This document shows positions 1 to 64,000 of a stretch of DNA of 64,000 nucleotides, in pieces. Under the pieces are notes generated by a model. It saw nothing but the letters and a program-made list of their open reading frames with translations, searched no databases and was not told where the DNA came from. This DNA comes from Ramazzottius varieornatus. Taxonomy: Eukaryota; Animalia; Tardigrada. Each line of letters begins with the position of its first letter. Positions within the stretch are counted from its first letter, which is position 1. Both the position numbers and the translations under genes were made by a program. The stretch is from assembly GCA_001949185.1 (NCBI GenBank), contig BDGG01000008.1, positions 682,001 to 746,000 on the forward strand. The letters are read 5' to 3'.

Positions 1-35
1 ACCCCCCACCTGCTGTCAGAGCAAAGATAACTTGC

Positions 36-212
36 CTTAGCGTGACCATGCTTTCCAGTTTTCGACGTTGACATCTCTACAATTTTACAAGGACGGCCTT
101 TCAACATGACGAATCCGTTCTTGCGCAACGAAGAGCACTGCTGCGGGTAGGTGGCCGAAGCTCCAGAGTCTCCGGACTGGAAGTGCTCGTCCAAATCATG
201 TTCCTCAGCCAT
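36..212 (-). CDS. eIF5A: Eukaryotic translation initiation factor 5A, first coding exon (gene continues past window start)
   Basis: Manual translation (not in ORF track): [59 protein letters not shown], with the hypusine-site motif [12 protein letters not shown]. Exon ends at AAG|GCAAGT (GC donor). Confidence 0.97.
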
Positions 213-1664
213 CCTGCAACAGGGTTAAGGATCAAGAGGAAGAAGATGAGGAGTTGCTTGTCGCCGAAGAACCGCTATGGCAGGTGAAGCAAGGAAATTT
301 TCCTGCCGTACGTGTCCAAGATTAGACGGCCGGTTCAAACTGTCCCACGGATGATTCGACTCACGTTTTAGAAATCGGTTAAATTTCAAATCGGATCGTC
401 TGTGTACCTACCCACTCTATCAAACTCTCAATACGTGGTAGGCGCTCCATCTACAGCCTTGTGGTGAGCGTATCACTGTAGTCCAAGTAGGAAACAAACG
501 GTGAATGACTCGACTGGGAACTAGTCTTACGTCATGGACCCCGTTCTATTTACTGCGCCCAACAAGCCACCTTCAAATTGTGTCTATTGCGTTAGCAGTC
601 AGGGAGACAAGAGTGACTCGAGTGGAACTAAAGAATTTCACTTCAAAAGTATTTTACAAAATTCTTTCCCAGATTTTCGTACGGTTTCGGCTTCCACTTT
701 TGCTGGTTGCTTCATCCATCTCTTAGAATCGGTGTTGCGTTCTGACCGGGACCCCCGTTGCGGAAAAGTAGGCGCTCATCCCTGAACAAACGATCAGAAT
801 GGAAAACGACGCCAAGGAACGAGTCGATTTGTACATTCCCCGGAAGTGGTATGACTGAATTATCCGCAGCAAATGGTTCTTTTACTCATTTGTTTCTCTT
901 ACAGCTCTTCCACAAACCGCCTTATCTCGGCCAAAGACCATGCTTCAATCCAGCTTAATCTGATGGAGGTAAGAATCATCCGAGCACAGCAGGCGGTTGA
1001 GAATTGATTGACATCCAGTTGGCTCCGTATGTCTCACTTGTCCGCGAGTTGATTGAGGCTTTACGAGTTGATTGAGGCATAACTGAAACTAGAGTGGATT
1101 TCTGATCTCTACAATCTACATTTATGAATGTTGAACAGGGCGGATGCTGATGGTTGTTTTTTTGTTTAAGCTGGATGGAGAAGGAAAGGCAACTGGAAAG
1201 ATAAGACCGTACGCCATTTGTGGAGAAGTGCGACGAATGGGTGAATCGGACGACTGCATAAATAGACTGGCGAAGCAACACGGACTTCTATCGAAGCAAT
1301 TTTGATTAACGAGGTACTTTTATTCGCTTCGGCATTTCCCCTGAAGGTTATGAAGAGGCTTGAGAATGTTTTTAAAGTTCGACTGCGTCGGATTTGAGAC
1401 ACCACGCTAATTCGCCAGTGAAATGGCCGACCAGCTGAACGCTATACAGATCAGTACAGTAAATGATGCTTTCCTCCTGCCATCGATGCTGTTCCATGCT
1501 ACGAAAAATATACAGGTACGATTCTGCCGTCCCTCGTAGTCATCGCACTGTCATTCGCTAGGAAACACCCGGAGGACTGAAGCTGTTCGCGAGCGGTGTG
1601 AGATGTCTGCGTAGTGATCGAAGTGAGGAGTGAAAGAGCCCGATGTTTCACTTCCGGTAGCAAA

Positions 1665-1789
1665 TACTGTAATGCTTCATGAACTTCGCGAAGTGACGTC
1701 ACAGTGCGCGTAAGATTTACGGGTATGATGACGCATGTAACACACTCTCACTATGATGTAATTCGCGAAGTTCATGAAGCATTACAGTA
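1665..1789. mobile_element. MITE with TA target duplication (Tc1/mariner-superfamily-like)
   Basis: Perfect 28-bp inverted repeat TACTGTAATGCTTCATGAACTTCGCGAA (1665-1692) / TTCGCGAAGTTCATGAAGCATTACAGTA (1762-1789), including flanking TA; no coding capacity. Confidence 0.85.
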
Positions 1790-1890
1790 CGTCAGAGAAC
1801 TGCACTGCAGGTTTGCAGAAGAATAAGGCGAAAAGAACACACACGCTACATGACAAGGCAAATTGAACTATCGCACCAAAGTCGGACAGA

Positions 1891-2292
1891 TCATTTGAAG
1901 TCTTCACTGCTCAAACTTCCTTTAGCCCGTCGTAAAATAGAATCTTTGGAAGGATCGTATGGGTGGTCTTTGGACGGTATTTCCAGCACGGTTGGTATGG
2001 TGCCATTGTAGCTGTCCACGACTCCTCGGATGCTTTCCGCAATGTTCTGACTAATCAGAATGATTCCGATGTCATCTCGACGTGTAAAAGACTTGAAGGC
2101 TTCTTCTATTTCCGAATAAAGAGTATCCTTTGTCACGATGAAGTAGTTGGTCTGCTTGTTGCGAGACAACTCTCCGATGCCGCCCAGCACGAACCCCACT
2201 ACAACATCCTCGTCCCCGATAACAGCGATCAGCTTACCTCTTCCTCCCGCATGACCCGCATCCTTCGAAGGCCCAGCAGCTGACTGAGCCAT
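1891..2292 (-). CDS. ATP6V1F: V-type proton ATPase subunit F (intronless CDS)
   Basis: 133 aa ORF with [23 protein letters not shown] and [27 protein letters not shown], typical of Vha14/ATP6V1F. Confidence 0.97.
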
Positions 2293-2922
2293 GTCTTACA
2301 GTTGCTAACACTGTTCAAATGATTTCGTTTTGAACTTCGTTTGCTTCATCTCGTGTGGCAGACAGGTGCAAAACCGCAGATCGAGGTTGAAATTGTCGGC
2401 CACTGTCGAGCGCATCACATGAAAAGTTGCCGGACCAGTTTCTCCCGCTGTGTAAAATATCGTACCGCAGGGGCTTTCCTTATGCCGTTCCGTTAAGGTT
2501 CACCGAGGGTCTGTGTTTGTCGCACTGAAAGATTCCATTCTTTCGTACTCAGCCAGCCTTCTTATTTGGACATAATGGTGTTACGTATCTAAAGTGCGTT
2601 GGGTGGCAAAGCTACCCGTCATGAAGTTAACGCTGTACGACGAAGATCACGCTGCACCAGTTATACTGATACCGTGGGACGGTGTTAGTTCGCGAATAGC
2701 TCAAGACCTGTGAGACTGGTACAGCAGGATGGTCAGGTCCGAAGCTTAACCCACGTGAGAACCGGAAGTGCCAGTGTGGTCCATCCAAGACCTGAGCGAC
2801 CTGTCGGATGTCGCACTCATCCTTCCCGGAAAGCACGCTTGTGCCATGTTTCTAGAGTATGTAGCCAGGCTACTGACGATTAATACAACTTTTGCTGTTA
2901 GCAGTAGAGGTCTGACAGGCTC

Positions 2923-5750
2923 ATGGATGGAGCCAAACAGTTTGGATTGTCACATGGCTCTTTCATTAGTGCTCGGCGATCCCAGGGTTCTCTAAAAGAT
3001 GAGTCCTCAAGGTCCACGACTCTATTTCTGTCTAATGCTGCTGGAGACAATGGAGAATTGAGCGATGGAGGCTTTCCACAGATATCTCTCTTCGATACTT
3101 TACAGCTGAAACTCGGTAAGAAAACTGTCGAGAATGCAGCACTCGCCGCAGACATCCTGCGTTTACAGCATATCGTCGAGGGACTCCAAAAAACGAAAGG
3201 GGGTGATAGCGGCGCAGAAAGTCACCGATTCGCGGAACTGGAAGCGGAATTGCTTAAACAGAAGCAAGAACTAAACCGCGCCATCTCCGACCGGAATATA
3301 TATCAGAATCTTCATGAGGATGTTAACGCGGAACTGGATAGCGTCCGGTCAGAAATGTACACAGCTGAACAGGAAGCTCAACATAGAATCGGTCAATTAA
3401 ATTTAGTGTGTCAGAAGTTGGAAGATGAAAAGAGGGACGTGGAGCATAAGTGTGCGCAGCAGCTCGACAACCAAGAAAGAGAGTTCGAGAAGGTTTTGGA
3501 AAATATGCGGAGTACTGAAAGCATGGCGGAAGTCAGAGCTCTGGAAGAAGAACAAATCAAACACGCGGAGGCAATAGCGGGTTTGTTGAACGATCGTGCT
3601 GAGAGTGACTTCAAACTTCAACAGGCTTTAAAGAGTGCGGAGGTTTTGCAATCAGCTCATGCCGCCATGGAAGGGAAGCTTCAGAAGCAGTTGTCGAAGG
3701 TTTACAAAGAGCTCGCGCAATGCAAGGGCGAAAATTTGAATATCAAAGAGGGTAAATCGCAGGAGAACGCGGCGTTGGTTCACGAGCTGGAAGCTGTTCG
3801 AAACGAAGCATTAATGCTGCGGAATAGAGTGAGAACTTTAGACGATACGTTGACAGATAAGGAAGCTCTCGTAATTTCGCAACGGATGAACCACGAAGAG
3901 CAAGTTGAAGTCTGGAGGCAGAGGGTAGTGGAAGCCATGTCGAACAGTTCGCAACTCATGGCAGAAACTGTGGTGGCCTTGGAACACAGACTGGCGGAGT
4001 CGGATGCTCAAAGGTCTCGGTTGGCTGCACAAAACGAACAAAGAGCCCAGGAGGCGGCGGAACACCTCGAGCTTGTGCGGAAAGAGTACGACGTTATCAT
4101 AAAGAGCTTGGCGCTTCAGCATGAGGAAGACTTCAAAAGAAGGGTCTCGAGCGTCGAAGAGCAGTTCGCCAGAGAAGCGCGGCAGTGGAAGGCAGAATAC
4201 GAGAAGATTCGTGATGGACAGCAACAATACGCGAGAATGGTCGATGCAAGGTACGAATGCATGTCGTTGGAAAAAACTTCAGTAAGTTTGATTTTGCTTC
4301 AACACTGTATGCTCTTAGGTTGGAGCAACACGTCAAGTCTCTCAAAGATGCCCATAGTATCGAGATAGTGAAGCTCAAGCAACAAGTGGAGGACTTGTCA
4401 ACTTCCTCGTCTGATCATCTAGAACAGGTCGAAGCACTACGGCGTGACCTTGTGGCAAAAGGAAGGGATTTGAAGTCTGCTTCCAGGAAAGCGTCGGATT
4501 ACGAGAAGAAGTATCGTCACGTTGAAAAGAAACTGAACGAAGTTATCAACATGAACAGAAAACTGGTTCAAGATGTTTCGCAGCTTCGTCAACTGAAAGA
4601 CCCATCGACCATTGTCGAGACGACGCTGCGTGCAGAGCGCGAGAACCTGCGCAGTTTAGTTGAGGCAGAAAACGCTGCAAAGGTAGCTTCCTCCGAATCC
4701 TTGCTTGTTAAAAAACACGACGAAGCGGTAGCGGCTCTTCAGAAGACTCATACGGACTCAGTTCATCAACTCCAAGAGCAGTTGAAACAGACGGTATCCG
4801 AGCGAGCCCAAAGTCGTGCGATGCTGCAGAAACTTCAGGCCGAGGTCGCGGCGGACAAACGGGCAATGCATGATGGCATTGCCGATTTGATGAAGAGCAA
4901 CACGGTAAGTTCGGCCGCGGACGCCCAGAACCATCAGATCGAATTACGAACTCTGAAAGAAAACCATCGCCGGGAAGTACAGCTGCTGAAAACGGAAAAA
5001 GCAAAAGCGATAAAGATCTCTGAAGAGAACCACTTGAATGAGATTCTGAAACTTCGCGCAGCTCATGAGGCTGAGAAGGCAGCTACTGCGCGAACTAACG
5101 AGGAAGTGTTGCGCAGTTATGCACAGAACTTGAAGCCGAGTATTCGAAAGGAAATCGAGGAAGAAATTGCTCAAGAGATAAAAGCGCTTCGTTCCCAACA
5201 TTCAAGTTTGATAGCTGTAAACGAAAAGGCACTTTCTGAAACTGAACAAAAGTGTGGCTCCATACTCGAAAGCATGAAGAAGAAACACCAAGAAATTGTA
5301 AACAGCTTAGAAAGCAAATTGGCCACGACGGCAAAAGCATTGTCCGAATTTGAAGAGAAATTCAATCAGCATCAGCAGTCTGTGAGCAAGGTCCATTTGG
5401 TCAAGGAAGAACTCGAAAGGCGCCTCGAAGAAGCAGAAATGCGTCTTCGAGAGACCGTGGAACAGGAAGCGAGTAAGAGGAAAACCTTGCAAGATGATGT
5501 GAGGAAAGAAGCTGAGCAAAAGCTTGCGGCGTTCCAAGAGGCTTCCACCGCCACAATCGGAAAACTCGAGAAGCAACTACGAAGTCTCCTTCAAGAAATG
5601 GCGAAAGCAGAAGAAAGAGAACGCCTACTCGCACAAAAGTTTGCTGCTGTTGCCGCCAGAAACCACCAGTTGGAAGATAATCAAGCGGTGTTCCAAAGAC
5701 GGCTTCAACAGTCCGAGCAAAGAATCCCTGAGCTTTTAGCATCGAGGTAA
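2923..5750 (+). CDS. Long coiled-coil protein of unknown family (~920 aa, 2 exons)
   Basis: ORFs 2923-4368 and 4257-5750 join through a GT..AG intron at 4251-4318 (…DAR|LEQHV…). E/K/Q/L-rich heptad composition throughout. Start codon uncertain. Confidence 0.8.
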
Positions 5751-5968
5751 ATTGAAACTTATCCACTCTTTACTGTCTACTTTTAAAGTTCTGATCTGGC
5801 AGTTCTAGTTTATCTTTCATTCGAACATTTTAGCTTGTTTCATGTAAATTTAACTCAAGTGCTCCTTCTGATAACCACACGGTATTTTCACGCTTGAAGC
5901 GAAGCACTATAAATATTAGAAAATCCGGCAGGTTTTTTGTTATAAAAGACAATCTGGTTCGAGTCATC

Positions 5969-8334
5969 CTAGTCAACAGGCATGTCCTCCGGGCCCGACT
6001 TAGCAGTCGTGGCTGGTGCTGTCGTTTCGGTTGCAGGCTTTGGGTAGGTTCGCAGTGGTCGAGGTCCATAGAGCAGCAAGTAGGCGCAGTGCCAGTCGCC
6101 GCCTCCAGACAGCTTCAAGATCTCTTCTGGATGGACGCCGGAAACCTTATCATCGTCAAACTTCAGCCAAATGTCTGAAACGCAACGCAAGGTTGAGTCA
6201 TACGGGTCTGGCCATTTGCAAGACGAACTTCTTACCTCCTCGCTTGACCCAACCAACATAATGTCCACTGTTGTTGGTCCTTCCTTGATGAGTTAGAACG
6301 GCCTGTAGTTCGTAAAAGCCGCTGTTGTTGGACCCAACATCTGTAATCAAGATCACGATAGCCGTAACGCTGAAAGAGCGACCAACACGGTAACCAAACA
6401 CCGGTACCGACCATCGGAGAAGGAGAAAGGTTCGTCAACGTGAGGCTCATCGTCATCTTCCTTCACTAATCCCTTGGTCAGCTAAAACGAAAGCCATAAA
6501 GCAAGTCGTAACAGGGTTAGAAAGCTTGGTATTCGTACTTTGATCGCCCGTTCCGTCAGATAGTCGTCAGTATCCTTAAACTTTTGCCGCATGGGCACCA
6601 ACTTCTTCTGGAGCACTTCGGAGCACAGATCGAAGACATCCAACATGAAAGGAAATTTCACATCCTATTTAACAGGAAAAATAAGTATGCAATACTGCTT
6701 CTAAATTCATCGATGTGCTGTGCTGTGCTGTACCTTCAAGATCTTCGCGCCAACCGCTGCACGTTCTTTGAAGAAGAAGCGAACAAGCTGAACCGTTAGA
6801 TACGCGGGAAGGCGATCAATCTTGTTCACTTTCTCAAACTCGGCATCGCGACCCAAGGTCTCCGAATGCTTGGTGATAGTCTCCCTCAGCCGACCAGCCA
6901 GTCCAGCTTGAAGATACTTCACATCTGTAACCAAGAACCAACGAAATCAACTTCACACTCTTATCGAGGGAAAACGTAGAATATCTTACCTTGGTTGATG
7001 AAGCAGCTCAGCTGGAGAAAAGGCTCTCTGAACTGCACAACAGGTTCCGTTTCCGATTCCTTGCATTTCATCGTCACCGCGAACTCCCCCCGCAAGTACT
7101 GGTCCACGACATTGCTGTTGGGTGTAGCTGCACCGAGCTGCTTCTTCAAGTTGTTCATCAACTCGGTCCAGGCTTCGTTCGCGTCTTGCTGGGCGTACCC
7201 GCCGTGTTCGCCTCTTTCCGCGAACCTCGGGTAAGCCTTCCTCATAGTCTCCACCAGCACCTATTCCGACAAACCATGCCACATTCTCCACCAAACGTGT
7301 TCACTCTACTTAGTCCGAAATCCGACTGATATTAGACTTACCACTGGGACGACTTTCTCCGGGTTTCGGTCCATTTCATCGTACGTCACCTTCACAGCTT
7401 GAGTTACCGACTGGGACTTTGCTTGCTCGGAATCGAACCCGGCGAAGCTTCCGGAAAAGCTGTAACAAGCATCATAGATTAGTTTTTTAGTTTGTCAGCT
7501 CGTTATGTCAAAGTGTTTTGACTTACTTCTTCAAGGCCTTGCGAAGTTCGGGGATAGCCCGGAAGCACTGCACGGTGGCATTCAGATAGCAAGTATTGCC
7601 CAAATTCATCAGACCCAGAGGATTGTCATCCTGATATGACAATGAACAATTAGAATTTTCCTGGTTAGCCACGCTAAAGTTTATGTAAACAGTCGGTAAA
7701 AAAAATAGTACAAGGAAGGCAAGAGTTATCAGTTAACATGTAGCAATAAACATTTCGAACCTCTTCATCCGCAGCACTGCTTGATGGGTCCTTCCCGTCC
7801 TTTGACGATGCTGCAGGTGGAGGACCTGTAGGCACTCCCTCCGTACTGCCCATCATCATGATCCCGGAACCATTTGTCAGCTTAATGTCTCCCCATGCAT
7901 CGTCCTGACGACCATCCAAAGTTACCAAACCAGTCATGGCAGCGTCTTCCCCACCAATATTAGGCAAGCACACCTAGTTTTGAAAGCGACATACCTGGAT
8001 GGTCTTTCCTTTCATCAGCAACTTTTGTCGATCCGGAGGCACTCCCGACAGAGCGAAGAGTTGTGCTGTAATGCAGAAAAAGACACTGCAGACTGAGCGA
8101 GAATTCACTTGTACGGACCTGTGTTATCAATATTTAACAAACAGCGCAGTACCTTTGAAAGTTTCGGGAGGCTCATCCGTGTTCACTTCGACGTTGTCAA
8201 ACTTCTGTTTGCCCCACTTTACATTGACTGCAACACAACAACCCTGATAGTTTCTGCCATTCTGCCTTCAAGAAAGCGTGATGGAGCAACAGGAAAATCG
8301 AAGTATCTAGAAGCTTACCGGTTACAGCGGGCAT
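5969..8334 (-). CDS. USP14: Ubiquitin carboxyl-terminal hydrolase 14 (multi-exon)
   Basis: Ubl N-terminus MPAVT/VNVKWGKQKFDNVEVNTDEPPETFK; Cys box GLMNLGNTCYLNATVQC; QQDANEAW; His box HQGRTNNSGHYVGW; LKLSGGGDWHCAYLLLYGPR. Confidence 0.95.
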
Positions 8335-8976
8335 CTTGGACGGCTTCTTGGGCTCCGATCGAAGACGTGTCTACTGCCGTCGGTTCACAAATACCACAGT
8401 CAAGGAAGCAACCAACGTCTAACACGATCAGCTTCGATGTCCTTGAGCTTGAAGACCTGAGAACTTCTTCCTGCGAAATGACAACAAAGCGATTCAGTAA
8501 CGTGGAGTCAAGCGTCAAGGCAGTCAAGGGAAACACCACAGAGTTTACACAAAGGGACATTCAATGACATCACATGATATGACAGGACACGATGACACTC
8601 TTGGAACAGTTAACACGACCGCACAAAGTTTCTGATTAACTTAGCTTAGGACGTGGAAGAAGTTCAAAGATTTTCCTGGGCACTCTCGATTCCAATCTTG
8701 GACTTTGTCAGCGCATCTAAGTGGACCGTATACCCGGACTATCCCTCCGACGTACTGGGAACGTCGGTCTCTCTGTTCGGGCCAGGTTGCAGACAGCCGT
8801 TAGCGTTCCTCTTAAAATGTCTATCCAATCGGAAGTCCGGATGACGGGATAGCTTTGCAAGGATCACGGCGCCCCAGAAGTGTCACGGCACCTATCCGAC
8901 TGGATCTGCCTAACTACCATGATACTCTGCGATAAATTTTGGAAGTTCTGGCTTGATTTGTTCTGCCTAAATAGTC

Positions 8977-10456
8977 ATGTACCGAAATAACTCGTATCTC
9001 ATGGAAGTGGCTGAGAAGGCGACAGTCTACCGTGTTGGAAATTCCACAATACGGCTACAAGGCAAGACTCTCTTCGGACTCATCGGGGTATCTTCTTGTG
9101 CTATTCTGTATGTTCTGTATTCCTTGATGCCAACCAATGTCGGCTTCAGGTAAGGTACTTTTGGAGGGCAAGCTTTGACGTGGAACGACGTGGCAGTGAA
9201 ATGGTAATTAAGGCTGCATAATGTTATACAGGAAAAATCCTCGCTTCGGAGGCGCAAACGATATATACTTCCTTCCTCTACTTCCTTATAACACGACATA
9301 CCCTCTAACGAAGCCTGTGACTTTGGCCGGAGGATGGATAAAGTATCGAATAGGCGTTATCGCCGATATGGACTTGAAAGCAAAGTCTTTAGAAGAAGAA
9401 GGAAGCTGGATAAGCTACCTCAAGACCGGCTACATCTTGTACAATCCAGAGTATAGAGAGGTAAAAGTGGAATGGGAATCTGCACCGACCGGCATGACGC
9501 TGTTGAAGTCTTCTTGGGGCTTCGGTAACCGCGGGATGGAATTGTCGGAGCTCCTTGTCTTCAACGGGCGATTGTACGGTGTCGACGATCGGACTGGTGT
9601 TATATACGAAATCGAGGGGAACCTCGCTATCCCTTGGGTTATCCTGACCGATGGAAACGGACGGCACGCCAAAGGTATATAAAGCAAAGTTTTTTCAGCA
9701 AGTATCACGCCATTGAAAAAAATTTGACAAATATTTCGAATAAGTGCTGGCCGAGCCGCTAAACAGAACTTCACAAGCCTGCATACACTTGCTTTGTTTT
9801 GATGGTTACATATGTGTATGCAGGCACACGAAAGATGGGCGTTTTTCCCTGGGTTTTGATTCAACCATGTTTTTGCAGGTTTTAAGTCTGAGTGGGCGAC
9901 GGTGAAAGACGAGCATCTGTTCGTTGGCGGTTTCGGTAAAGAGTGGACATCGCCAACAGGCGAACTGATCAACGATAATCCTCTCTGGGTGAAGCGTGTC
10001 TCCGCAGATGGGCGAGTGTCTCATTGGTCTTGGAAGAAGAACTTCATAGCTCTTCGAGACAAACTAGGGATCAACTTCCCCGGTTACATGATCCACGAGA
10101 CGTGTGGGTGGTCAGAAAAGCACCGGAAGTGGTTCTTCTTACCCCGTCGGTTGAGCAAAGATAAATACGATGAGAAACTAGATGAGCATATGGGTTCTAA
10201 CCATATGCTGATAGCAGAGGAAGATTTTTCAGCCATAGAGGATGTTTTGGTGGGTGAAGTTAGCCCTACACATGGCTTTTCTTCTTTTAAGTTTTTGCCC
10301 GATTCTGGTGATAACATAATTGTGGCTTTGAAGTCTGAAGAAGACGACGGCAATGTCAGTAGTTACATTTTAGCCTTTGATTTGAAGGGCAAAATTCTTT
10401 TATCCGAAACTTTAATTGTCAAAGACTACAAGTTTGAAGGTATTGAATTCATATGA
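8977..10456 (+). CDS. CANT1: Soluble calcium-activated nucleotidase / apyrase (3 exons, N-terminal signal anchor)
   Basis: YNTTYPLT, IGVIADMD, RGMELSEL, DDRTG, GFKSEWAT, GYMIHE, WFFLPRR, GFSSFKF, KFEGIEFI. Exon 1 (8977-9149) has YRVGNSTIRL plus a hydrophobic segment. Confidence 0.95.
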
Positions 10457-10769
10457 CATTTCTTTGTGATAAAGTTCGTTCGCTCGGTTGATTCTTCAAG
10501 AAGAGTCATGTAAATTTCGGACTTGGGTTCTACGCGAGACTGAAATTCCGCACAGTCTCGACGCAACCTGGCACAAACCTGACAGATATTCTCTTGTTCC
10601 CGACTTTTTGCGAGCTCGCTCGCCCGACCGTACTTTTACAGATGCCCAAGCGAATCGCGAATAGATCAGTTTCACGTAGTCGGTAAACTTCCTCTTGCAT
10701 CACCAAGGTGGAGGCAGGTTCTATCGGAAAATAGCATTGCTCACTACTCAGTTCAAAAAAAATTCAAAG

Positions 10770-10774
<5 letters not shown>

Positions 10775-10802
<28 letters not shown>
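10775..10802. repeat. (TC)14 microsatellite
   Basis: Direct reading, in the 3' gap between CANT1 and the nucleoporin. Confidence 0.95.
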
Positions 10803-10805
<3 letters not shown>

Positions 10806-10953
10806 ATATGATTTTTCTCCGGTAAACAAAAGAATCTTAATGTGTTAAAGTAAAATAGGCGAAAACGAAAAAGGACATGTAAATCATTCTCTAAGACAGA
10901 AGAGGCGAAGTGCGTGAAGCTGTTGCAAACGGCAACACGCTGATGATATGGGA

Positions 10954-13900
10954 TTATCTCGGGTTCAGCCGGCGTTTAGGAACCAGTACGCGTCGCTGTG
11001 GTCCGACCGATCCGCTGCGAAAACAAGCGATCGTCAGTATTCCATTTCGTAACCTGAAAATCGAAACCAGCAATCCGTTACCAACAGAAAATCTTACCCG
11101 ATCGTCGCAGTCGCACTGCCAAAAGTGCCATTCGGGGCCGTGCCCGCCGGTGCCCCCATGAAGCCGGGAGCTGGAATTTGTGAAACGGCACCGCCGTTCT
11201 GCAGTCCCGCTGTTGCTGCTCCGAACGTCGGTATTCCGGATGAAAAGGTGAAAGGCGCTGCAAAGAAAAAACCCATATAGATTGACACCTCGTACAGTTT
11301 CCATTCGTGGCCAAAGCTGTAAGTTAGAAGACTGCCTTACCTGCAGTCGCGCTTGGTTGAGGCAAACCATTTGTTTGTGGAGCCAGTCCATTCTGCTGTC
11401 CAAAAAGCGAAGTGGTACCAGCAGCATTAGGTGCTCCGAAGCCAGCAAAAGCAGATGCACCACTGGCAGGTGCTGCACCGAACTGAAAGTCTGAGGGACA
11501 AAGTTGGTAAATCCCAATAGTGAGATCATACCGAAAACTCCTTTCCATACTTTTTCCTCAGAAAGATCACTTACCCATTCCAGCTGCAGCAGCTGGTTTC
11601 ACTACATTGTCTCCCGTGGTAGCAGCAGCAGCAGACGGCAGTTCAAATCCGAAGCCCTTGAGCCCACCAGTAGTTGAAGGTCCGGTCGGCTGAGCAGGTG
11701 CCGATGCACCACTGCCGGAAGCGAAGCCGGCAAAGATGGAAGGTGCAACCGTACCTGTAAAAACAATCAAAATCAACTTCAACTCCTCTCAGAAGGGGAA
11801 CGAATGACCAGCAGGTAAAATTGTCACCTGAAGCTGCAGTCGGAAACGATGGAAGGCCAAAACCAGTAAGAGCAGGCAAGCCTGCCGATGTCGTGGCTGG
11901 CATCGCCCCAAAGGCAAATGTCCCGGGAGGCTTGTCCGTGGTGACAGAAGGTGCAGCTGTTACAGTAGCTGGAGCTGTTGTGGTTAAGTCCGAGGAAGCC
12001 GTTGCCGCACCTACTAGGATGAAACGAAGACAAGATGGCTAAAGTCATACTCGAGTACGTTCTTTTGGTGCGTGTTACCAACCAGGCAGATTTCCGAAGC
12101 CACTGAAGCCCGAAAAGCCTCCACTAGTTGATCCCGTCGAAGGAGCCGCGAGTTTGGGTGCCGATGGATTACCGAAGCCGAATAGATTCGAGGAGACGGC
12201 CGGAGCATCCGACGCTGGTTTGCTGGCGTTGCTTGCTGGCTGAGCACCACCGAAAGAGAAGCCGGTAGCGGGTGGAATGGTGGATGCGGGCTTGGCTGGT
12301 GGGTCAGCCTGTGGACCTCCAAAGCTGAAAGCTGGCTTGGCCGGAGCTGTCGTGGCCGTGGTGTTTTGTTCGGTTCCAGGTTTCGCCTTCCCACACGCAG
12401 CACATTGAGTTTTCTGGTCATCGTTGCCGGTCCAGCACTCAGAGCACGTCCATTGCTTAGCTTGGCCCAACTTGGACCAAAGATCGTTCACTGGAGCTGA
12501 CGAACCTAAAGCACGAAAATCACTCAGCTTGACTCCATTCCTACTGGAATATCATATTGTTTCCGAAGCAGTCTGGGATTTTTTCCGCATAAAGTACCTG
12601 CTGCGCTAGTTGACGGCGGTTTGTTTGGCGCGGAAGATTGTGGAGTAGACGAAGTTTCTTTCGGTTTGGCAGATGGGGCAGACTTCTCGTCTTCTTTCGA
12701 CTGTTCATTCGGCGTCGGGCTGGAAAGAGGCGCGCGCTTTGGTGAAGAGTCTTGCTTGGCCGATTCTGACGGGCTGGCCTTGGTAGACTTCCGGCTTTTC
12801 CCGCAGCTCTTGCAAGATGTTTCTTCTCGATTGTTCTCACCACAAAGATCGCAGCTCCAAACCTAAAAGAACGGGATACCATGAAGTGAAACAGTGACTT
12901 TGTCTCCATAGCTTACTTATTTGGGAGCTCGGAAAGTATACTTGACGAAATTGTTGTTTCAAGTGGCGCACGTCTCCGGTGTTATTAGCCGGAAGAGCGA
13001 GCCAGTTGAGAAAACGCTCTCGCACAAGCTTGGTTTCTCACGTGGCGCACCCTTCCAGCCAATATCACCGACAACGTGCGCCACTTGCAAAAATAATCTA
13101 GTTCGAGTTTGTCTACCGAGCTTCTGTTCTGTCACTTTTTCGTTTCAAGTTCAGAAAATTTTCTGACTTCCATAACATACCTCATTCTGAGCAGTGTTTT
13201 CTTTCGCTCTCGAAGTCGACGGCTTTCTGACTTCCATCGGCTCGTCATCTTTCTCTCCGTCCACCACCTTCTTCCCGGGACTCTTCAGTCTCTCACACAC
13301 CTCGCACTTGTTTCCCCCATCCGCCTTCACCGAAATCCCACACTTGTTACACAGCCTCGCGCTGGTATTCATCTCCGTGCTTCCCGACACCACGCTGGAC
13401 TCTCTATCGTCCCGTGTCGCAGCTTTCACAGCCTTGGCTAGTTCCCCATTAGGGACCGTCACGGCCGCGACGAAGGCAAACTGGCCCCTCGACGAAGTCG
13501 GCGATGGTGATTGAATGACATAGCTGTAGTCAAGCTTCACCGGCGCTGTTTTACGACTGATGCTGTTGTTCATCAGCTTGCTGGGTGAATCTACTGTATT
13601 GGTGTTTCTGTTGAGTGAAGGTAGTGCTTTGAATGGTGACAAGGAGGTCGTTCTAGCATCTCTGCTCTGTGTGAAATCCCCGTTCTTCAGTGTTTCTAGC
13701 CGTTTCATGGCGTACAGCGGCTGAGATGTTTTCTTGTTGCTTTCCTCACCAAACTTCGCCGGTGAACCAAAGCGAGACAGCACCGTGGTGCGTTCGGATG
13801 TCTTGGGGAACATCGAAAAGAGCTTTGGTACTTCACCGCGTTCATCGCGATCCACCGCATCGAAGCCACGCTTTCGAGACGGAGTGGGAGTCATCATGGG

Positions 13901-14895
13901 TGAAAGCTTTGTTTGTTCCATCAACGGGTTTCTCAGTGTTGATCTGTTCAAGTTATGTGTTTCAATCAGAGGCAAAAGCGTAGTTTTTCGTTCTGGCGAC
14001 TGTACTGGCATCGAACGTCGAGCGTTCGCTTCAGACTTCGCTGCTGAAGATGCGAAGAATTTGCTTGGCTGGTTTGGACGATCTAAAGCATACCATAAAT
14101 TTAGCGAACTGAGTTTAGATTCCGCAATTGGGAGCTCGACATTCACCAACTCGACAAGATAGTTTCCTCAAGTAGCGCAAGCTTCCATTACTGTCGACTG
14201 GTAGCGTGCGCCACTTGCAAAACTGATCCTGTCCTGTGTTTCCCGGCAGCAGGCTTCCCAATCGGTCACAGAATTTCAGAAGCTTACTTAAAGTGAAGAT
14301 GGAATTTCGGTTGTTGCTTGTTGATGGACGAGAAGGCTGGTCATCGTCTTCGTCGTCGGTCATCATGTCGTTATAACTCTTGGAGGACGACGGCTGAGCT
14401 GTTGGTCTCTCATCCGCCGTGAACTCCACATTTGGAGGCATTTCTTCGTCAATCGAACCTTGTGTACCTCGCGGTAGTCCTGCGTCAGCATAATCTAATT
14501 CAGAAGAAAATCCAGGGCGATGTCTTTTGGCCGGTCGTTCATCTTGATTTGACACCACGTTATGACTGTTGAGTGGTCTTCTCGAAGATGCATTCCAGTT
14601 ACGTTCCGCGTTTATCGGACGACGTTGCTGTCCGACTTGCTGAGAATTCGGACGAGAAGGTTTCTTCCGGAACCAGGAGAAAGGATTGAGCATATGAACA
14701 ACATCGGAGACCGTTTGTTCCTACGGGAGAACATCCGGTTAAATACGATTATCAAGTAAAACCCAATCAATCAAGCGACACACATACCAGTAAACTAGTG
14801 CCACGACCGACGTCTTCGTTAAGTCGAGCTGGTGTCCCGTCCAAATAGTTCCATTGACCGTTTTCCGTTTCTCGGTCGTTATCCTCAGGATCCAT
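10954..14895 (-). CDS. NUP153: Nup153-like FG-repeat nucleoporin (multi-exon)
   Basis: RanBP2-type zinc finger WTCSECWTGNDDQKTQCAACGKAKP, a second degenerate CxxC..CxxC, many FSFG/FQFG/FGFG repeats, basic C-terminal RRVLVPKRRLNPR like Nup153. Start inferred at ATG 14895. Confidence 0.78.
12925..13121. mobile_element. Dispersed short palindromic element (GTGGCGCAC…GTGCGCCAC family), two adjacent cores
   Basis: AAGTGGCGCAC at 12961, CGTGGCGCAC at 13041 and GTGCGCCACTT at 13076, inside a nucleoporin intron. Confidence 0.7.
14133..14235. mobile_element. Dispersed short palindromic element (GTGGCGCAC family)
   Basis: AACTCGACAAGATAGTTTCCTCAAGTAGCGCA…GTGCGCCACTTGCAAAACTGATCCTGTC in nucleoporin intron ~14083-14287. 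Confidence 0.7.
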
Positions 14896-15763
14896 ATCGT
14901 CAACAGGAACAGCAAATCCTAAAAACACACTAAATGTCACAGCGAGAATCCTTCAGCGTCTCAGCGACAAGAAGATCCGTTAAGTTTCGTTTGGAGGTTC
15001 GAAAATGCCAGCGAGTCACAAATCATCATCTCTCCACCGGCAGACTTCGACAGATGGATCCTGAGTCGCCGATGTACCTGATGTAGCGAGTTCGGCCGCA
15101 GAGCACACAATCGAGATATCCCAAGGAGCAAAGATAAATCCTATTCCGATTTCTTGACGACAACGAACCGCGAAAGCGCGAACTGTTTGTACGGTAGGAA
15201 AAAGCCTGAGGTTGTGACGTAACCGGGCCTGACGTAAAGAATGGTGTGCAAAAGCTCCAAGGGGACACTGCATCAGTGCTCACCATCTGGGGTGATAATC
15301 CGCCGAACCACGCAGAGCAATCTGTAGCGGAGGGTTTTCTCGTTCCAGACTAGGCGGCCTACGGCGCAGTACTTGGAGCCGAGAACGCTGCGTCATGGCT
15401 TTCGGATGTGCTGCTGTCGGTAAACCTCGTTACTTGTAGTCGAAAGATCCCGTATCGAGTACGCTTTTTTCCCGTTTTTGAGTTTTGAAAATGATGCGCG
15501 GGAATCTTCTTTGAAGTCTAGAACCTTGTTTTGGTTGCCTCTCGGTCTTAGAGACTCAGACCTTCGGATCTCTCTTGTTTCGTTGAATTTTTTCAGCTGT
15601 CGTTTGTTGAAGGACATCTTGAAAGCGTTCTGTGCTGTTCCGCGGACGTTGGAGAGTAAACAGGTACGCCAGTTAACGGACGCAAAATGGATCAGTCAGT
15701 GATGTTTGCAAGTACATCTTGACGAGTACCTCTTGGAAATTTTAGGCTTTTCATTGTGGGACC

Positions 15764-16156
15764 ATGGATCATCTAGAAGCACTGGAGCAAGAAAGGGACG
15801 TGAGCCAGGCTTTGGCAGCAGAGCGGAAGGCGTTCAAGAACATGGACGAAAGCTGGAGATTGGCTATCAAAGATTACATAGAGCAAACAGCAAAAGCCAG
15901 CCAGAAGTACATCAAGCCTATAATTCCGGATGGTGTTCAGGAGCTGACGCACTGGATATCTGCAACAGCTGACCATCGGATGTCACTATCCGAACGGTAC
16001 AGTCGCGCCGTTTCCGCTGCTCGTCACAATGACGTGTGTCAAAGAGGAGTTGAGCTCGCTGTTGCCACTTCCATCCAACACATCTCGGAGACGTTGGCAT
16101 CCGAGTATGGTAATAACTCGGATAGGAAGGTGGAGAACGGAAGGATTAGGAGATGA
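15764..16156 (+). CDS. Hypothetical 130-aa helical protein
   Basis: ATG in good context (ACCATGG), protein-like composition, divergent from the nucleoporin; no family recognised. Confidence 0.45.
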   Translation: MDHLEALEQERDVSQALAAERKAFKNMDESWRLAIKDYIEQTAKASQKYIKPIIPDGVQELTHWISATADHRMSLSERYSRAVSAARHNDVCQRGVELAVATSIQHISETLASEYGNNSDRKVENGRIRR

Positions 16157-16247
16157 TCATGTCAGACTATCTCGTAAGTTGGGCTGGAAAGTTATGCTTA
16201 TTCAGGTAGACCCTTCTCACGTCCCATCAGGCATCAGCAACTTGACA

Positions 16248-16368
16248 GCTCGGCAGACAAACAGTCACTAACTCGACAGGATTGTCTTCACAAGTGGCGC
16301 ACATTTTCATTGTTATGAAGTGAAGAGTGCGCCAGTTGGAAAATCGATCTGGTTGAGTGACGAGTTTG
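16248..16368. mobile_element. Dispersed short palindromic element (GTGGCGCAC family)
   Basis: AACTCGACAGGATTGTCTTCACAAGTGGCGCAC…GTGCGCCAGTTGGAAAATCGATCTGGTTGAGT. Confidence 0.7.
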
Positions 16369-18390
16369 TTTGCCCGTTGATAGATTTCAGCTTAGAGTCT
16401 ACCGATTGATCCCAGGATTGCTCCTGACGGTATCTTCGATCTTTCACAGACCCAGCGTTTGGATGCTACTTGGTATTCCCCGATCGGAAAATTGGCGAGG
16501 ACCGAGTCAACAAAACCGAGCAAGCGCAAGTCCTCAAAGAAAAGTCCAGATGCATGGTCTCGGAAATAACATCGGGGTTTCAACTGTAAGAATTTTTCTG
16601 GTGTTTGTTCAGAATATTAGTTTTAAAAAGATACGAAGAAGCGTATGATTGACTAAAGTCATCACAGAATTTTTTTCTTGAATTAAATTGTTCAGGCAGT
16701 CGAAGTCGAAGACTTTGTGGGTGCTATTGATATTCTGGTGCCTTGGACCATCGATCCTGAAAAGAAATCGAGGCTCAGGATTCCCGTTATTGTGACAGCA
16801 TTACGAACGTCAATATAAACTGTCAGCTTGGATTTGACGACGCTAGGCTATCATCAGCTTTATAGTCAGTGAAGCGATCTATGACTTCTCGGAACAGACT
16901 TCAACAGAGGGACTTTCCGAGAGCCGCGTTCAGTATCCAGCGACGAAATTACGATTTTTTTTCCCCTTAGTCCGAATATTACTCCAATCTTTGACCACAT
17001 CTTTCAACGGTACGTTGAAAGCACACTCGAGTACTAACTACTAAACGATGATTTGATGCATCCCTATTTAGAAAATCGGCACGGACCTCGTAATGAACTG
17101 GAGGACGATCGGAACGTTGACAGGTTCAATGTCGCGTTGTACGTCGTGGGGGCAAACCAGCACCATAAGTAACGTCAATCAGCTGCAAAACTAAAGATAG
17201 AGCCGTGAAAGAAGAGTATCTCAGTCCTAGGAAGACTCTAGAAGGCTTCCGTCTCGCGCGCGTACCCAGCGGGTCACGCCTTAGATAATGATCAGGGACC
17301 TTCCTCGTGTAGGATTCTGTCACTAATTGATTGACGGTAATAGCTTTCATCAGTTCGACCATTTTAGGTACTGCATGATTCAGGTGACTAATCACGTCAA
17401 AGACACCGATCTGAGGACGGCGTACGTGGCGGTTTTATATGGCCGAATGCGGAGAACGAACATTAAGCCATAAATTAGTAATAGATCACGTCATCAGCCG
17501 AGATTTTCAATCTGATTATTCTATTCGCCATTTCAGTTTCGAAGGTCCATGCAGATATGACTGCGGTTCTCTGGATTAGGTCGGGGTACTCGCGTTAGCG
17601 TTGTATGTGTAAGCAGAGTACTAGTCAACACAAATCCCTGGGGTGAGCCTAGAATTACTTGGACAAAATGGAATTACTCATTCCATAGTTAACAGTTGGC
17701 ATGAGTGCTCCCCTTCTCTTATTCGTCGTCCATCTTGAGGCTTCCGATCCCGAGAAACCCGTGCTACTGTAGGGCCTCGTGAAATTGACTAATCATTACA
17801 GAACCCAGATGCGCTTTCCTAATGATGTAGTTTTCATTCTCTGTTATGAAGTGGAATAGGAAAAAGCCGTCATACTTTTGATTCTCGCTGTCATTCTCTT
17901 GAACGGAAGTAAATCTGGTCTTTCAGAAAACCAAGCGAAAGCCGAGATGGAGATGCGTCTTGACAGTTTGAGCGCGAAATGTGGCTGGCAGCAGATGTTC
18001 GCGTCATGTCATTTTATCTCCTTCCTCCTCGATCACTAATCGGCCCTGTGAGCCCGATGTCATGCCATACGATTTTTAGAGAGTAGTATACCGCCAATGT
18101 CGAATCCTCCTTTTCTTGTCGGCATGTACGCGAGCTTTACTCGTCCTTGATATTGCACCGATCCACCAAAGCCGATGTCGGCGATGTGGCCAGACTTTTC
18201 ATCCTTCTGATATCTCCCTGGTTATTTGTCAACCCTGCACTGTCAAAGCGTCTCGTCAACCCTTCCGATTACAATTACCCCATCGTGATTTTCTCTTGCT
18301 CGTGCCAAGTTACATATAGCAAGAGACCAGCGCTTACCATGAAATTCATTCTTGGTTTAACGAACTGATTTACTGATTGTGTTTCTCGCT

Positions 18391-21300
18391 ATGGATCTCA
18401 ACCCGGAAGTGACCTTATTCCCCACCCATTTAGACGGGAATTTGTCGAGTGATTGTAATAGCTCTCTATGTATTTCTGACGAGGATTACATGGGCCATAT
18501 CGAAACATACATATTTCCGACGAGCTTCGAATGGTCATTGATTACGTTAAGCGCCATCATTTTCTTCTTCGGGACAGCCGGAAACGTCTTGGTCATTTTT
18601 TCCGTTATCCGCAACCCGTCGATGCGTAGTGTCACAAACCACTTCATCGTCAACCTAGCTCTGGCCGACTGCTTGGTCCTTATCATCTGTCTTCCACCCA
18701 CAATTTTGTGGGATGTAACAGAGACATGGTTTCTTGGGAGCTTCATGTGCCGGGCTGTCCTGTTTTGCCAGGTAAAGTCCCGAGGTTAAACGAGTGGACC
18801 ATGGAACTGGGATGCCGGCAAACCACATCAGTGGGATCGTTTTCTTGAGTCGCGCAGTTTTTGTCGTTATTGGCTCGAGACGTGCGCCACTTTAGGGGAC
18901 GAATATCCCGAGATCGTTTGCCGGCCTGCCAATTAACATTACGGAACTGTGTCACGGGATGCTTCATAGGATTTCACTGGCCGTTAAGTAGAAACGTCGT
19001 TTTAAGAACTGTTGTTGCTTTGGGTGGGAAGAGCTTTTATCTATTAATAGAATATTTGAACGCATAGGACCCTTCGATAAGACTTCACTTGCGCACGTCA
19101 GCCGTTCACGAACTAGAAAGGTACTTCATCAATTGAATATCCCACTTTGTAAGGGCTCTTTCTTTGACTGAAAAACGTCCGGCAGTTCTTTGGTACCGTT
19201 TTCGAAATTAGCAGCGGCAGTAGGTTCAAACAAGCTTGATCCCGTGGTCGAGTGGGTCTTGTTCTCGCTCAGGGTCTTTCAGCAATTACTGTAGGTGCCG
19301 GTCTTGAGGTTCGCTTTCCGGTTGTGAAAAGCCGCCCTTGATGGGATTTGCTTGAATTGATTTACAAAAAAGGAAGGCTGTGGGGCGTGTAATTGTGCAT
19401 TATTGTCTGATTGAATATAACACGCAAAATATGTAGACGTAGTTCGTCACGCTTCATCGGGCACTGTATGCGTCCGTCTACACTCCTCCGGGATTCCATT
19501 TCAGCCCTTGATGAAGAGCTGCACCCTACTGGAGATGTTTTCTTCCGTTGAGGGTTGGTTGTCCTTCTACGTATGTTATAATTGTTCCGAGAGGTCATGA
19601 AGTATAGTGGACCCTCTTCCGGGTTCTTCCCTGACTAGAACCGGTGGTCGATTGGCGGAAAGATGTCACTGAAACTTTAAAAGACAGTCTTGCAGCTCTA
19701 CGAAACCCGAAACCAAATAATGCTCTCTGCTCGATTATTATTATCGAGGAAAGTGAAGGATACATGATCGATATACCGATTTAGCTACTTTGATTTCTTT
19801 AATGTATTGTTGACATGATTATTGCTGTTCAGGAATTTTCTTCGGAAAGTAATATATTACGGTCGGATATCTAATTTACATGTAACTGCGTATATTGCAG
19901 CCCATATTCTCCGTTTACGTTCATGGCCTTTTCCGACTATTCTCGTACTAACAGGAGTCCTACTGAGGTCTCAGGGACCGAAGTCAAGGTCAGGAAACTA
20001 TAGCCGGGTTATATTTGAGTTTACTGTGGGCCGGCTACGATTTTGCTGTCAATAGCCACGTGTTAGGTTTCCAGCATAAATTTCTTCTGGAATAATCATG
20101 TCCCTTTTGCAGCGGGTTTGCGTATTCGTTTCTGTCCTCACGTTTTTCTGCATCGCGGTGGATCGCTGGCATGCCATTGTGCAGCCTCTCAAGTTCGCCT
20201 CAACGGCATCCCGAGCCAAAATCGCCGTTTTGTTGACGTGGTAAGTCAACCCAGAGGAGTAAAAGTACCCTTGGGTGTGGTTGGGTGCTTCATATTAGAG
20301 GTCAAATATCCTACTCTAGAATTATGTAGTATTCATTTCCATTTAGGCTCGTCGCAATCGTCGTCAGTCTACCGGAGCTCGTCTACCTGGACATCAAGCA
20401 GACTTTTCTTCCCTTCCCAACCATTTACTTCACACAGTAATTATGACCGAGTATCATAGGCGGTACTTGAAGAAAAGGTCGGTACGACGCCGCTCGCAGC
20501 CTTGAATTCGTTTGTTAATTTAGATGTGTCGCTCACTGGGATGATACGCAGGAAACGGCCTACCAGCTGGTACGTAGATTCAGTTTCTTTATTAAATCGG
20601 CGCTATTTAAATTGGTTCTTTTGCTCGAGAGATCGTCTTTCCTTCATTTGATTCAGAGGGAATCTGAGAACCAATACAAGGTCAGTTATTTGTTTATTTA
20701 TGCCATCTCTTCTTTTGCAGATTATTTTCTATTCGTTCTACGTCCTCCCAATCTTCATCATGGTACGGACAATAATGATACACTGCATACTCGTGTAGAA
20801 TGACAAATGTTCAGTTCAGCGCATGCAGGTTGATAAGGGTTAGGTTTGTTCTTTTTACCGGTAGAGCCATGATGTAATAGGCCTTCTATCTCGTTTCCAG
20901 ATTGGACTGTACGGTCAGATCGTCTATGCGCTATGGTGGAGAGCACTCCCCCAGCCCGGAACTCCACCAGCGAATAACATGTCATACTCATTCAGTCGAC
21001 AAGCAAGTGTGGCGCTGCACGTCCGTAACCCTACATGTCTGAACGTTATCAGCAAAAATCACCATAACGGATATTCCGTCAGTCCTAACCTTTCGAATCG
21101 TTCCCCTTCCGCAATGGGCCGTACCAGTCCCAGCTACAACCAAAACCTGGTGGACCACCAGATTCGCAGCCGACGAAGGGTCGCCATGATGCTCATCGTC
21201 ACTGTGGCGCTCTTTGCCTTCTGTTATCTTCCCGTTCACACTTTCAATATTTTACGGTACGCCATAGCGTCTGTTCACCTCCACCAAAGTATTTAAAAAT

Positions 21301-22423
21301 TAATTGTTCGATTTTAAATGATTCGGAGACATAGCCGGTTCCGTAATGAGACATCAGCGAACGAATTCACCTAAGTGGCGCACCCTTTCAGCCCATTAAC
21401 AATGAAATATAGGAGGCTCGGCGAAGCTAAAATAAGCCACTTTAGCCGTTCTTAGCCGTGGCTAAAAATATTTTAGCCGCGGCTAAAGCAGCTAAAATAC
21501 TTTTAGCCACGGCTAAAATGTATTGTGCGTTTGATTGATTTATTGATGTTGAGTCGGCTAAAATGATTTTAACATCATTAAATCATTCGAACGCACGATA
21601 CATTCTAGCCATGGCTAAAAGTATTTTCGCTGCTTTAGCCGCGGCTAAAATATTTTTAGCCACGGCTAAGAACGGCTAAAACGGCTTATTTTAGCTTCGC
21701 CGAGCCTTCTATACAATGAAAAGGTGCGCCACTTAAAGAGCTGGATGAAATCATCTGCCGACGTCCCAAACAGATTTCCTCAATCAAGATGCTTCGTTTT
21801 TGAGCATAATATTGACTTGAATTTTGTTTAGTATTTATAAGGACCGGTAAGTATTTGTTTGTACGAATTAAGCTGATTGGTCGTCATCCACAATTGCTTT
21901 CTTTGCTGAATATTGACTTGATGTTTACAGCTCAACCGTGGGTCTTCCCAACACGCCGGTGTGGATCACCATGTCGCTCGTAGTCCACTGGATATGCTAC
22001 ATGCAGAATGCGTCGAACCCCATCATCTATTACGTTATGAGCGGTGAGGTTGTTGGTAGTGTTCTTAGAAACTGAAGTCTTTCCATAATCACTGAGACAG
22101 CTGACTGCCTTCGAGGCTTCACGCGATAATCGAGCTTGTCTAGCGCATTCATAGTTCCATTTCTCCTTTTATGCTCATCAATTCTCACGCAATGTCCCGT
22201 CGTTGTAGAGAAATTTCGCCGGGAATTCAATCGGATCTTCAAATGCTGCGTACGACCTGTCGGTCGTTTGCGGCGAAATTCCAGCGAAGTGTTTCGCTGT
22301 GGACGTCCTCCTGGGCAGACTTATTACCACACACTGGGCTTTCCGCCGAATCGTGCAGAATACTCTTCCTCCGTCCGACTCGATCACGCAATGCCACCAC
22401 CCAACCCCGTTGTCCAATTATGA
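18391..22423 (+). CDS. Allatotropin/orexin receptor-family rhodopsin GPCR (~8 exons)
   Basis: YIFPTSFEW, GNVLV..RNPSMRSVTNHFIVNLALAD, CLPPTILWDVTETWFLG, DRW motif (IAVDRWHAI), RSRRRVAMMLI..FAFCYLP, NPIIY, EKFRREF. Exons splice in frame. Confidence 0.9.
21408..21713. mobile_element. 306-bp MITE with long TIRs and 8-bp TSD (hAT-like)
   Basis: Termini TATAGGAGGCTCGGCGAAGCTAAAATAAGCC… / …GGCTTATTTTAGCTTCGCCGAGCCTTCTATA; near-full-length palindrome with TTTAGCC/GGCTAAA subrepeats; CAATGAAA duplicated at 21400-21407 and 21714-21721. Confidence 0.92.
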
Positions 22424-22871
22424 AAGATGTAGCCCACTGGAAGTCTTTTCAATTTGTGGGAATGCTCGTCAGGTACGCTACTGCGAACCACGGCAGTGTG
22501 AATACCTGCTCTGTTGTCGATAATCGATTTGATCTGATCGAAATCTTAATGCTTTCACGCGATATTTTCTTTGCCCTCACTTTACTATGTATTCTTTCGA
22601 ACAACTCCAGCGCCCATAGAACTGTTCTGCTACCCTTGGAAAACTAACGTAAAAAATTCTAATGGGGAGAATATCAGCCATAAAGAGAATCAACCTTATA
22701 ACAAGTTGAAATCATAGAAGATGGGCAACATAAGCAAACGAACCATGAACTGACCCGTAAAACAAAAATATGGAAAAAGAGGGGAAAACGGATTTGAGCG
22801 TGTAATAAAGAGACTAAGAAAACATGACCAACTATCCGAAGTGATAGCTGAACTCCAGGTAAAAAAAGGAG

Positions 22872-25800
22872 CTAGGCACGATTGAGCCTGGTCAACTTCT
22901 TTGGAGAAACAGGGCGTTTCTTGCTGAACGCTTGCGATGCCTCTTCGGCGGGCTCCGAGACACGAGCCCGAGTTCGCTTCTTGGAGGCTTCCACGTTCCT
23001 GCGTTTGGGTGCGTGCTGCCCGGGCACTTCGTCGTCCGACTCGGCCTCCGTTTCCACCACTGTTCGCTTCGCCGGGGAGATTACTTGCGGAGTCGCCCGA
23101 GGTTGCGACTGGCAGCGTGCCAGGTTCTTCTCGGCCATGCGTTCCAGCGACCACGCTTCCAAATCACTCCCAGAGTGCATCTCGGCACCCGAGAATATCA
23201 CCGTAACTGTCACGTCTCGGGTCAAATGTAAATCAGGCAAGAGCTACAGCGAAAAGAACATGTAATGTTAACCTTACGTCCATCCAATGAAAATGATAGC
23301 GTAGTTCTTGAAAGGTGAGCTTACCTTCGGACTCAGGATGAAGTACTGTCCCCCACATCGACTGGCCGTCTCCACGATCATCTTGAAGACTCGCCGTTCG
23401 TTCGTGGAATCCATCCCCTAAAACAAAACCAAGTTTCAGCGATGTCCACCTTTCCCATCTCTTGCACTGATTCCTGAAATCGAATGTCAGTGGCGACCCA
23501 CAAAACAAAGTGCACTTTCCTGACAACCACCTGCACACACTGGTCCGCAAACGTGCTACGACACTCATATACGTAGGTACGTGCAAGACGGACCAACTTC
23601 CTATACCGCTATCTTCTTTGTTCAGAAAACTTCATCTCGCTAATGTTCATCATGCCTATACCTGATTGATTTCATCCACTACGCGGAACGGGCATTTGGT
23701 CAGATCCTGTATAGCCAGCATGTACAGCGCTGTAGCGACACTCTTCTCTCCGCCACTGTGGACCTGCCCACTCAAGGTCTCGAGTGGTCGACCGGGTCTG
23801 TAAGAGACCTTGATGGCGAACCCGTACTTGTCGAAATTATCCGGGTTGTCCGGACGTTCGAACACCACATCACCGCTCAGGTTCATCAGCTTGTAGAACT
23901 CCGAGAAGCTTCTACCAATCTTATCACCAAGCTGCTGGACGTCGTCCAGCCATCTCGTGCGCTGCTGCGCCATCCGCTCCTTCTCCCGAGCTATCTCCTC
24001 CTTGCGGTTGGTGATGGAATGCTCCAGCTTGATCAGTGCGGCCTTATGTTTCTCCAGGTCACGACGAGCCTAAAGCGGACGAGCAGTAAGACAATCATGC
24101 TGCACCGTAAAACCAACCCGGACTGAATCCCTTACATTGATATTGATTTCACCGGCGGCGTTGAGCTGCTGCTTCTTCGCCCTATAAAGCGTCTCTAATT
24201 TGTCCATGTCCTTGGGCATTTCCAGGTATTGCTAGAGACAGCACACGAATGGTCTCGATATCCAAATCGTCCAGTCTGACCGCGTATACGAGTTGACTTA
24301 TGTAAGAATAGCGTGACGTACCTCAAGAGCGGCAGGAGCCAGCTCGGCTTTTTCTGTTCCAGGCACGTTGCTCAAGAGCTTGATGTGATCAGACAGGTTT
24401 CCTTTGAAGCGTGCTAAGTCACGGTCATACCGGCTCAAATTCCCTCGGTATTGCTCCTGCAGATTAGAATACAAGCATTACATCACTGGCTGAACCTAAG
24501 TTAGAAGACTAGACAGCAATAACAACCCAAAGAGCGGTCATTTTCTGCAAGGCATCTCGAAGAGCCTTGTTCTCTTGCAGCACGTCACTTCTCGCTCTGA
24601 CGAAATTGACTGCTACGTCCAAGGCCTTGTCCAAAACACCACTCGTCTTCGTCTGCAACAGAAAAGAGAGGATAACAAAAGACAGCCCAAGCATTCCAAC
24701 GTCGTAAGAACGCTTTACCTTCTGGTTCTTGGCCACAAGTCGCTTCCACGAAGCCGTGTTCGACTGAAGGATCTTGGCTGCCGTGCTTGCCCTGGCTTGT
24801 TCAAAGTCCAGCTTTGTCGCTTCCAGCCGCTTCAACCTAAACGTAAAAGGATCATATTGAAACTAGTTAAGTAGGATTCAGAGCTCAGAAATCACTCGGT
24901 AATATCGTTTCTTCCAAGCGGCGCATACTTTCAGTTAGTAACACTGTAAACATGCGCCACTTGGGAAAATGATCTGGTCGAGCTCATTTGCTGAGCCCCT
25001 AAATGTCTTGGCTGTATACTGAGCATACTCGTCTTCAGTGTCTTTAATTCGTTTCTTGAGACGTTCAGTATCCGAGACAATCTTCTGGCTGTCTTGAACT
25101 TCTTTGGTCAAGCGAGTGAATTCGGTCTGAATTGCCTTTAAGCGTTCTGACAGACTTGTTTCTTTCTCCTTGACAGCCTCCTGTTCCAGTTCTTTCATCC
25201 GCAGCTTGACCTGCAGTGGACGGACATCGGGCTTCTCACGGGAAATGTTCATCAGCTCCTTGAGGAGCTGCGACTGCTTGATGTCCATGCTTTGGATGGC
25301 CACGTTGGACGACATTCTTGTCGTACGGAACCTGTACATGCTACCACCTGCAAACGCCGTCGGTGCGTGCAGTTGGTTCCCATTTCGCGGCATGACTCGA
25401 GAGTATTCCTCGGCGAACTTCTCCGAGGCACTGTCGTAAACTGGCATGTTGTGCAGTTTCTGTTTGTTGCACAGGAATCGCTTGACAGTCTCCGGAGCGT
25501 CGAAAAGCTCGGAGACTAGTCTGTCGCATCTCACCATCCTGCAAAACGTCAAAATGAAATTTAAACAAGATCAAATCACTTTAAAAAATTTATGAAAATA
25601 GACAGATTTACGAAAAACCAAATCACAAAAATTAATAGTATCAAAATTAAAAAGATAATTAGTCGCCGGTTAGCAAATTCGGAAAAAATATACACCATGG
25701 ACCGGAAAAGTATAAGTCATGCCTTACGTACTCTTTAAAGCGGGTTGGGTCCATGCCTAAACTTTCGCGTGGTTGTGACGCGGTGCTCTTGGTCATCTTG

Positions 25801-28504
25801 CGGACAGGGACGCGAATGTTGTCCCGTTGGATCATGTCTCTCATTATCAGATCAATGTCTTGTTCTTCTTCGCAGATAAACATGTTTCGATTATCGTACG
25901 AAAGGACCGACTCCAGGATACTCGCGTGTCGCACATTCTTTTCTTTCATTTGAATCTGAAAAACAGACAAAACGCTTACAGATGTAGAAAATAATTTCCT
26001 TACGTGGATCTCGCCTGTTGTGTTAGATATTAATATAAGTCTAGAATGTTATATTTTACCTCTGCAAAGACCGGGCCGTACACTTTGCCCTTCAAGCGAT
26101 CGCGGTTGGCCTCCAGCCACTTTCGAGCTTGGATATGCTGCTGCTGTGGATGACGTTCCAGAAACTGCGTAAGCTGGTCCTGAGCGTTCTCCATCCGCTT
26201 GATATCACCAAGAGTAGCTCAAAACAGACACTCATACAACGTTGTCCAACACGCACACTTGGCCAAAACAACGAATAAAATTCGTACCGTGAATTGTCTC
26301 GTCCACTCTCCTTCGTTCCGCCAAGCACGCGTTCTTTTCTTGTCCCAACTTTTCCATCTCTCTGTTCAGCTTCTGCTGTTCCCTGGATTTGCTCAACGTG
26401 GCGGCCTAAAACCCATCAAGTCACGAAGACCCGTTCCAAGGTATCAGAACTGTTACGATGGAGTTCATAGCGGATAGTAAAAGTGACCACCAATAGACAA
26501 GCAAGCCGCTCGTTTTTATAATGTGACACATGCGTCCCGTATAGACAGATGAAACCGTCTAACCTCTTTCACGTGTAATTTAAAAGTCCCGCTAACCCAA
26601 TCAGTCCAGAAAATGAATAACGTATTAGGGAAAACCGTACTTTCAGCTCGTCGGGGTTGAGTTCCGGGTCCGCCGTAGCTTCCAGGTTGGACTTGGCTAT
26701 ACGCAGATCTGCGATCTTCCTTAGACGACCTTCATCCTGCCTTTTGGCAGCAGCCAGTTTGGCCAGTTCAGCGTTATTCTAGAGCACAAAGCAAAGATGG
26801 AATCATGGAACAGCTCGGATGAAGGATACCGCCACGCAATTCTTCTAACATTGTACGAAACATCACTCAAAAGCTTTCGAACAGGTCTACCAACTCACGG
26901 CTTTTTGCAGGTTCTCCGTCTCGTCAGCCAAGAACTTGGCATCATGAGCTCTGTTACAAGCTTCGACGTCCTTTTTGGCCGATGCTAGAGCCTTGCATGC
27001 CTCCGTAGTGATGACGGCATTCTTGTTCAGCTTCTTCTGGAACGGCATGATGACTTCGGCGTTCTTGTGAATCTCGTCCTTGGTCTTCTCCAGCTCAGCT
27101 TTGGCCTTCGCCAGTTCTGTCTGCTGTTTGACCAGCAACTGCAAGAATTACCAACCGTTAGACTCAATCAAAGTTATATGTTGTTTCTAACTGTACCAGT
27201 CTATCCTTCTTCAAGGCGGCCAAGTGCATGGTGGTCAGGAACTCCTGCCGCGCTTCCATGGCTTCCACGTCTTGTTTCAGATGTGCTTCTTTGTCCTTCC
27301 CTTCATCCAACGCCCGTCGCAGTTGGTCCACCTGCTTCGCTTCGTTCTGCCACTGCGTTCCAACCGTCTTCAGCTCTTCGTGTATCTTTTCCAAATCGAC
27401 ATTTCCGATCTAACAATCATGGAGCAAACTGATTATTTCTAACACAAAGTTCGAAAACGTCATGCGAGGTCGGCAAATGAAGCTTGCAAGATTGTTGACT
27501 CGAGTGGCGCACGCTTCCGTTGTTATCGGCAGGAAGAATGCGCCACTAAAGGTATGGATCTTGTACATTTCGTCCACCGGCCTTTCATGTGACGGCCGAC
27601 GGAATAAATTCATACCGTTTTCTCGGTGTTTTCCAGAAGCTGAACCGAGGACATGAGACTGAAGTCGATGACGCGCTCTTGAGGAAGAAACTGCACGAGG
27701 TTATCGGCCATGATATTGAGATCTTTGATCTCCCTCAGGTATCGCTCCCATGAGACGTGCTGGCCGTTAACGAAGCATTCGTTTGAGCCTTTCCTCTTGA
27801 GAACACGCTTAAGCACGATGGGTTCGTTTCCAGGGTTTGCTCTTTTAAATGAAAACGAAACATAATCTCAAACAACACTTAAAATTGGCGAAAACTATCT
27901 TACAAAGTAAGCTCGATCGTGGCGACAGGTCTGCCGTGTTTGATGTAGTCCGAGACACTGCTAGCTCGGCCGATGAAGGAGGGCGATGATCCGCAGCCGA
28001 TGGCGATGGCGCAGACGATGGAAGACTTGCCGCTGCCATTTCTGCCCAGGATAAAGTTAATTTTTGGACCCGGCTTTTGTATGACATGCTCGTATGTCCT
28101 GTAATAAGAAATAAAAATTATGGATAAACTCAAACTATCCCTAAAGCACAATCTAATACGGGCAATCTTGTTCTCTTGCAAGGACTCGCGGACACGAACA
28201 TACAAGTTCAACCAAGTTGTAACGGAGGAAAACCATGCAGACACTATTAAGATCAAAACGGCACTCCTTCAACCATTACGTAACCATCAGCGATCGTACT
28301 TGCCCAGCCGAACTCACCATAATACCTATAACATTAGGTCGAAAACACTGAATTTTCTGGCCGGAAGAAGACTACAGAACATCATAGTGAGACTTTTGAT
28401 AGACTCGAGAGGGTGACAGAGGTGCAAACAGCAGTAGAATCGACTTACATGAAATCTCGGAGTTCGATTTGCGTGATGGCTCCTCTAGGATAGTCCTTCT
28501 CCAT
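22872..28504 (-). CDS. SMC5: Structural maintenance of chromosomes protein 5 (many exons)
   Basis: GAITQIELRDFMTY, PGPKINFILGRNGSGKSSIVCAIAIG (Walker A), NLVQFLPQERV, HSGGEKSVATALYMLAIQ (signature), PFRVVDEINQGMD (Walker B/D-loop), QYFILSPK. Confidence 0.96.
24880..24998. mobile_element. Dispersed short palindromic element (GTGGCGCAC family)
   Basis: TTCCAAGCGGCGCAT…ATGCGCCACTTGGGAAAATGATCTGGTCGAGCTC in an SMC5 intron. Confidence 0.7.
27481..27565. mobile_element. Dispersed short palindromic element (GTGGCGCAC family)
   Basis: CAAGATTGTTGACTCGAGTGGCGCAC…ATGCGCCACTAAAGGTATGGATCTTG in an SMC5 intron. Confidence 0.65.
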
Positions 28505-31039
28505 AGTGAATACTCTGTAAAACAACCTACGAAAGACGAAGCGCTTGTTCATCAAGCATATGCATCCACCAGCTGCAGCAGCCATACAGACGGTGAGTTT
28601 TTGCCATTTCCGGTTGACGTCAAGCTGGTATCTACGATCTCTACAGAACATTCATGGCGACAAATAGTTTGCTAACCTGGTGTACAGCTCCTGATGAGAT
28701 CCGTGGGTGTTCCAAGGTATGAATCCGCTGGAGAAATCCCTGGGAAAGCTCGAAAGCTTGAAAAATAGCTGCTGGCTGCGACACTGCGTCGTCGATCGAG
28801 ACGGCTCCGATCCCTATGGAAATGAAACAGAGTGGTAGACTGAATTGTCATCCACGATGATGATGGTTGATGGAGACCAAGAAGGCATCACGAAGCGAGA
28901 GATTGCCAGAATTCCCTTCTATAATTGCCTCCGGAAACGCAAAGAGTTTTGTGCCGACTGCCGAAATACGCGCGACGGATCTTCTGGTAGCGAGAAGATT
29001 ATCAGCGAGTGAGAGCGCGTTTGACGTCAGACTGCGGATCGTTCTGGCGGACACAAAGACCAATCAAAAAGTCCGTTGGCGCTGAATGGGCGCCAAGAGT
29101 TTTCGGCTGGGCGGCATGCCTTGTGGTCTGGGAGCCAGCAAACCACTCTAACAATTGCCCCTTCCGCCAGTGCGAACCAGGCGGGGATACATGCCAACGG
29201 AGCGAGTTAAGATGCGAGGTGGACGCCTCTTTCGTCCGCACTAACATATCAAACCGTGGTAAACACTTTGGTCATACTCGGATCTTCCGGGATCTTCTTT
29301 TGTTCTCTTCGTAAATGTCCCACTTGCAAGTTTCATCAACAAGGCGCCGATGAAAACCGAGGCTTGTCATTTTCCCTCCTTTGCTACTCTTTGTTCGTTG
29401 TTTTACCCGAACTTTTGCCTCATCTTTTTCTTTCTTTTTGTTTCAAAGTCAAAAGTCCAAAACTGAGATTTTGTTCGTTGTTTCCTTTTCGTTACTTCAC
29501 TGACGCTTCTTTTTCTTGCAGGTTCTTGTTTCCGACTGGGCGGTGAAAGGTCGGAAGATGCCGAGCGTCGAGCTTCCTGAAGAGGCTATTCCGAAGGACA
29601 AGATGGCGGCGGAGCTGATGCAGTGGATCACGAAAGCTGCAGAGGATTTTCCTGGAGAAGGTGACACGTCTCAGTCCTTCCTCGACGAGATATTTCCTCC
29701 TCCGCAAGAGTTTGAAGGTGGCGTCCTGACACAACAGCAAGAGGAAGTACAGTCAGAATCGTTGGACCACAGCCTGCTGGACGCTAAACTTCCTGATATC
29801 AGCGTCGGCATCATGTGGCCCCTTCTGTCTTCAGAACTGAACGGTATGTCCTCCACGTCGCCATGGCCGAACAAGAAAGAAAGCTTGGATAAGGCGGAAG
29901 AGCCGAAAGACTTGCCGGTTCAGTTAGAGACCCCCGAAGAACCCAAAGATCTCCCGGAAGTGAAGTCGGAGTCCCCAGCCGAACAGGTGCCATATAACGA
30001 AGAAGGACCGAAGTTCGTACCTGAAGCTGAAGAAAAGAACACTCCCGAAGAGCTCAGGGAAGTACCGGAATGTGTCTTTGTGGGCGTTGTCGACGAGGAA
30101 AGTAAAGTGAGCGGATGGGAAGACTTCATCACACAGTCGGAGATCGGCAAAGGTATTCGTAACTTTTGGTTTACTTTCGATTCTTATCTAACGGCGCCTC
30201 TTTCCATCATCAGGTGACTTTTCCCTGCTGGAGGCTGACCAAGGTATGGGAAGCGACTTTGGAAGTGCAGAGAAGGCTCTGGATCATCCAGCAACCTACA
30301 CTGAAGAAGAAAAGCCACTGCTACTTCTGGACTTCTCGCCACAAGGTACTCCCACACCGCCTCCGTCGGAGTCGACGTCCATAACCGAGATGAAAGTAAG
30401 TGAGTCAGAAGCAGGAGACGTCGAGAACGACTTGGAACAGCTGGATGAGTGGATGGAGCAAGACCCTTCTCTTCAGCCTTGTCCAACGATCGACGATGTG
30501 GAGGTGAGCGACTGGGCCACTGAGGACGACGAGTACGTCACGGCAAGTAAAGCTGAACCTGAAAGCGCAGCAAAGACAAAGACTCCCGGTCCGGACTTCC
30601 TTCTTCCTGGATCCACCGACGAGCGATGGTATAACACGTCCCCCCAGCTTTTGAGTGTCGAAACGAGGTAAGTCAGTGTACTATCTCAATAGCCTTGCTA
30701 TTGTCATCGGACAAGTATCGAACGTTCCTGGTTCTGGGTGTAGATACTGAATCTCATCCGGAACAACGATGTCTCCATCATCACTGGAAACACTGGGTGC
30801 GGGAAGTCCACCTATGTTCCACTCTTCATCATGGACGAGATGGAGATTCGTGGTTCCAGCTCGAAAGCCTGCAACATTCTTGCTGTACTGCCTCGTCGCT
30901 TCGCAGTGACAAGCTTGTCAAGCTATATCTATCAGAAGCGCGGCTACTTTCTCGGGAAGAAGATCGGCTATCAAGTACGTTCACTTCGATCTTTCAAATT
31001 TTTTTCCCAAAATTGGAGCTGAGCAAGCAAACCGTACAA

Positions 31040-31115
31040 GGTGTTCCTTTCCTGTGGCGCACGTTCTCGTCGTAATTGGTCGGAAGAGTGCGCCACTGAA
31101 GTTAACCATCTTGCA
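31040..31115. mobile_element. Dispersed short palindromic element (GTGGCGCAC family)
   Basis: CTGTGGCGCACGTTCTC…GAAGAGTGCGCCACTG in a spn-E intron. Confidence 0.65.
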
Positions 31116-34100
31116 TGTTTTTTTGCCCAGCTTCTGGATGTTGTCTTTTTATGTTGTTCATTCATCTTCGTCGTTCTGCAGGTCGGCATACAGACGGCGG
31201 TCCGCTCACGAGGAACGAAGATCATGTTCGTTACTATTGGTGTCTTCCTCCAAAGAGCCTGTAACGTATTGAGCAAGAGTGAAGATCCTAGCAAGGAGGA
31301 CCCTTTGGCTGGGTAGTCTCACGTCACCATCGACGAGGTGTGTGAAGCCTTTCACTCACCGTAGCTTTTGCTCGGATAGTTTTTCTAAACTGTCAATTGT
31401 GCAGGTGCATGAACGGTCTGAAGATGTCGACTTTGCCATGCTGTTGATGCGGCAAGCCGTTGGGAAGACTAAGGCGAAGGTAACGTAATTAAACTTAGAT
31501 TCTATATTCGTATCTTTCAAGTAACAAGTGGTGAATACGGTGCCGGGAAATTTTGCAGATTATTCTGATGTCAGCCACAATGTCCCTGAAGCCCTCCCTG
31601 GATTACTTCAAGAATGACATTACCACGATGCGGCCTTCGCATTTCGACATCACCGGAAAACCCGCGCAGTCTGTCGAAGTTGTGTACTTGGACGACATTG
31701 TCAGCGACCCTCCGGTAAAGTCTAGCATACTTTTAGAGGCTAGCATTGACTTAACGTTTTCTCGTCGTTCTTTTCAGGCCTTTTATATAGATAGACAACA
31801 GTTCTCGGATCTCCTCATGGACTTGGTACTTCGTCACATCGACAGGGAATTTCAGCGATATCCGTAAGTCGCATAGATTTCAAGACGAAACCACGCAGGA
31901 AGCTACAACAGTGTAACCGGCGATCATTCTGACAGGAACAAGAAGGACCAGGGAACCGTACTAGTGTTCCTTCCGGGTCTGGACAACATCGAACGAATGC
32001 TGGAGCGTATCAAGGAAGATTTCGGATACAGAGTGTGAGTTTTCGCTGATCGACTGGATTGACTTTTGATCTCTAATCTATCCGGGACAAGTGTTCCAAG
32101 TTTATCGATGGCTTTTTGAAGACTGTAGGCGAGAATAAGTTACACACGCTTACACATGCTTTTTTCGATGCAGTCCAAGACAGTAAAAGTCTGCAAGCTG
32201 CATTCGTTGTTGTCGCAGCAGGTCCAGGCCAAAGTCTTCCGGAAACTTCGACCGCACGTTCTTCGAATCGTACTGGCTACCAACATTGCGGAGAGTTCCA
32301 TCACTGTACCGGAAGTGGCGAAAGGTACTCGTACTGAATTACTTATTCAACTAGGAATTGTTTGATGGATGACACCCAATGATTCCCAGTTTACATACCT
32401 AGTAACGGGATATGTTCCAGTGTACGATTTTTGCTTGACGAAACGGATAGTGACCGACAAAGAGACGAAGATGACTTTCCTCCAGATGCAGTGGGCATCT
32501 CAGAGCAACTGCGACCAACGCAAAGGTATGATAAATCTTGCATCTAGAAATTAACACTGAGTCCGCACACCGTTCCGTTGAAGCGGAACGAAGATAAGTT
32601 ATTAAATTTGTGTGTTCGTAGGTCGAGCTGGACGAGTGCGTGATGGCCAGGTCATTCGACTGGTTCCTCAGTGGTTCTTCGAAGAGTTCGAGAAGCATCC
32701 TCGTCCAGAACTTTAGGTACGGATATTACTGTGCAACATAAATCAAACAGTCTAGATTCTTAATAGCTCCACCAACCTTGTTTTGATGATTGACAGCTGG
32801 TGGCGCCAACTACATCGATCCTGCGGCCGAAGGTGATGGGATTTCCAGGGAGTCCGTTAGATCAGATGTCCAACAAGATGATCGGACCTGAGAAGCCCGA
32901 TGAACAGGAAGTTCAACGGGCCATCTTGTGGCTGAAAGAGGTAGGTCGATCTTTGGGCTTTCTAATTCGTGCTGAGTTGAACTTTCACAATAGTTATGAG
33001 CTCCACTTGCAGAAAGGTGCGCTGAGCCTGTATCACAAGAAAGAACTCAAGACGGACGACGGGGACACATCTGCTTCCTCCTTCCCCTCTCTCCAGCTCT
33101 GTGCCGACTAATCTATTTCGCGTTCTCTTTCGGCATGGTGGACGACGGTATAGTCCTGGGTGGGTTCCTTCGCTAATTTAAAGCGCACTCGGTAACCAGA
33201 GCTAAACTCTGCTCTTTCTTGCAGCTTGTGTGATCAACGCCAAAAGTCTTCTGTCTTCGGCGATTCGAACGCAGGACAGTGGTTACTTCTCGAAGCGGTC
33301 TTTCGATGGTGGAATGAAGAGCGAGTCCCTGGCATCTTTCCGAGCTTTCCGGGTAAGGGGAGTTCGTAACGTGACGAACGTGAAGACCTTCATATAGTAG
33401 CACATCCAATATTTTCGGTTTCTGGTCGATGAGAGCTTGCGTTTCTCTAGTTGACTGACAATCAGAAGACTGAGACTTAGGAAGAATAAAAATTTTCTAT
33501 TTGAATAGGTTTGGATGTCTCGAGGTGAAGCCGGTGAGTTCCCCGCTCTCAACCAGGAAGGTGAAGAAAGTGACAAGTCCCGTGCCGAACAGCGATGGTG
33601 CGAAGCAAACTCGCTTTCATTCATTCGACTGCGAGAGGTAATCTCCAGGCTTCTCGTAAATATTCTCATTCCATCTTTTGCAATGTTGACATCTCGATTA
33701 GTGTTGGCGGTTTCTTTCCGGACTCGCATCATGGTGTACGAGATCAGGTTTCGAGTCTTCCAGATCGGACTGTACAACGGAAACCCGACGTACTTCCTGA
33801 AGGAGTTCGAAGCTGACCCGACGTGGCAGCTCGTCATGAAGGTAGTTTCCCTTGAAAGTTTTGCTGGAACATTCCGGTGGTTTATTCAAAGTATCTTCTT
33901 TCAGATCATACTTGCGGGCGCCTTCTACAGTATTCCGACTACGTTATTTCCGCTCCCAAGCTGAACCCAGGCAACACGGCCGAAACTCTCAAAGAAGCTG
34001 CGGAAGCTAACTTTAAAAAGTTCGCCGGCCTGGATCCCTTCCGAACAGTCCAGGTATCCCTTCCTGGTCAGTGGAAGTACTTGATGCCGCTGTTCTACGA

Positions 34101-35250
34101 CACGCAGCTTCGTCGCTGGCTTGCTTCTGTTACGGAAAGCGACATGACTCCACAGATCATCTATTGTGGAAGCCAGCAAGTCCCTTTTTTTACTGCGTTT
34201 TTTCTCATGAGTTTCATGCCATCAAAATTTTCGTTAATAGTTTCAGCTTCACGCCTTTAATTCTTATCCTACAGGGCTTTAATTTCGCTGAATCAAACGG
34301 TCGATGATGCGCCAAGTCCACCTTGCTGTCCGGCGAGAAACTCATCCGTTTGAATCACCGGTACGAACACAAAGTTATCTCGTTTGAACATTACGCCATG
34401 TCATGTTGTTTCTTCTACGGGTAGAAATGCTTACGGAAGGAGAGTGATCGATGTGAGCTTCGACGCAATCCATAACAGCTGTGGTCAAGATCTTCTCAGC
34501 CAAATGCCGGACCTGCCATGGTGGGTTTCGCATCCATAGACTGTCTCCTTTGACACACAATGTCATATCCTCATGCCAGAGTTAGGGCTGGCAAACTGCA
34601 TTGTATTCTGTCTAATCATGATGTCTTCTTGTTCGTGAAGGTTCAAGCTCGAACGGACTTCCGACCAGCGACAAATTTCGGCAGCGGTATTCCCCATGGT
34701 CGAGTCGCAACTTGGGAGCCCAACCCGCCCACAAATCCGCATTACCAAGGTAGGTGGTAAAATTATGCAGTTAGCTGTCGTAAACTGAAAAGGGAGGCTA
34801 CCGCGGCAGGAAATAGTGAGTTTTGACTGTGTCAGATTTTCTTTTTCATTTTGTAGGCTGTGGACGAGTGTTCCTTTTACGCCCGGATCTTCGTTGTGGA
34901 CCGGATCCCATCCAGGAAGTTGATGGTTTGATCATCAGCATGGTGACTGAACGCCGTTGCCGACCACCGGTTCGTATCGTTTACACTTTGGTACTTTTCT
35001 CGAGTTTTCAACTGTGAAGTTCGTCACTGTTCCTGTCTTCCGATAGGTTCCCTCGGAGTAATCCACACTCACTGGAAGATTTGTTCTGGCTGACTTGAAG
35101 GTGTCGGTGTCGAAGACGGGCCTGCGCAAGTCATGCGAAGCTGCAAGGGCGGTATCGTGGAGGTGAGCGTCTCTATCTGTCGCTTTAATATGTAATGATG
35201 GTTGTACAGCGGTCAGCGTAGACTCTTTTAAGATCTAAATTTCTAGTATA

Positions 35251-35404
35251 CTGTAGTGCTACCAAATTATCGCGCACTCTAGCACGTGAACAGTAAATGA
35301 TGCCCGGGTGTGAGCCAGCGAGGCTAAACTGATAGCATCTGATCGCACTGGGCTGCGATGACTCATCACGTGGTGCAGTGCGCGATAATTTGGTAGCACT
35401 ACAG
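35251..35404. mobile_element. MITE with CTGTA…TACAG termini (Tc1/mariner-superfamily-like)
   Basis: 28-bp TIR CTGTAGTGCTACCAAATTATCGCGCACT / AGTGCGCGATAATTTGGTAGCACTACAG; TA on left, AA on right; inside a spn-E Tudor-region intron. Confidence 0.82.
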
Positions 35405-37667
35405 AAGTATTTTTTTTGCGGCCAGGTCTTCTTTGTGGACTTCGGTATACGGTCTTTGGTCTCGTGCGGCACCATTCGCTTCGTTCCTCCGTTCGAGAAG
35501 CAGTGTATGTCGTTCTGGGAGACGCCAGCACTCGCACTGGAATGCTCCTTGCCGCATCAGTACGTCTACTGTGGGACAGAGGAAGGGAAGCTGGACCTTT
35601 GGTCGCGCTACGCAAAGGAAAGCCTCTGCTGTGACGTAAGCATCTGACATCTAGAATTGAATGGGCAATTGCTTAACGATATTCACCAGTTTCCCAATGC
35701 GGCCAAAGGTTATCTGTTGACTACAGATTGGAAAGAGTCACGGAAATGGCGCACGATCTACTCACTGTGGACCCTCTTTCTGGTTTTCATTTGTCCATGT
35801 ATCGCAAACTTCAGGAGCAGGGTGTATTCTACAAGGATGAGTTTGCTTTAAGGCCGGTACGAACCCATCGCAAGGCTGACAGTTCTGGCTCAACGAGTAC
35901 GCCTTCAGATAATTGTTTTCTTTTTCCAGCGGATCTTCCCGTTGGAGAAAGTCGTCGTCATCCCGCACGCGGCTCTGCCGGACCCAGTTTACCTTCCGAA
36001 CGATGCGCTTGGACCCAACGCCTCCGTCAAGGTGCGGCTAAGTTTATGTCCCGTGGATATTCTTTTTACAAGCAAGCTCATGAAATTAACCCTATCTTTC
36101 AGGTTCCGCTTCCTGGTCAACCGGACAGCCCGTTCGAAGTTCAGGCATATGCTGGCGGAGACGATCGATGGACGTACATGCTTCCTCGGTAAGCATACTG
36201 TACATCCAGCTTGGTCACTGGGTGGCCGAGAAGACTTGAATAACCTTGGTCCGATGTTCTTTTGTAGTATGGTCCAAATTCAATCGGAAAGCCTGAACAA
36301 CGTCGTTCTTCGGAAGCAGAAGCCGGGTTCTTGTGCGGTCTTGGTGCCAGGCCTAAACTACCTTGCTAGCTCTCTGTTTCCGGCTTACGACTTTTTCATC
36401 AACAGCGATGGTGTCTTGGACCACGACGATGTCGAGACGGTAAGCCTGAGTGGAAAAACAGCGACCCGTTTTAATTTAAAACGTCAGAGTACCTTCTTAA
36501 AGGTCAGATGACTCTAGTCCAGTTTACTAACGCTGTATGCTTCACAGATTCGTCAGCTGAGAGAGGCCATGAACACCGTTCCCGTTGAAGCAAACGAGTA
36601 CATCTTGACTGGCCGCACGTCTGCCGAAGAGGTTGATTACTTCAAGCAGGCTCCGGAAATCCAGGCTGGTCTGCGCGAAATGCTTGTTACGTGAGTACAG
36701 TACGCATACAGTACATACAAGCACGAACTGACTGACAGATCCAGGTTGAGTAATTGGTGAAATTTTCTTTCAGGTCGTTCCGACGTTTCCGACCGGCCAA
36801 GATCACCTGTGAATTGAGACCCGGCGACCCGACTAGCTCCCTGTACTGGAACAGCGCACATCCCGATCGAATCTCCCTACCAGAGGACCCGGCTGAACGT
36901 CGATCCCTTTTGAATCGCATCAATTACGATTAGGTTGCGAGGATCGGGATGCGCAGTCTTTCAGTAGTTTCTCCTCGTTCTAGTTCAGAATATTTAATCT
37001 TTCATTACACTTCTAGTTTAGGCTATCTTTTTTTATGTACGATTTTCACTCCGTTGTTAGCAGCAGCTTTCGAGTACTAGTTGAATAGGCCGCTTTCTTT
37101 TGGGTTTCGGGCTTCCAGGATTTTAGCCTTTCAGCTGTTACAGACAAGATAACCATTCCATGTCGAACATTGTTCTTTGTCTACATTAAGCTCTTTGGAC
37201 GGAAACTAAGCGTTGTCATATTTGACTTCGATTTTCACGGATATGGTCGGATACTACAGAGGGAAAATAAAACGGCGCAGAATTAATTTTGTGTTCGGTG
37301 GACCGACGGTGGTGAGTGTGGTGACATCTACCGCGTCGAGCTGAATATCAAATTTGTCAACCAGCTTGTCTGTTACCTATGGTGCGCCATCCCGTGGAGC
37401 GAGAGTGACTAGACAGTCCATCCCAACTTGAAAACAGTTCATCTTTCGAACTTCCCGAGTTCCCGTTCTGTTCCGCTGGAAGACAAGCCACTCGTTCATA
37501 TCTCTTTGCTTCTAGCATTTTGATACGGAGTCTGACGGAGTCTGGAGGTGCGGATCAACCAACCTGTGCTACACCATTGACTTAAGAGTACTTGGGCCTC
37601 GGACATCTCGGCTGACGCGTTTGACGAAGTGAAGATCAGTATACGACTACACTCTAGTGACCCTACT

Positions 37668-38766
37668 ATGTGTGACCATGGCCATGGACGTGGACACGGC
37701 GGTGGAGGACATGGGGGACACGGACATGGCGGAGGATCTTGTGCTGATGAACACACTGGTGATGATGTGGAGCGTGGAGTACAGTACAGTTTGTTCATGA
37801 AGATTGACCTGGATCATTTGGAATGGTGAGTGTATAATTACACCGAAAAAGTCTTTTGAAGCCTCGCATGTACACATGTATATCACATTTTTCACCTACG
37901 ACTTTTTATGTTTGAAGTTTAGGGGAGGCCGACGAAGGATCTGGAAAGACGGTGTTTCGTGCTTGGGAAGACAGAGCAGCTCGGGACAAGGTATCAAACA
38001 TTTGGATCCACTTAAGTGACTGAAGTCTTAAGTTTAGCTAATTGAAATATCGTTATATGTTTTTGCATATAGTATGTTGAAAGCATGGATGATCAAGAAC
38101 TCCTTTTCAATATTCCGTAAGTCGAACATGCTAGCTGCCGTCTTTTACAAGTTTCACCTCACGAGAGATATGTGTCTTAGTTTTACCGGAAATGTGAAGC
38201 TTAAAGGAATCATCGTCAGCGGAGAAGACAGTGATACACATCCCGCAACTATGCGCCTGTAAGTTGCGCACCGCATGGTCTTCCGGGTTCGTGGTCATCC
38301 AGAACCTTAGGAGCCACGGCTGAAAATCAGGACGTGTGGTTTTCTCGACTTTGTGTTTGACAGGTACAAGAACAGACCCCAAATGTCTTTCGACGACACC
38401 ACTCTCACTCCGGATCAAGAGTTCGAACTACAGCGCGATCCCACGGGTGACATCGAATATGGAGTAAAGTAAGCTTTCGTGCCGTTCATTCCTGGAATGC
38501 TGGACGCTTTACGCGTGAAACGGAATGAAGCATAACTTGTCCCCTCTGATCACAGGATCGTGAAGTTCGCAACGGTCCACCATTTGACCATTCACTTCAA
38601 GAGAAACTTTGGCGGTGAGACCACGAGAATCTACTACATCGGCCTGAGAGGCGAATTCACGCAGTCTCGAAGAGAGGAGATTGTGATCGCGAACTACGAG
38701 CTGAAACCAAACCCTTGTGATAATACGCTCAAAGAGAAGACAGCCTCTTCCCATTTCGTACAGTAG
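37668..38766 (+). CDS. PITHD1: PITH domain-containing protein 1 (multi-exon)
   Basis: His/Gly-rich N-terminus, GSGKTVFRAW, DQELLFNIPFTGNVKLKGIIV, RLYKNRPQMSFDD, HHLTIHFKRNFG, TRIYYIGLRGEF. Confidence 0.93.
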
Positions 38767-38965
38767 GGACGCTTCGTATTGAGTTCGATGATGCAGAGCC
38801 ATTTAAGTTAACCGGTCAGCATAAACTTTGATGTACAGTTTCCCTCTTTACTTCACTTTGTTCTTCCTGACTATCTCAGTCTAAAACATACAATTAGTTC
38901 ACAATTTTTTGCTACGGTCATTTTTACACAAACGAATGGAGAAGTTTACCGACGGATTTCTTCAC

Positions 38966-40235
38966 TCATGATCGGTAGTATTGCCGGACTTCTTCGTCCG
39001 CAGGTTTCAAAACAACCTCATCTTGCAAATTTACAATCCACCCTGGTTCTAAATCATAAAAGACTTGTCTTGGGTCTTTTCTCCTTGTGAGCATCTCATA
39101 CTGCGGGTCCTTCGTCAAGTCGGGCAGCTGATAGCCTAACTTCTGTGCCAGTTCCACTCTGGCCCTGCTCACTTCCGCGGGGTCCGCCAAGTACCCGCGG
39201 CTCTTCGGATCCGAGTAGAACTCCAGACAGTTTTCCGGAGGAAGAGTGCGCCTCGGTATAGGTATGCCTTTCTCGAAGAAGCGTTTAACATCCGTCATTG
39301 CAGCGAGGGAGTATGGGTCGAAGTAGGCGCATGTGATGGTCCCACCGTTCCTTTCTACAGCAGCTATGACAGCTTCCGTTGTCCACTGTACCTCGATGTT
39401 TACCTTCGCTTTGAAAATCTGAAGTCCCTGAAATTGGAGAAAATTCACCTATTAACCCAACCACTTCGAACCAAAACCACATCGGTTCATTTCCGGTTGA
39501 CCATTTTCGATCAGGGCAAGCCGAAAACTTTCAAAATCATTCCCGCACTTACGTCTTCCGTTAGGTTTACGCCAAAGTGCCTTTGCGTGGGATCTATCTT
39601 GTATATTTGGGTGTTGCATAGTGTGACCAGATCGATCGGCGAAGAGGCATCTATAAGTCCAATGTCGATGCTTCGTTGAAGCGAAAACATCGACAGTGGA
39701 GGATACTGCCTTTTTAAACTGCAATGTACAAGGTTGGAGTATCAGAAGATGGATATATCGGCACACGGCAACACAAGAGTTGTTCGCTTGTGCAGTTGCA
39801 CTTACTGGTGATCCCTGTAATACCACTGGACGGGATGTCTGGTGTAGTACGGGGAAGATCCTCCTTCGAAACCCATCGGAGGCTGACTGCCTTTCTTTTG
39901 CTGCTCCGGATAGTTTCTACCGCCGTCGATCCCAGTGTTCCTTGGTCCTCTTCCATACTAAACAACATAACAAGATCTTTTGCGTTTCGGTATGTAACTG
40001 TAAATTCACTTCCAGTAATCAGTCTAACCGGAAGAATCAAGTACACTGACTGCCATCAGCCAATCGCTCCTAATCCACGAACTCTGCAGCATGCTTCAGT
40101 TAACATTATTGTGATAAACGTCCAACTCACCGGTTTGGACTTGAACTGCGGAAGGGGTTTCAGGTTACCGATGCCGATTCGAGGTAGCTTTCTAAGAAGT
40201 TGCAGCGCCAAGTCGGTGCTCTTCGGTCCAGACAT
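38966..40235 (-). CDS. MRPL15: Mitochondrial ribosomal protein L15 (multi-exon)
   Basis: LALQLLRKLPRIGIGNLKP, GGRNYPEQQKKGSQPPMGFEGGSSP, FKAKVNIEVQW, AAVERNGGTIT, FYSDPKSRGYLADP, RKDPRQVF. Confidence 0.93.
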
Positions 40236-41645
40236 GCTGGGCTGTTTCTCGCCGATAAGAAGTCACAAAAGGGGCCTTCGGCCGACGCAAAACGGGGGTT
40301 TAGACTATGCGAGACAGATCAACGAGTCCATCAGACTACCATCGCGACTTTGATATCTCTTACGAAGCCACAAGAAGTTCAGAACATCTTGGCGGTATGT
40401 TGCGGTGCTCCTTGAGTCTCAAGAGTGAATCTGTAAATAGACAGCAAAATCAATCGCTTCAGCAGAAGGCGCATACGGCGGGTCAAAATGACAGTAACAC
40501 AAACCGAATTTTCTGATTCGGATTTCGGAAATCGGGATCCGGGAACTGGAAGAAGGACAACAAATTTGTGCACCGGAAGTGATTGTAAAGACGGAAATTG
40601 TACCCTAAGGCGTACCAATCATCTCTTTACGTCAAACTCCACGTGTTGATGGTTGATTCAGTTAGGACTTGATTAACAACGTTCAAGTCACACTAATGGC
40701 GCTGAAATTGATAGAGAATTCTATTCCTTTTGTTACTCTTGAAATTATCTTCCTATTTCGGATGTTCCACGCCGGACTGCACTATGACCGTCTGGACTTA
40801 CGGCTGGACAGGGTAATCCATTCTTGCGGTGCGCGAGCTCGCATCACCTGTTTGACTGTGGGATGAGAGGAAGTTTGGGCAAGCACAACTGGAGGATTGT
40901 TTGGAAGGGATGTGCGCTAATCTTTGGCTGAAACCATTCGACTGCGGTGGACGGTAGTAAACACAAGTATAATGGTAAGACACTCGCATCCTCCTGCTGT
41001 CTCCCTGTCAGAGCCGATGTACTCTTCTGCACGTTCACCAGATCTGAAATTCGCACAGGAATTTCGGAATATGGGTGAAGGATACCGTGAAGTTGTGGAC
41101 TCAGATGACGCTGTTTGGCTGTGTTCGTTTCTCTCAGGTGATTTCGCGAGGATACATATTCACGGACCCGGATGCATAGACCATTACTTTCTCCGGCTAA
41201 CTGTCTGACCAGTATGAGCTTCCTCCCTGCGCAAAGTGAGTACTTACTGGCTCGTACGAGGCAGATACGTACACGGTGTGGGTCGAGGTCGCGATTTAGT
41301 TAGCACCTTGCTAGCTAGTAGTTGACTTGCACTCTAATAACATAATTATCACTTCATCGATGGTATCAGGAGTACATCAGGTTTTACTGCGGATAAGTGA
41401 TGTGATAGAAACGCAATGCGGAAGAGAAGTGTGTTAAGGACGCTACGCGGAAATCCAAAGTCCAGCACCAGATCAGTCATATAAACTCACAGTACTCCGC
41501 GTGAAGCTTTGTTTTTGTTGCAGGAGAAATCTGCATTACCTGTCCCCGATTCTTTTCGAACAGCCCGACCTCGGGATGGTCTGTCTGCAACCTGCACTTT
41601 GATACCTTGTGGGATTTCGAATTTTTCTTTTCCTGTATACTGGAC

Positions 41646-44600
41646 ATGGCGCACTCGCTTGGTTTTATTTTTTTGCTTTTGCGAACGTTGGTGAGTACCC
41701 GGAAGTCTAGGTCTCCTGCTCTTAGTTGGGTCGTTCGTGAAACGAAGTAATAAGGTATGACCCTTTTTCCAGCTTCTGATATCTGCTCACAGCCTGCATC
41801 AACAGTTCTCGTCCGAAGAACTCATGAGGGTTTTCGGAACCACCAATCTAAACGAAAGTAAGAAAGAGCAACACATCTAGAGCATGATGATCTTCAGCCG
41901 ATTCAAAATATAATCGAAAGAATTTTGTCTGTTTAGTTCCAGAGTACCAAGTTGCTTTTGCTCAACTTCACGCCCTCCGAAAACGCAGTCTTATTCCAAA
42001 CGATAATCTATTCTACCGTCTCAACATGGGAGGTCGGGATGTCACACTCCATCTGTCTCCAAACAGAAGACTAATATCCCCACACTTTGTGCTAAAGCCA
42101 GACGGACTCAACGTCAACATTTCAGCCGCAGCCGAATGTCTGTACCACGGTCGTTTCCTGAATGGAACAAGAAGAGCAGCCGTCTCTACATGCGGCGAAC
42201 CGGGTTTGGTTAGTGCGAAATATTTCATAAAATTTCCTCAGAAAATCAGAGAAAAATGTGGTCTCTTTAAAAACGAAAAACCGAAAATCAGAAATTCGTT
42301 CTCGCGAGTTCCGCGACGAAGAGTATCAGCTGGTAAACCATAAGTCGTTATTTGATCCTACACATTTTGTCCTGTCATGTGTGAGTGTTCGACCTTGCAG
42401 ACAGGGATCATCGAAACTGAATCCGGCGGATATATGCACTTACATCCGGTTCCATCACGCTTCCAAGAAAACGTTGCTGATCAAGGCCATATGCATATAC
42501 TGGTGCCGAAAAATGACACGGAGACCTTCTGCGGTAATACGGGAAACCTTTACCTTGTCAAAAGTGACGTTGTTGTCTATCGTATTTCTTGTTCTCCAGG
42601 TTCCGAAAGCATTCAGCAGAAGCTGAAGGTTGAAAGTGAGATTCTAAACAAGGCTCTAAATAGCACACGATCAGTTTACCGCCATCAACGACAAGCGACA
42701 CCTGATAAACTCTATATCGAAACCGCCGTGTTTGCCGATTTCATGCTATACAAAGCGTTGATCGGCAAGACCTTCATCAACGACCACGACGCATTTGTGA
42801 AATATGTCCTAGCCATTGTCAACACGGTAACACGATACATGTGGCTTTGCTGTATCGGTGACGGACATGGTGAAATCAATACAAAATTTGTTTACAGGTT
42901 CAGCTAATTTACAACGAGCCTTCACTTGGACGCTCCGTGGAGCTCGTCCTTGTCCGACTGGAAATTCTCCAGAATGACAATCTACCTTTTTATAACGAGG
43001 AAGTTGACAAGTACCTGTGGGACTTCTGCAAATGGCAATGTATGCATACTTTAAAAAAATTCCATAGTTCAACAATTAAAGTCTGCGAAAAATAAGCGAT
43101 TTGTATCAAAATATTTGGAGGCTCGGCGAACAAGCTCGACGAGACTGTTTCCAAGAGGTGCACGTTTTCTCTGTTATTGGCTGATGGCGTGCTTCACTTG
43201 GGATAAGCGATCTTGTTGAGTTTGTTTTCCTATGTCCACCTTACTGTATTTTCACCCAAGCCTCTGAATTAAATATGAAAAATTTTCATTTTAGCTAACT
43301 TGAATCCCGGGACCGATACGTCGACACCGACACACTGGGACCATGCCATCATATTGACCGGTTTCGACTTACGCAGTGGCAACATTCGTTCCGTGACTGG
43401 TCAGTGGGTCGCCGCCTCAGGCACCATATCCTTTTACAAAAATGCTTAAATTTCTAACTTTCTAGTTCGAACCAAATACTCATTTTTGACCTATCCGAAG
43501 TGTTATGACAGGGGTTTTTTGCGGTTCCAGTTCTTGAAATTTAGATCGTTTTAGGCTACGCGCCGGTCGGAGGGATGTGCAACCCAGTGTACAGTTGCAC
43601 CATCAATGAAGGAAACCATTTCGGATCGGCATTCGTTATCGCTCACGAGATGGGTCATAGGTACCGTACTATCTCTCTTACACCTCACTGGCTTTCTCTA
43701 CAGGGTGTACTTTGCAGTTTGACGATGCAGCACGATGGTCAGTCCGGAGCATCGGGTAACAGCTGCGACGCCCAACGGTACCTGATGTCTCCCTCCACAG
43801 GACGGGGAAAGACCACATGGTCGTCGTGTAGCCAGACTTACTTGGATGCCTTCCTGCAGTCTCCACAATCCCAGGTAAGATACCGCAAGTTCCAGTTTCT
43901 GTTCGTCAAATTAAGTGATATGGGAAGCTGTTCGTGTGTTTTAGTGTCTCAAAGATGTTCCTACTGGACGGGAAAATGCATTGGATTTTAGCCACACTAG
44001 CTTGCCTGGTCAGCTTTATTCCGCCGATGATCAGTGCCGCTTACTGTGAGTGAAATCCGACTTGACGATTTATAATTGTGGTGAATCGCTCAATCACTTT
44101 CATCCGTCTTTGCAGGTATGGAATGGAATTTCATCGGTATCCGCTTCAACCCGACCCGGTACGTTTTTCGTGAAGCCTAAGACCAAGTTCAGTTTTTTAC
44201 GACCGGACCGGCTTGTTTTGTCGCAGGACGTTTGTGAGATTTTGATTTGTGCGAACACCACGGTGTACATCACTGGTCATCCGGCACTTCCGGGTACCTT
44301 CTGCGGAGAAGGAAAATGGTGCGTGAGCGGTGCTTGCAGTCCATGGGGCAATGAAGGACCCATGGCGGTGGACGGAGGGTGGTCGGCTTGGACTACGACA
44401 GCTAGTTGCACCTCGAACTGCCTTCTCCCTGGAGCTGGACTTCGGGTCTTCGAAAGGACCTGCACGAACCCTGCGCCAGTCAACGGAGGTCGTCAGTGCG
44501 TTGTACGTATGCACAACCTTCCGCTAGTTGGATTTTAAATCTTTTGTTCTTTTCTACTGACAAGCCCATAAAGGAATTTACAGATCAAAGTGCGATTTTC

Positions 44601-46323
44601 TTACAGGGAAAATCTAAGCGGTATCAGAAATGCGATGACACGTCACTTTGTACCGCTCCAGCAATCCTTCCAATCAAGGCTTACGCCAACCAGCAGTGTC
44701 AGTCCACCAGAACCACTCAGCTGGATTCCTCCCTTGTGGGTGTGGGTCGTCAGCGTAGCCAAGATCCAACAGGTGGTTGCTTGGTATGGTGTGACACATT
44801 GCAAGGTGGATACAAGACGTGGGGAGCCAAGTTTCCCGACGGGACAAGCTGTGGCAGTAATGACGGGGCGTCTTTTTGCATTGAGGGACAGTGTAAGGCT
44901 TTCGGCTGCGATGGCTGGTTAGCGGAAGACAGGCCAGGAGTTCCTTGTACATCTTTGCCGACGGGTCGCAAAATGTTTCATATGGCCTTTGATATCAACC
45001 AGACGGAAGTAGCAGCTCAAAGTACAGCTTCCCCAAAGACCACCAAGGCTCTCGTGACCACGGTACCGATGACGAAAATTGAGACATCCGCAAGGAGGGA
45101 TTCCCCGAAGCCGCCACCAAAGTCCAGGTTCTGGTCACCTTGGCAGGAAACCGGAATGTGCGTCTCGAGCTGTGTATCGGATAGCATAGGAGTAAGGAAA
45201 GTGGTTCGTCAGTGCGTGCCTTCTGGTGGAATCTGTTTAGGACGTTCGACGGCCATGGCGCACTGTACGCCGTCTTGTCCGAAAATGCTGTTCACCGGTA
45301 TGCTTAGTTGGAAAATTTTCGCCATATTTTTACCGCTTTATTATTTTACCTACGACTACCGGAAATAGCAAGTTATTCTGGTTACAGCGGATATGTATGC
45401 TACGAAAATATGTACCGCTCTAAGGACGGTCGATTCTTCTCTGACCGGAAGTGGGCAACAGTTGCCATATTCGACGGACGATCCGCAGCAGTCATGTAAG
45501 CTGTGGTGTCAGAGAGAGTCCTCCCTGCAGTCCTGGCCGGAAATGTTCTTTCCCGATGGAACATCTTGCGGGGAGCCTGACGGTGCTAAGCGATACTGTC
45601 TGAAAGGTGATTGTTTGCTGCTCGGATGTGACGGCAAGTTGGCGCACCCGGAAGACCCACCAGTCGTCTGCACAGAAACCAGTCACAATTTAGTTTCGTC
45701 GGGAGCAGAGGACAGGCGGAAACAAAGCCATGCCAAGCTGTCCGTGGTGGACAAGCCACAGACAGGAAGAATTCCGTTTATCTTGTCAAATGATACGGAT
45801 CCGTCGTTCCAGTGGACAGTTGTAACGACACCTTGTTCGGTCACTTGCGGAGGAGGTAACTTAGGCTGGAATTCGAATCTGAGAAATAAACGCGAACTTA
45901 ACCTTGGTCAACTGTTTTCTCTTAGGTTCGAGGAAGAACTATGTCCAGTGTGTTGCCACAAGTAGTTTAACGGATAAACAACGCAGAAAAGTCGACGAGC
46001 AACTGTGTGATGCTAGCGAGAAACCAAACGCTTCGTTGGAAGAAGCCTGTAATAATCAACCATGTCCCGGGTAAGCATGACTTGAGTGCTCTGGCCCTAT
46101 AACAAGTGATAACTCTTGCGGGAATTTCAGATGGAGTGCAAGTAAATGGGGCGACTGTAACGTGGATTGCGGTAAAGGCAACATGACAAGGTTTGTGCAG
46201 TGCGTCCAAGTGTCGCCTTCGATCGGCAGTGTCAAGGTGGAAAGTATCCTGAAAGATGATGCCTGCGACCTGAGCAGTAAGCCCACTGCGACACAGACTT
46301 GCGTTCTACTTCCCTGTTCCTGA
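41646..46323 (+). CDS. ADAMTS-family secreted zinc metalloprotease with thrombospondin type-1 repeats
   Basis: Signal peptide, prodomain (LHQQFSSEELMRVFG..PEYQV), furin-like RHQR, LYIETAVFAD, HWDHAIILTGFDL, zinc motif HEMGHSLTMQHD with Met-turn YLMSP, TSP1 VDGGWSAW…, C-terminal TSP1 (CSVTCGGG, WGDCNVDCGKG). Confidence 0.9.
43117..43266. mobile_element. Dispersed short palindromic element, most complete copy
   Basis: GGAGGCTCGGCGAACAAGCTCGACGAGACTGTTTCCAAGAGGTGCAC…GTGCTTCACTTGGGATAAGCGATCTTGTTGAGTTTG…CAAGCCTCT in an ADAMTS intron. Confidence 0.65.
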
Positions 46324-46566
46324 CACCTGCTTGGCTTTTTTATCTTTCAAGTGGTTTCACCTGTCTTTTTAGGTTTAGAATCTCCGGTTGTTTACTCAGC
46401 GTTCACGCCATCTGTTTTTCTAGTTTTGTAACTTGTTCTCGTTATTATTACGTTCTCAAAGCTCCAGATAATTATTATCTGTCTCGCTTATGTTCAGAAG
46501 ACGCAGTTTAAGTTCATGTTCAATAGTAAAATTGAAGTACAGGCAGAGCCATCAACTATTCAGAAG

Positions 46567-49500
46567 TCAATACTGAAAAGTGCTGTCAGAGCGCACTTGA
46601 GGCATCAGTGCGGAAGGCAACTCTTCCTTTCCTTCTAGGCAGACCGGCGGAGCTTGAGTCATTTCGAGCACGTTTCTGCCAGTGATTTCACGATAGACTT
46701 CATTGCATAACGAGCTGAGGTAGCTTCCATAGTCCCCAAGCTTTGCAACTGAGTCCGCCATATCTTCGCCGAATGACGTCACTGCGCCCGTAGCGGACAA
46801 GGAGATCAGCTCTTCGAAACATTTGACTGCCGCATCGTTCTGCTTGTTCTCCTCAAGGAAACTCGTCAGTTTGGCTTTTATTTGGCGCAAGACGAAAGAG
46901 TCGATGGCCGAAATGGTCTCTACGATTTCAGGGCGATCAGTTTGCGCCAGCGAAGACTTGTCTTTGACATAGTCAACGTTCGTCCACGTTTCCTTCAGCA
47001 GTATCCAAAGACTGTGCAACGACAATCGAAGGTTCTCATGGGTGCGCCACAGTCTGCAGACCAAATCTATGAGGTCGGTCCCTGCTGGTGTATACTCTAG
47101 GTACTTCGTGATGCGAAAGCTCTTGAGCAATATGGCTTCCAACTGCTTCAACAGATCGCACTGCAGAGCTTTCGGTGCGTTGTTCAGCAAGCTAACCAAC
47201 CTTTCCGGACACTTACCTATCCAAAAAGATATCTACCATTAATCATATCGACAGGTACATTACGATAAAACATAGCAGATATATTTTATCATACGCATTT
47301 CTGTTGAACAAAACAAACCGGTCCTGTACGGTCCGGCTCACCTAGTAAAAACTGGTTCTCGGCTTCTTCATACCCAGCGGTCCAGGTCGCCGTTGAGGCG
47401 AATAGGCATTTGACGATATCTTTGTCCATAGGCTCTTCCAGCCTGAAGTCCCGCTGGAACAGCCGAAGAGCGCTTCGAAAAGCCAACCGTTGAATGACCT
47501 CCAGCACGGTCGGATCTTTCGCCGCGCTGTAACTCAAAATGGACAAAACATTCCGAATGAGCACGGTTGACATGCTCTTTCCCATCAACTGAGACTCTTC
47601 GCTGGCGATAGTCAAGACCTGCGTCAATACACACGCTCCTTCTTGGGCAACAAGGAAGTCAGCCAGAAGGGGATTTTCTGGAGTACTTGTGCAGAGTATA
47701 GCAGATATGAGGTCGATCAAATCTTTGATTAGGTTCGAGTGCTGGAAGTCGTTTGTCTGCGCCAGACAAAAATGTTCCGTATCCAAACTTATGAGTCCGT
47801 TCAGCAAGCGGAGAACTTTTCTGCTGCCTCCTTGTCTCACAAATTCCGCCACGACACGAGGGAAGACTTCCACCAAACTGTCGATTGCGCTTCCCCGAAT
47901 GGACTCATATTGTTCTCGTGACCAGAAACTTCGTTCGTGTTCCCCAAACGGAGCGAGATAGTACAGGAGACTAGTGGTGATGTTCTGGCTGTCGAAGTCT
48001 TCATCGGTGTTTTTGGACTTCGCCGAGGTCGCCATTATCTTGAGTAGGATGTGTTTAAGCATGCAGTCTAGCTTGTGCATCTGGAGTCTTGTGTCCGAAA
48101 CCGGACATTCTGGTCGAACTGCCAGCTGCAAGTAGAAGCGGTAACTTCCGGAAGAGAGAAGCGCCGAAGCTAGTCGAACGTTTTGCAGAGCAAGCTCCAA
48201 CAGCAACGAAAAGATGACGGCGTAAGTGTTTCGTATTAGTCGGTCTGTATCGTGGACCGCAGGGAGGTAACGCTGAGATTGCACCAGCAAGGCCTCCACA
48301 ACCTATGAAGGAACCAAAGTGCCACTGTATTAATTCACACAAGTCAGCTGATCGAACGACCGTCGACATACCGAGTTTTCTGAAAATACGTCCGCAATCA
48401 GGTCTTTGGCGTTTTCGTCCTTCGAGTTGCCACTGCACAAACGGCAAAGCAGCCCAGAAATCAGGAACTTCTCATGTCGGTGACTTGTGATATCCGCACT
48501 TCCGTCTGAAAGCGCGTCAACAACTTCGACCAGCCTGTTTACCAGACCTTGCTGAAGTAGGATAGGTCCACATGCCGGAAAGAAATCCAAGTAATCGCGT
48601 AGAATTTCCAATAAGGGCGTGAACATATCTGGGGAAAAGCACAAATTTGTCCAAAAAACTGATCAGACAACCACGCATGTGCCATCATCTAATTCAAAAT
48701 TATTCCTACCGTGCGCAGTAAAATATACCTCGAGAAGGATGACGACAAGTGAGGGCAGAATCGTCGAATAAGTGATGGCAGAAATAATGTTGACAGCAAA
48801 GTCCGTCTGGGAACCGCTGGCCACTTCCTCTTTAGCGTAGCCCTGAAGAGTGCCGACCACCGGAATCGTTACACCAACCAACCGAGTCCTCAAGACCGCC
48901 AGTACATTCCCGACAACATCATAGAGGTCTCGCAGATGTCCAGAGTTTGAATGTAGCGCGTTCAACGACTGCGAAGTAACTTTCCTACTGGCAATACAAA
49001 GTAATACCACGAGTCTTTCGGAATAGTCGGCAAATGCTTGTTCCTCGTTCGCCATCTTGTTTATGACGGCTTTGATTAGGCAACTCAAGACTTCAACTTG
49101 CTCGATCCACAAGCTATGCTCTCCTTGTAAGTTCAACACCTTGTCTACTGCGAGCAGCTGACGTCTGCGGAGATCGTCGTAGAACCGGTCGTTGAGGATG
49201 AACACTGCTTGGACAGTGGCGTCAGTGATGAGTGTCAACGGGTTATCCGCTTCGATCTGTAATGTTTCACAGGGCGGTCGCATGAGTACCTTTCGTGGAG
49301 CATTCCCATATTGACTGACGAAGCGGACATCGGAACGGGATCGGAGGATGGCGTTTCCACCCTTCTTTAGGGCACACGCACTCTTGCTGGGAGCTTGGAT
49401 GCTTGCCGGCGGTTCCATCAAGGCCGATCCGGATGCAAAGTCAAAAACTATGTTACTCTTGCAGCTTACTTTCGTCTTCGATACTGCTGTGGTCCGTCTC

Positions 49501-49628
49501 GGTCCCGTGGAAAAGCACGGTATAAGTGCAGTAAGCTTGGCAACCTGCAGACACGTACGGAAATAATGGAAATCGGCGGTAACTTGACGAAAGTCAGTTG
49601 CCCGGAAAATGGAGACTTCCGGTACCAT
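46567..49628 (-). CDS. CFAP69: Cilia- and flagella-associated protein 69-like ARM-repeat protein (start uncertain)
   Basis: Blocks resembling CFAP69 from memory: DRFYDDLRRRQLLAVDK, HDTDRLIRN, DEDFD, WSREQYESIRGSAIDSL..FVRQGGSRKVL, EAENQFL. Four long helical ORFs in one orientation. Confidence 0.65.
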
Positions 49629-50043
49629 TTCTCTTTTCTTCTCATAATCGCGGCATAACTGCTCGAGTACATCGCTAAGGATTCCTAAAACTGCCGAACA
49701 GCCAGTTAATAATGATCCGCCACTGTACTGCCTCCATCCCGATATTGCAAAACTGCAAAATGTCGGAACGGCCAGAAATAAGCATCTGTTAACTTTTTAC
49801 GGAAAATTTGCTCGAGTTCGTCGTTATTCATCCACAAGCTTCGACATTCTCGATAAGACTACAAAAGGAAACCAGTCCATAGTCCCCGTGACGCGAAGAA
49901 AGGATCGCAGTAGTTGCACATCTTTAACGAATTAAAAGATAGTTTTTACAACGTACCGCTAATGAACACCAGAACTCCAGTCAGACTGTAGCCGCAGATG
50001 AGGAAAGAAGATCCAGTGGCCCAGTTGTCACTCTCGGCATCGT

Positions 50044-50427
50044 TCAGGAAGCAGCTACCTTATCCGACTGGTCCGGTCTGGTATCTTTCGTTGGCTGACC
50101 TTTGCCCGCGGCGGCGGCGGCGGCAGCGCCGGTTTTAGTGGAATGTTTGGCCTGTTCCGCATCACGACGAGAGGCATCCTGCAGCTGCTGCACGTCGACT
50201 TCTTCGGCTGGGAGGTGCACGTATCGAATGACAGATCCACGGATAAAGATGTTCTTAACAGCCAGCATATGCGGGAACTTCTCCGCGTCCGTCACAGCAA
50301 TGTCCAGAAGTTTCATGTTGAGATACTGATCCACAGAGTCCAGTGTTCCGTGAAGGCTCATGTCGTTCTTCAACTCCACCACGATCTCTTTCCCCACCAG
50401 CGACTTGAAAAACGAGTAGAACAGCAT
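50044..50427 (-). CDS. LSM2: U6 snRNA-associated Sm-like protein LSm2 (intronless CDS, extended C-terminus)
   Basis: MLFYSFFKSLVGKEIVVELKNDMSLHGTLDSVDQYLNMKL…IRGSVIRYVHLP…LQDASR. Confidence 0.97.
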   Translation of the reverse strand: MLFYSFFKSLVGKEIVVELKNDMSLHGTLDSVDQYLNMKLLDIAVTDAEKFPHMLAVKNIFIRGSVIRYVHLPAEEVDVQQLQDASRRDAEQAKHSTKTGAAAAAAAGKGQPTKDTRPDQSDKVAAS

Positions 50428-51583
50428 GATCGAACCTCCTAAGTCAAGCAGCACGAAGCGAATCGGGGATCGGCGGTATAAGACGAGAGGGCGAAGAAAA
50501 TTCCAGAGTGACTCGATGGAAATCGGGAATTTGAGAATCGGAATTTATATAGAAGAAAATCAAAGTTGTTCGTTCAATCAAAAACAGAAAAAATCAAGTC
50601 ACCGTATTTTATTTCATTCTGAGCTTATTCTAATTGATTTTGGGCGGGATTGATCGAACGAACTGCGTACCGTGTCCGGAAAAATTAATCATCGAAAATG
50701 GGTGTTAGATGGCGTCACACGGCAGTAGCCAATGAAATTTGCGCGTGCGCTGGAGTAACGTCGATATTGGTCGTCGGACAACAAAGCTCCAATTTATTTG
50801 TTACGCCCATTATCGACGCTTGATTTTTGCGTACACTGTATATTACGTATCTGCCTCTTTCTGGTGTTAATTATTATCCGCGAATCGCGATCCAATGATC
50901 CTATACGGTGGGCCAGCGGCAGAGTGATCAGTAAGGCGTGGTCAGATGACATCATATAATCGGAGCATGAAACTAAAGAATATCCGTAAACGACCAATCA
51001 TCGAACAGAATTTTCGTCTTGGACGATCTTGATTGGTCGATTACAGAGAATTTTCTGTTTGTCCCCACTCCATACTTCCCAAATTAACCCCGCCTTACTG
51101 ATCTACTGTGCCGCTGGCCCACGGTTCCGAAGTTCTCTTCCTTGACAGAGTCCTGCCGAAGTGATCTTTAAAGCTTCATGCATGACACCAGCAAGGGGCA
51201 GCTTGACATACACTAGCAGCAACGCGACGACGAGTTCTGATTCGGAAACAGGAAAATCGGTTGGCAGGCTTGTTCTCGGTGTGCTCCAGCAGAAGGTACT
51301 TTCGAACTTCCGAAATCATCAACCCTCTCCGTCCCACAAGTCCGGACGGATCCAGCGTCCACTGGATATCAGCATCTCTGCAGGTGACAGGTAGGCTACC
51401 GGTCATTGTCTAACTTATCAAAATCCGTCGCGGTATCTGTGGCTGGTCTCCGCTTAATGAGTTATCTCTGACCGATAAACTCTTTTAATTATATTCCCTA
51501 TCAGTCGTAGGCGCATCCAGTTTCTTCTTGCAAGCTATGGACATCAGATTGTTGCCACCTCCACTGTCACAAAATTAAACGGT

Positions 51584-54307
51584 ATGGATGCTGATGTGGA
51601 GCACAAGCACGAAACCAAGCTATCACGTTTTTGTGTACGTTTCGGTCTAATCTTATTCCTCCTCGCTGTTTGCAGTTTCGTGTTTTTACTCGCCTTCAGG
51701 CCGTGGGCGAAAAATCCACCTTCTCGGCCATTTTCCTGCACCGTCAACGTCTCAAACATGACAATGGGGAAAACGAACACTACGGAAAGGCTGCGGCAGC
51801 TTCGGCGAAGAATGAAAGAGTTCAACATCAGTGCCTACATCGTACCAACCGATGATGCTCATCAGAACGAGTACATCGCCGCCGCAGACCAGCGTCGGGA
51901 GTTCATCTCAGGGTTTACAGGCTCCGCTGGAACAGCTATCATTACCGAACATAATGCCTCTTTGTGGACCGATGGGCGATACTTCTTACAGGTGAGAACA
52001 TCTCAGCTTCCGGTTGCTCGTCGATCAAGTGGGCAAAACGGATGAATCAGTCACCTACCGGAATGTGTGACGTCATCGCGGTGTGCAGCCGTTTGAGGTG
52101 GCCGACTCACTTCTCTTACCTGGTTTTATCCACTGAGCTGGGCTAACTGAGAGTGTTGCTTCGATAGGCAGCTCAGCAGTTGGACGATAACTGGACACTA
52201 ATGAAGGACCGACTTCCGGATACACCTACTTTCGGACAGTTCCTCAATGACAAGCTTGCCCCGCAGTCTTCGATTGGTGCCGATCCAACAACGATTTCAA
52301 ACTCGACGTGGGAAACCATTTCGAAGGAACTGGAGATCAACGGCAGTAAAATGGTGAACATAAGTACTAACCTAGTCGATTTGGTCTGGTCGGAGACGGG
52401 AGACCGTCCTGCACCACCCAACAACAGTGTCTGGGTTTTGGAACAGAAGTACACCGGGAAGGACTGGAAACAGAAGATCCAGGATGTCCGCGAGAAAATG
52501 GCGGAGAAAAAAGCCGAGTACTTGGTCGTTACGGCGCTTGATGAAATTGCCTGGTTGCTCAACATGCGAGGTCAATTTCTTCAAGTACTAATCTTCCAAT
52601 TCAGTATGCATTGTGCATAACGAGAAATATATTATTGCGGAATGTACTTCCAGGTTCCGATATTCCATTCAACCCCGTATTCTTCAGTTACGTGATCGTG
52701 GGTATCAACCGTACGATGCTTTTCATAAACGAAAGCAAGGTTAACAGTACCGTTCGGCGACACTTGAACATCGAGGAAAACAGAATGGACACTGGACCAA
52801 TGTAAGTTTCCAGTTATTTGTGTTATTGGTAAGACTTAGACCCTGAACTTTTGAAACAACGACTTCGGTCTAGGGATGGAGTGGAGTTGTATCCCTACGG
52901 CGATGTCTTTGACAAGCTGGACGAGATTGTCCACCCGAAGGATAAGAAGTTATGGCTGACGCCGGAATCCAGTTACGCCGTCTGCAGTCGCGTAACTCAA
53001 GACCTGCTGGTGCGAGCGGCTTCCCCGATTGCTCTTATGAAGGCCGTGAAGAACGAAGCGGAGCTGGCTGGAATGTATGCCTGTCACGTCCGCGATGGAG
53101 TGGCCTTGGCGGAGTTCTTCGCTTGGATGGAAGCCGGTTCGTTTCAGAATCTTTCACATTTTCCGATATTGAGCTTTCTAGCATTCTCTCGGTTGTATTT
53201 CTAGAAGTACCGAAATGCAACGTGACGGAGTTATCGGCCGCTGACAAGCTGGAAGAACTGCGAAGTCAGCAGGAGAACTACGTCAGCTTGTCCTTCGATA
53301 CCATTTCCGCTTCCGGTCCGAATGGAGCCATCATTCACTACAAACCCACACCAGAAAGCAGCATACCCGTGACCAGCAACGATATGTTCCTGCTGGATTC
53401 TGGGTCGCAGTACCTCGACGGAACCACCGACGTCACAAGAACAGTGCACTTTGGCCAGCCTAACGAGTACCAGAAAGAATGCTACACTAGAGTCCTCAAG
53501 GGAAACCTTGGTACGGTAGTGTAAGATAGTATTTGGTCATGCGTGTCAACGTAGTAATATGAGCTATTACTAATTTCCGCTGTACCTTTTTCCAGCGATG
53601 GCTATGAATAAATTTCCCGAGAAGGCAACAGGAGAGCGCCTAGACTCGTTTGCCAGACAGCATTTATGGAACGTGGGACTAGACTATGCGCACGGTACGA
53701 ACAGTTTGACGTCAGATTTCATGGCTTTCTCGATCGGCGAATAGATTGGTTTCGATTTCTTCAGGTACCGGACACGGAGTGGGAGCGGGCTTGAATGTAC
53801 GTTATATAGTCTTTGGTCAGATGAGATTGAACATCGTAGTCATTTGCGTTGCTTCTCACTAGGTGCACGAAGGTCCGATGTCTATCGGTTACCGCCATAA
53901 TCCAAAAGACCCGGGTTTGCTAGCTGGCATGGTCATCACTGACGAACCTGGTACGAAAGTGTTGTTCAGGGCGGGTTTTCCCAGCCTTCTGGATGGTTGT
54001 AATACATAGTCGTTTGCTTGCAGGTTACTATGAAGCCGGAGCTTTTGGCATTCGAATCGAGAACCAGATGGCGATCGAGAAAGCTCAAGTGAAGTATGGA
54101 AATGGCTCCTTCTTGGAACTACGAAACCTGACTCTGGTTCCCTATCAGCGGAAATTACTGGTCCCTGAATTGCTCAACCGAGATGAGATAGCGTATATTA
54201 ATCAGTATCACGAAACGTGCCTTCAACATGTCGGTAAGGCTTTGCAGGATCAGAACAAGAAAGAAGCCTACCGGTGGTTATTGAAAGAAGCTGCTCCAAT
54301 TGGGTGA
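51584..54307 (+). CDS. Xaa-Pro aminopeptidase (aminopeptidase P, M24B) with N-terminal transmembrane segment
   Basis: [98 protein letters not shown]. Confidence 0.95.
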
Positions 54308-54618
54308 TTCGGCCAAGTCAAGTCTGTTTTTATCATATTCAATTCAAGGAGTGCGTCATTAAAACCAAGAACAATATGTGATAAATTTTCCATACAAAAA
54401 TCTATGATGATAGAGCTAACGAGATCGTAATTTTTTGAGTTCATAACGCAGACTGCTGAAACTGAAGCAGCTTTCTTTTAGAACAAAACTTTTGAAATAA
54501 AACTGTTCAAACCATAGAATGCGCCATAGCGTCGTGTGACAGATCAGAGGATCTGATCACTGTGTGAGGAATATCCATCGGCCGTTACCGGTCCAAAGTT
54601 CTCCGTTGTCCTTAGGGC

Positions 54619-55006
54619 TCAACCATATCTGAAACAAAAAGACGTCTGCTCGTTAGATTTCGGAAAGCGAGACGGTCCAGGACACTCCTAGAGGTGGGTT
54701 TTAGCATAAAGCAGATGTTTGATGAGGACTGGAAAGGAACCCCTGTCGTCGCAATACCTACCGAGACCTTCCACGGTGTTGGAAATATTTCCCGAGGTCA
54801 GCTAAATTATCAAGAGTTTCGGTCAACTGGGCAATATCGTCGTACTTTGCGCTAGCCGTGGCTCCCGAGGACTGCCCCGCAAGCCCGGAACCCGACTCCA
54901 AGGTCGGGCTCTTCATCAGCACTCCCCAAGAGCGATTTGGCAGTCGCATATCACAGTGCACCAGCCCGAAGACCACAACCAGTAAGGTAACAACCTGAAG
55001 AGCCAT
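54619..55006 (-). CDS. Neuropeptide F/Y-like precursor A (…LGKYFQHRGRSRY-amide)
   Basis: Signal peptide MALQVVTLLVVVFGLVHC; NPF-like LxxLxxYF..GRxR; phase-2 intron 54761-54629 in the Arg codon (CG|A TAT GGT TGA = R-Y-G-stop). Confidence 0.8.
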
Positions 55007-55854
55007 CTTGTTTCCGGCTAAGAGAATACTGCAGCAATATTGGGAATACAGGGTCTACACCAGAGTAGTTCTCGATCGGATTAGCTGTGAAGGGCCAAGC
55101 ACGCTCACGTGAAAGTACCGAGTATAGCCGGGTCGGCTAGACTAGAGAAACATGAACCAAATGGAATGTATTAAAATTTATGGCTTTCAAAGTACGGCCT
55201 TGGACTCTCTGGAGCCATCAGTAGTGTCATTGAGTACCCCAATACGTGGTAAGAAAAAAAAGGGGAAGACTGAAGAGGCAGTTCCTTCATACCAGGGTCT
55301 AATCGTCCCGCTTCTCACGATCCCTCCCCATTGATATCTTTGGGTTCCACCCGTGATCTATTACCATTTGCGTCTCCTGAAGAGCTTTCTTCAAAGCACG
55401 AACTCACCGGGGACCCACTACATCTACGTCATCTTCACAGAACTTCAAAAAATGATCACCCAACAAGTTCCAGGTGAGATTATCCACGGTGAACATGAAA
55501 AAGTCTGTCAAAATCCATGTCACTGTACAAACAGACGACATATACAGCGTAATGCCATTAACGGTCGGATCGAGGTAAGTACCTGACTGCTCCTCGATTC
55601 ATTGTCATGAAATGCCGTCTGTTTGACTTTGACTCCAGGTGGTCGGCGGGCATCCAAAAACCCTGATGTGGCCTTTCGAAGGAACAAAAACCTGTCGTGT
55701 TGGTATGCTACTATATGACGTAAATCTCTTACCGTAATACGGCGTGCTATCTGTAACACAATGTCATACGTTCCCCCTTTGAAACCCTTCCCAAATCTTT
55801 TTTATTTATGATTAAGAGAAGCGCAACGTGTGCAATCAAATTAACATCATTCAC

Positions 55855-56177
55855 CTAGAACGACCTTTGTGTGTGAAGTAGGCATCAAGCTCCCCGATCT
55901 TCCTGAGACTTCTGGAGAGCATGACCACATTATCCCATTTGGGTCCAGTCCGATCGCGTTCGTCTTGAAACACTGGATCGGATAGAAGAAGATGGTGGGG
56001 TGGCTTGTCCATATCGGCAGATTCTGGGTCGCTTCCTATGGATTCGAAGACAGACTGGGCAGTTAATGCCTCCGCATGCGTATGCTTGTTATTACAGATC
56101 AGGAAACCAAGCGCCAATAAACATACGAAGGATGGCAGGCTCAGCAGTCCAGAAGATTTTTGGCTTGTCGACGTCAT
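55855..56177 (-). CDS. Neuropeptide F/Y-like precursor B, exon 1 (…IGELDAYFTHKGRSR|; terminal exon ambiguous)
   Basis: Signal-like segment (FVCLLALGFLIC), NPF motif LRKIGELDAYFTHKGRSR, phase-2 donor AG|GTGAAT at 55854. Confidence 0.75.
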
Positions 56178-57270
56178 AATGAAGTTGGGGGAAAATTTCG
56201 CTCGGAAGTCGTTAACACTCAACATGCACGAGAAGCAAAACGAGATGAATGTTTTTCCAAATTCACGCAGTAAAGACGTGAAGAAAGAAGAAATGAGTCA
56301 GTACGGCAGGCTACCCGGATTTCGGCTCAGACAGCATCCTTCAAGACCTCGAAATTTTTTGACCAGTGTGAGGTCAGAAGGCATCTGCCCAGCAGCCGTG
56401 AGGCCCTTATTGGGAAAACGGAGCGGAATTCGAAGTTTAACAAATTGGTTGTGAACTACTTGAAAATCTGGAGACCCAAATCGGAGGACACGGCTGAGGA
56501 CACAGAGAAGAGTTTGATCTCGGACATCATTTACTCTACAACGGCTCCACACCCAGTTTTGCAGCTTACGCCAGTCACCTGCACGTTGCAAAATATGCTC
56601 GGTTTTCTGGATTCATCTTCCAAATATACCTAATTTTCGAGCCTTTGAGTAGTAAGCGCATGGCCCATTGTAATTATGAGGAACCTTCCGCCCGTCCCTG
56701 ACGCAGCTTTAGCGGTCCAAAGAACTTATATACGTATAAACATTGGGTTTCCGGAGTATTGATTTAATAATCCGCACTCAACCTGCGACGGTACGAGTAG
56801 GCCACATCAAAGCTTTCCAAGGACAATCTCAAGATCCGGAACACGAGCATATCAAAATAGCCGTATAACTTTCTTGTCTCAATGTTTGTTCTGTTCATAG
56901 AGGGGACCAGCGTCTGCGCTTATTCCTTACGCCAACAAATCACTCCGTCCTCGTAGTGCTCTTTGGTGGTGCTCTGTCTTTTCTTTCATATCCCCATTAC
57001 TGTTACCCTTGACAGTTCATTTATTCCACTGTACTACGCCCCACCCGACGTCCACGAACAAAAACACATCCATCAGGAAGGAAAAACGCGGTCGCACTTC
57101 ACAAAAACCAATCACAGGTTACGCAGCCAGTCTGTCAAACACTGGATCCAGATACAAGCGATCCAGCGGTAAAAACCAAATTATTACATCACATCCCCCC
57201 AGTTTCCATTATTTCAGAGAGCTTCCTACTTCAAAAAAGAACAGAAGCAGCGAGAAGAAAAAGCAAAACG

Positions 57271-58349
57271 TTATTTGCTCGTCTTTGTGCGGGGAACCAT
57301 ATCGACCCGGCGCCAACCTCCCATGTTGATGCTAACAGGACATTCCTGTTCCTTCTCCGCTTCCAGCACATGTGGGTTTCCTATGACAAAATTCCCTTCT
57401 TGTCTTCTCCACCTAGACGGACGAGTCTTCCGATCTTCAGCGAAGTCATTATCTTTAGGCTGGAGGAATCCAGTCTGGTATATGCTCTTCCATTCTATTG
57501 CAGCTTCTGCGTCGATTTTAGCCTACGAAAATGACATGCTTACGGTAACACACTGAGTCAAACCAAATGAAGCAGAACACAGGGCGTGGGCATATGATTT
57601 GAACCAAGTTGTTCTGCTGAGTGGCGCACGCTACTGGCCCATACCAGATAAAAACATGCGCCACTTGAAAGAACGATCTGGTTCAGTTCGTTTGTCCGCG
57701 TCCCATATTACACGCTAATTGGAAAAATGCTTGTCTTGAAAAAAGTATACAAATCACTCACCCATTTCTTGACGTGTTTATCCCAAAGGCCCCAGTTGAT
57801 TTCAGGTGCGCCGATGGAGGAATCCAGAATGGCACTTGGTGTTGACTTAGGGTTCTTCAGGCTATACGACTGGTGATACAGCGAATGCCAAGCAGCTCCT
57901 TGATCATGTAACGGAGTTCCCTTCTCCGGGTGATGAACATCATCCGGCGCTTCATTTTTGAAAGTTTCCTTGTTCTTCAGATATTTTTCTCTAGTCTCCG
58001 CGTACGCTGCTGGCGCCTCCTGGAACAGACAGTCTCGTATGAATGTCCGTTTATACGCAGACTGATGCTTCGTCGTGTCTTGTTGCCCTTGATTATACAT
58101 GAAGGCATCTTTGAAGGGAGCTTTCGGCAATGCCGCAACAGCTCGTCGTTCCGTCCAGTTCCCGGTCAGTACCTTTGGGCTGTAGGAGTTCTCCCCCCGA
58201 TATGATGGAAGAGACGGCTTGGCGCGGGTCTTCGATGTACAGGGGCTCCTCCTGGTGGCATCCGGACAGCCGGTGGGCATAGCTGACAAAGATCGGATTC
58301 GAACCACATTTCTTTCGGCGGACTTTTGCGGCGACCTTCGGGAAGCCAT
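57271..58349 (-). CDS. CFAP107: CFAP107 (C1orf158)-like ciliary microtubule inner protein (2 exons)
   Basis: PSY..YSPKVLTGNWTERR, SAYKRTF, SLYHQSY, INWGL, KSIYQ motifs; intron 57761-57523 (TGG|GTGAGT…TAG|GCT). Confidence 0.75.
57600..57695. mobile_element. Dispersed short palindromic element (GTGGCGCAC family)
   Basis: TGAACCAAGTTGTTCTGCTGAGTGGCGCAC…ATGCGCCACTTGAAAGAACGATCTGGTTCA in the CFAP107 intron. Confidence 0.7.
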
Positions 58350-58786
58350 CTCCTTAGCAACTCTAGTGCTGATTGCTAAACTCAGAACCCTAAGAAGAGA
58401 CTGTCTCGCCAAAACACCGATTCCGAAGAAGCTGAGTCAGAGTGCTAAACCGTACGTAGCGTGCCTCAAAGCCGAAGTTCGAACACGCAGCCGTACACTA
58501 CAGATCAGTTCGCTACAGTACCCAACATTACATAAAGGTGAACAGAATTTACCGCACTTTAATGAAGCCAAGACTTTCAGCCTGTCGAACACGCCAAGTA
58601 CGAACCGGGAATGATTAGTGTAACCAGTATAAAACACAATTATTTCGCAAGCGCAAGACTAGGCTACTCAAGAAGACTGAAGAGATATAGCCCTCCAGAC
58701 CGGCCATGTACAATAGAACTTCGGTAAATTGTGGGAGACTAGAGCGGGTCAGAACGTGCAAAACTTACCAGTATATCACAGACATT

Positions 58787-60380
58787 TCAGCTTTTCACGA
58801 CGATGAGAATGATGACAAGAAATAAAATAGTTACGCTTAGTCCAACTACGCAAAGGAACTTCCGGTTCTTCCGTTGATAGGTTTCGGCCTTCTGCAGTTG
58901 CTGCAGTCCGGAAGACGTTTGCACTTGGGCTCGGTCCACGTTGTAGTCGATACGATCCACAACAGCACCCTGAAACAAAACCATGGTGCAGTGACCATCT
59001 ACAGGCTGGGCTCGCAGAAAACTATTTCTCATTGCGTAGTATCACAAGAGCAGACAGGCCAAACTTTCACACACCTACGTACACATTGCTGCCTGCATAC
59101 GCCTACGCCAGCATATCTAGGTGCATGGAAGATGGGCGTTTTTCGTCTGCTGAGCTTCGAATAACAGACAAAGCGGCCGAGAAGAAAAAAATACGAAGTA
59201 TCAAATCCCTACCTGTTCTACAACCATAACAGACAGGTCGTTGAAGATTTCGTTGAGCTCCGTGATTGATTTCACAACTTCGCTGACTTGTCTTTCTCGG
59301 TTGCGAGCTGCCTCGATATCTTCTTCTTGGAGCTGTAGCTGACTTGTCATTCCAATGTTCTCCTGGATAAAAACTCAAGGTGAGAAACCTTGGTTAACCC
59401 GCATAGTCCGTCTAACAGTGTGTGATACCCGCTGAAAAAGAGTGACATCTTCTTCGTCATCGGCTTCCGGCATGAATCGGTCAGACGCACCCTGCTTCAG
59501 TAAGTTGCTGCCGAAATACATCTCCGACTGTTGCTCTCGATGTTTTATTCCTGCAAGCACAAAAAGCAGTGTCAAGCGGAAGTCTTCCGAGCGAGCAAAA
59601 GTGTGCGGATACCTACGAGAAAGATATGCGGATTGACTCTGACGAAATTCCACGGTGGCTTCCTGTAACTCGGACACCAAGGAGAGGATAACATTCTTCT
59701 TTAGTCGGTCTTCTTGTCCGGTCGCATTGCTCTGCGACCGCTTCCGGAAGTTCTCCACCTGGCGCTGCAGTTGATGCAGTTTCCGGGTGAGATCTTCCGA
59801 GAACTTTTCGATTGCGTGTTCCTCTTCTTGGGACTGTTCGGTGTTGTCATCAAAGATTAACGTCGGTCTCGTCAGATGCTTCTCGTGAAGGGCGTTCAGT
59901 TCCTTGACTGGAAACAAAAAATTTGTAGCAAACCAGACCGACAGCAAGTGTACCGCTCGACCTCCAAAGTCCAGACATACCTCTCTGACGCACCATGTCA
60001 ATCTGGTCTTTGAATTCGGGTAGCGTATTCAACCTAGTGAAAAATAGTTCGCGAGATGTGGTAGATATTATTCTAAACATTACCGTACCATTCAGGCGCT
60101 CTTTCCGAATTATAATTTCGGTCCGAATCACTGACATCGCCTCTTTCCACATCAACGTCCAGGTTCTTCCTGTTTCCTTTCTTCGAGCGCGGAACCAATG
60201 ATGCTCTGTCTTCGGTCTGAAACAAGTTATCGATTACTACGGCGCATAATTATCCTGCTGTAGACCGCGATTACGTAGTACCTCTCCATCTTGTCCCATA
60301 TGGTCAGAAAAGATATGAAGGCGCTGAATGGCGTTGTTCCGCATCAGGCTGAAGATGTCTGTCAAGTTTCGCGTCGCCAT
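58787..60380 (-). CDS. STX16: Syntaxin-16 (multi-exon)
   Basis: N-peptide [71 protein letters not shown]-terminal TM. Confidence 0.95.
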
Positions 60381-60814
60381 TCTAAAAGCAGCAGAGATAA
60401 ATCCGGCGATGGACTAGGATAGGAGAAGGAGCGATGTGTGTACTACTCTTAGACAGGCTAGCTTCCAGGTTCAGAGCTCTTCCATGGCTAATTCAAATTT
60501 CAAAACATTTTGATGAAAAGCTATACCGCAATTGCGATACATGCAAAGTGTAGCCATGCGGCATCTTGAATAGACGCACACAATCAAGTAATCGCTCTAC
60601 GTTTTTCACGGTAACTTGCATCCACGGCTATCATCTGATTTTTTCGCAAATCCGCGTTCTAACTGCCACGAAGTTAATTAATCATTTTCAAACTTTCCGC
60701 ACTCTCCTTCAGTCCAGGCTTTGAAGTTTACCTCACCTCGTCATCTGATTGATTCTCGTCTCTTCCTCAAGACCTCGATTTCCCGTTCTTTCTATGCAGA
60801 ATCTTCGGGCTGCC

Positions 60815-62715
60815 ATGAATGGAACGGCTACTGCTGCCTCGTCTACGGACGGTGAGTCGTGCTTTGGATGAGTCTTGCGAATATTGAGCTTCCGACTCGA
60901 GCAACTACTGTATAATAATTAGGAAAGGTTCGGTGTGGTGCGGTGAAACATTTTCATCATCCTTCGCAGAGTCAGTGAAAATTTTTTCACCGCGGTGAAG
61001 AACGGTGAAAGCATTGAAAGTGTACCATTGATTGACTGATTGGCTCGAGACGAGTTTTGTACATGCTCATACTGCCCGCGCGGACTACTGTAATATACNN
61101 NNNNNNNNNNNNNNNNNNNNNNNNNNNNNNNNNNNNNNNNNNNNNNNNCGGTGAAGGATGGTGAAAATGTTTCACTGCACCACACCGAACCTTCCCTAAT
61201 AATGATGCAGTTTAGATTATCGGAAGCTGATTGAGGAATGTCAGACACTACGATCTCCCAGGCTGGACGTCGTACCTGTGCTCGTGACGGACATCCGCAA
61301 AGCTTTTGAAGACGCACGACTTCGTATCACGCCAGAGGGAGAGGCTTTATTGGATGAGCTTACGCATCGGTCTCTCATCTACTTTCGCCATTTCCTCAAA
61401 AGTCATGAAAACGCTGAAAAACACTTCTCTGCTGTTAAAGTCCGTACTTACGATTTGGTTAGTCATCTGCAACGAATTGAAATTCGACGTCAGCAAGGTG
61501 AGTTTCTCGGAAATATGTATGATGGGATTCATCGTTACACAGAATAGTGTTGTTAACCAGTACGTCACAGGACTTGCGCACGATTACGGGCACTTTTGGA
61601 TGAACCAAGCCGAAGACTGTGTGGAAAGAAAGCCGAGATCTTCCGACGGAAGCGACTCCTCTGACTCTGGTATCTCAACCAATGAGTCAGTCAAACAGGA
61701 TAAAGGTATAGTTCTGCTGCAAGTGTTTGTGGTCAAACTGGGCAAGCAGTAAGTTTGCATCTTATGTGTGCTTGCTCAGTGTGTACTCGTACCTCGAAGG
61801 AGTCAGTTCCGAGCAAGATGAGCTTCCCACGGAAGATGAACTGCTGAAGCTGTTCAAGAAAATCCAGGATGCGCTTGTCGTCGATGCCTCGGAGAACCGC
61901 TTGGTGATTCACGAAGTCAACGGCTTTGTCAAGGATCTGGAAATTGAACTCCGCTATGCAGAACTGCGTCATTTTGGTCTCATCCGGGAGAGCGTGAAGT
62001 TGGAACGACTGGAAAAAGAGCTGATCCTCCGTTTATCCACGATATACGAAGACATGCTTCGGAGCAGGAACAAGCTGAATGCCGTGGGTCTTATCGAATT
62101 TATCGAGCAGGAAATCTTCGTTCAGATACCGTGTACAGTTAGCGCGTAAGTTATTCTTTTGTTACTGACTTTTCACGATTCTACTCGTGTAACCGTGATG
62201 AGGCATTATTACAGTACTCTGACGCTTTGATTTACAGGAAACTTGATGAGAAGAAGGACGATGTCTCTTCTCGGTCTGCAAAGTGGAAAGCAGCGTTAAG
62301 CGAACCTGTTGGCCAGGCTATGTGGTCGATGTTAGTTAAAACGGACAGTTATGGCGTCCTCAGAGGCTGGACAGTGGATCGTTTCGCGGAGGAAGTTGCA
62401 GCGATGTGTGAAGTTATGGAGTCTGTAGACTGGCCTGCGGAGTTCAGCGCTATGGTCGGCAAGGGTGCTCCAACCATAGCCGACCAAATCATGGCTGTGG
62501 ATGCTATGTGGAGAGGTAACAGATTGAAGGGTGTGGGTACAGTCGTTATGAAGGCTTGCTGTCGTCTGATACCAGTGCAGTATTCGCGATACAACTACGT
62601 CTGGGAGAATGGTCCACTCATCGAAGCGTCGAGGTCGCTCGTGCTGGCAGAAGAAGAGGAAGAGCGAGCATTCCTGAAAACTCTGGCTGCTAGGAAAAGA
62701 AAGAGCTCGCAGTAA
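60815..62715 (+). CDS. Hypothetical multi-exon helical protein
   Basis: Exon 1 ATG 60815..G|GTGAGT, followed by co-oriented protein-like ORF segments 61278-62715 separated by short GT-AG introns; no family recognised. Confidence 0.55.
60920..61198. mobile_element. hAT-like non-autonomous element spanning an assembly gap
   Basis: TIRs TAGGAAAGGTTCGGTGTGGTGCGGTGAAACATTTTCATCATCCTTC / GAAGGATGGTGAAAATGTTTCACTGCACCACACCGAACCTTCCCTA; flanks ATAATAAT/ATAATGAT (7/8); N-run inside. Confidence 0.75.
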
Positions 62716-63000
62716 AATCACCAGTAATTCTGTTTTACCAGCTACTCAGAATTTGTGAATGTTGTCATTATACTTCTTAGTGTTACTATGCCGCTCAACC
62801 CTTCACAAGCTACGCCAAACATGAAATTGCTAGCGGTTCTCGGACCAACTTTTGTGTGAATATAGATCCTTTACCTTTACCGTGGTGTCTCCGGTTTATG
62901 GGCGGCCTTGGCGGTCACCGTTATTACTAGCTATCAAATCATGTAGCTACATGTTTTGATAGCTATCACAACAACCTACATGGTTTGATAGCTATCGAAA

Positions 63001-63215
63001 CATGTTCATATAGGCTCAACTTTAGCCTACTTCGAAGAAGTCGGTTTCTACTTGCACCGTTACTTGCACCGTTACATGCAAGTCCTGATGTCATGGGACC
63101 AGTGAGCTTACCTGCACGAAATATCCACGCCTACCGGTTTTCTGTTTCCGTGTGTAACGGTGCAAGTAGAACCGACTTCTTCGAAGTAGGCAAAAGTTGA
63201 GCCTACATGAACATG
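63001..63215. mobile_element. MITE-like ~62-bp inverted repeat element
   Basis: CATGTTCATATAGGCTCAACTTTAGCCTACTTCGAAGAAGTCGGTTTCTACTTGCACCGTTAC … GTAACGGTGCAAGTAGAACCGACTTCTTCGAAGTAGGCAAAAGTTGAGCCTACATGAACATG; no clear TSD. Confidence 0.75.
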
Positions 63216-63218
63216 AAC

Positions 63219-63566
63219 GTATGTGAGACCCAGAGCCGGAAGAAAGCAGAGTGTACGCAGGCGGCACAGCAAATCGGCAAATTGGGCAGCTGCCCAATTT
63301 GCCGATCAGCAAAAAATCAAGCAACGGTTATATGAAACGGACTTCTGACGTCAACGAAGTGCGAACCTTGAGACCTTGGACAATGACGTACCGTTGTTTT
63401 TCATTTAGTTGGCGTTTTAGTTGGCTGTGACCACAGAACGGTGCCACTGATCTTGCTAGGCTGACCGCTGGTAGAAGTATGTGAGAAACAGAGCCGGAAG
63501 AAAACAAAGTATACGCAGACGAAACAGCCAGTCGACAGATCGGGTAGCTAGCCAATTTGCCGGTCC
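63219..63566. repeat. Two diverged ~90-bp direct repeats
   Basis: GTATGTGAGACCCAGAGCCGGAAGAAAGC…CCAATTTGCCGATC (63219-63307) vs GTATGTGAGAAACAGAGCCGGAAGAAAAC…CCAATTTGCCGGTC (63477-63566). Confidence 0.75.
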
Positions 63567-64000
63567 TAATTCTAAATTACTCTGCGTGCACACTTAGATC
63601 TTACATTAAGGCGATGGTTCTGTCTGAGGATGGCCATTCTGAGAAATGACCTTAGGGACCGATTTCTCGAAAGATGTTGATGATTCCAACTAGGTCGACT
63701 GTTCAGCGTCGTGCTTCAAAGCTGAACTACTTTTCGAGACAGGTACAGAGAGGCTTGCCCAGTCGGCTTAGTCGACGGCCTCAGCATATTCTCTCAACAT
63801 GAGTCTATCCCCCACTAATCCCCTCATTACAAACCTTTGTGAGAATCTTTAACATGGCACAGCAATTCGGATTTGGACGGAGTTATTTAGGCTGAGAGCC
63901 ACCATAACTTGGCAGTCGCCCCACTCTCTGCCAGTCCCGAAAAGCCCCTAGTGTCCCTAGTGTACACACGAGCTCTCTGGCTGTAGTATATAGCCAAGAT

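What the first reader, a model, noticed from the sequence alone, without database searches (positions are those of the whole stretch)
29558..36933. The piRNA-pathway helicase spindle-E/TDRD9 is a decaying pseudogene amid apparently intact housekeeping genes
Seen, threading exons on TDRD9 motifs: (a) a -1 frameshift in the C6 run at ~30640 (restoring one T gives SLPAFECRNE|ILNLI, in phase with the Walker A exon; as written it stops at 30669); (b) an in-frame TAG at 32714-32716 just before the donor (…HPRPEL*); (c) a frameshifting deletion at ~33066 removing the LTxLG of the HA2 motif (DGD / ICFLLPLSPALCRLI in different frames); (d) a +5 insertion at 33926; (e) probable further lesions at ~34300, a TAA at ~35059 and a frameshift at ~35095 in the Tudor exon. 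Established: Spn-E/TDRD9 is needed for ping-pong piRNA transposon silencing. Inference: this copy is dead, meaning either loss of a core TE-defence gene or a decayed paralog. I saw no comparable lesions in the neighbouring exons I threaded (GPCR, CANT1, an SMC5 exon), which argues against general sequencing error.
Basis: partly seen in the sequence, partly recalled or inferred. Interest (0 to 1): 0.85.

Follow-up and report, generated by a model that had tools for sequence, protein, structure and literature searches.

The report
Transcribed dead TDRD9 helicase paralogue
In the tardigrade Ramazzottius varieornatus, this locus is a broken but still transcribed and spliced copy of the piRNA-pathway helicase TDRD9/Spindle-E; an intact TDRD9-like gene and PIWI genes elsewhere in the genome mean this is a decayed paralogue, not loss of transposon defence.

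Summary
Window 29558-36933 (R. varieornatus, contig C8) holds a 29-exon gene of the TDRD9/Spindle-E clade. Its conserved reading frame is broken about 12 times. There are about eight frame breaks.

The lesions are not assembly errors. Contigs from one DNA run and from three RNA studies (2016, 2021, 2023) match the assembly with no base or indel difference. The RNA contigs are spliced at GT..AG introns exactly between the exons, so the lesions sit in a mature mRNA. The longest ORFs of that mRNA are a 351-aa non-helicase N-terminal ORF and a 257-aa C-terminal ORF. The public annotation has only a 92-aa fragment (RvY_12929) that ends at TAG 31314.

The "loss of a core TE-defence gene" reading is not supported. 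A second TDRD9-like gene on contig C4 is open, keeps all helicase motifs, and is 57% identical to Paramacrobiotus "TDRD9-like". It lacks a Tudor domain. Two PIWI-clade loci are also present.

Verdict: an expressed, unprocessed pseudogene of a fast-evolving, Tudor-bearing TDRD9 paralogue. This is solid but fairly ordinary. An earlier scan note on this same window (s1-795045) had flagged the TACAGTA footprint; nothing was found on other DNA.

The parts
29558..30667 (+). Two 5' exons (29558-30152 and 30214-30667) carrying an acidic, low-complexity ORF. After splicing to 30744 it runs 351 aa and stops at 30748-50.
   Evidence: ORF map of the spliced model. 30300-30665 is contiguous in RNA contigs and the 30667|30744 junction is seen. 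No Pfam hit. The 30152|30214 junction is predicted only.
30640..30645 (+). C6 run, the likely site of a 1-nt loss that uncouples the upstream ORF from the helicase frame.
   Evidence: E1+E2 is 1049 nt (3n+2). The frame encoding PPAFECRNE, which joins ILNLI, opens only at 30635. The run length is the same in DNA and RNA contigs. That the upstream ORF was ancestrally joined is an inference.
30744..32940 (+). Ten exons of the DExH helicase core (Walker A GCGKS, DEVH, SAT, TNIAESS, QRKGRAGR). All introns are GT-AG.
   Evidence: 432-codon in-frame conceptual model with two stops. TDRD9 profile hits are colinear. Junctions are seen in RNA contigs. PDB hits are DHX9, DHX36 and Spindle-E.
31314..31316 (+). 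In-frame TAG four codons before IDE|VHER. This is the first stop in the helicase frame.
   Evidence: The likely orthologue fragment P0004 has Tyr here. The stop is in RNA contigs with no other letter. The annotated 92-aa RvY_12929 ends here.
32033..32034 (+). Two extra bases (GT) kept in the mRNA because the donor used is 32034|32035. This shifts the frame into exon 32174-32324.
   Evidence: Contig arithmetic: 185 nt lie between exons D and G, against 183 nt for the in-frame model. The site reads AGA GT|GTGAGT. This is inferred; the joint itself was among those not printed.
32714..32716 (+). In-frame TAG at the end of the motif-VI exon (…HPRPEL*).
   Evidence: It aligns with the Leu of PEMLR in the C4 paralogue and of PEILR in beetle Spn-E.
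33013..33352 (+). HA2 exons. A frame change at about 33066 comes with loss of about 5-6 residues (the LTxLG stretch).
   Evidence: The profile hit at 33063-33161 lies in a different frame from 33013-33066. The two exons sum to 275 nt (3n+2) between phase-0 ends. 33048-33158 is contiguous in RNA.
33702..33721 (+). 20 nt included through a cryptic acceptor at 33701|33702. The position that would keep the frame (before 33722) now reads GG instead of AG.
   Evidence: Contig arithmetic: 888 nt lie between exons G and N, which requires a 140-nt exon at 33702-33841. Sequence. Inferred.
33926..33932 (+). TACAGTA: 5 extra bases that break GAFY|(P)DYV in the OB-fold region. This fits a Tc1/mariner-type excision footprint.
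   Evidence: Profile hits change frame across it. The exon is 275 nt and contiguous in RNA. The local MITE family has TA target duplications and CTG…CAG ends. The heptamer occurs 10 times in the window, so it is not rare in itself.
34305..34307 (+). In-frame TGA in exon 34275-34360.
   Evidence: The 34360|34425 junction is seen in RNA.
34857..34969 (+). First Tudor-region exon (…ECSFYARI… / …PIQEVDGL…) with a 1-nt frame change near 34895.
   Evidence: The exon is 113 nt between two phase-0 junctions, both seen in RNA.
35047..35162 (+). Second Tudor-region exon. It has an in-frame TAA at 35059-61 and a frame change near 35095.
   Evidence: The exon is 116 nt between two phase-0 junctions, both seen in RNA. 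Each frame holds one stop.
35251..35404 (.). 154-bp MITE inside intron 35163-35425. Harmless here.
   Evidence: 55-nt inverted arms. At least 40 genomic copies at 88-96% identity. TA duplications and CTG…CAG ends in five copies. It is spliced out in RNA.
35426..35635 (+). Tudor core relic exon (VFFVDFG … PALALECSL).
   Evidence: It matches TDRD9 profile positions 974-1018 at 9.1 bits. Pfam TUDOR and the PDB do not detect it.
35727..35856 (+). Exon whose conserved frame is one base out of phase with the junction 35635|35727.
   Evidence: The junction is seen in three RNA runs. The exon is 130 nt (3n+1) between phase-0 ends.
35930..36933 (+). Five C-terminal exons with no lesion. The stop is at 36931-33. 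With ATG 35746 they form a 257-aa ORF.
   Evidence: Weak colinear profile hits at positions 1174-1305. Junctions 35856|35930 and 36031|36103 and a loose end at 36188 are seen in RNA.

Best explanation
This is an unprocessed (intron-bearing) pseudogene of a Tudor-bearing member of the TDRD9/Spindle-E helicase family in Ramazzottius varieornatus. The promoter and all 28 splice-site pairs still work, so a roughly 5.2-kb mRNA is made and spliced. However, four nonsense codons and about eight frame-disrupting changes leave no ORF that covers even one RecA domain, so no helicase can be produced.

The frame-disrupting changes are small indels, a donor slip, a lost acceptor replaced by a cryptic one, and a 5-base transposon-type footprint. 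The catalytic motifs are still readable, and lesions are few relative to length. Death is therefore probably fairly recent, following a long period of fast evolution (inference).

The TDRD9 role in the piRNA pathway is most likely carried by the intact, Tudor-less TDRD9-like paralogue on contig C4 (inference from conservation, not shown).
For: Identity:
- The genome is R. varieornatus, and the only annotated product here is the 92-aa RvY_12929, which ends at TAG 31314.

Family:
- The locus falls in the TDRD9 clade with SH-aLRT 99, sister to RvC4 + Paramacrobiotus TDRD9-like at 92.
- The DFCLTK exon hits only Spindle-E 9nhs_G in the PDB.
- Colinear TDRD9-profile hits run from Walker A to the C-terminus, including the Tudor core.

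Lesions:
-.
- The longest mRNA ORFs are 351 aa (non-helicase) and 257 aa.

Lesions are real and are in the mRNA:
- DNA contigs and RNA contigs from three studies show no other letter and no indel.
- There are 15 printed GT..AG joints at the predicted exon ends.
- RNA runs hold about 45% of the locus words, which is about the exonic share.

Intact paralogue and pathway:
- The C4 gene is open and colinear with beetle Spn-E and with Paramacrobiotus TDRD9-like, 57% identical over 478 columns.
- PIWI-clade loci are present.
- H. dujardini has ping-pong piRNAs (PMC4323106).
Against: - No orthologous DNA could be fetched, so dN/dS and the date of death are untested.
- Two of the frame breaks (32033-34 and 33702-21) rest on contig-length arithmetic, not on printed joints.
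- The 5' and 3' ORFs (351 and 257 aa) are lesion-free, which is mildly unexpected if decay is uniform (about 6% by chance for the first quarter).
- The transcript is abundant enough to assemble in at least 8 RNA runs despite early stops. Some residual use is therefore not excluded.
- All data come from one laboratory strain.
Confidence: 0.86

Rival explanations
1. The lesions are assembly or sequencing errors, and the gene is really intact.
For: One lesion sits in a C6 homopolymer.
Against: One DNA run and RNA contigs from three studies (2016, 2021, 2023) agree with the assembly with 0 other letters and 0 gaps over every covered lesion. These include the C6 run, TAG 31314, 33066 and 33926. Four of the lesions are base substitutions.
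Confidence: 0.02
2. The gene is functional through alternative splicing, stop-codon readthrough, RNA editing or programmed frameshifting.
For: Two of the stops are TAG. A potential acceptor exists at 33930 that would skip the 5-base insert. RNA contigs break between 34176 and 34505, and one contig (34147-34304) runs through the predicted intron, so isoforms exist there.
Against: About 12 independent breaks of three stop types plus indels would all need rescue. The assembled transcripts use the junctions that keep the lesions, and exon 33905-34176 is contiguous. No edited letter is seen, although contigs do drop rare variants.
Confidence: 0.03
3. The locus is dead as a helicase but kept for something else. 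Candidates are the 351-aa acidic N-terminal ORF (a truncated protein) or the RNA itself.
For: The 351-aa ORF from ATG 29558 is uninterrupted. All 28 introns keep GT-AG. The transcript assembles at word depth 28-54 in RNA runs despite an early stop.
Against: The N-terminal region has no Pfam domain and is low-complexity. Intact splice sites and expression are expected for a young pseudogene. No conservation data are available.
Confidence: 0.1

Closest known systems
Spindle-E / TDRD9 (DExH-box helicase with HA2, OB and extended Tudor domains; ping-pong piRNA factor; PDB 9nhs chain G)
   Same: Same clade in the helicase-core tree. Same domain order along the locus. The family-specific DFCLTK linker exon matches only Spindle-E in the PDB.
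   Different: No open reading frame. The LTxLG stretch of HA2 is deleted. Motif Ia reads VLPRRFAV, where the C4 paralogue and beetle Spn-E (P0146) read TQPRR/TQPRK. The Tudor relic is too decayed for Pfam. The terminal branch is about 3 times longer than that of the other tardigrade TDRD9-like genes (1.34 against 0.41).
Tardigrade 'TDRD9-like' genes (Paramacrobiotus metropolitanus XP_055337489, 995 aa; R. varieornatus gene at G000:C4:3087.7-3091.4 kb)
   Same: Nearest relatives in the tree (SH-aLRT 92). 32% identity over 590 aligned residues.
   Different: Those genes are open, slower-evolving and lack a Tudor domain. The window gene keeps a Tudor relic and a long acidic N-terminus, and it is broken.
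Transcribed unprocessed pseudogenes (duplicated-gene relics that keep promoter and introns)
   Same: Introns are retained, the locus is spliced and expressed, it carries multiple premature stops, and an intact paralogue lies elsewhere.
   Different: The paralogue is old and distant (32% identity), so this is not a recent duplicate. Functionally it may amount to loss of the only Tudor-bearing TDRD9 in this species.

Membership tests
TDRD9 / Spindle-E helicase family | DExH helicase core with motifs I, Ia, II (DEVH), III (SAT), V and VI | tested here: met
   The exon-by-exon conceptual translation shows GCGKS, DEVHER, SAT, TNIAESSIT and QRKGRAGR. Pfam Helicase_C hits exon G. The PDB finds DExH helicases. 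Motif Ia is degenerate.
TDRD9 / Spindle-E helicase family | Groups with named TDRD9/Spn-E proteins rather than DHX9, DHX36 or other DExH helicases | tested here: met
   A 44-row tree on 548 columns gives SH-aLRT 99 for the clade holding beetle spindle-E, hagfish TDRD9-like and tardigrade TDRD9-like. The DFCLTK exon hits only Spindle-E 9nhs_G.
TDRD9 / Spindle-E helicase family | HA2 / OB-fold module after the core | tested here: inconclusive
   Weak colinear profile hits at positions 526-771. The GAFY and DPFRTV motifs are readable. The LTxLG stretch is deleted and Pfam HA2 was not detected.
TDRD9 / Spindle-E helicase family | Extended Tudor domain C-terminal to the helicase | tested here: inconclusive
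   A profile built from seven TDRD9 proteins matches 35423-35557 at positions 974-1018 (9.1 bits). Pfam TUDOR and the PDB give nothing. The positions where the TDRD9 profile consensus has aromatic residues (YYRAR) read PAQVM here.
TDRD9 / Spindle-E helicase family | Encodes a continuous protein | tested here: not met
   Four in-frame stops and about eight frame breaks are present in the mRNA. It is therefore filed as a relic of the family, not a working member.
Transcribed unprocessed pseudogene | Several independent disabling lesions confirmed in independent sequence data | tested here: met
   one DNA run and three RNA studies are identical to the assembly.
Transcribed unprocessed pseudogene | Introns retained and the transcript spliced | tested here: met
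   15 GT..AG joints are printed and the rest fit contig lengths. All 28 modelled introns are GT-AG.
Transcribed unprocessed pseudogene | Neutral evolution (dN/dS near 1) since inactivation | not testable with these tools
Only protein fragments P0003 and P0004 were found. The long branch is suggestive only.

The most novel reading that the evidence does not exclude
The window gene, not the C4 gene, may be the tardigrade counterpart of canonical Tudor-bearing Spn-E/TDRD9. In that case R. varieornatus has lost the only TDRD9 able to dock on methyl-arginine PIWI tails and runs its piRNA pathway with a Tudor-less TDRD9-like helicase conserved among eutardigrades. Alternatively, the still well-expressed transcript has been re-used, as a 351-aa acidic protein or as a regulatory RNA.
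Probability: 0.2. Interest if true: 0.55.

Novelty: new member of a known kind. Interest (0 to 1): 0.3.

Why it matters
The finding corrects the annotation: RvY_12929 is a pseudogene fragment, not a 92-aa protein. It also shows that R. varieornatus has not lost TDRD9 function outright.

It reveals that tardigrades carry two old TDRD9 lineages. One is Tudor-less and conserved. The other is Tudor-bearing, fast-evolving and now dead in this species. That gives a concrete, testable handle on how much of the Spn-E Tudor module is dispensable for ping-pong piRNA biogenesis.

It is also a clean example of a pseudogene whose splicing and expression have outlived its reading frame. One lesion looks like a MITE excision footprint.

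Tried and rejected
A 5.3-kb stretch, in line with the operators' size note, worked.
- The search for homologous proteins with P0004 gave only P0003 as close kin.
- Pfam and the PDB do not see the Tudor relic, the HA2 pieces or the N-terminal ORF.
- A rescue of lesion (a) by an acceptor at the C6 run was considered. It was rejected because RNA contigs run unspliced through 30300-30665.
- A rescue of the 5-base insert by the acceptor at 33930 was considered. It was rejected because the assembled transcripts start the exon at 33905.
- A variant genetic code or TAG readthrough was considered because the first two stops are TAG. It was rejected because TGA, TAA and many frameshifts follow.
- Scan notes searched by words gave nothing on piRNA genes.
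- Neighbouring-gene integrity was only glanced at.
Exons were searched one by one by reference. The joined translation, with X at each break, was used only inside scripts, for the tree and the ORF arithmetic.
Full report
**Source and setting.** The window is G000:C8:682001-746000 of a 55.8-Mb, 200-contig genome. An exact protein look-up identifies it as Ramazzottius varieornatus. The only database protein encoded here is GAV02350.1 / RvY_12929, a 92-aa "hypothetical protein". That model starts at ATG 30831 inside the Walker-A exon, splices 30974|31182, and ends at the in-frame TAG 31314. The public annotation had therefore already stumbled on the first stop.

**What the locus is.** Three-frame reading and a splice model give 29 exons from ATG 29558 to the stop at 36931-33. 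All 28 introns are GT-AG and 62-263 nt long.
- The ten core exons (30744-32940) translate to 432 codons with GCGKS, DEVHER, SAT, LVFLPG, TNIAESSIT and QRKGRAGR.
- A search of 1.84 billion representatives with the Walker-A exon returned DExH helicases. The full-length proteins that align furthest along the locus have the DEAD-Helicase_C-HA2-TUDOR architecture. One of them is named spindle-E (P0146, beetle).
- In a 44-row tree on 548 columns, the window gene lies inside a clade with SH-aLRT 99. That clade holds beetle spindle-E, hagfish TDRD9-like and tardigrade TDRD9-like. The MLE/DHX9-like and other DExH proteins lie outside it.
- The exon encoding YDFCLTK…QR hits a single PDB chain, Spindle-E 9nhs_G.
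- A profile built from seven TDRD9 proteins matches the locus colinearly from position 117 to about 1305. This includes VFFVDFG…PALALECSL at profile positions 974-1018, the Tudor core.
- Pfam itself does not detect the Tudor relic.

**The lesions.** Following the conserved frame through the exon model:
1. The upstream ORF (E1+E2, 1049 nt) is one base short. After splicing it stops at 30748-50. The frame that encodes PPAFECRNE and joins ILNLI opens only at 30635, next to the C6 run.
2. TAG 31314-16, four codons before IDE|VHER. The orthologue-like fragment P0004 has Tyr there.
3. Two extra bases at donor 32034|32035.
4. TAG 32714-16, aligned with the Leu of PE[IM]LR.
5. A frame change at about 33066 with loss of about 5-6 residues including LTxLG.
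6. The acceptor position that would keep the frame, before 33722, reads GG. A cryptic acceptor at 33701|33702 adds 20 nt.
7. Five extra bases, TACAGTA, at 33926-32 inside GAFY-(P)DYV.
8. TGA 34305-07.
9. A 1-nt shift in exon 34857-34969 (113 nt).
10. TAA 35059-61.
11. A shift in exon 35047-35162 (116 nt).
12. A one-base phase clash at 35635|35727 (exon of 130 nt).

Each frameshift is independently required by exon-length arithmetic between junctions of known phase. Items 2, 3, 6, 9 and 12 are new. The last five exons (35930-36933) are clean.

A 5.3-kb request succeeded.
- Three DNA rows hold 99% of the locus words. These are probably the source sample.
- Seventeen probable RNA rows from five further studies hold 25-47% of the words, which is about the exonic share.

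Laying one DNA run and three RNA runs from different studies on 30300-36200 gave these results.
- There was no base difference and no indel anywhere in the gene. The only listed variant, G>A at 35335, lies inside the intronic MITE and comes from other copies.
- The DNA contig spans 30300-35276 without a change.
- The RNA contigs carry 15 printed GT..AG joints at exactly the modelled exon ends.
- They run unspliced through 30300-30665 (the C6 run), 31182-31335 (TAG), 33048-33158 (the HA2 shift) and 33903-34176 (TACAGTA).
- Piece coordinates within the 3460-nt and 3007-nt contigs fix the lengths of the unprinted exons. There are 185 nt between exons D and G, and 888 nt between exons G and N. These figures reveal lesions 3 and 6.
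- A short contig (34147-34304) runs through the predicted intron 34180-34274, and the long contigs break there. Isoforms therefore exist at that point.

The locus is thus transcribed, spliced and stable enough to assemble, and its mRNA carries the lesions. In the spliced model the longest ORFs are 351 aa (the acidic N-terminus, no domain), 257 aa (C-terminus), 131 aa and 126 aa. None covers a RecA domain.

**Is TDRD9 lost from the genome?** No.
- Searching the genome with beetle Spn-E finds a better match at C4:3087.7-3091.4 kb (38-41% identity, open frames up to 694 aa).
- Its exons are long and open, with GSGKT, DEMHER, SAT, TNIAESS, IDLCLTK, QRKGRAGR, PEMLR, LTSVG and GAFYPNYF.
- It is colinear with, and 51-58% identical in the core to, Paramacrobiotus metropolitanus "TDRD9-like" (995 aa).
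- Both lack a Tudor domain, and the C4 gene has too little sequence between the OB-fold and the C-terminal domain to hold one.
- In the tree the window gene is sister to this pair (SH-aLRT 92), but its terminal branch is 1.34 against 0.41. It is only 32% identical to the C4 gene.
- Two unnamed fragments from ENA and Logan assemblies (P0003, P0004) share the window gene's peculiarities: VPLF.MD.M and an insertion before the DEVH box. They group with it on the Walker-A exon (SH-aLRT 88, 76 columns). This lineage therefore exists in other organisms, where motif Ia is canonical. Their contigs could not be read.
- The rest of the pathway looks present. About ten Piwi-domain loci were found. Two of them have PIWI-clade proteins as best PDB matches.
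- H. dujardini has Piwi and ping-pong piRNAs (PMC4323106), and H. exemplaris has two piwi homologues (PMC9948961).

**Mechanism and history (inference).** An old duplicate of TDRD9, the one that kept the Tudor domain, evolved fast and then lost constraint in the Ramazzottius lineage. Four nonsense changes in about 1,390 codons, together with still-readable catalytic motifs and only one hit among 56 splice sites, suggest a few per cent of neutral change since death. That would make it a young pseudogene. One lesion fits a transposon footprint:
- The 154-bp MITE family that also sits in intron 35163-35425 has TA target duplications, CTG…CAG termini and at least 40 copies at 88-96% identity.
- TA-CAG-TA is what excision of such an element leaves behind.
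- The heptamer is not rare by chance (10 per 64 kb), so this link is suggestive only. It was first raised in scan note s1-795045.

**Limits.**
- All sequence data come from one laboratory strain.
- Contigs hide rare isoforms and RNA editing.
- There is no orthologous DNA, so no dN/dS.
- Two lesions rest on arithmetic.
- The 30152|30214 junction and the transcript start are not covered by the laid stretch.
- The joined model was never sent to a search tool.

**Verdict.** The "dead gene" interpretation is right. The "loss of a core defence gene" reading is not supported. This is a well-documented expressed pseudogene of a divergent TDRD9 paralogue. It is of moderate interest mainly for tardigrade piRNA biology and for annotation.

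Noticed in passing
G000:C4:3087700-3091400 (locus L010, about 2470-7000): An intact TDRD9-like helicase gene without a Tudor domain. It is the orthologue of Paramacrobiotus metropolitanus 'TDRD9-like' (995 aa). Tardigrades therefore appear to keep a Tudor-less TDRD9.
   Followed up: partly
window 35251-35404, and at least 40 other places (e.g. L015-L019): A 154-bp MITE family with 55-nt inverted arms, TA target duplications and CTG…CAG termini. Copies are 88-96% identical, so the family was active fairly recently.
   Followed up: partly
window 30831-31316: The annotated protein RvY_12929 (GAV02350.1, 92 aa) is a gene-model artefact. It starts at an internal Met of the Walker-A exon and ends at the pseudogene's TAG.
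   Followed up: yes
window 34147-34505: RNA contigs of two studies break here, and one contig runs through the predicted intron 34180-34274 (weak donor GTCCCT). This points to intron retention or alternative splicing in the pseudogene transcript.
   Followed up: no
G000:C5:2406500-2410000 (L025) and G000:C4:2615500-2619500 (L023): Two loci whose Piwi-domain exons match PIWI-clade structures (Piwi-A, Siwi, Piwi-like 1/2) far better than AGO-clade ones. About ten Piwi-domain loci were found in all.
   Followed up: partly
L010 about 3615-3821 and 4629-4778: Two introns of the C4 gene hold similar short stretches (translations share ATQNT… / …NIVI…/…NVLIL). This is possibly another small repeat family.
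   Followed up: no
window 44406-45365 (+) and 47292-48299 (-): Long open exons with an Adt-1-like domain and CFAP69 ARM repeats, respectively. These are neighbours of the pseudogene and look open.
   Followed up: no

Follow-up and report, generated by a model that had tools for sequence, protein, structure and literature searches.

Which event left the heptamer TACAGTA in an exon of a spindle-E/TDRD9 gene of the tardigrade Ramazzottius varieornatus, and did this event cost the animal the gene? The heptamer lies in a 64 000-nt stretch of contig BDGG01000008.1 (hereafter ‘the window’; all positions refer to it), and an earlier note made from the sequence had read it as the excision footprint of a Tc1/mariner-type element. 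In Drosophila, Spindle-E is required for most germline piRNAs and for retrotransposon silencing (PMC4232550). On balance, we favour the reading that a fixed insertion sits in a dead, transcribed spindle-E gene, that it is the probable scar of a lost TA-targeting element with CTGTA ends and that it was probably not the first lesion. The main finding is that a tardigrade has likely lost, and recently, its single copy of a core piRNA helicase; the footprint alone would be a textbook scar.

The insertion and its register

The exon that carries the insertion reads TTTCAG|ATC ATA CTT GCG GGC GCC TTC TACAGTA TTCC GAC TAC, with the heptamer 21 nt inside the exon. The frame entering at 33905 ends IILAGAFYSIPTTLFPLPS*, and the frame downstream of the insertion reads YSDYVISAP...GLDPFRTVQ. 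Removal of 5 nt gives IILAGAFYSDYVISAP, which aligns without a gap to VVIAGAFYPDYMISSP of P0003, a TDRD9-like protein of the tardigrade Paramacrobiotus metropolitanus. The motif pattern AGAFYxxY was found at the same spacing in 106 of the 120 TDRD9 homologues listed; as for the other 14, ten keep the motif spacing by eye and four are without GAF. The proposed reading of the exon, with its AGAFY register restored by the loss of 5 nt, is thus borne out by both P0003 and the TDRD9 homologues.

A search with the post-insertion exon against 1.84 billion representative proteins produced three matches, P0003 being the only full-length one. A 70-residue protein from an ENA assembly (P0001), likely from a related tardigrade, is 79% identical to this exon. 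A metagenome scan for the exon returned 594 pattern matches, none of them confirmed; a homologue search for longer proteins with ORF 33509-33961 gave 303 candidates, none significant; and the ESM Atlas gave low-scoring unrelated clusters only.

When removals of 2, 5 or 8 nt were compared, the 12 top-scoring products were all 5-nt removals; judged by protein homology, a net gain of 5 nt relative to the ancestral register is firm. The best protein score is shared by seven start positions, which correspond to five distinct DNA products of 5-nt removal, so that the placement of TACAG is not fixed by homology. The earlier note had seen a different gap placement as fatal to its reading; as it turned out, the net +5 stands, and TACAG is one of five tied readings. 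By inspection, the inserted bases are not a tandem duplication. Neither strand has a further TACAG, ACAGT or CAGTA in the surrounding 80 nt, whereas AGTAT recurs there on both strands and ATTCC recurs as well.

The public DNA run X2 (possibly the source of the assembly) had no differences from the window at 30600-35276. RNA contigs of four other studies span the insertion ungapped (X4 at 33903-34176, X8 at 33903-34143, X13 and X17 at 33903-34054); the X13/X17 piece of 152 letters has four other letters, all listed, none of them inside the heptamer. None of the runs is recorded as RNA; we treated X4, X8, X12, X13 and X17 as transcripts on the ground of their GT-AG joints. X12 does not cover the insertion. 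Differences from the window shared by X13 and X17 identify a second strain, about 1.2–1.7% diverged (a hand count gave 12 other letters in ∼1010 exon letters of X13; among 2037 interior sites, 35 differ). The insertion predates the split of the two strains, and neither an allele without the 5 nt nor one with an element in place was found among the two strains seen. The 5 nt, which might have been missing from the raw reads, are present in assembled contigs of X2, X4, X8, X13 and X17. Assembly error is ruled out by the identity with X2 together with the ungapped contigs from the four other studies, and removal of the 5 nt at the RNA level by the RNA contigs that carry the insertion.

Decay of the spindle-E gene

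A frameshift-aware alignment of P0003 with the spliced gene model (in which the start codon, the first intron and a few others were placed by eye) contains 440 identities in 1190 aligned residues and is collinear. Joints in the RNA contigs are of GT-AG type plus one GC-AG. Exon 32174-32323 has a Helicase_C match; a Pfam search with exon 35426-35635 alone gave no Tudor match. Given the full-length match to P0003 and the collinear alignment, the gene is most probably the TDRD9/spindle-E orthologue.

The copy in the window carries 13 lesions, a count to be taken as approximate: three stops, nine indels and one lost acceptor (Table 1). They were called from the frameshift-aware P0003 alignment, from tblastn and from the strain comparison; frameshift calls at 35486 and 35511 were left out of the total, as they cancel out where the alignment is poor. 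Lesions at 32714, 33062, 33721, 33926 and 34310 were verified in both strains. X13 has extra bases at 30642, 35115, 35752 and 36345, which appear to fit the local frame of P0003, and we read the corresponding gaps as deletions private to the strain of the window. All four strain-specific indels are thus read as deletions in this strain; none is listed as missing in exons of the second strain. The idea, implied in the earlier note, that the insertion disabled the gene finds no favour here, as the insertion is one of ∼13 lesions and lies at codon ∼964, downstream of the frameshift at codon 341, the stops at 471 and 733 and the 16-nt deletion at 799.

Table 1. Features of the spindle-E/TDRD9 locus and related elements in the window
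Feature	Position	Strand	Details
Spindle-E/TDRD9 pseudogene	29558..36933	+	28 introns in model; transcribed and spliced
1-nt deletion	30640..30645	+	First break, codon ∼341; read as private to the window's strain; X13 has one base more and its frame fits P0003
In-frame TAG before DEVH motif	31314..31316	+	Codon ∼471; too near exon end to read in second strain
In-frame TAG at exon end	32714..32716	+	Codon ∼733; both strains; no other letters at 32620-32714 in X13, X17, X8
16-nt deletion and frameshift (DGD[LTFL]GH of P0003)	33061..33063	+	Codon ∼799; shared; 33011-33158 ungapped in X13, X17
Lost splice acceptor	33719..33721	+	CGG where homology expects CAG; both strains
TACAGTA, net +5 nt	33926..33932	+	In exon 33905-34175; likely excision or deletion scar (TA + CAG + TA)
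GC-AG intron	34176-34274	+	Used in X13, X17, X8
Frameshift, read as 1-nt deletion	34308..34321	+	Shared; X17 piece 34275-34359 without gaps
Frameshift	∼34893	+	Likely shared; no indel listed for X13
TAA stop	35059	+	Too near exon end to read in second strain
1-nt deletion	35115	+	Read as private to the window's strain
154-nt MITE-like element	35251..35404	.	In intron 35163-35425; ends CTGTAGTGCT...AGCACTACAG; 55-nt arms; TA left, AA right
8-nt deletion	35752	+	Read as private to the window's strain
Large deletion	∼36324	+	Likely shared; no indel listed for X13
8-nt deletion	36345	+	Read as private to the window's strain
121-nt MITE-like element	1667..1787	.	Another family, same CTGTA ends; TA both sides
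Third TA-CTG element	60908..61210	.	Across N gap; inverted ends, 4 mismatches in 20 nt

Translated from its ATG, the spliced model yields no more than an acidic peptide of 351 residues, which stops short of the helicase. The transcript could still yield a short acidic peptide; the N-terminus of P0003 is acidic too. The first 341 codons (29558-30641; 23% D+E) are open, with 12 coding lesions falling later, an arrangement of marginal significance (chance ∼0.05). The frames of neighbour genes at 37660-38766, 9212-10456 and 50044-50544 (PITH, apyrase and LSM domains, respectively) are open where scanned; nothing in these genes points to an assembly damaged throughout.

Differences between the strains were classified at 35 of the 40 X13 places (of the others, three fall in the MITE, one adjoins an indel and one was not displayed), from a list in which differences near exon ends are absent. 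The 35 exon differences divide into 27 nonsynonymous, including a new stop at 30933 private to the second strain, and 8 synonymous. The neutral expectation is 70–77% nonsynonymous; pN/pS is 1.0–1.45 (95% range 0.45–3.7), and if omega were 0.3 or less a split of this kind would have P of at most 0.0009, in a test made without an intact neighbouring gene as control. The strain differences in the spindle-E copy are neutral and, together with the disabling lesions, characterize this copy as a pseudogene. From five private versus five to nine shared lesions, the death of the gene can be placed at roughly 2–4% per-lineage divergence, a crude figure.

The earlier note had also suggested that the new CAG could act as a cryptic acceptor at 33930 (MK|YSDY). 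The join of 33841 to 33931 is indeed in frame, but it is absent from the 10 joints listed for 32600-34500 in X13, X17 and X8: all three runs enter 33905 and none of these joints enters 33931, in contigs that drop rare forms. X4 also uses 33905 (among 15 of its 33 joints listed). Because of the stops upstream of exon 33905, an acceptor at 33930 could not rescue the protein; minor use of it may occur, with rescue by such use ruled out. The lost acceptor at 33721 is replaced, in both strains, by cryptic acceptors entering 33702 and 33764, the latter of which keeps the frame. Continued production of a functional protein, through the new CAG or through other cryptic sites that bypass the lesions, would agree with the transcription of the gene, with the in-frame join and with the frame-preserving acceptor; we consider it exceedingly improbable, given the joints observed, the neutral strain differences and the presence, inside spliced upstream exons, of two stops (31314 and 32714) and of the 16-nt deletion. 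A version of exon 33905 ending only at 34053 was dropped: agreement with the frame of P0003 comes from the GC-AG intron that starts at 34176. Both donors are in use, the second strain also splicing from the upstream GT donor at 34054.

Could an intact copy exist elsewhere? Single contigs of even depth span the gene body in the DNA run, where coverage rises over repeats only, and no second copy at 85% likeness or more was found in the DNA and RNA contigs compared with the window. An X-bridged gene model scored 435 bits against residues 480-1000 of P0003; the best non-self match among the 120 listed reached 268 bits. No tardigrade protein other than P0003 is named among these 120 (7989 candidates were scored, many matches being without a name); there is no Hypsibius protein among them either, so that this listing is moderate evidence on copy number. 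The contigs compared at 85% likeness and the protein searches make a single-copy loss of spindle-E likely, not proven.

Local elements and the origin of the heptamer

Inverted-end pairs of the form TA-CTG...CAG were found three times in the window, and pairs of the form TA-CAG...CTG not at all. The family of the element in the spindle-E intron has a depth of ∼10 400 versus 25, roughly ∼400 times single copy with both arms mapping, or about some hundreds of copies. Loose ends at 35249 and 35404 indicate that in other copies the left side continues across a TA and the right side starts with TA. The family is short, has inverted ends and a TA duplication and is present in many copies, as is characteristic of TA-targeting MITEs. 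The ends TA-CTG...CAG and the presence of a second element in the same gene, both described in the earlier note, are confirmed, with TA on both sides at 1667-1787 and AA to the right of 35404. The CTGTA ends of the local elements recall, we presume, pogo/Tc2-type elements. By eye, no transposase was recognised among the 44 long ORFs of the window, and a 22-nt element end had no matches in metagenome contigs. TcMar and Tc4 are reported among tardigrade DNA transposons, many of them non-autonomous (bioRxiv 10.1101/2023.11.06.565293), in a work whose supplements may already include these MITE families.

The window holds other repeats as well. A palindromic family with the core GTGGCGCAC...GTGCGCCAC occurs at 12940-13102, 14149-14244, 16271-16365, 21375-21743, 24915-24990, 27481-27546, 31031-31124 and 57601-57694, one copy sitting in an intron of the spindle-E pseudogene. 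Two more foldback elements with other ends lie at 21408-21713 (143-nt arms) and 63001-63215 (46-nt arms).

The insertion has the make-up of an excision footprint: a duplicated TA around 2–4 bases, bases that match the end of a local element and a net gain of nucleotides. It is quite likely, in our judgement, that the heptamer is the scar of a MITE of Tc1/mariner type. In 2 000 000 simulated random 5-nt insertions, a fraction of 0.00088 gave TACAGTA or TACTGTA, a figure that overstates the case as the site was originally picked for its footprint look, and 0.015 gave any TA-NNN-TA. In the window, TACAGTA/TACTGTA occurs 19 times versus 3.9 in shuffles (none of 100 reaching 19) and 6.5–7.7 under Markov models of order 2–4, and is the most frequent of the 32 TA-NNN-TA words; there is no enrichment of the 2-nt form TAAGTA/TACTTA (13 versus 21). 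Without five sites read as element ends the count is 14 versus 6.5–7.7 (P 0.007–0.026), a modest excess; some of these 14 sites fall in open frames, e.g. 37780 and 38759. Three more such words lie in introns of the same gene (36196, 36696 and 36707), the last two spaced by 11 nt in TA/CA-rich sequence; all three (36196-36713) are possible further scars.

A Tc1/mariner-type element would have inserted at TTC|TA|TTCC, duplicating the TA; a transposase would then have excised it, leaving three terminal bases, and end joining would have fixed TA-CAG-TA. The 3-nt cut is borrowed here from Sleeping Beauty, not from the local element family. Alternatively, the host may have deleted the hairpin from the left TA to the TA inside the right end, with the same heptamer as the outcome. 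Since element ends read TA-CTGTA...TACAG-TA, excision by transposase and deletion by the host are indistinguishable here. The footprint claim keeps its +5, its TA-CAG-TA form, its match to element ends and its word enrichment, with a transposase as one of two candidate agents. Selection on the gene would have lapsed already, or about then, roughly 2–4% per-lineage divergence ago.

Could the insertion have come from a routine error of repair or replication as the pseudogene decayed (e.g. AGTAT or GTATT added after TAC), with its resemblance to a footprint due to chance? With ∼13 lesions in the gene, indels are common here; five removals tie, AGTAT occurs nearby and the choice of the site was made post hoc. 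On the other side, none of the eight other coding indels is clearly an insertion in the copy of the window, all being read as deletions; a random 5-nt insertion yields the heptamer with a chance of ∼0.0009; and matching element ends are abundant. We therefore hold such an error to be unlikely, and the scar of a lost element remains the preferred reading. A bolder version of the latter makes the element insertion the first, inactivating hit on the pathway that silences such elements, all other lesions coming later: a cut-and-paste element would have knocked out the only spindle-E of the lineage through insertion into the best-conserved C-terminal motif of the gene, the footprint would be the founding lesion and the MITEs would have spread after ping-pong amplification was lost. 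The insertion is among the older lesions, is found in both strains and strikes a nearly invariant motif; a MITE lies in the gene too, as do the three intronic words, which with the heptamer give four non-end sites versus 0.75–0.9 expected (P 0.007–0.013, in a test chosen after looking). Nevertheless, with five verified and up to nine possible shared lesions, the prior of being first is ∼0.11–0.2 and nothing orders the lesions, and fixation of a null allele needs relaxed selection whatever lesion came first. Both the order of events and the subsequent spread of MITEs are accordingly improbable as proposed, more so than a chance error. If true, this would be a selfish element that disabled its own silencer and left a scar that can still be read.

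Comparison with known systems

Ramazzottius varieornatus is parthenogenetic; it appears to have lost spindle-E recently while Paramacrobiotus keeps an intact one. With two strains that carry shared and private lesions, the loss can be dated and ordered, and the decay concerns an animal whose genome is rich in TA-targeting MITEs. The questions are testable in a laboratory animal: is an asexual lineage shedding its ping-pong piRNA defence, and did DNA transposons spread before or after?

Sleeping Beauty elements end CAG...CTG, whereas the local elements run CTG...CAG. What the insertion shares with the Sleeping Beauty and Tc1/mariner footprints is the same heptamer, a net +5 nt at TA and three terminal bases between two TAs. 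The canonical Sleeping Beauty footprint is given as TACAGTA or TACTGTA, with 2–4 terminal bases for Tc1/mariner elements generally (PMC6943129).

Supplement 15 of PMC7943196 lists no RdRP and eight PAZ-PIWI proteins for R. varieornatus, Piwi and Ago being counted together, and two Piwi genes are described in Hypsibius (PMC9948961). PMC12505628 deals with Dicer copies; within the part of PMC6925440 covered here, piRNA occurs in the references only. For parthenogenetic animals, the part of PMC12147562 covered here reports expansions of Piwi and Tudor genes, not losses. At the level of titles and abstract beginnings in non-subscription literature, we found no report of spindle-E or piRNA loss in tardigrades; the supplement of PMC12147562 may tabulate an absence of TDRD9.

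Like P0003 and Drosophila spn-E, the gene described here has a DExH helicase with the same downstream order, 37% identity over 1190 residues (to P0003) and the AGAFYxxY motif; the gene of Paramacrobiotus is intact, in contrast to the ∼13 disabling lesions and neutral evolution seen here. Genes of the piRNA pathway have been lost in nematodes and parasitic flatworms (PMC12147562, PMC4323106). As in those animals, a piRNA-associated Tudor gene is lost in an animal lineage; there the losses are complete, whereas R. varieornatus retains the gene, splices its transcript and, through its strain differences, allows the loss to be dated.
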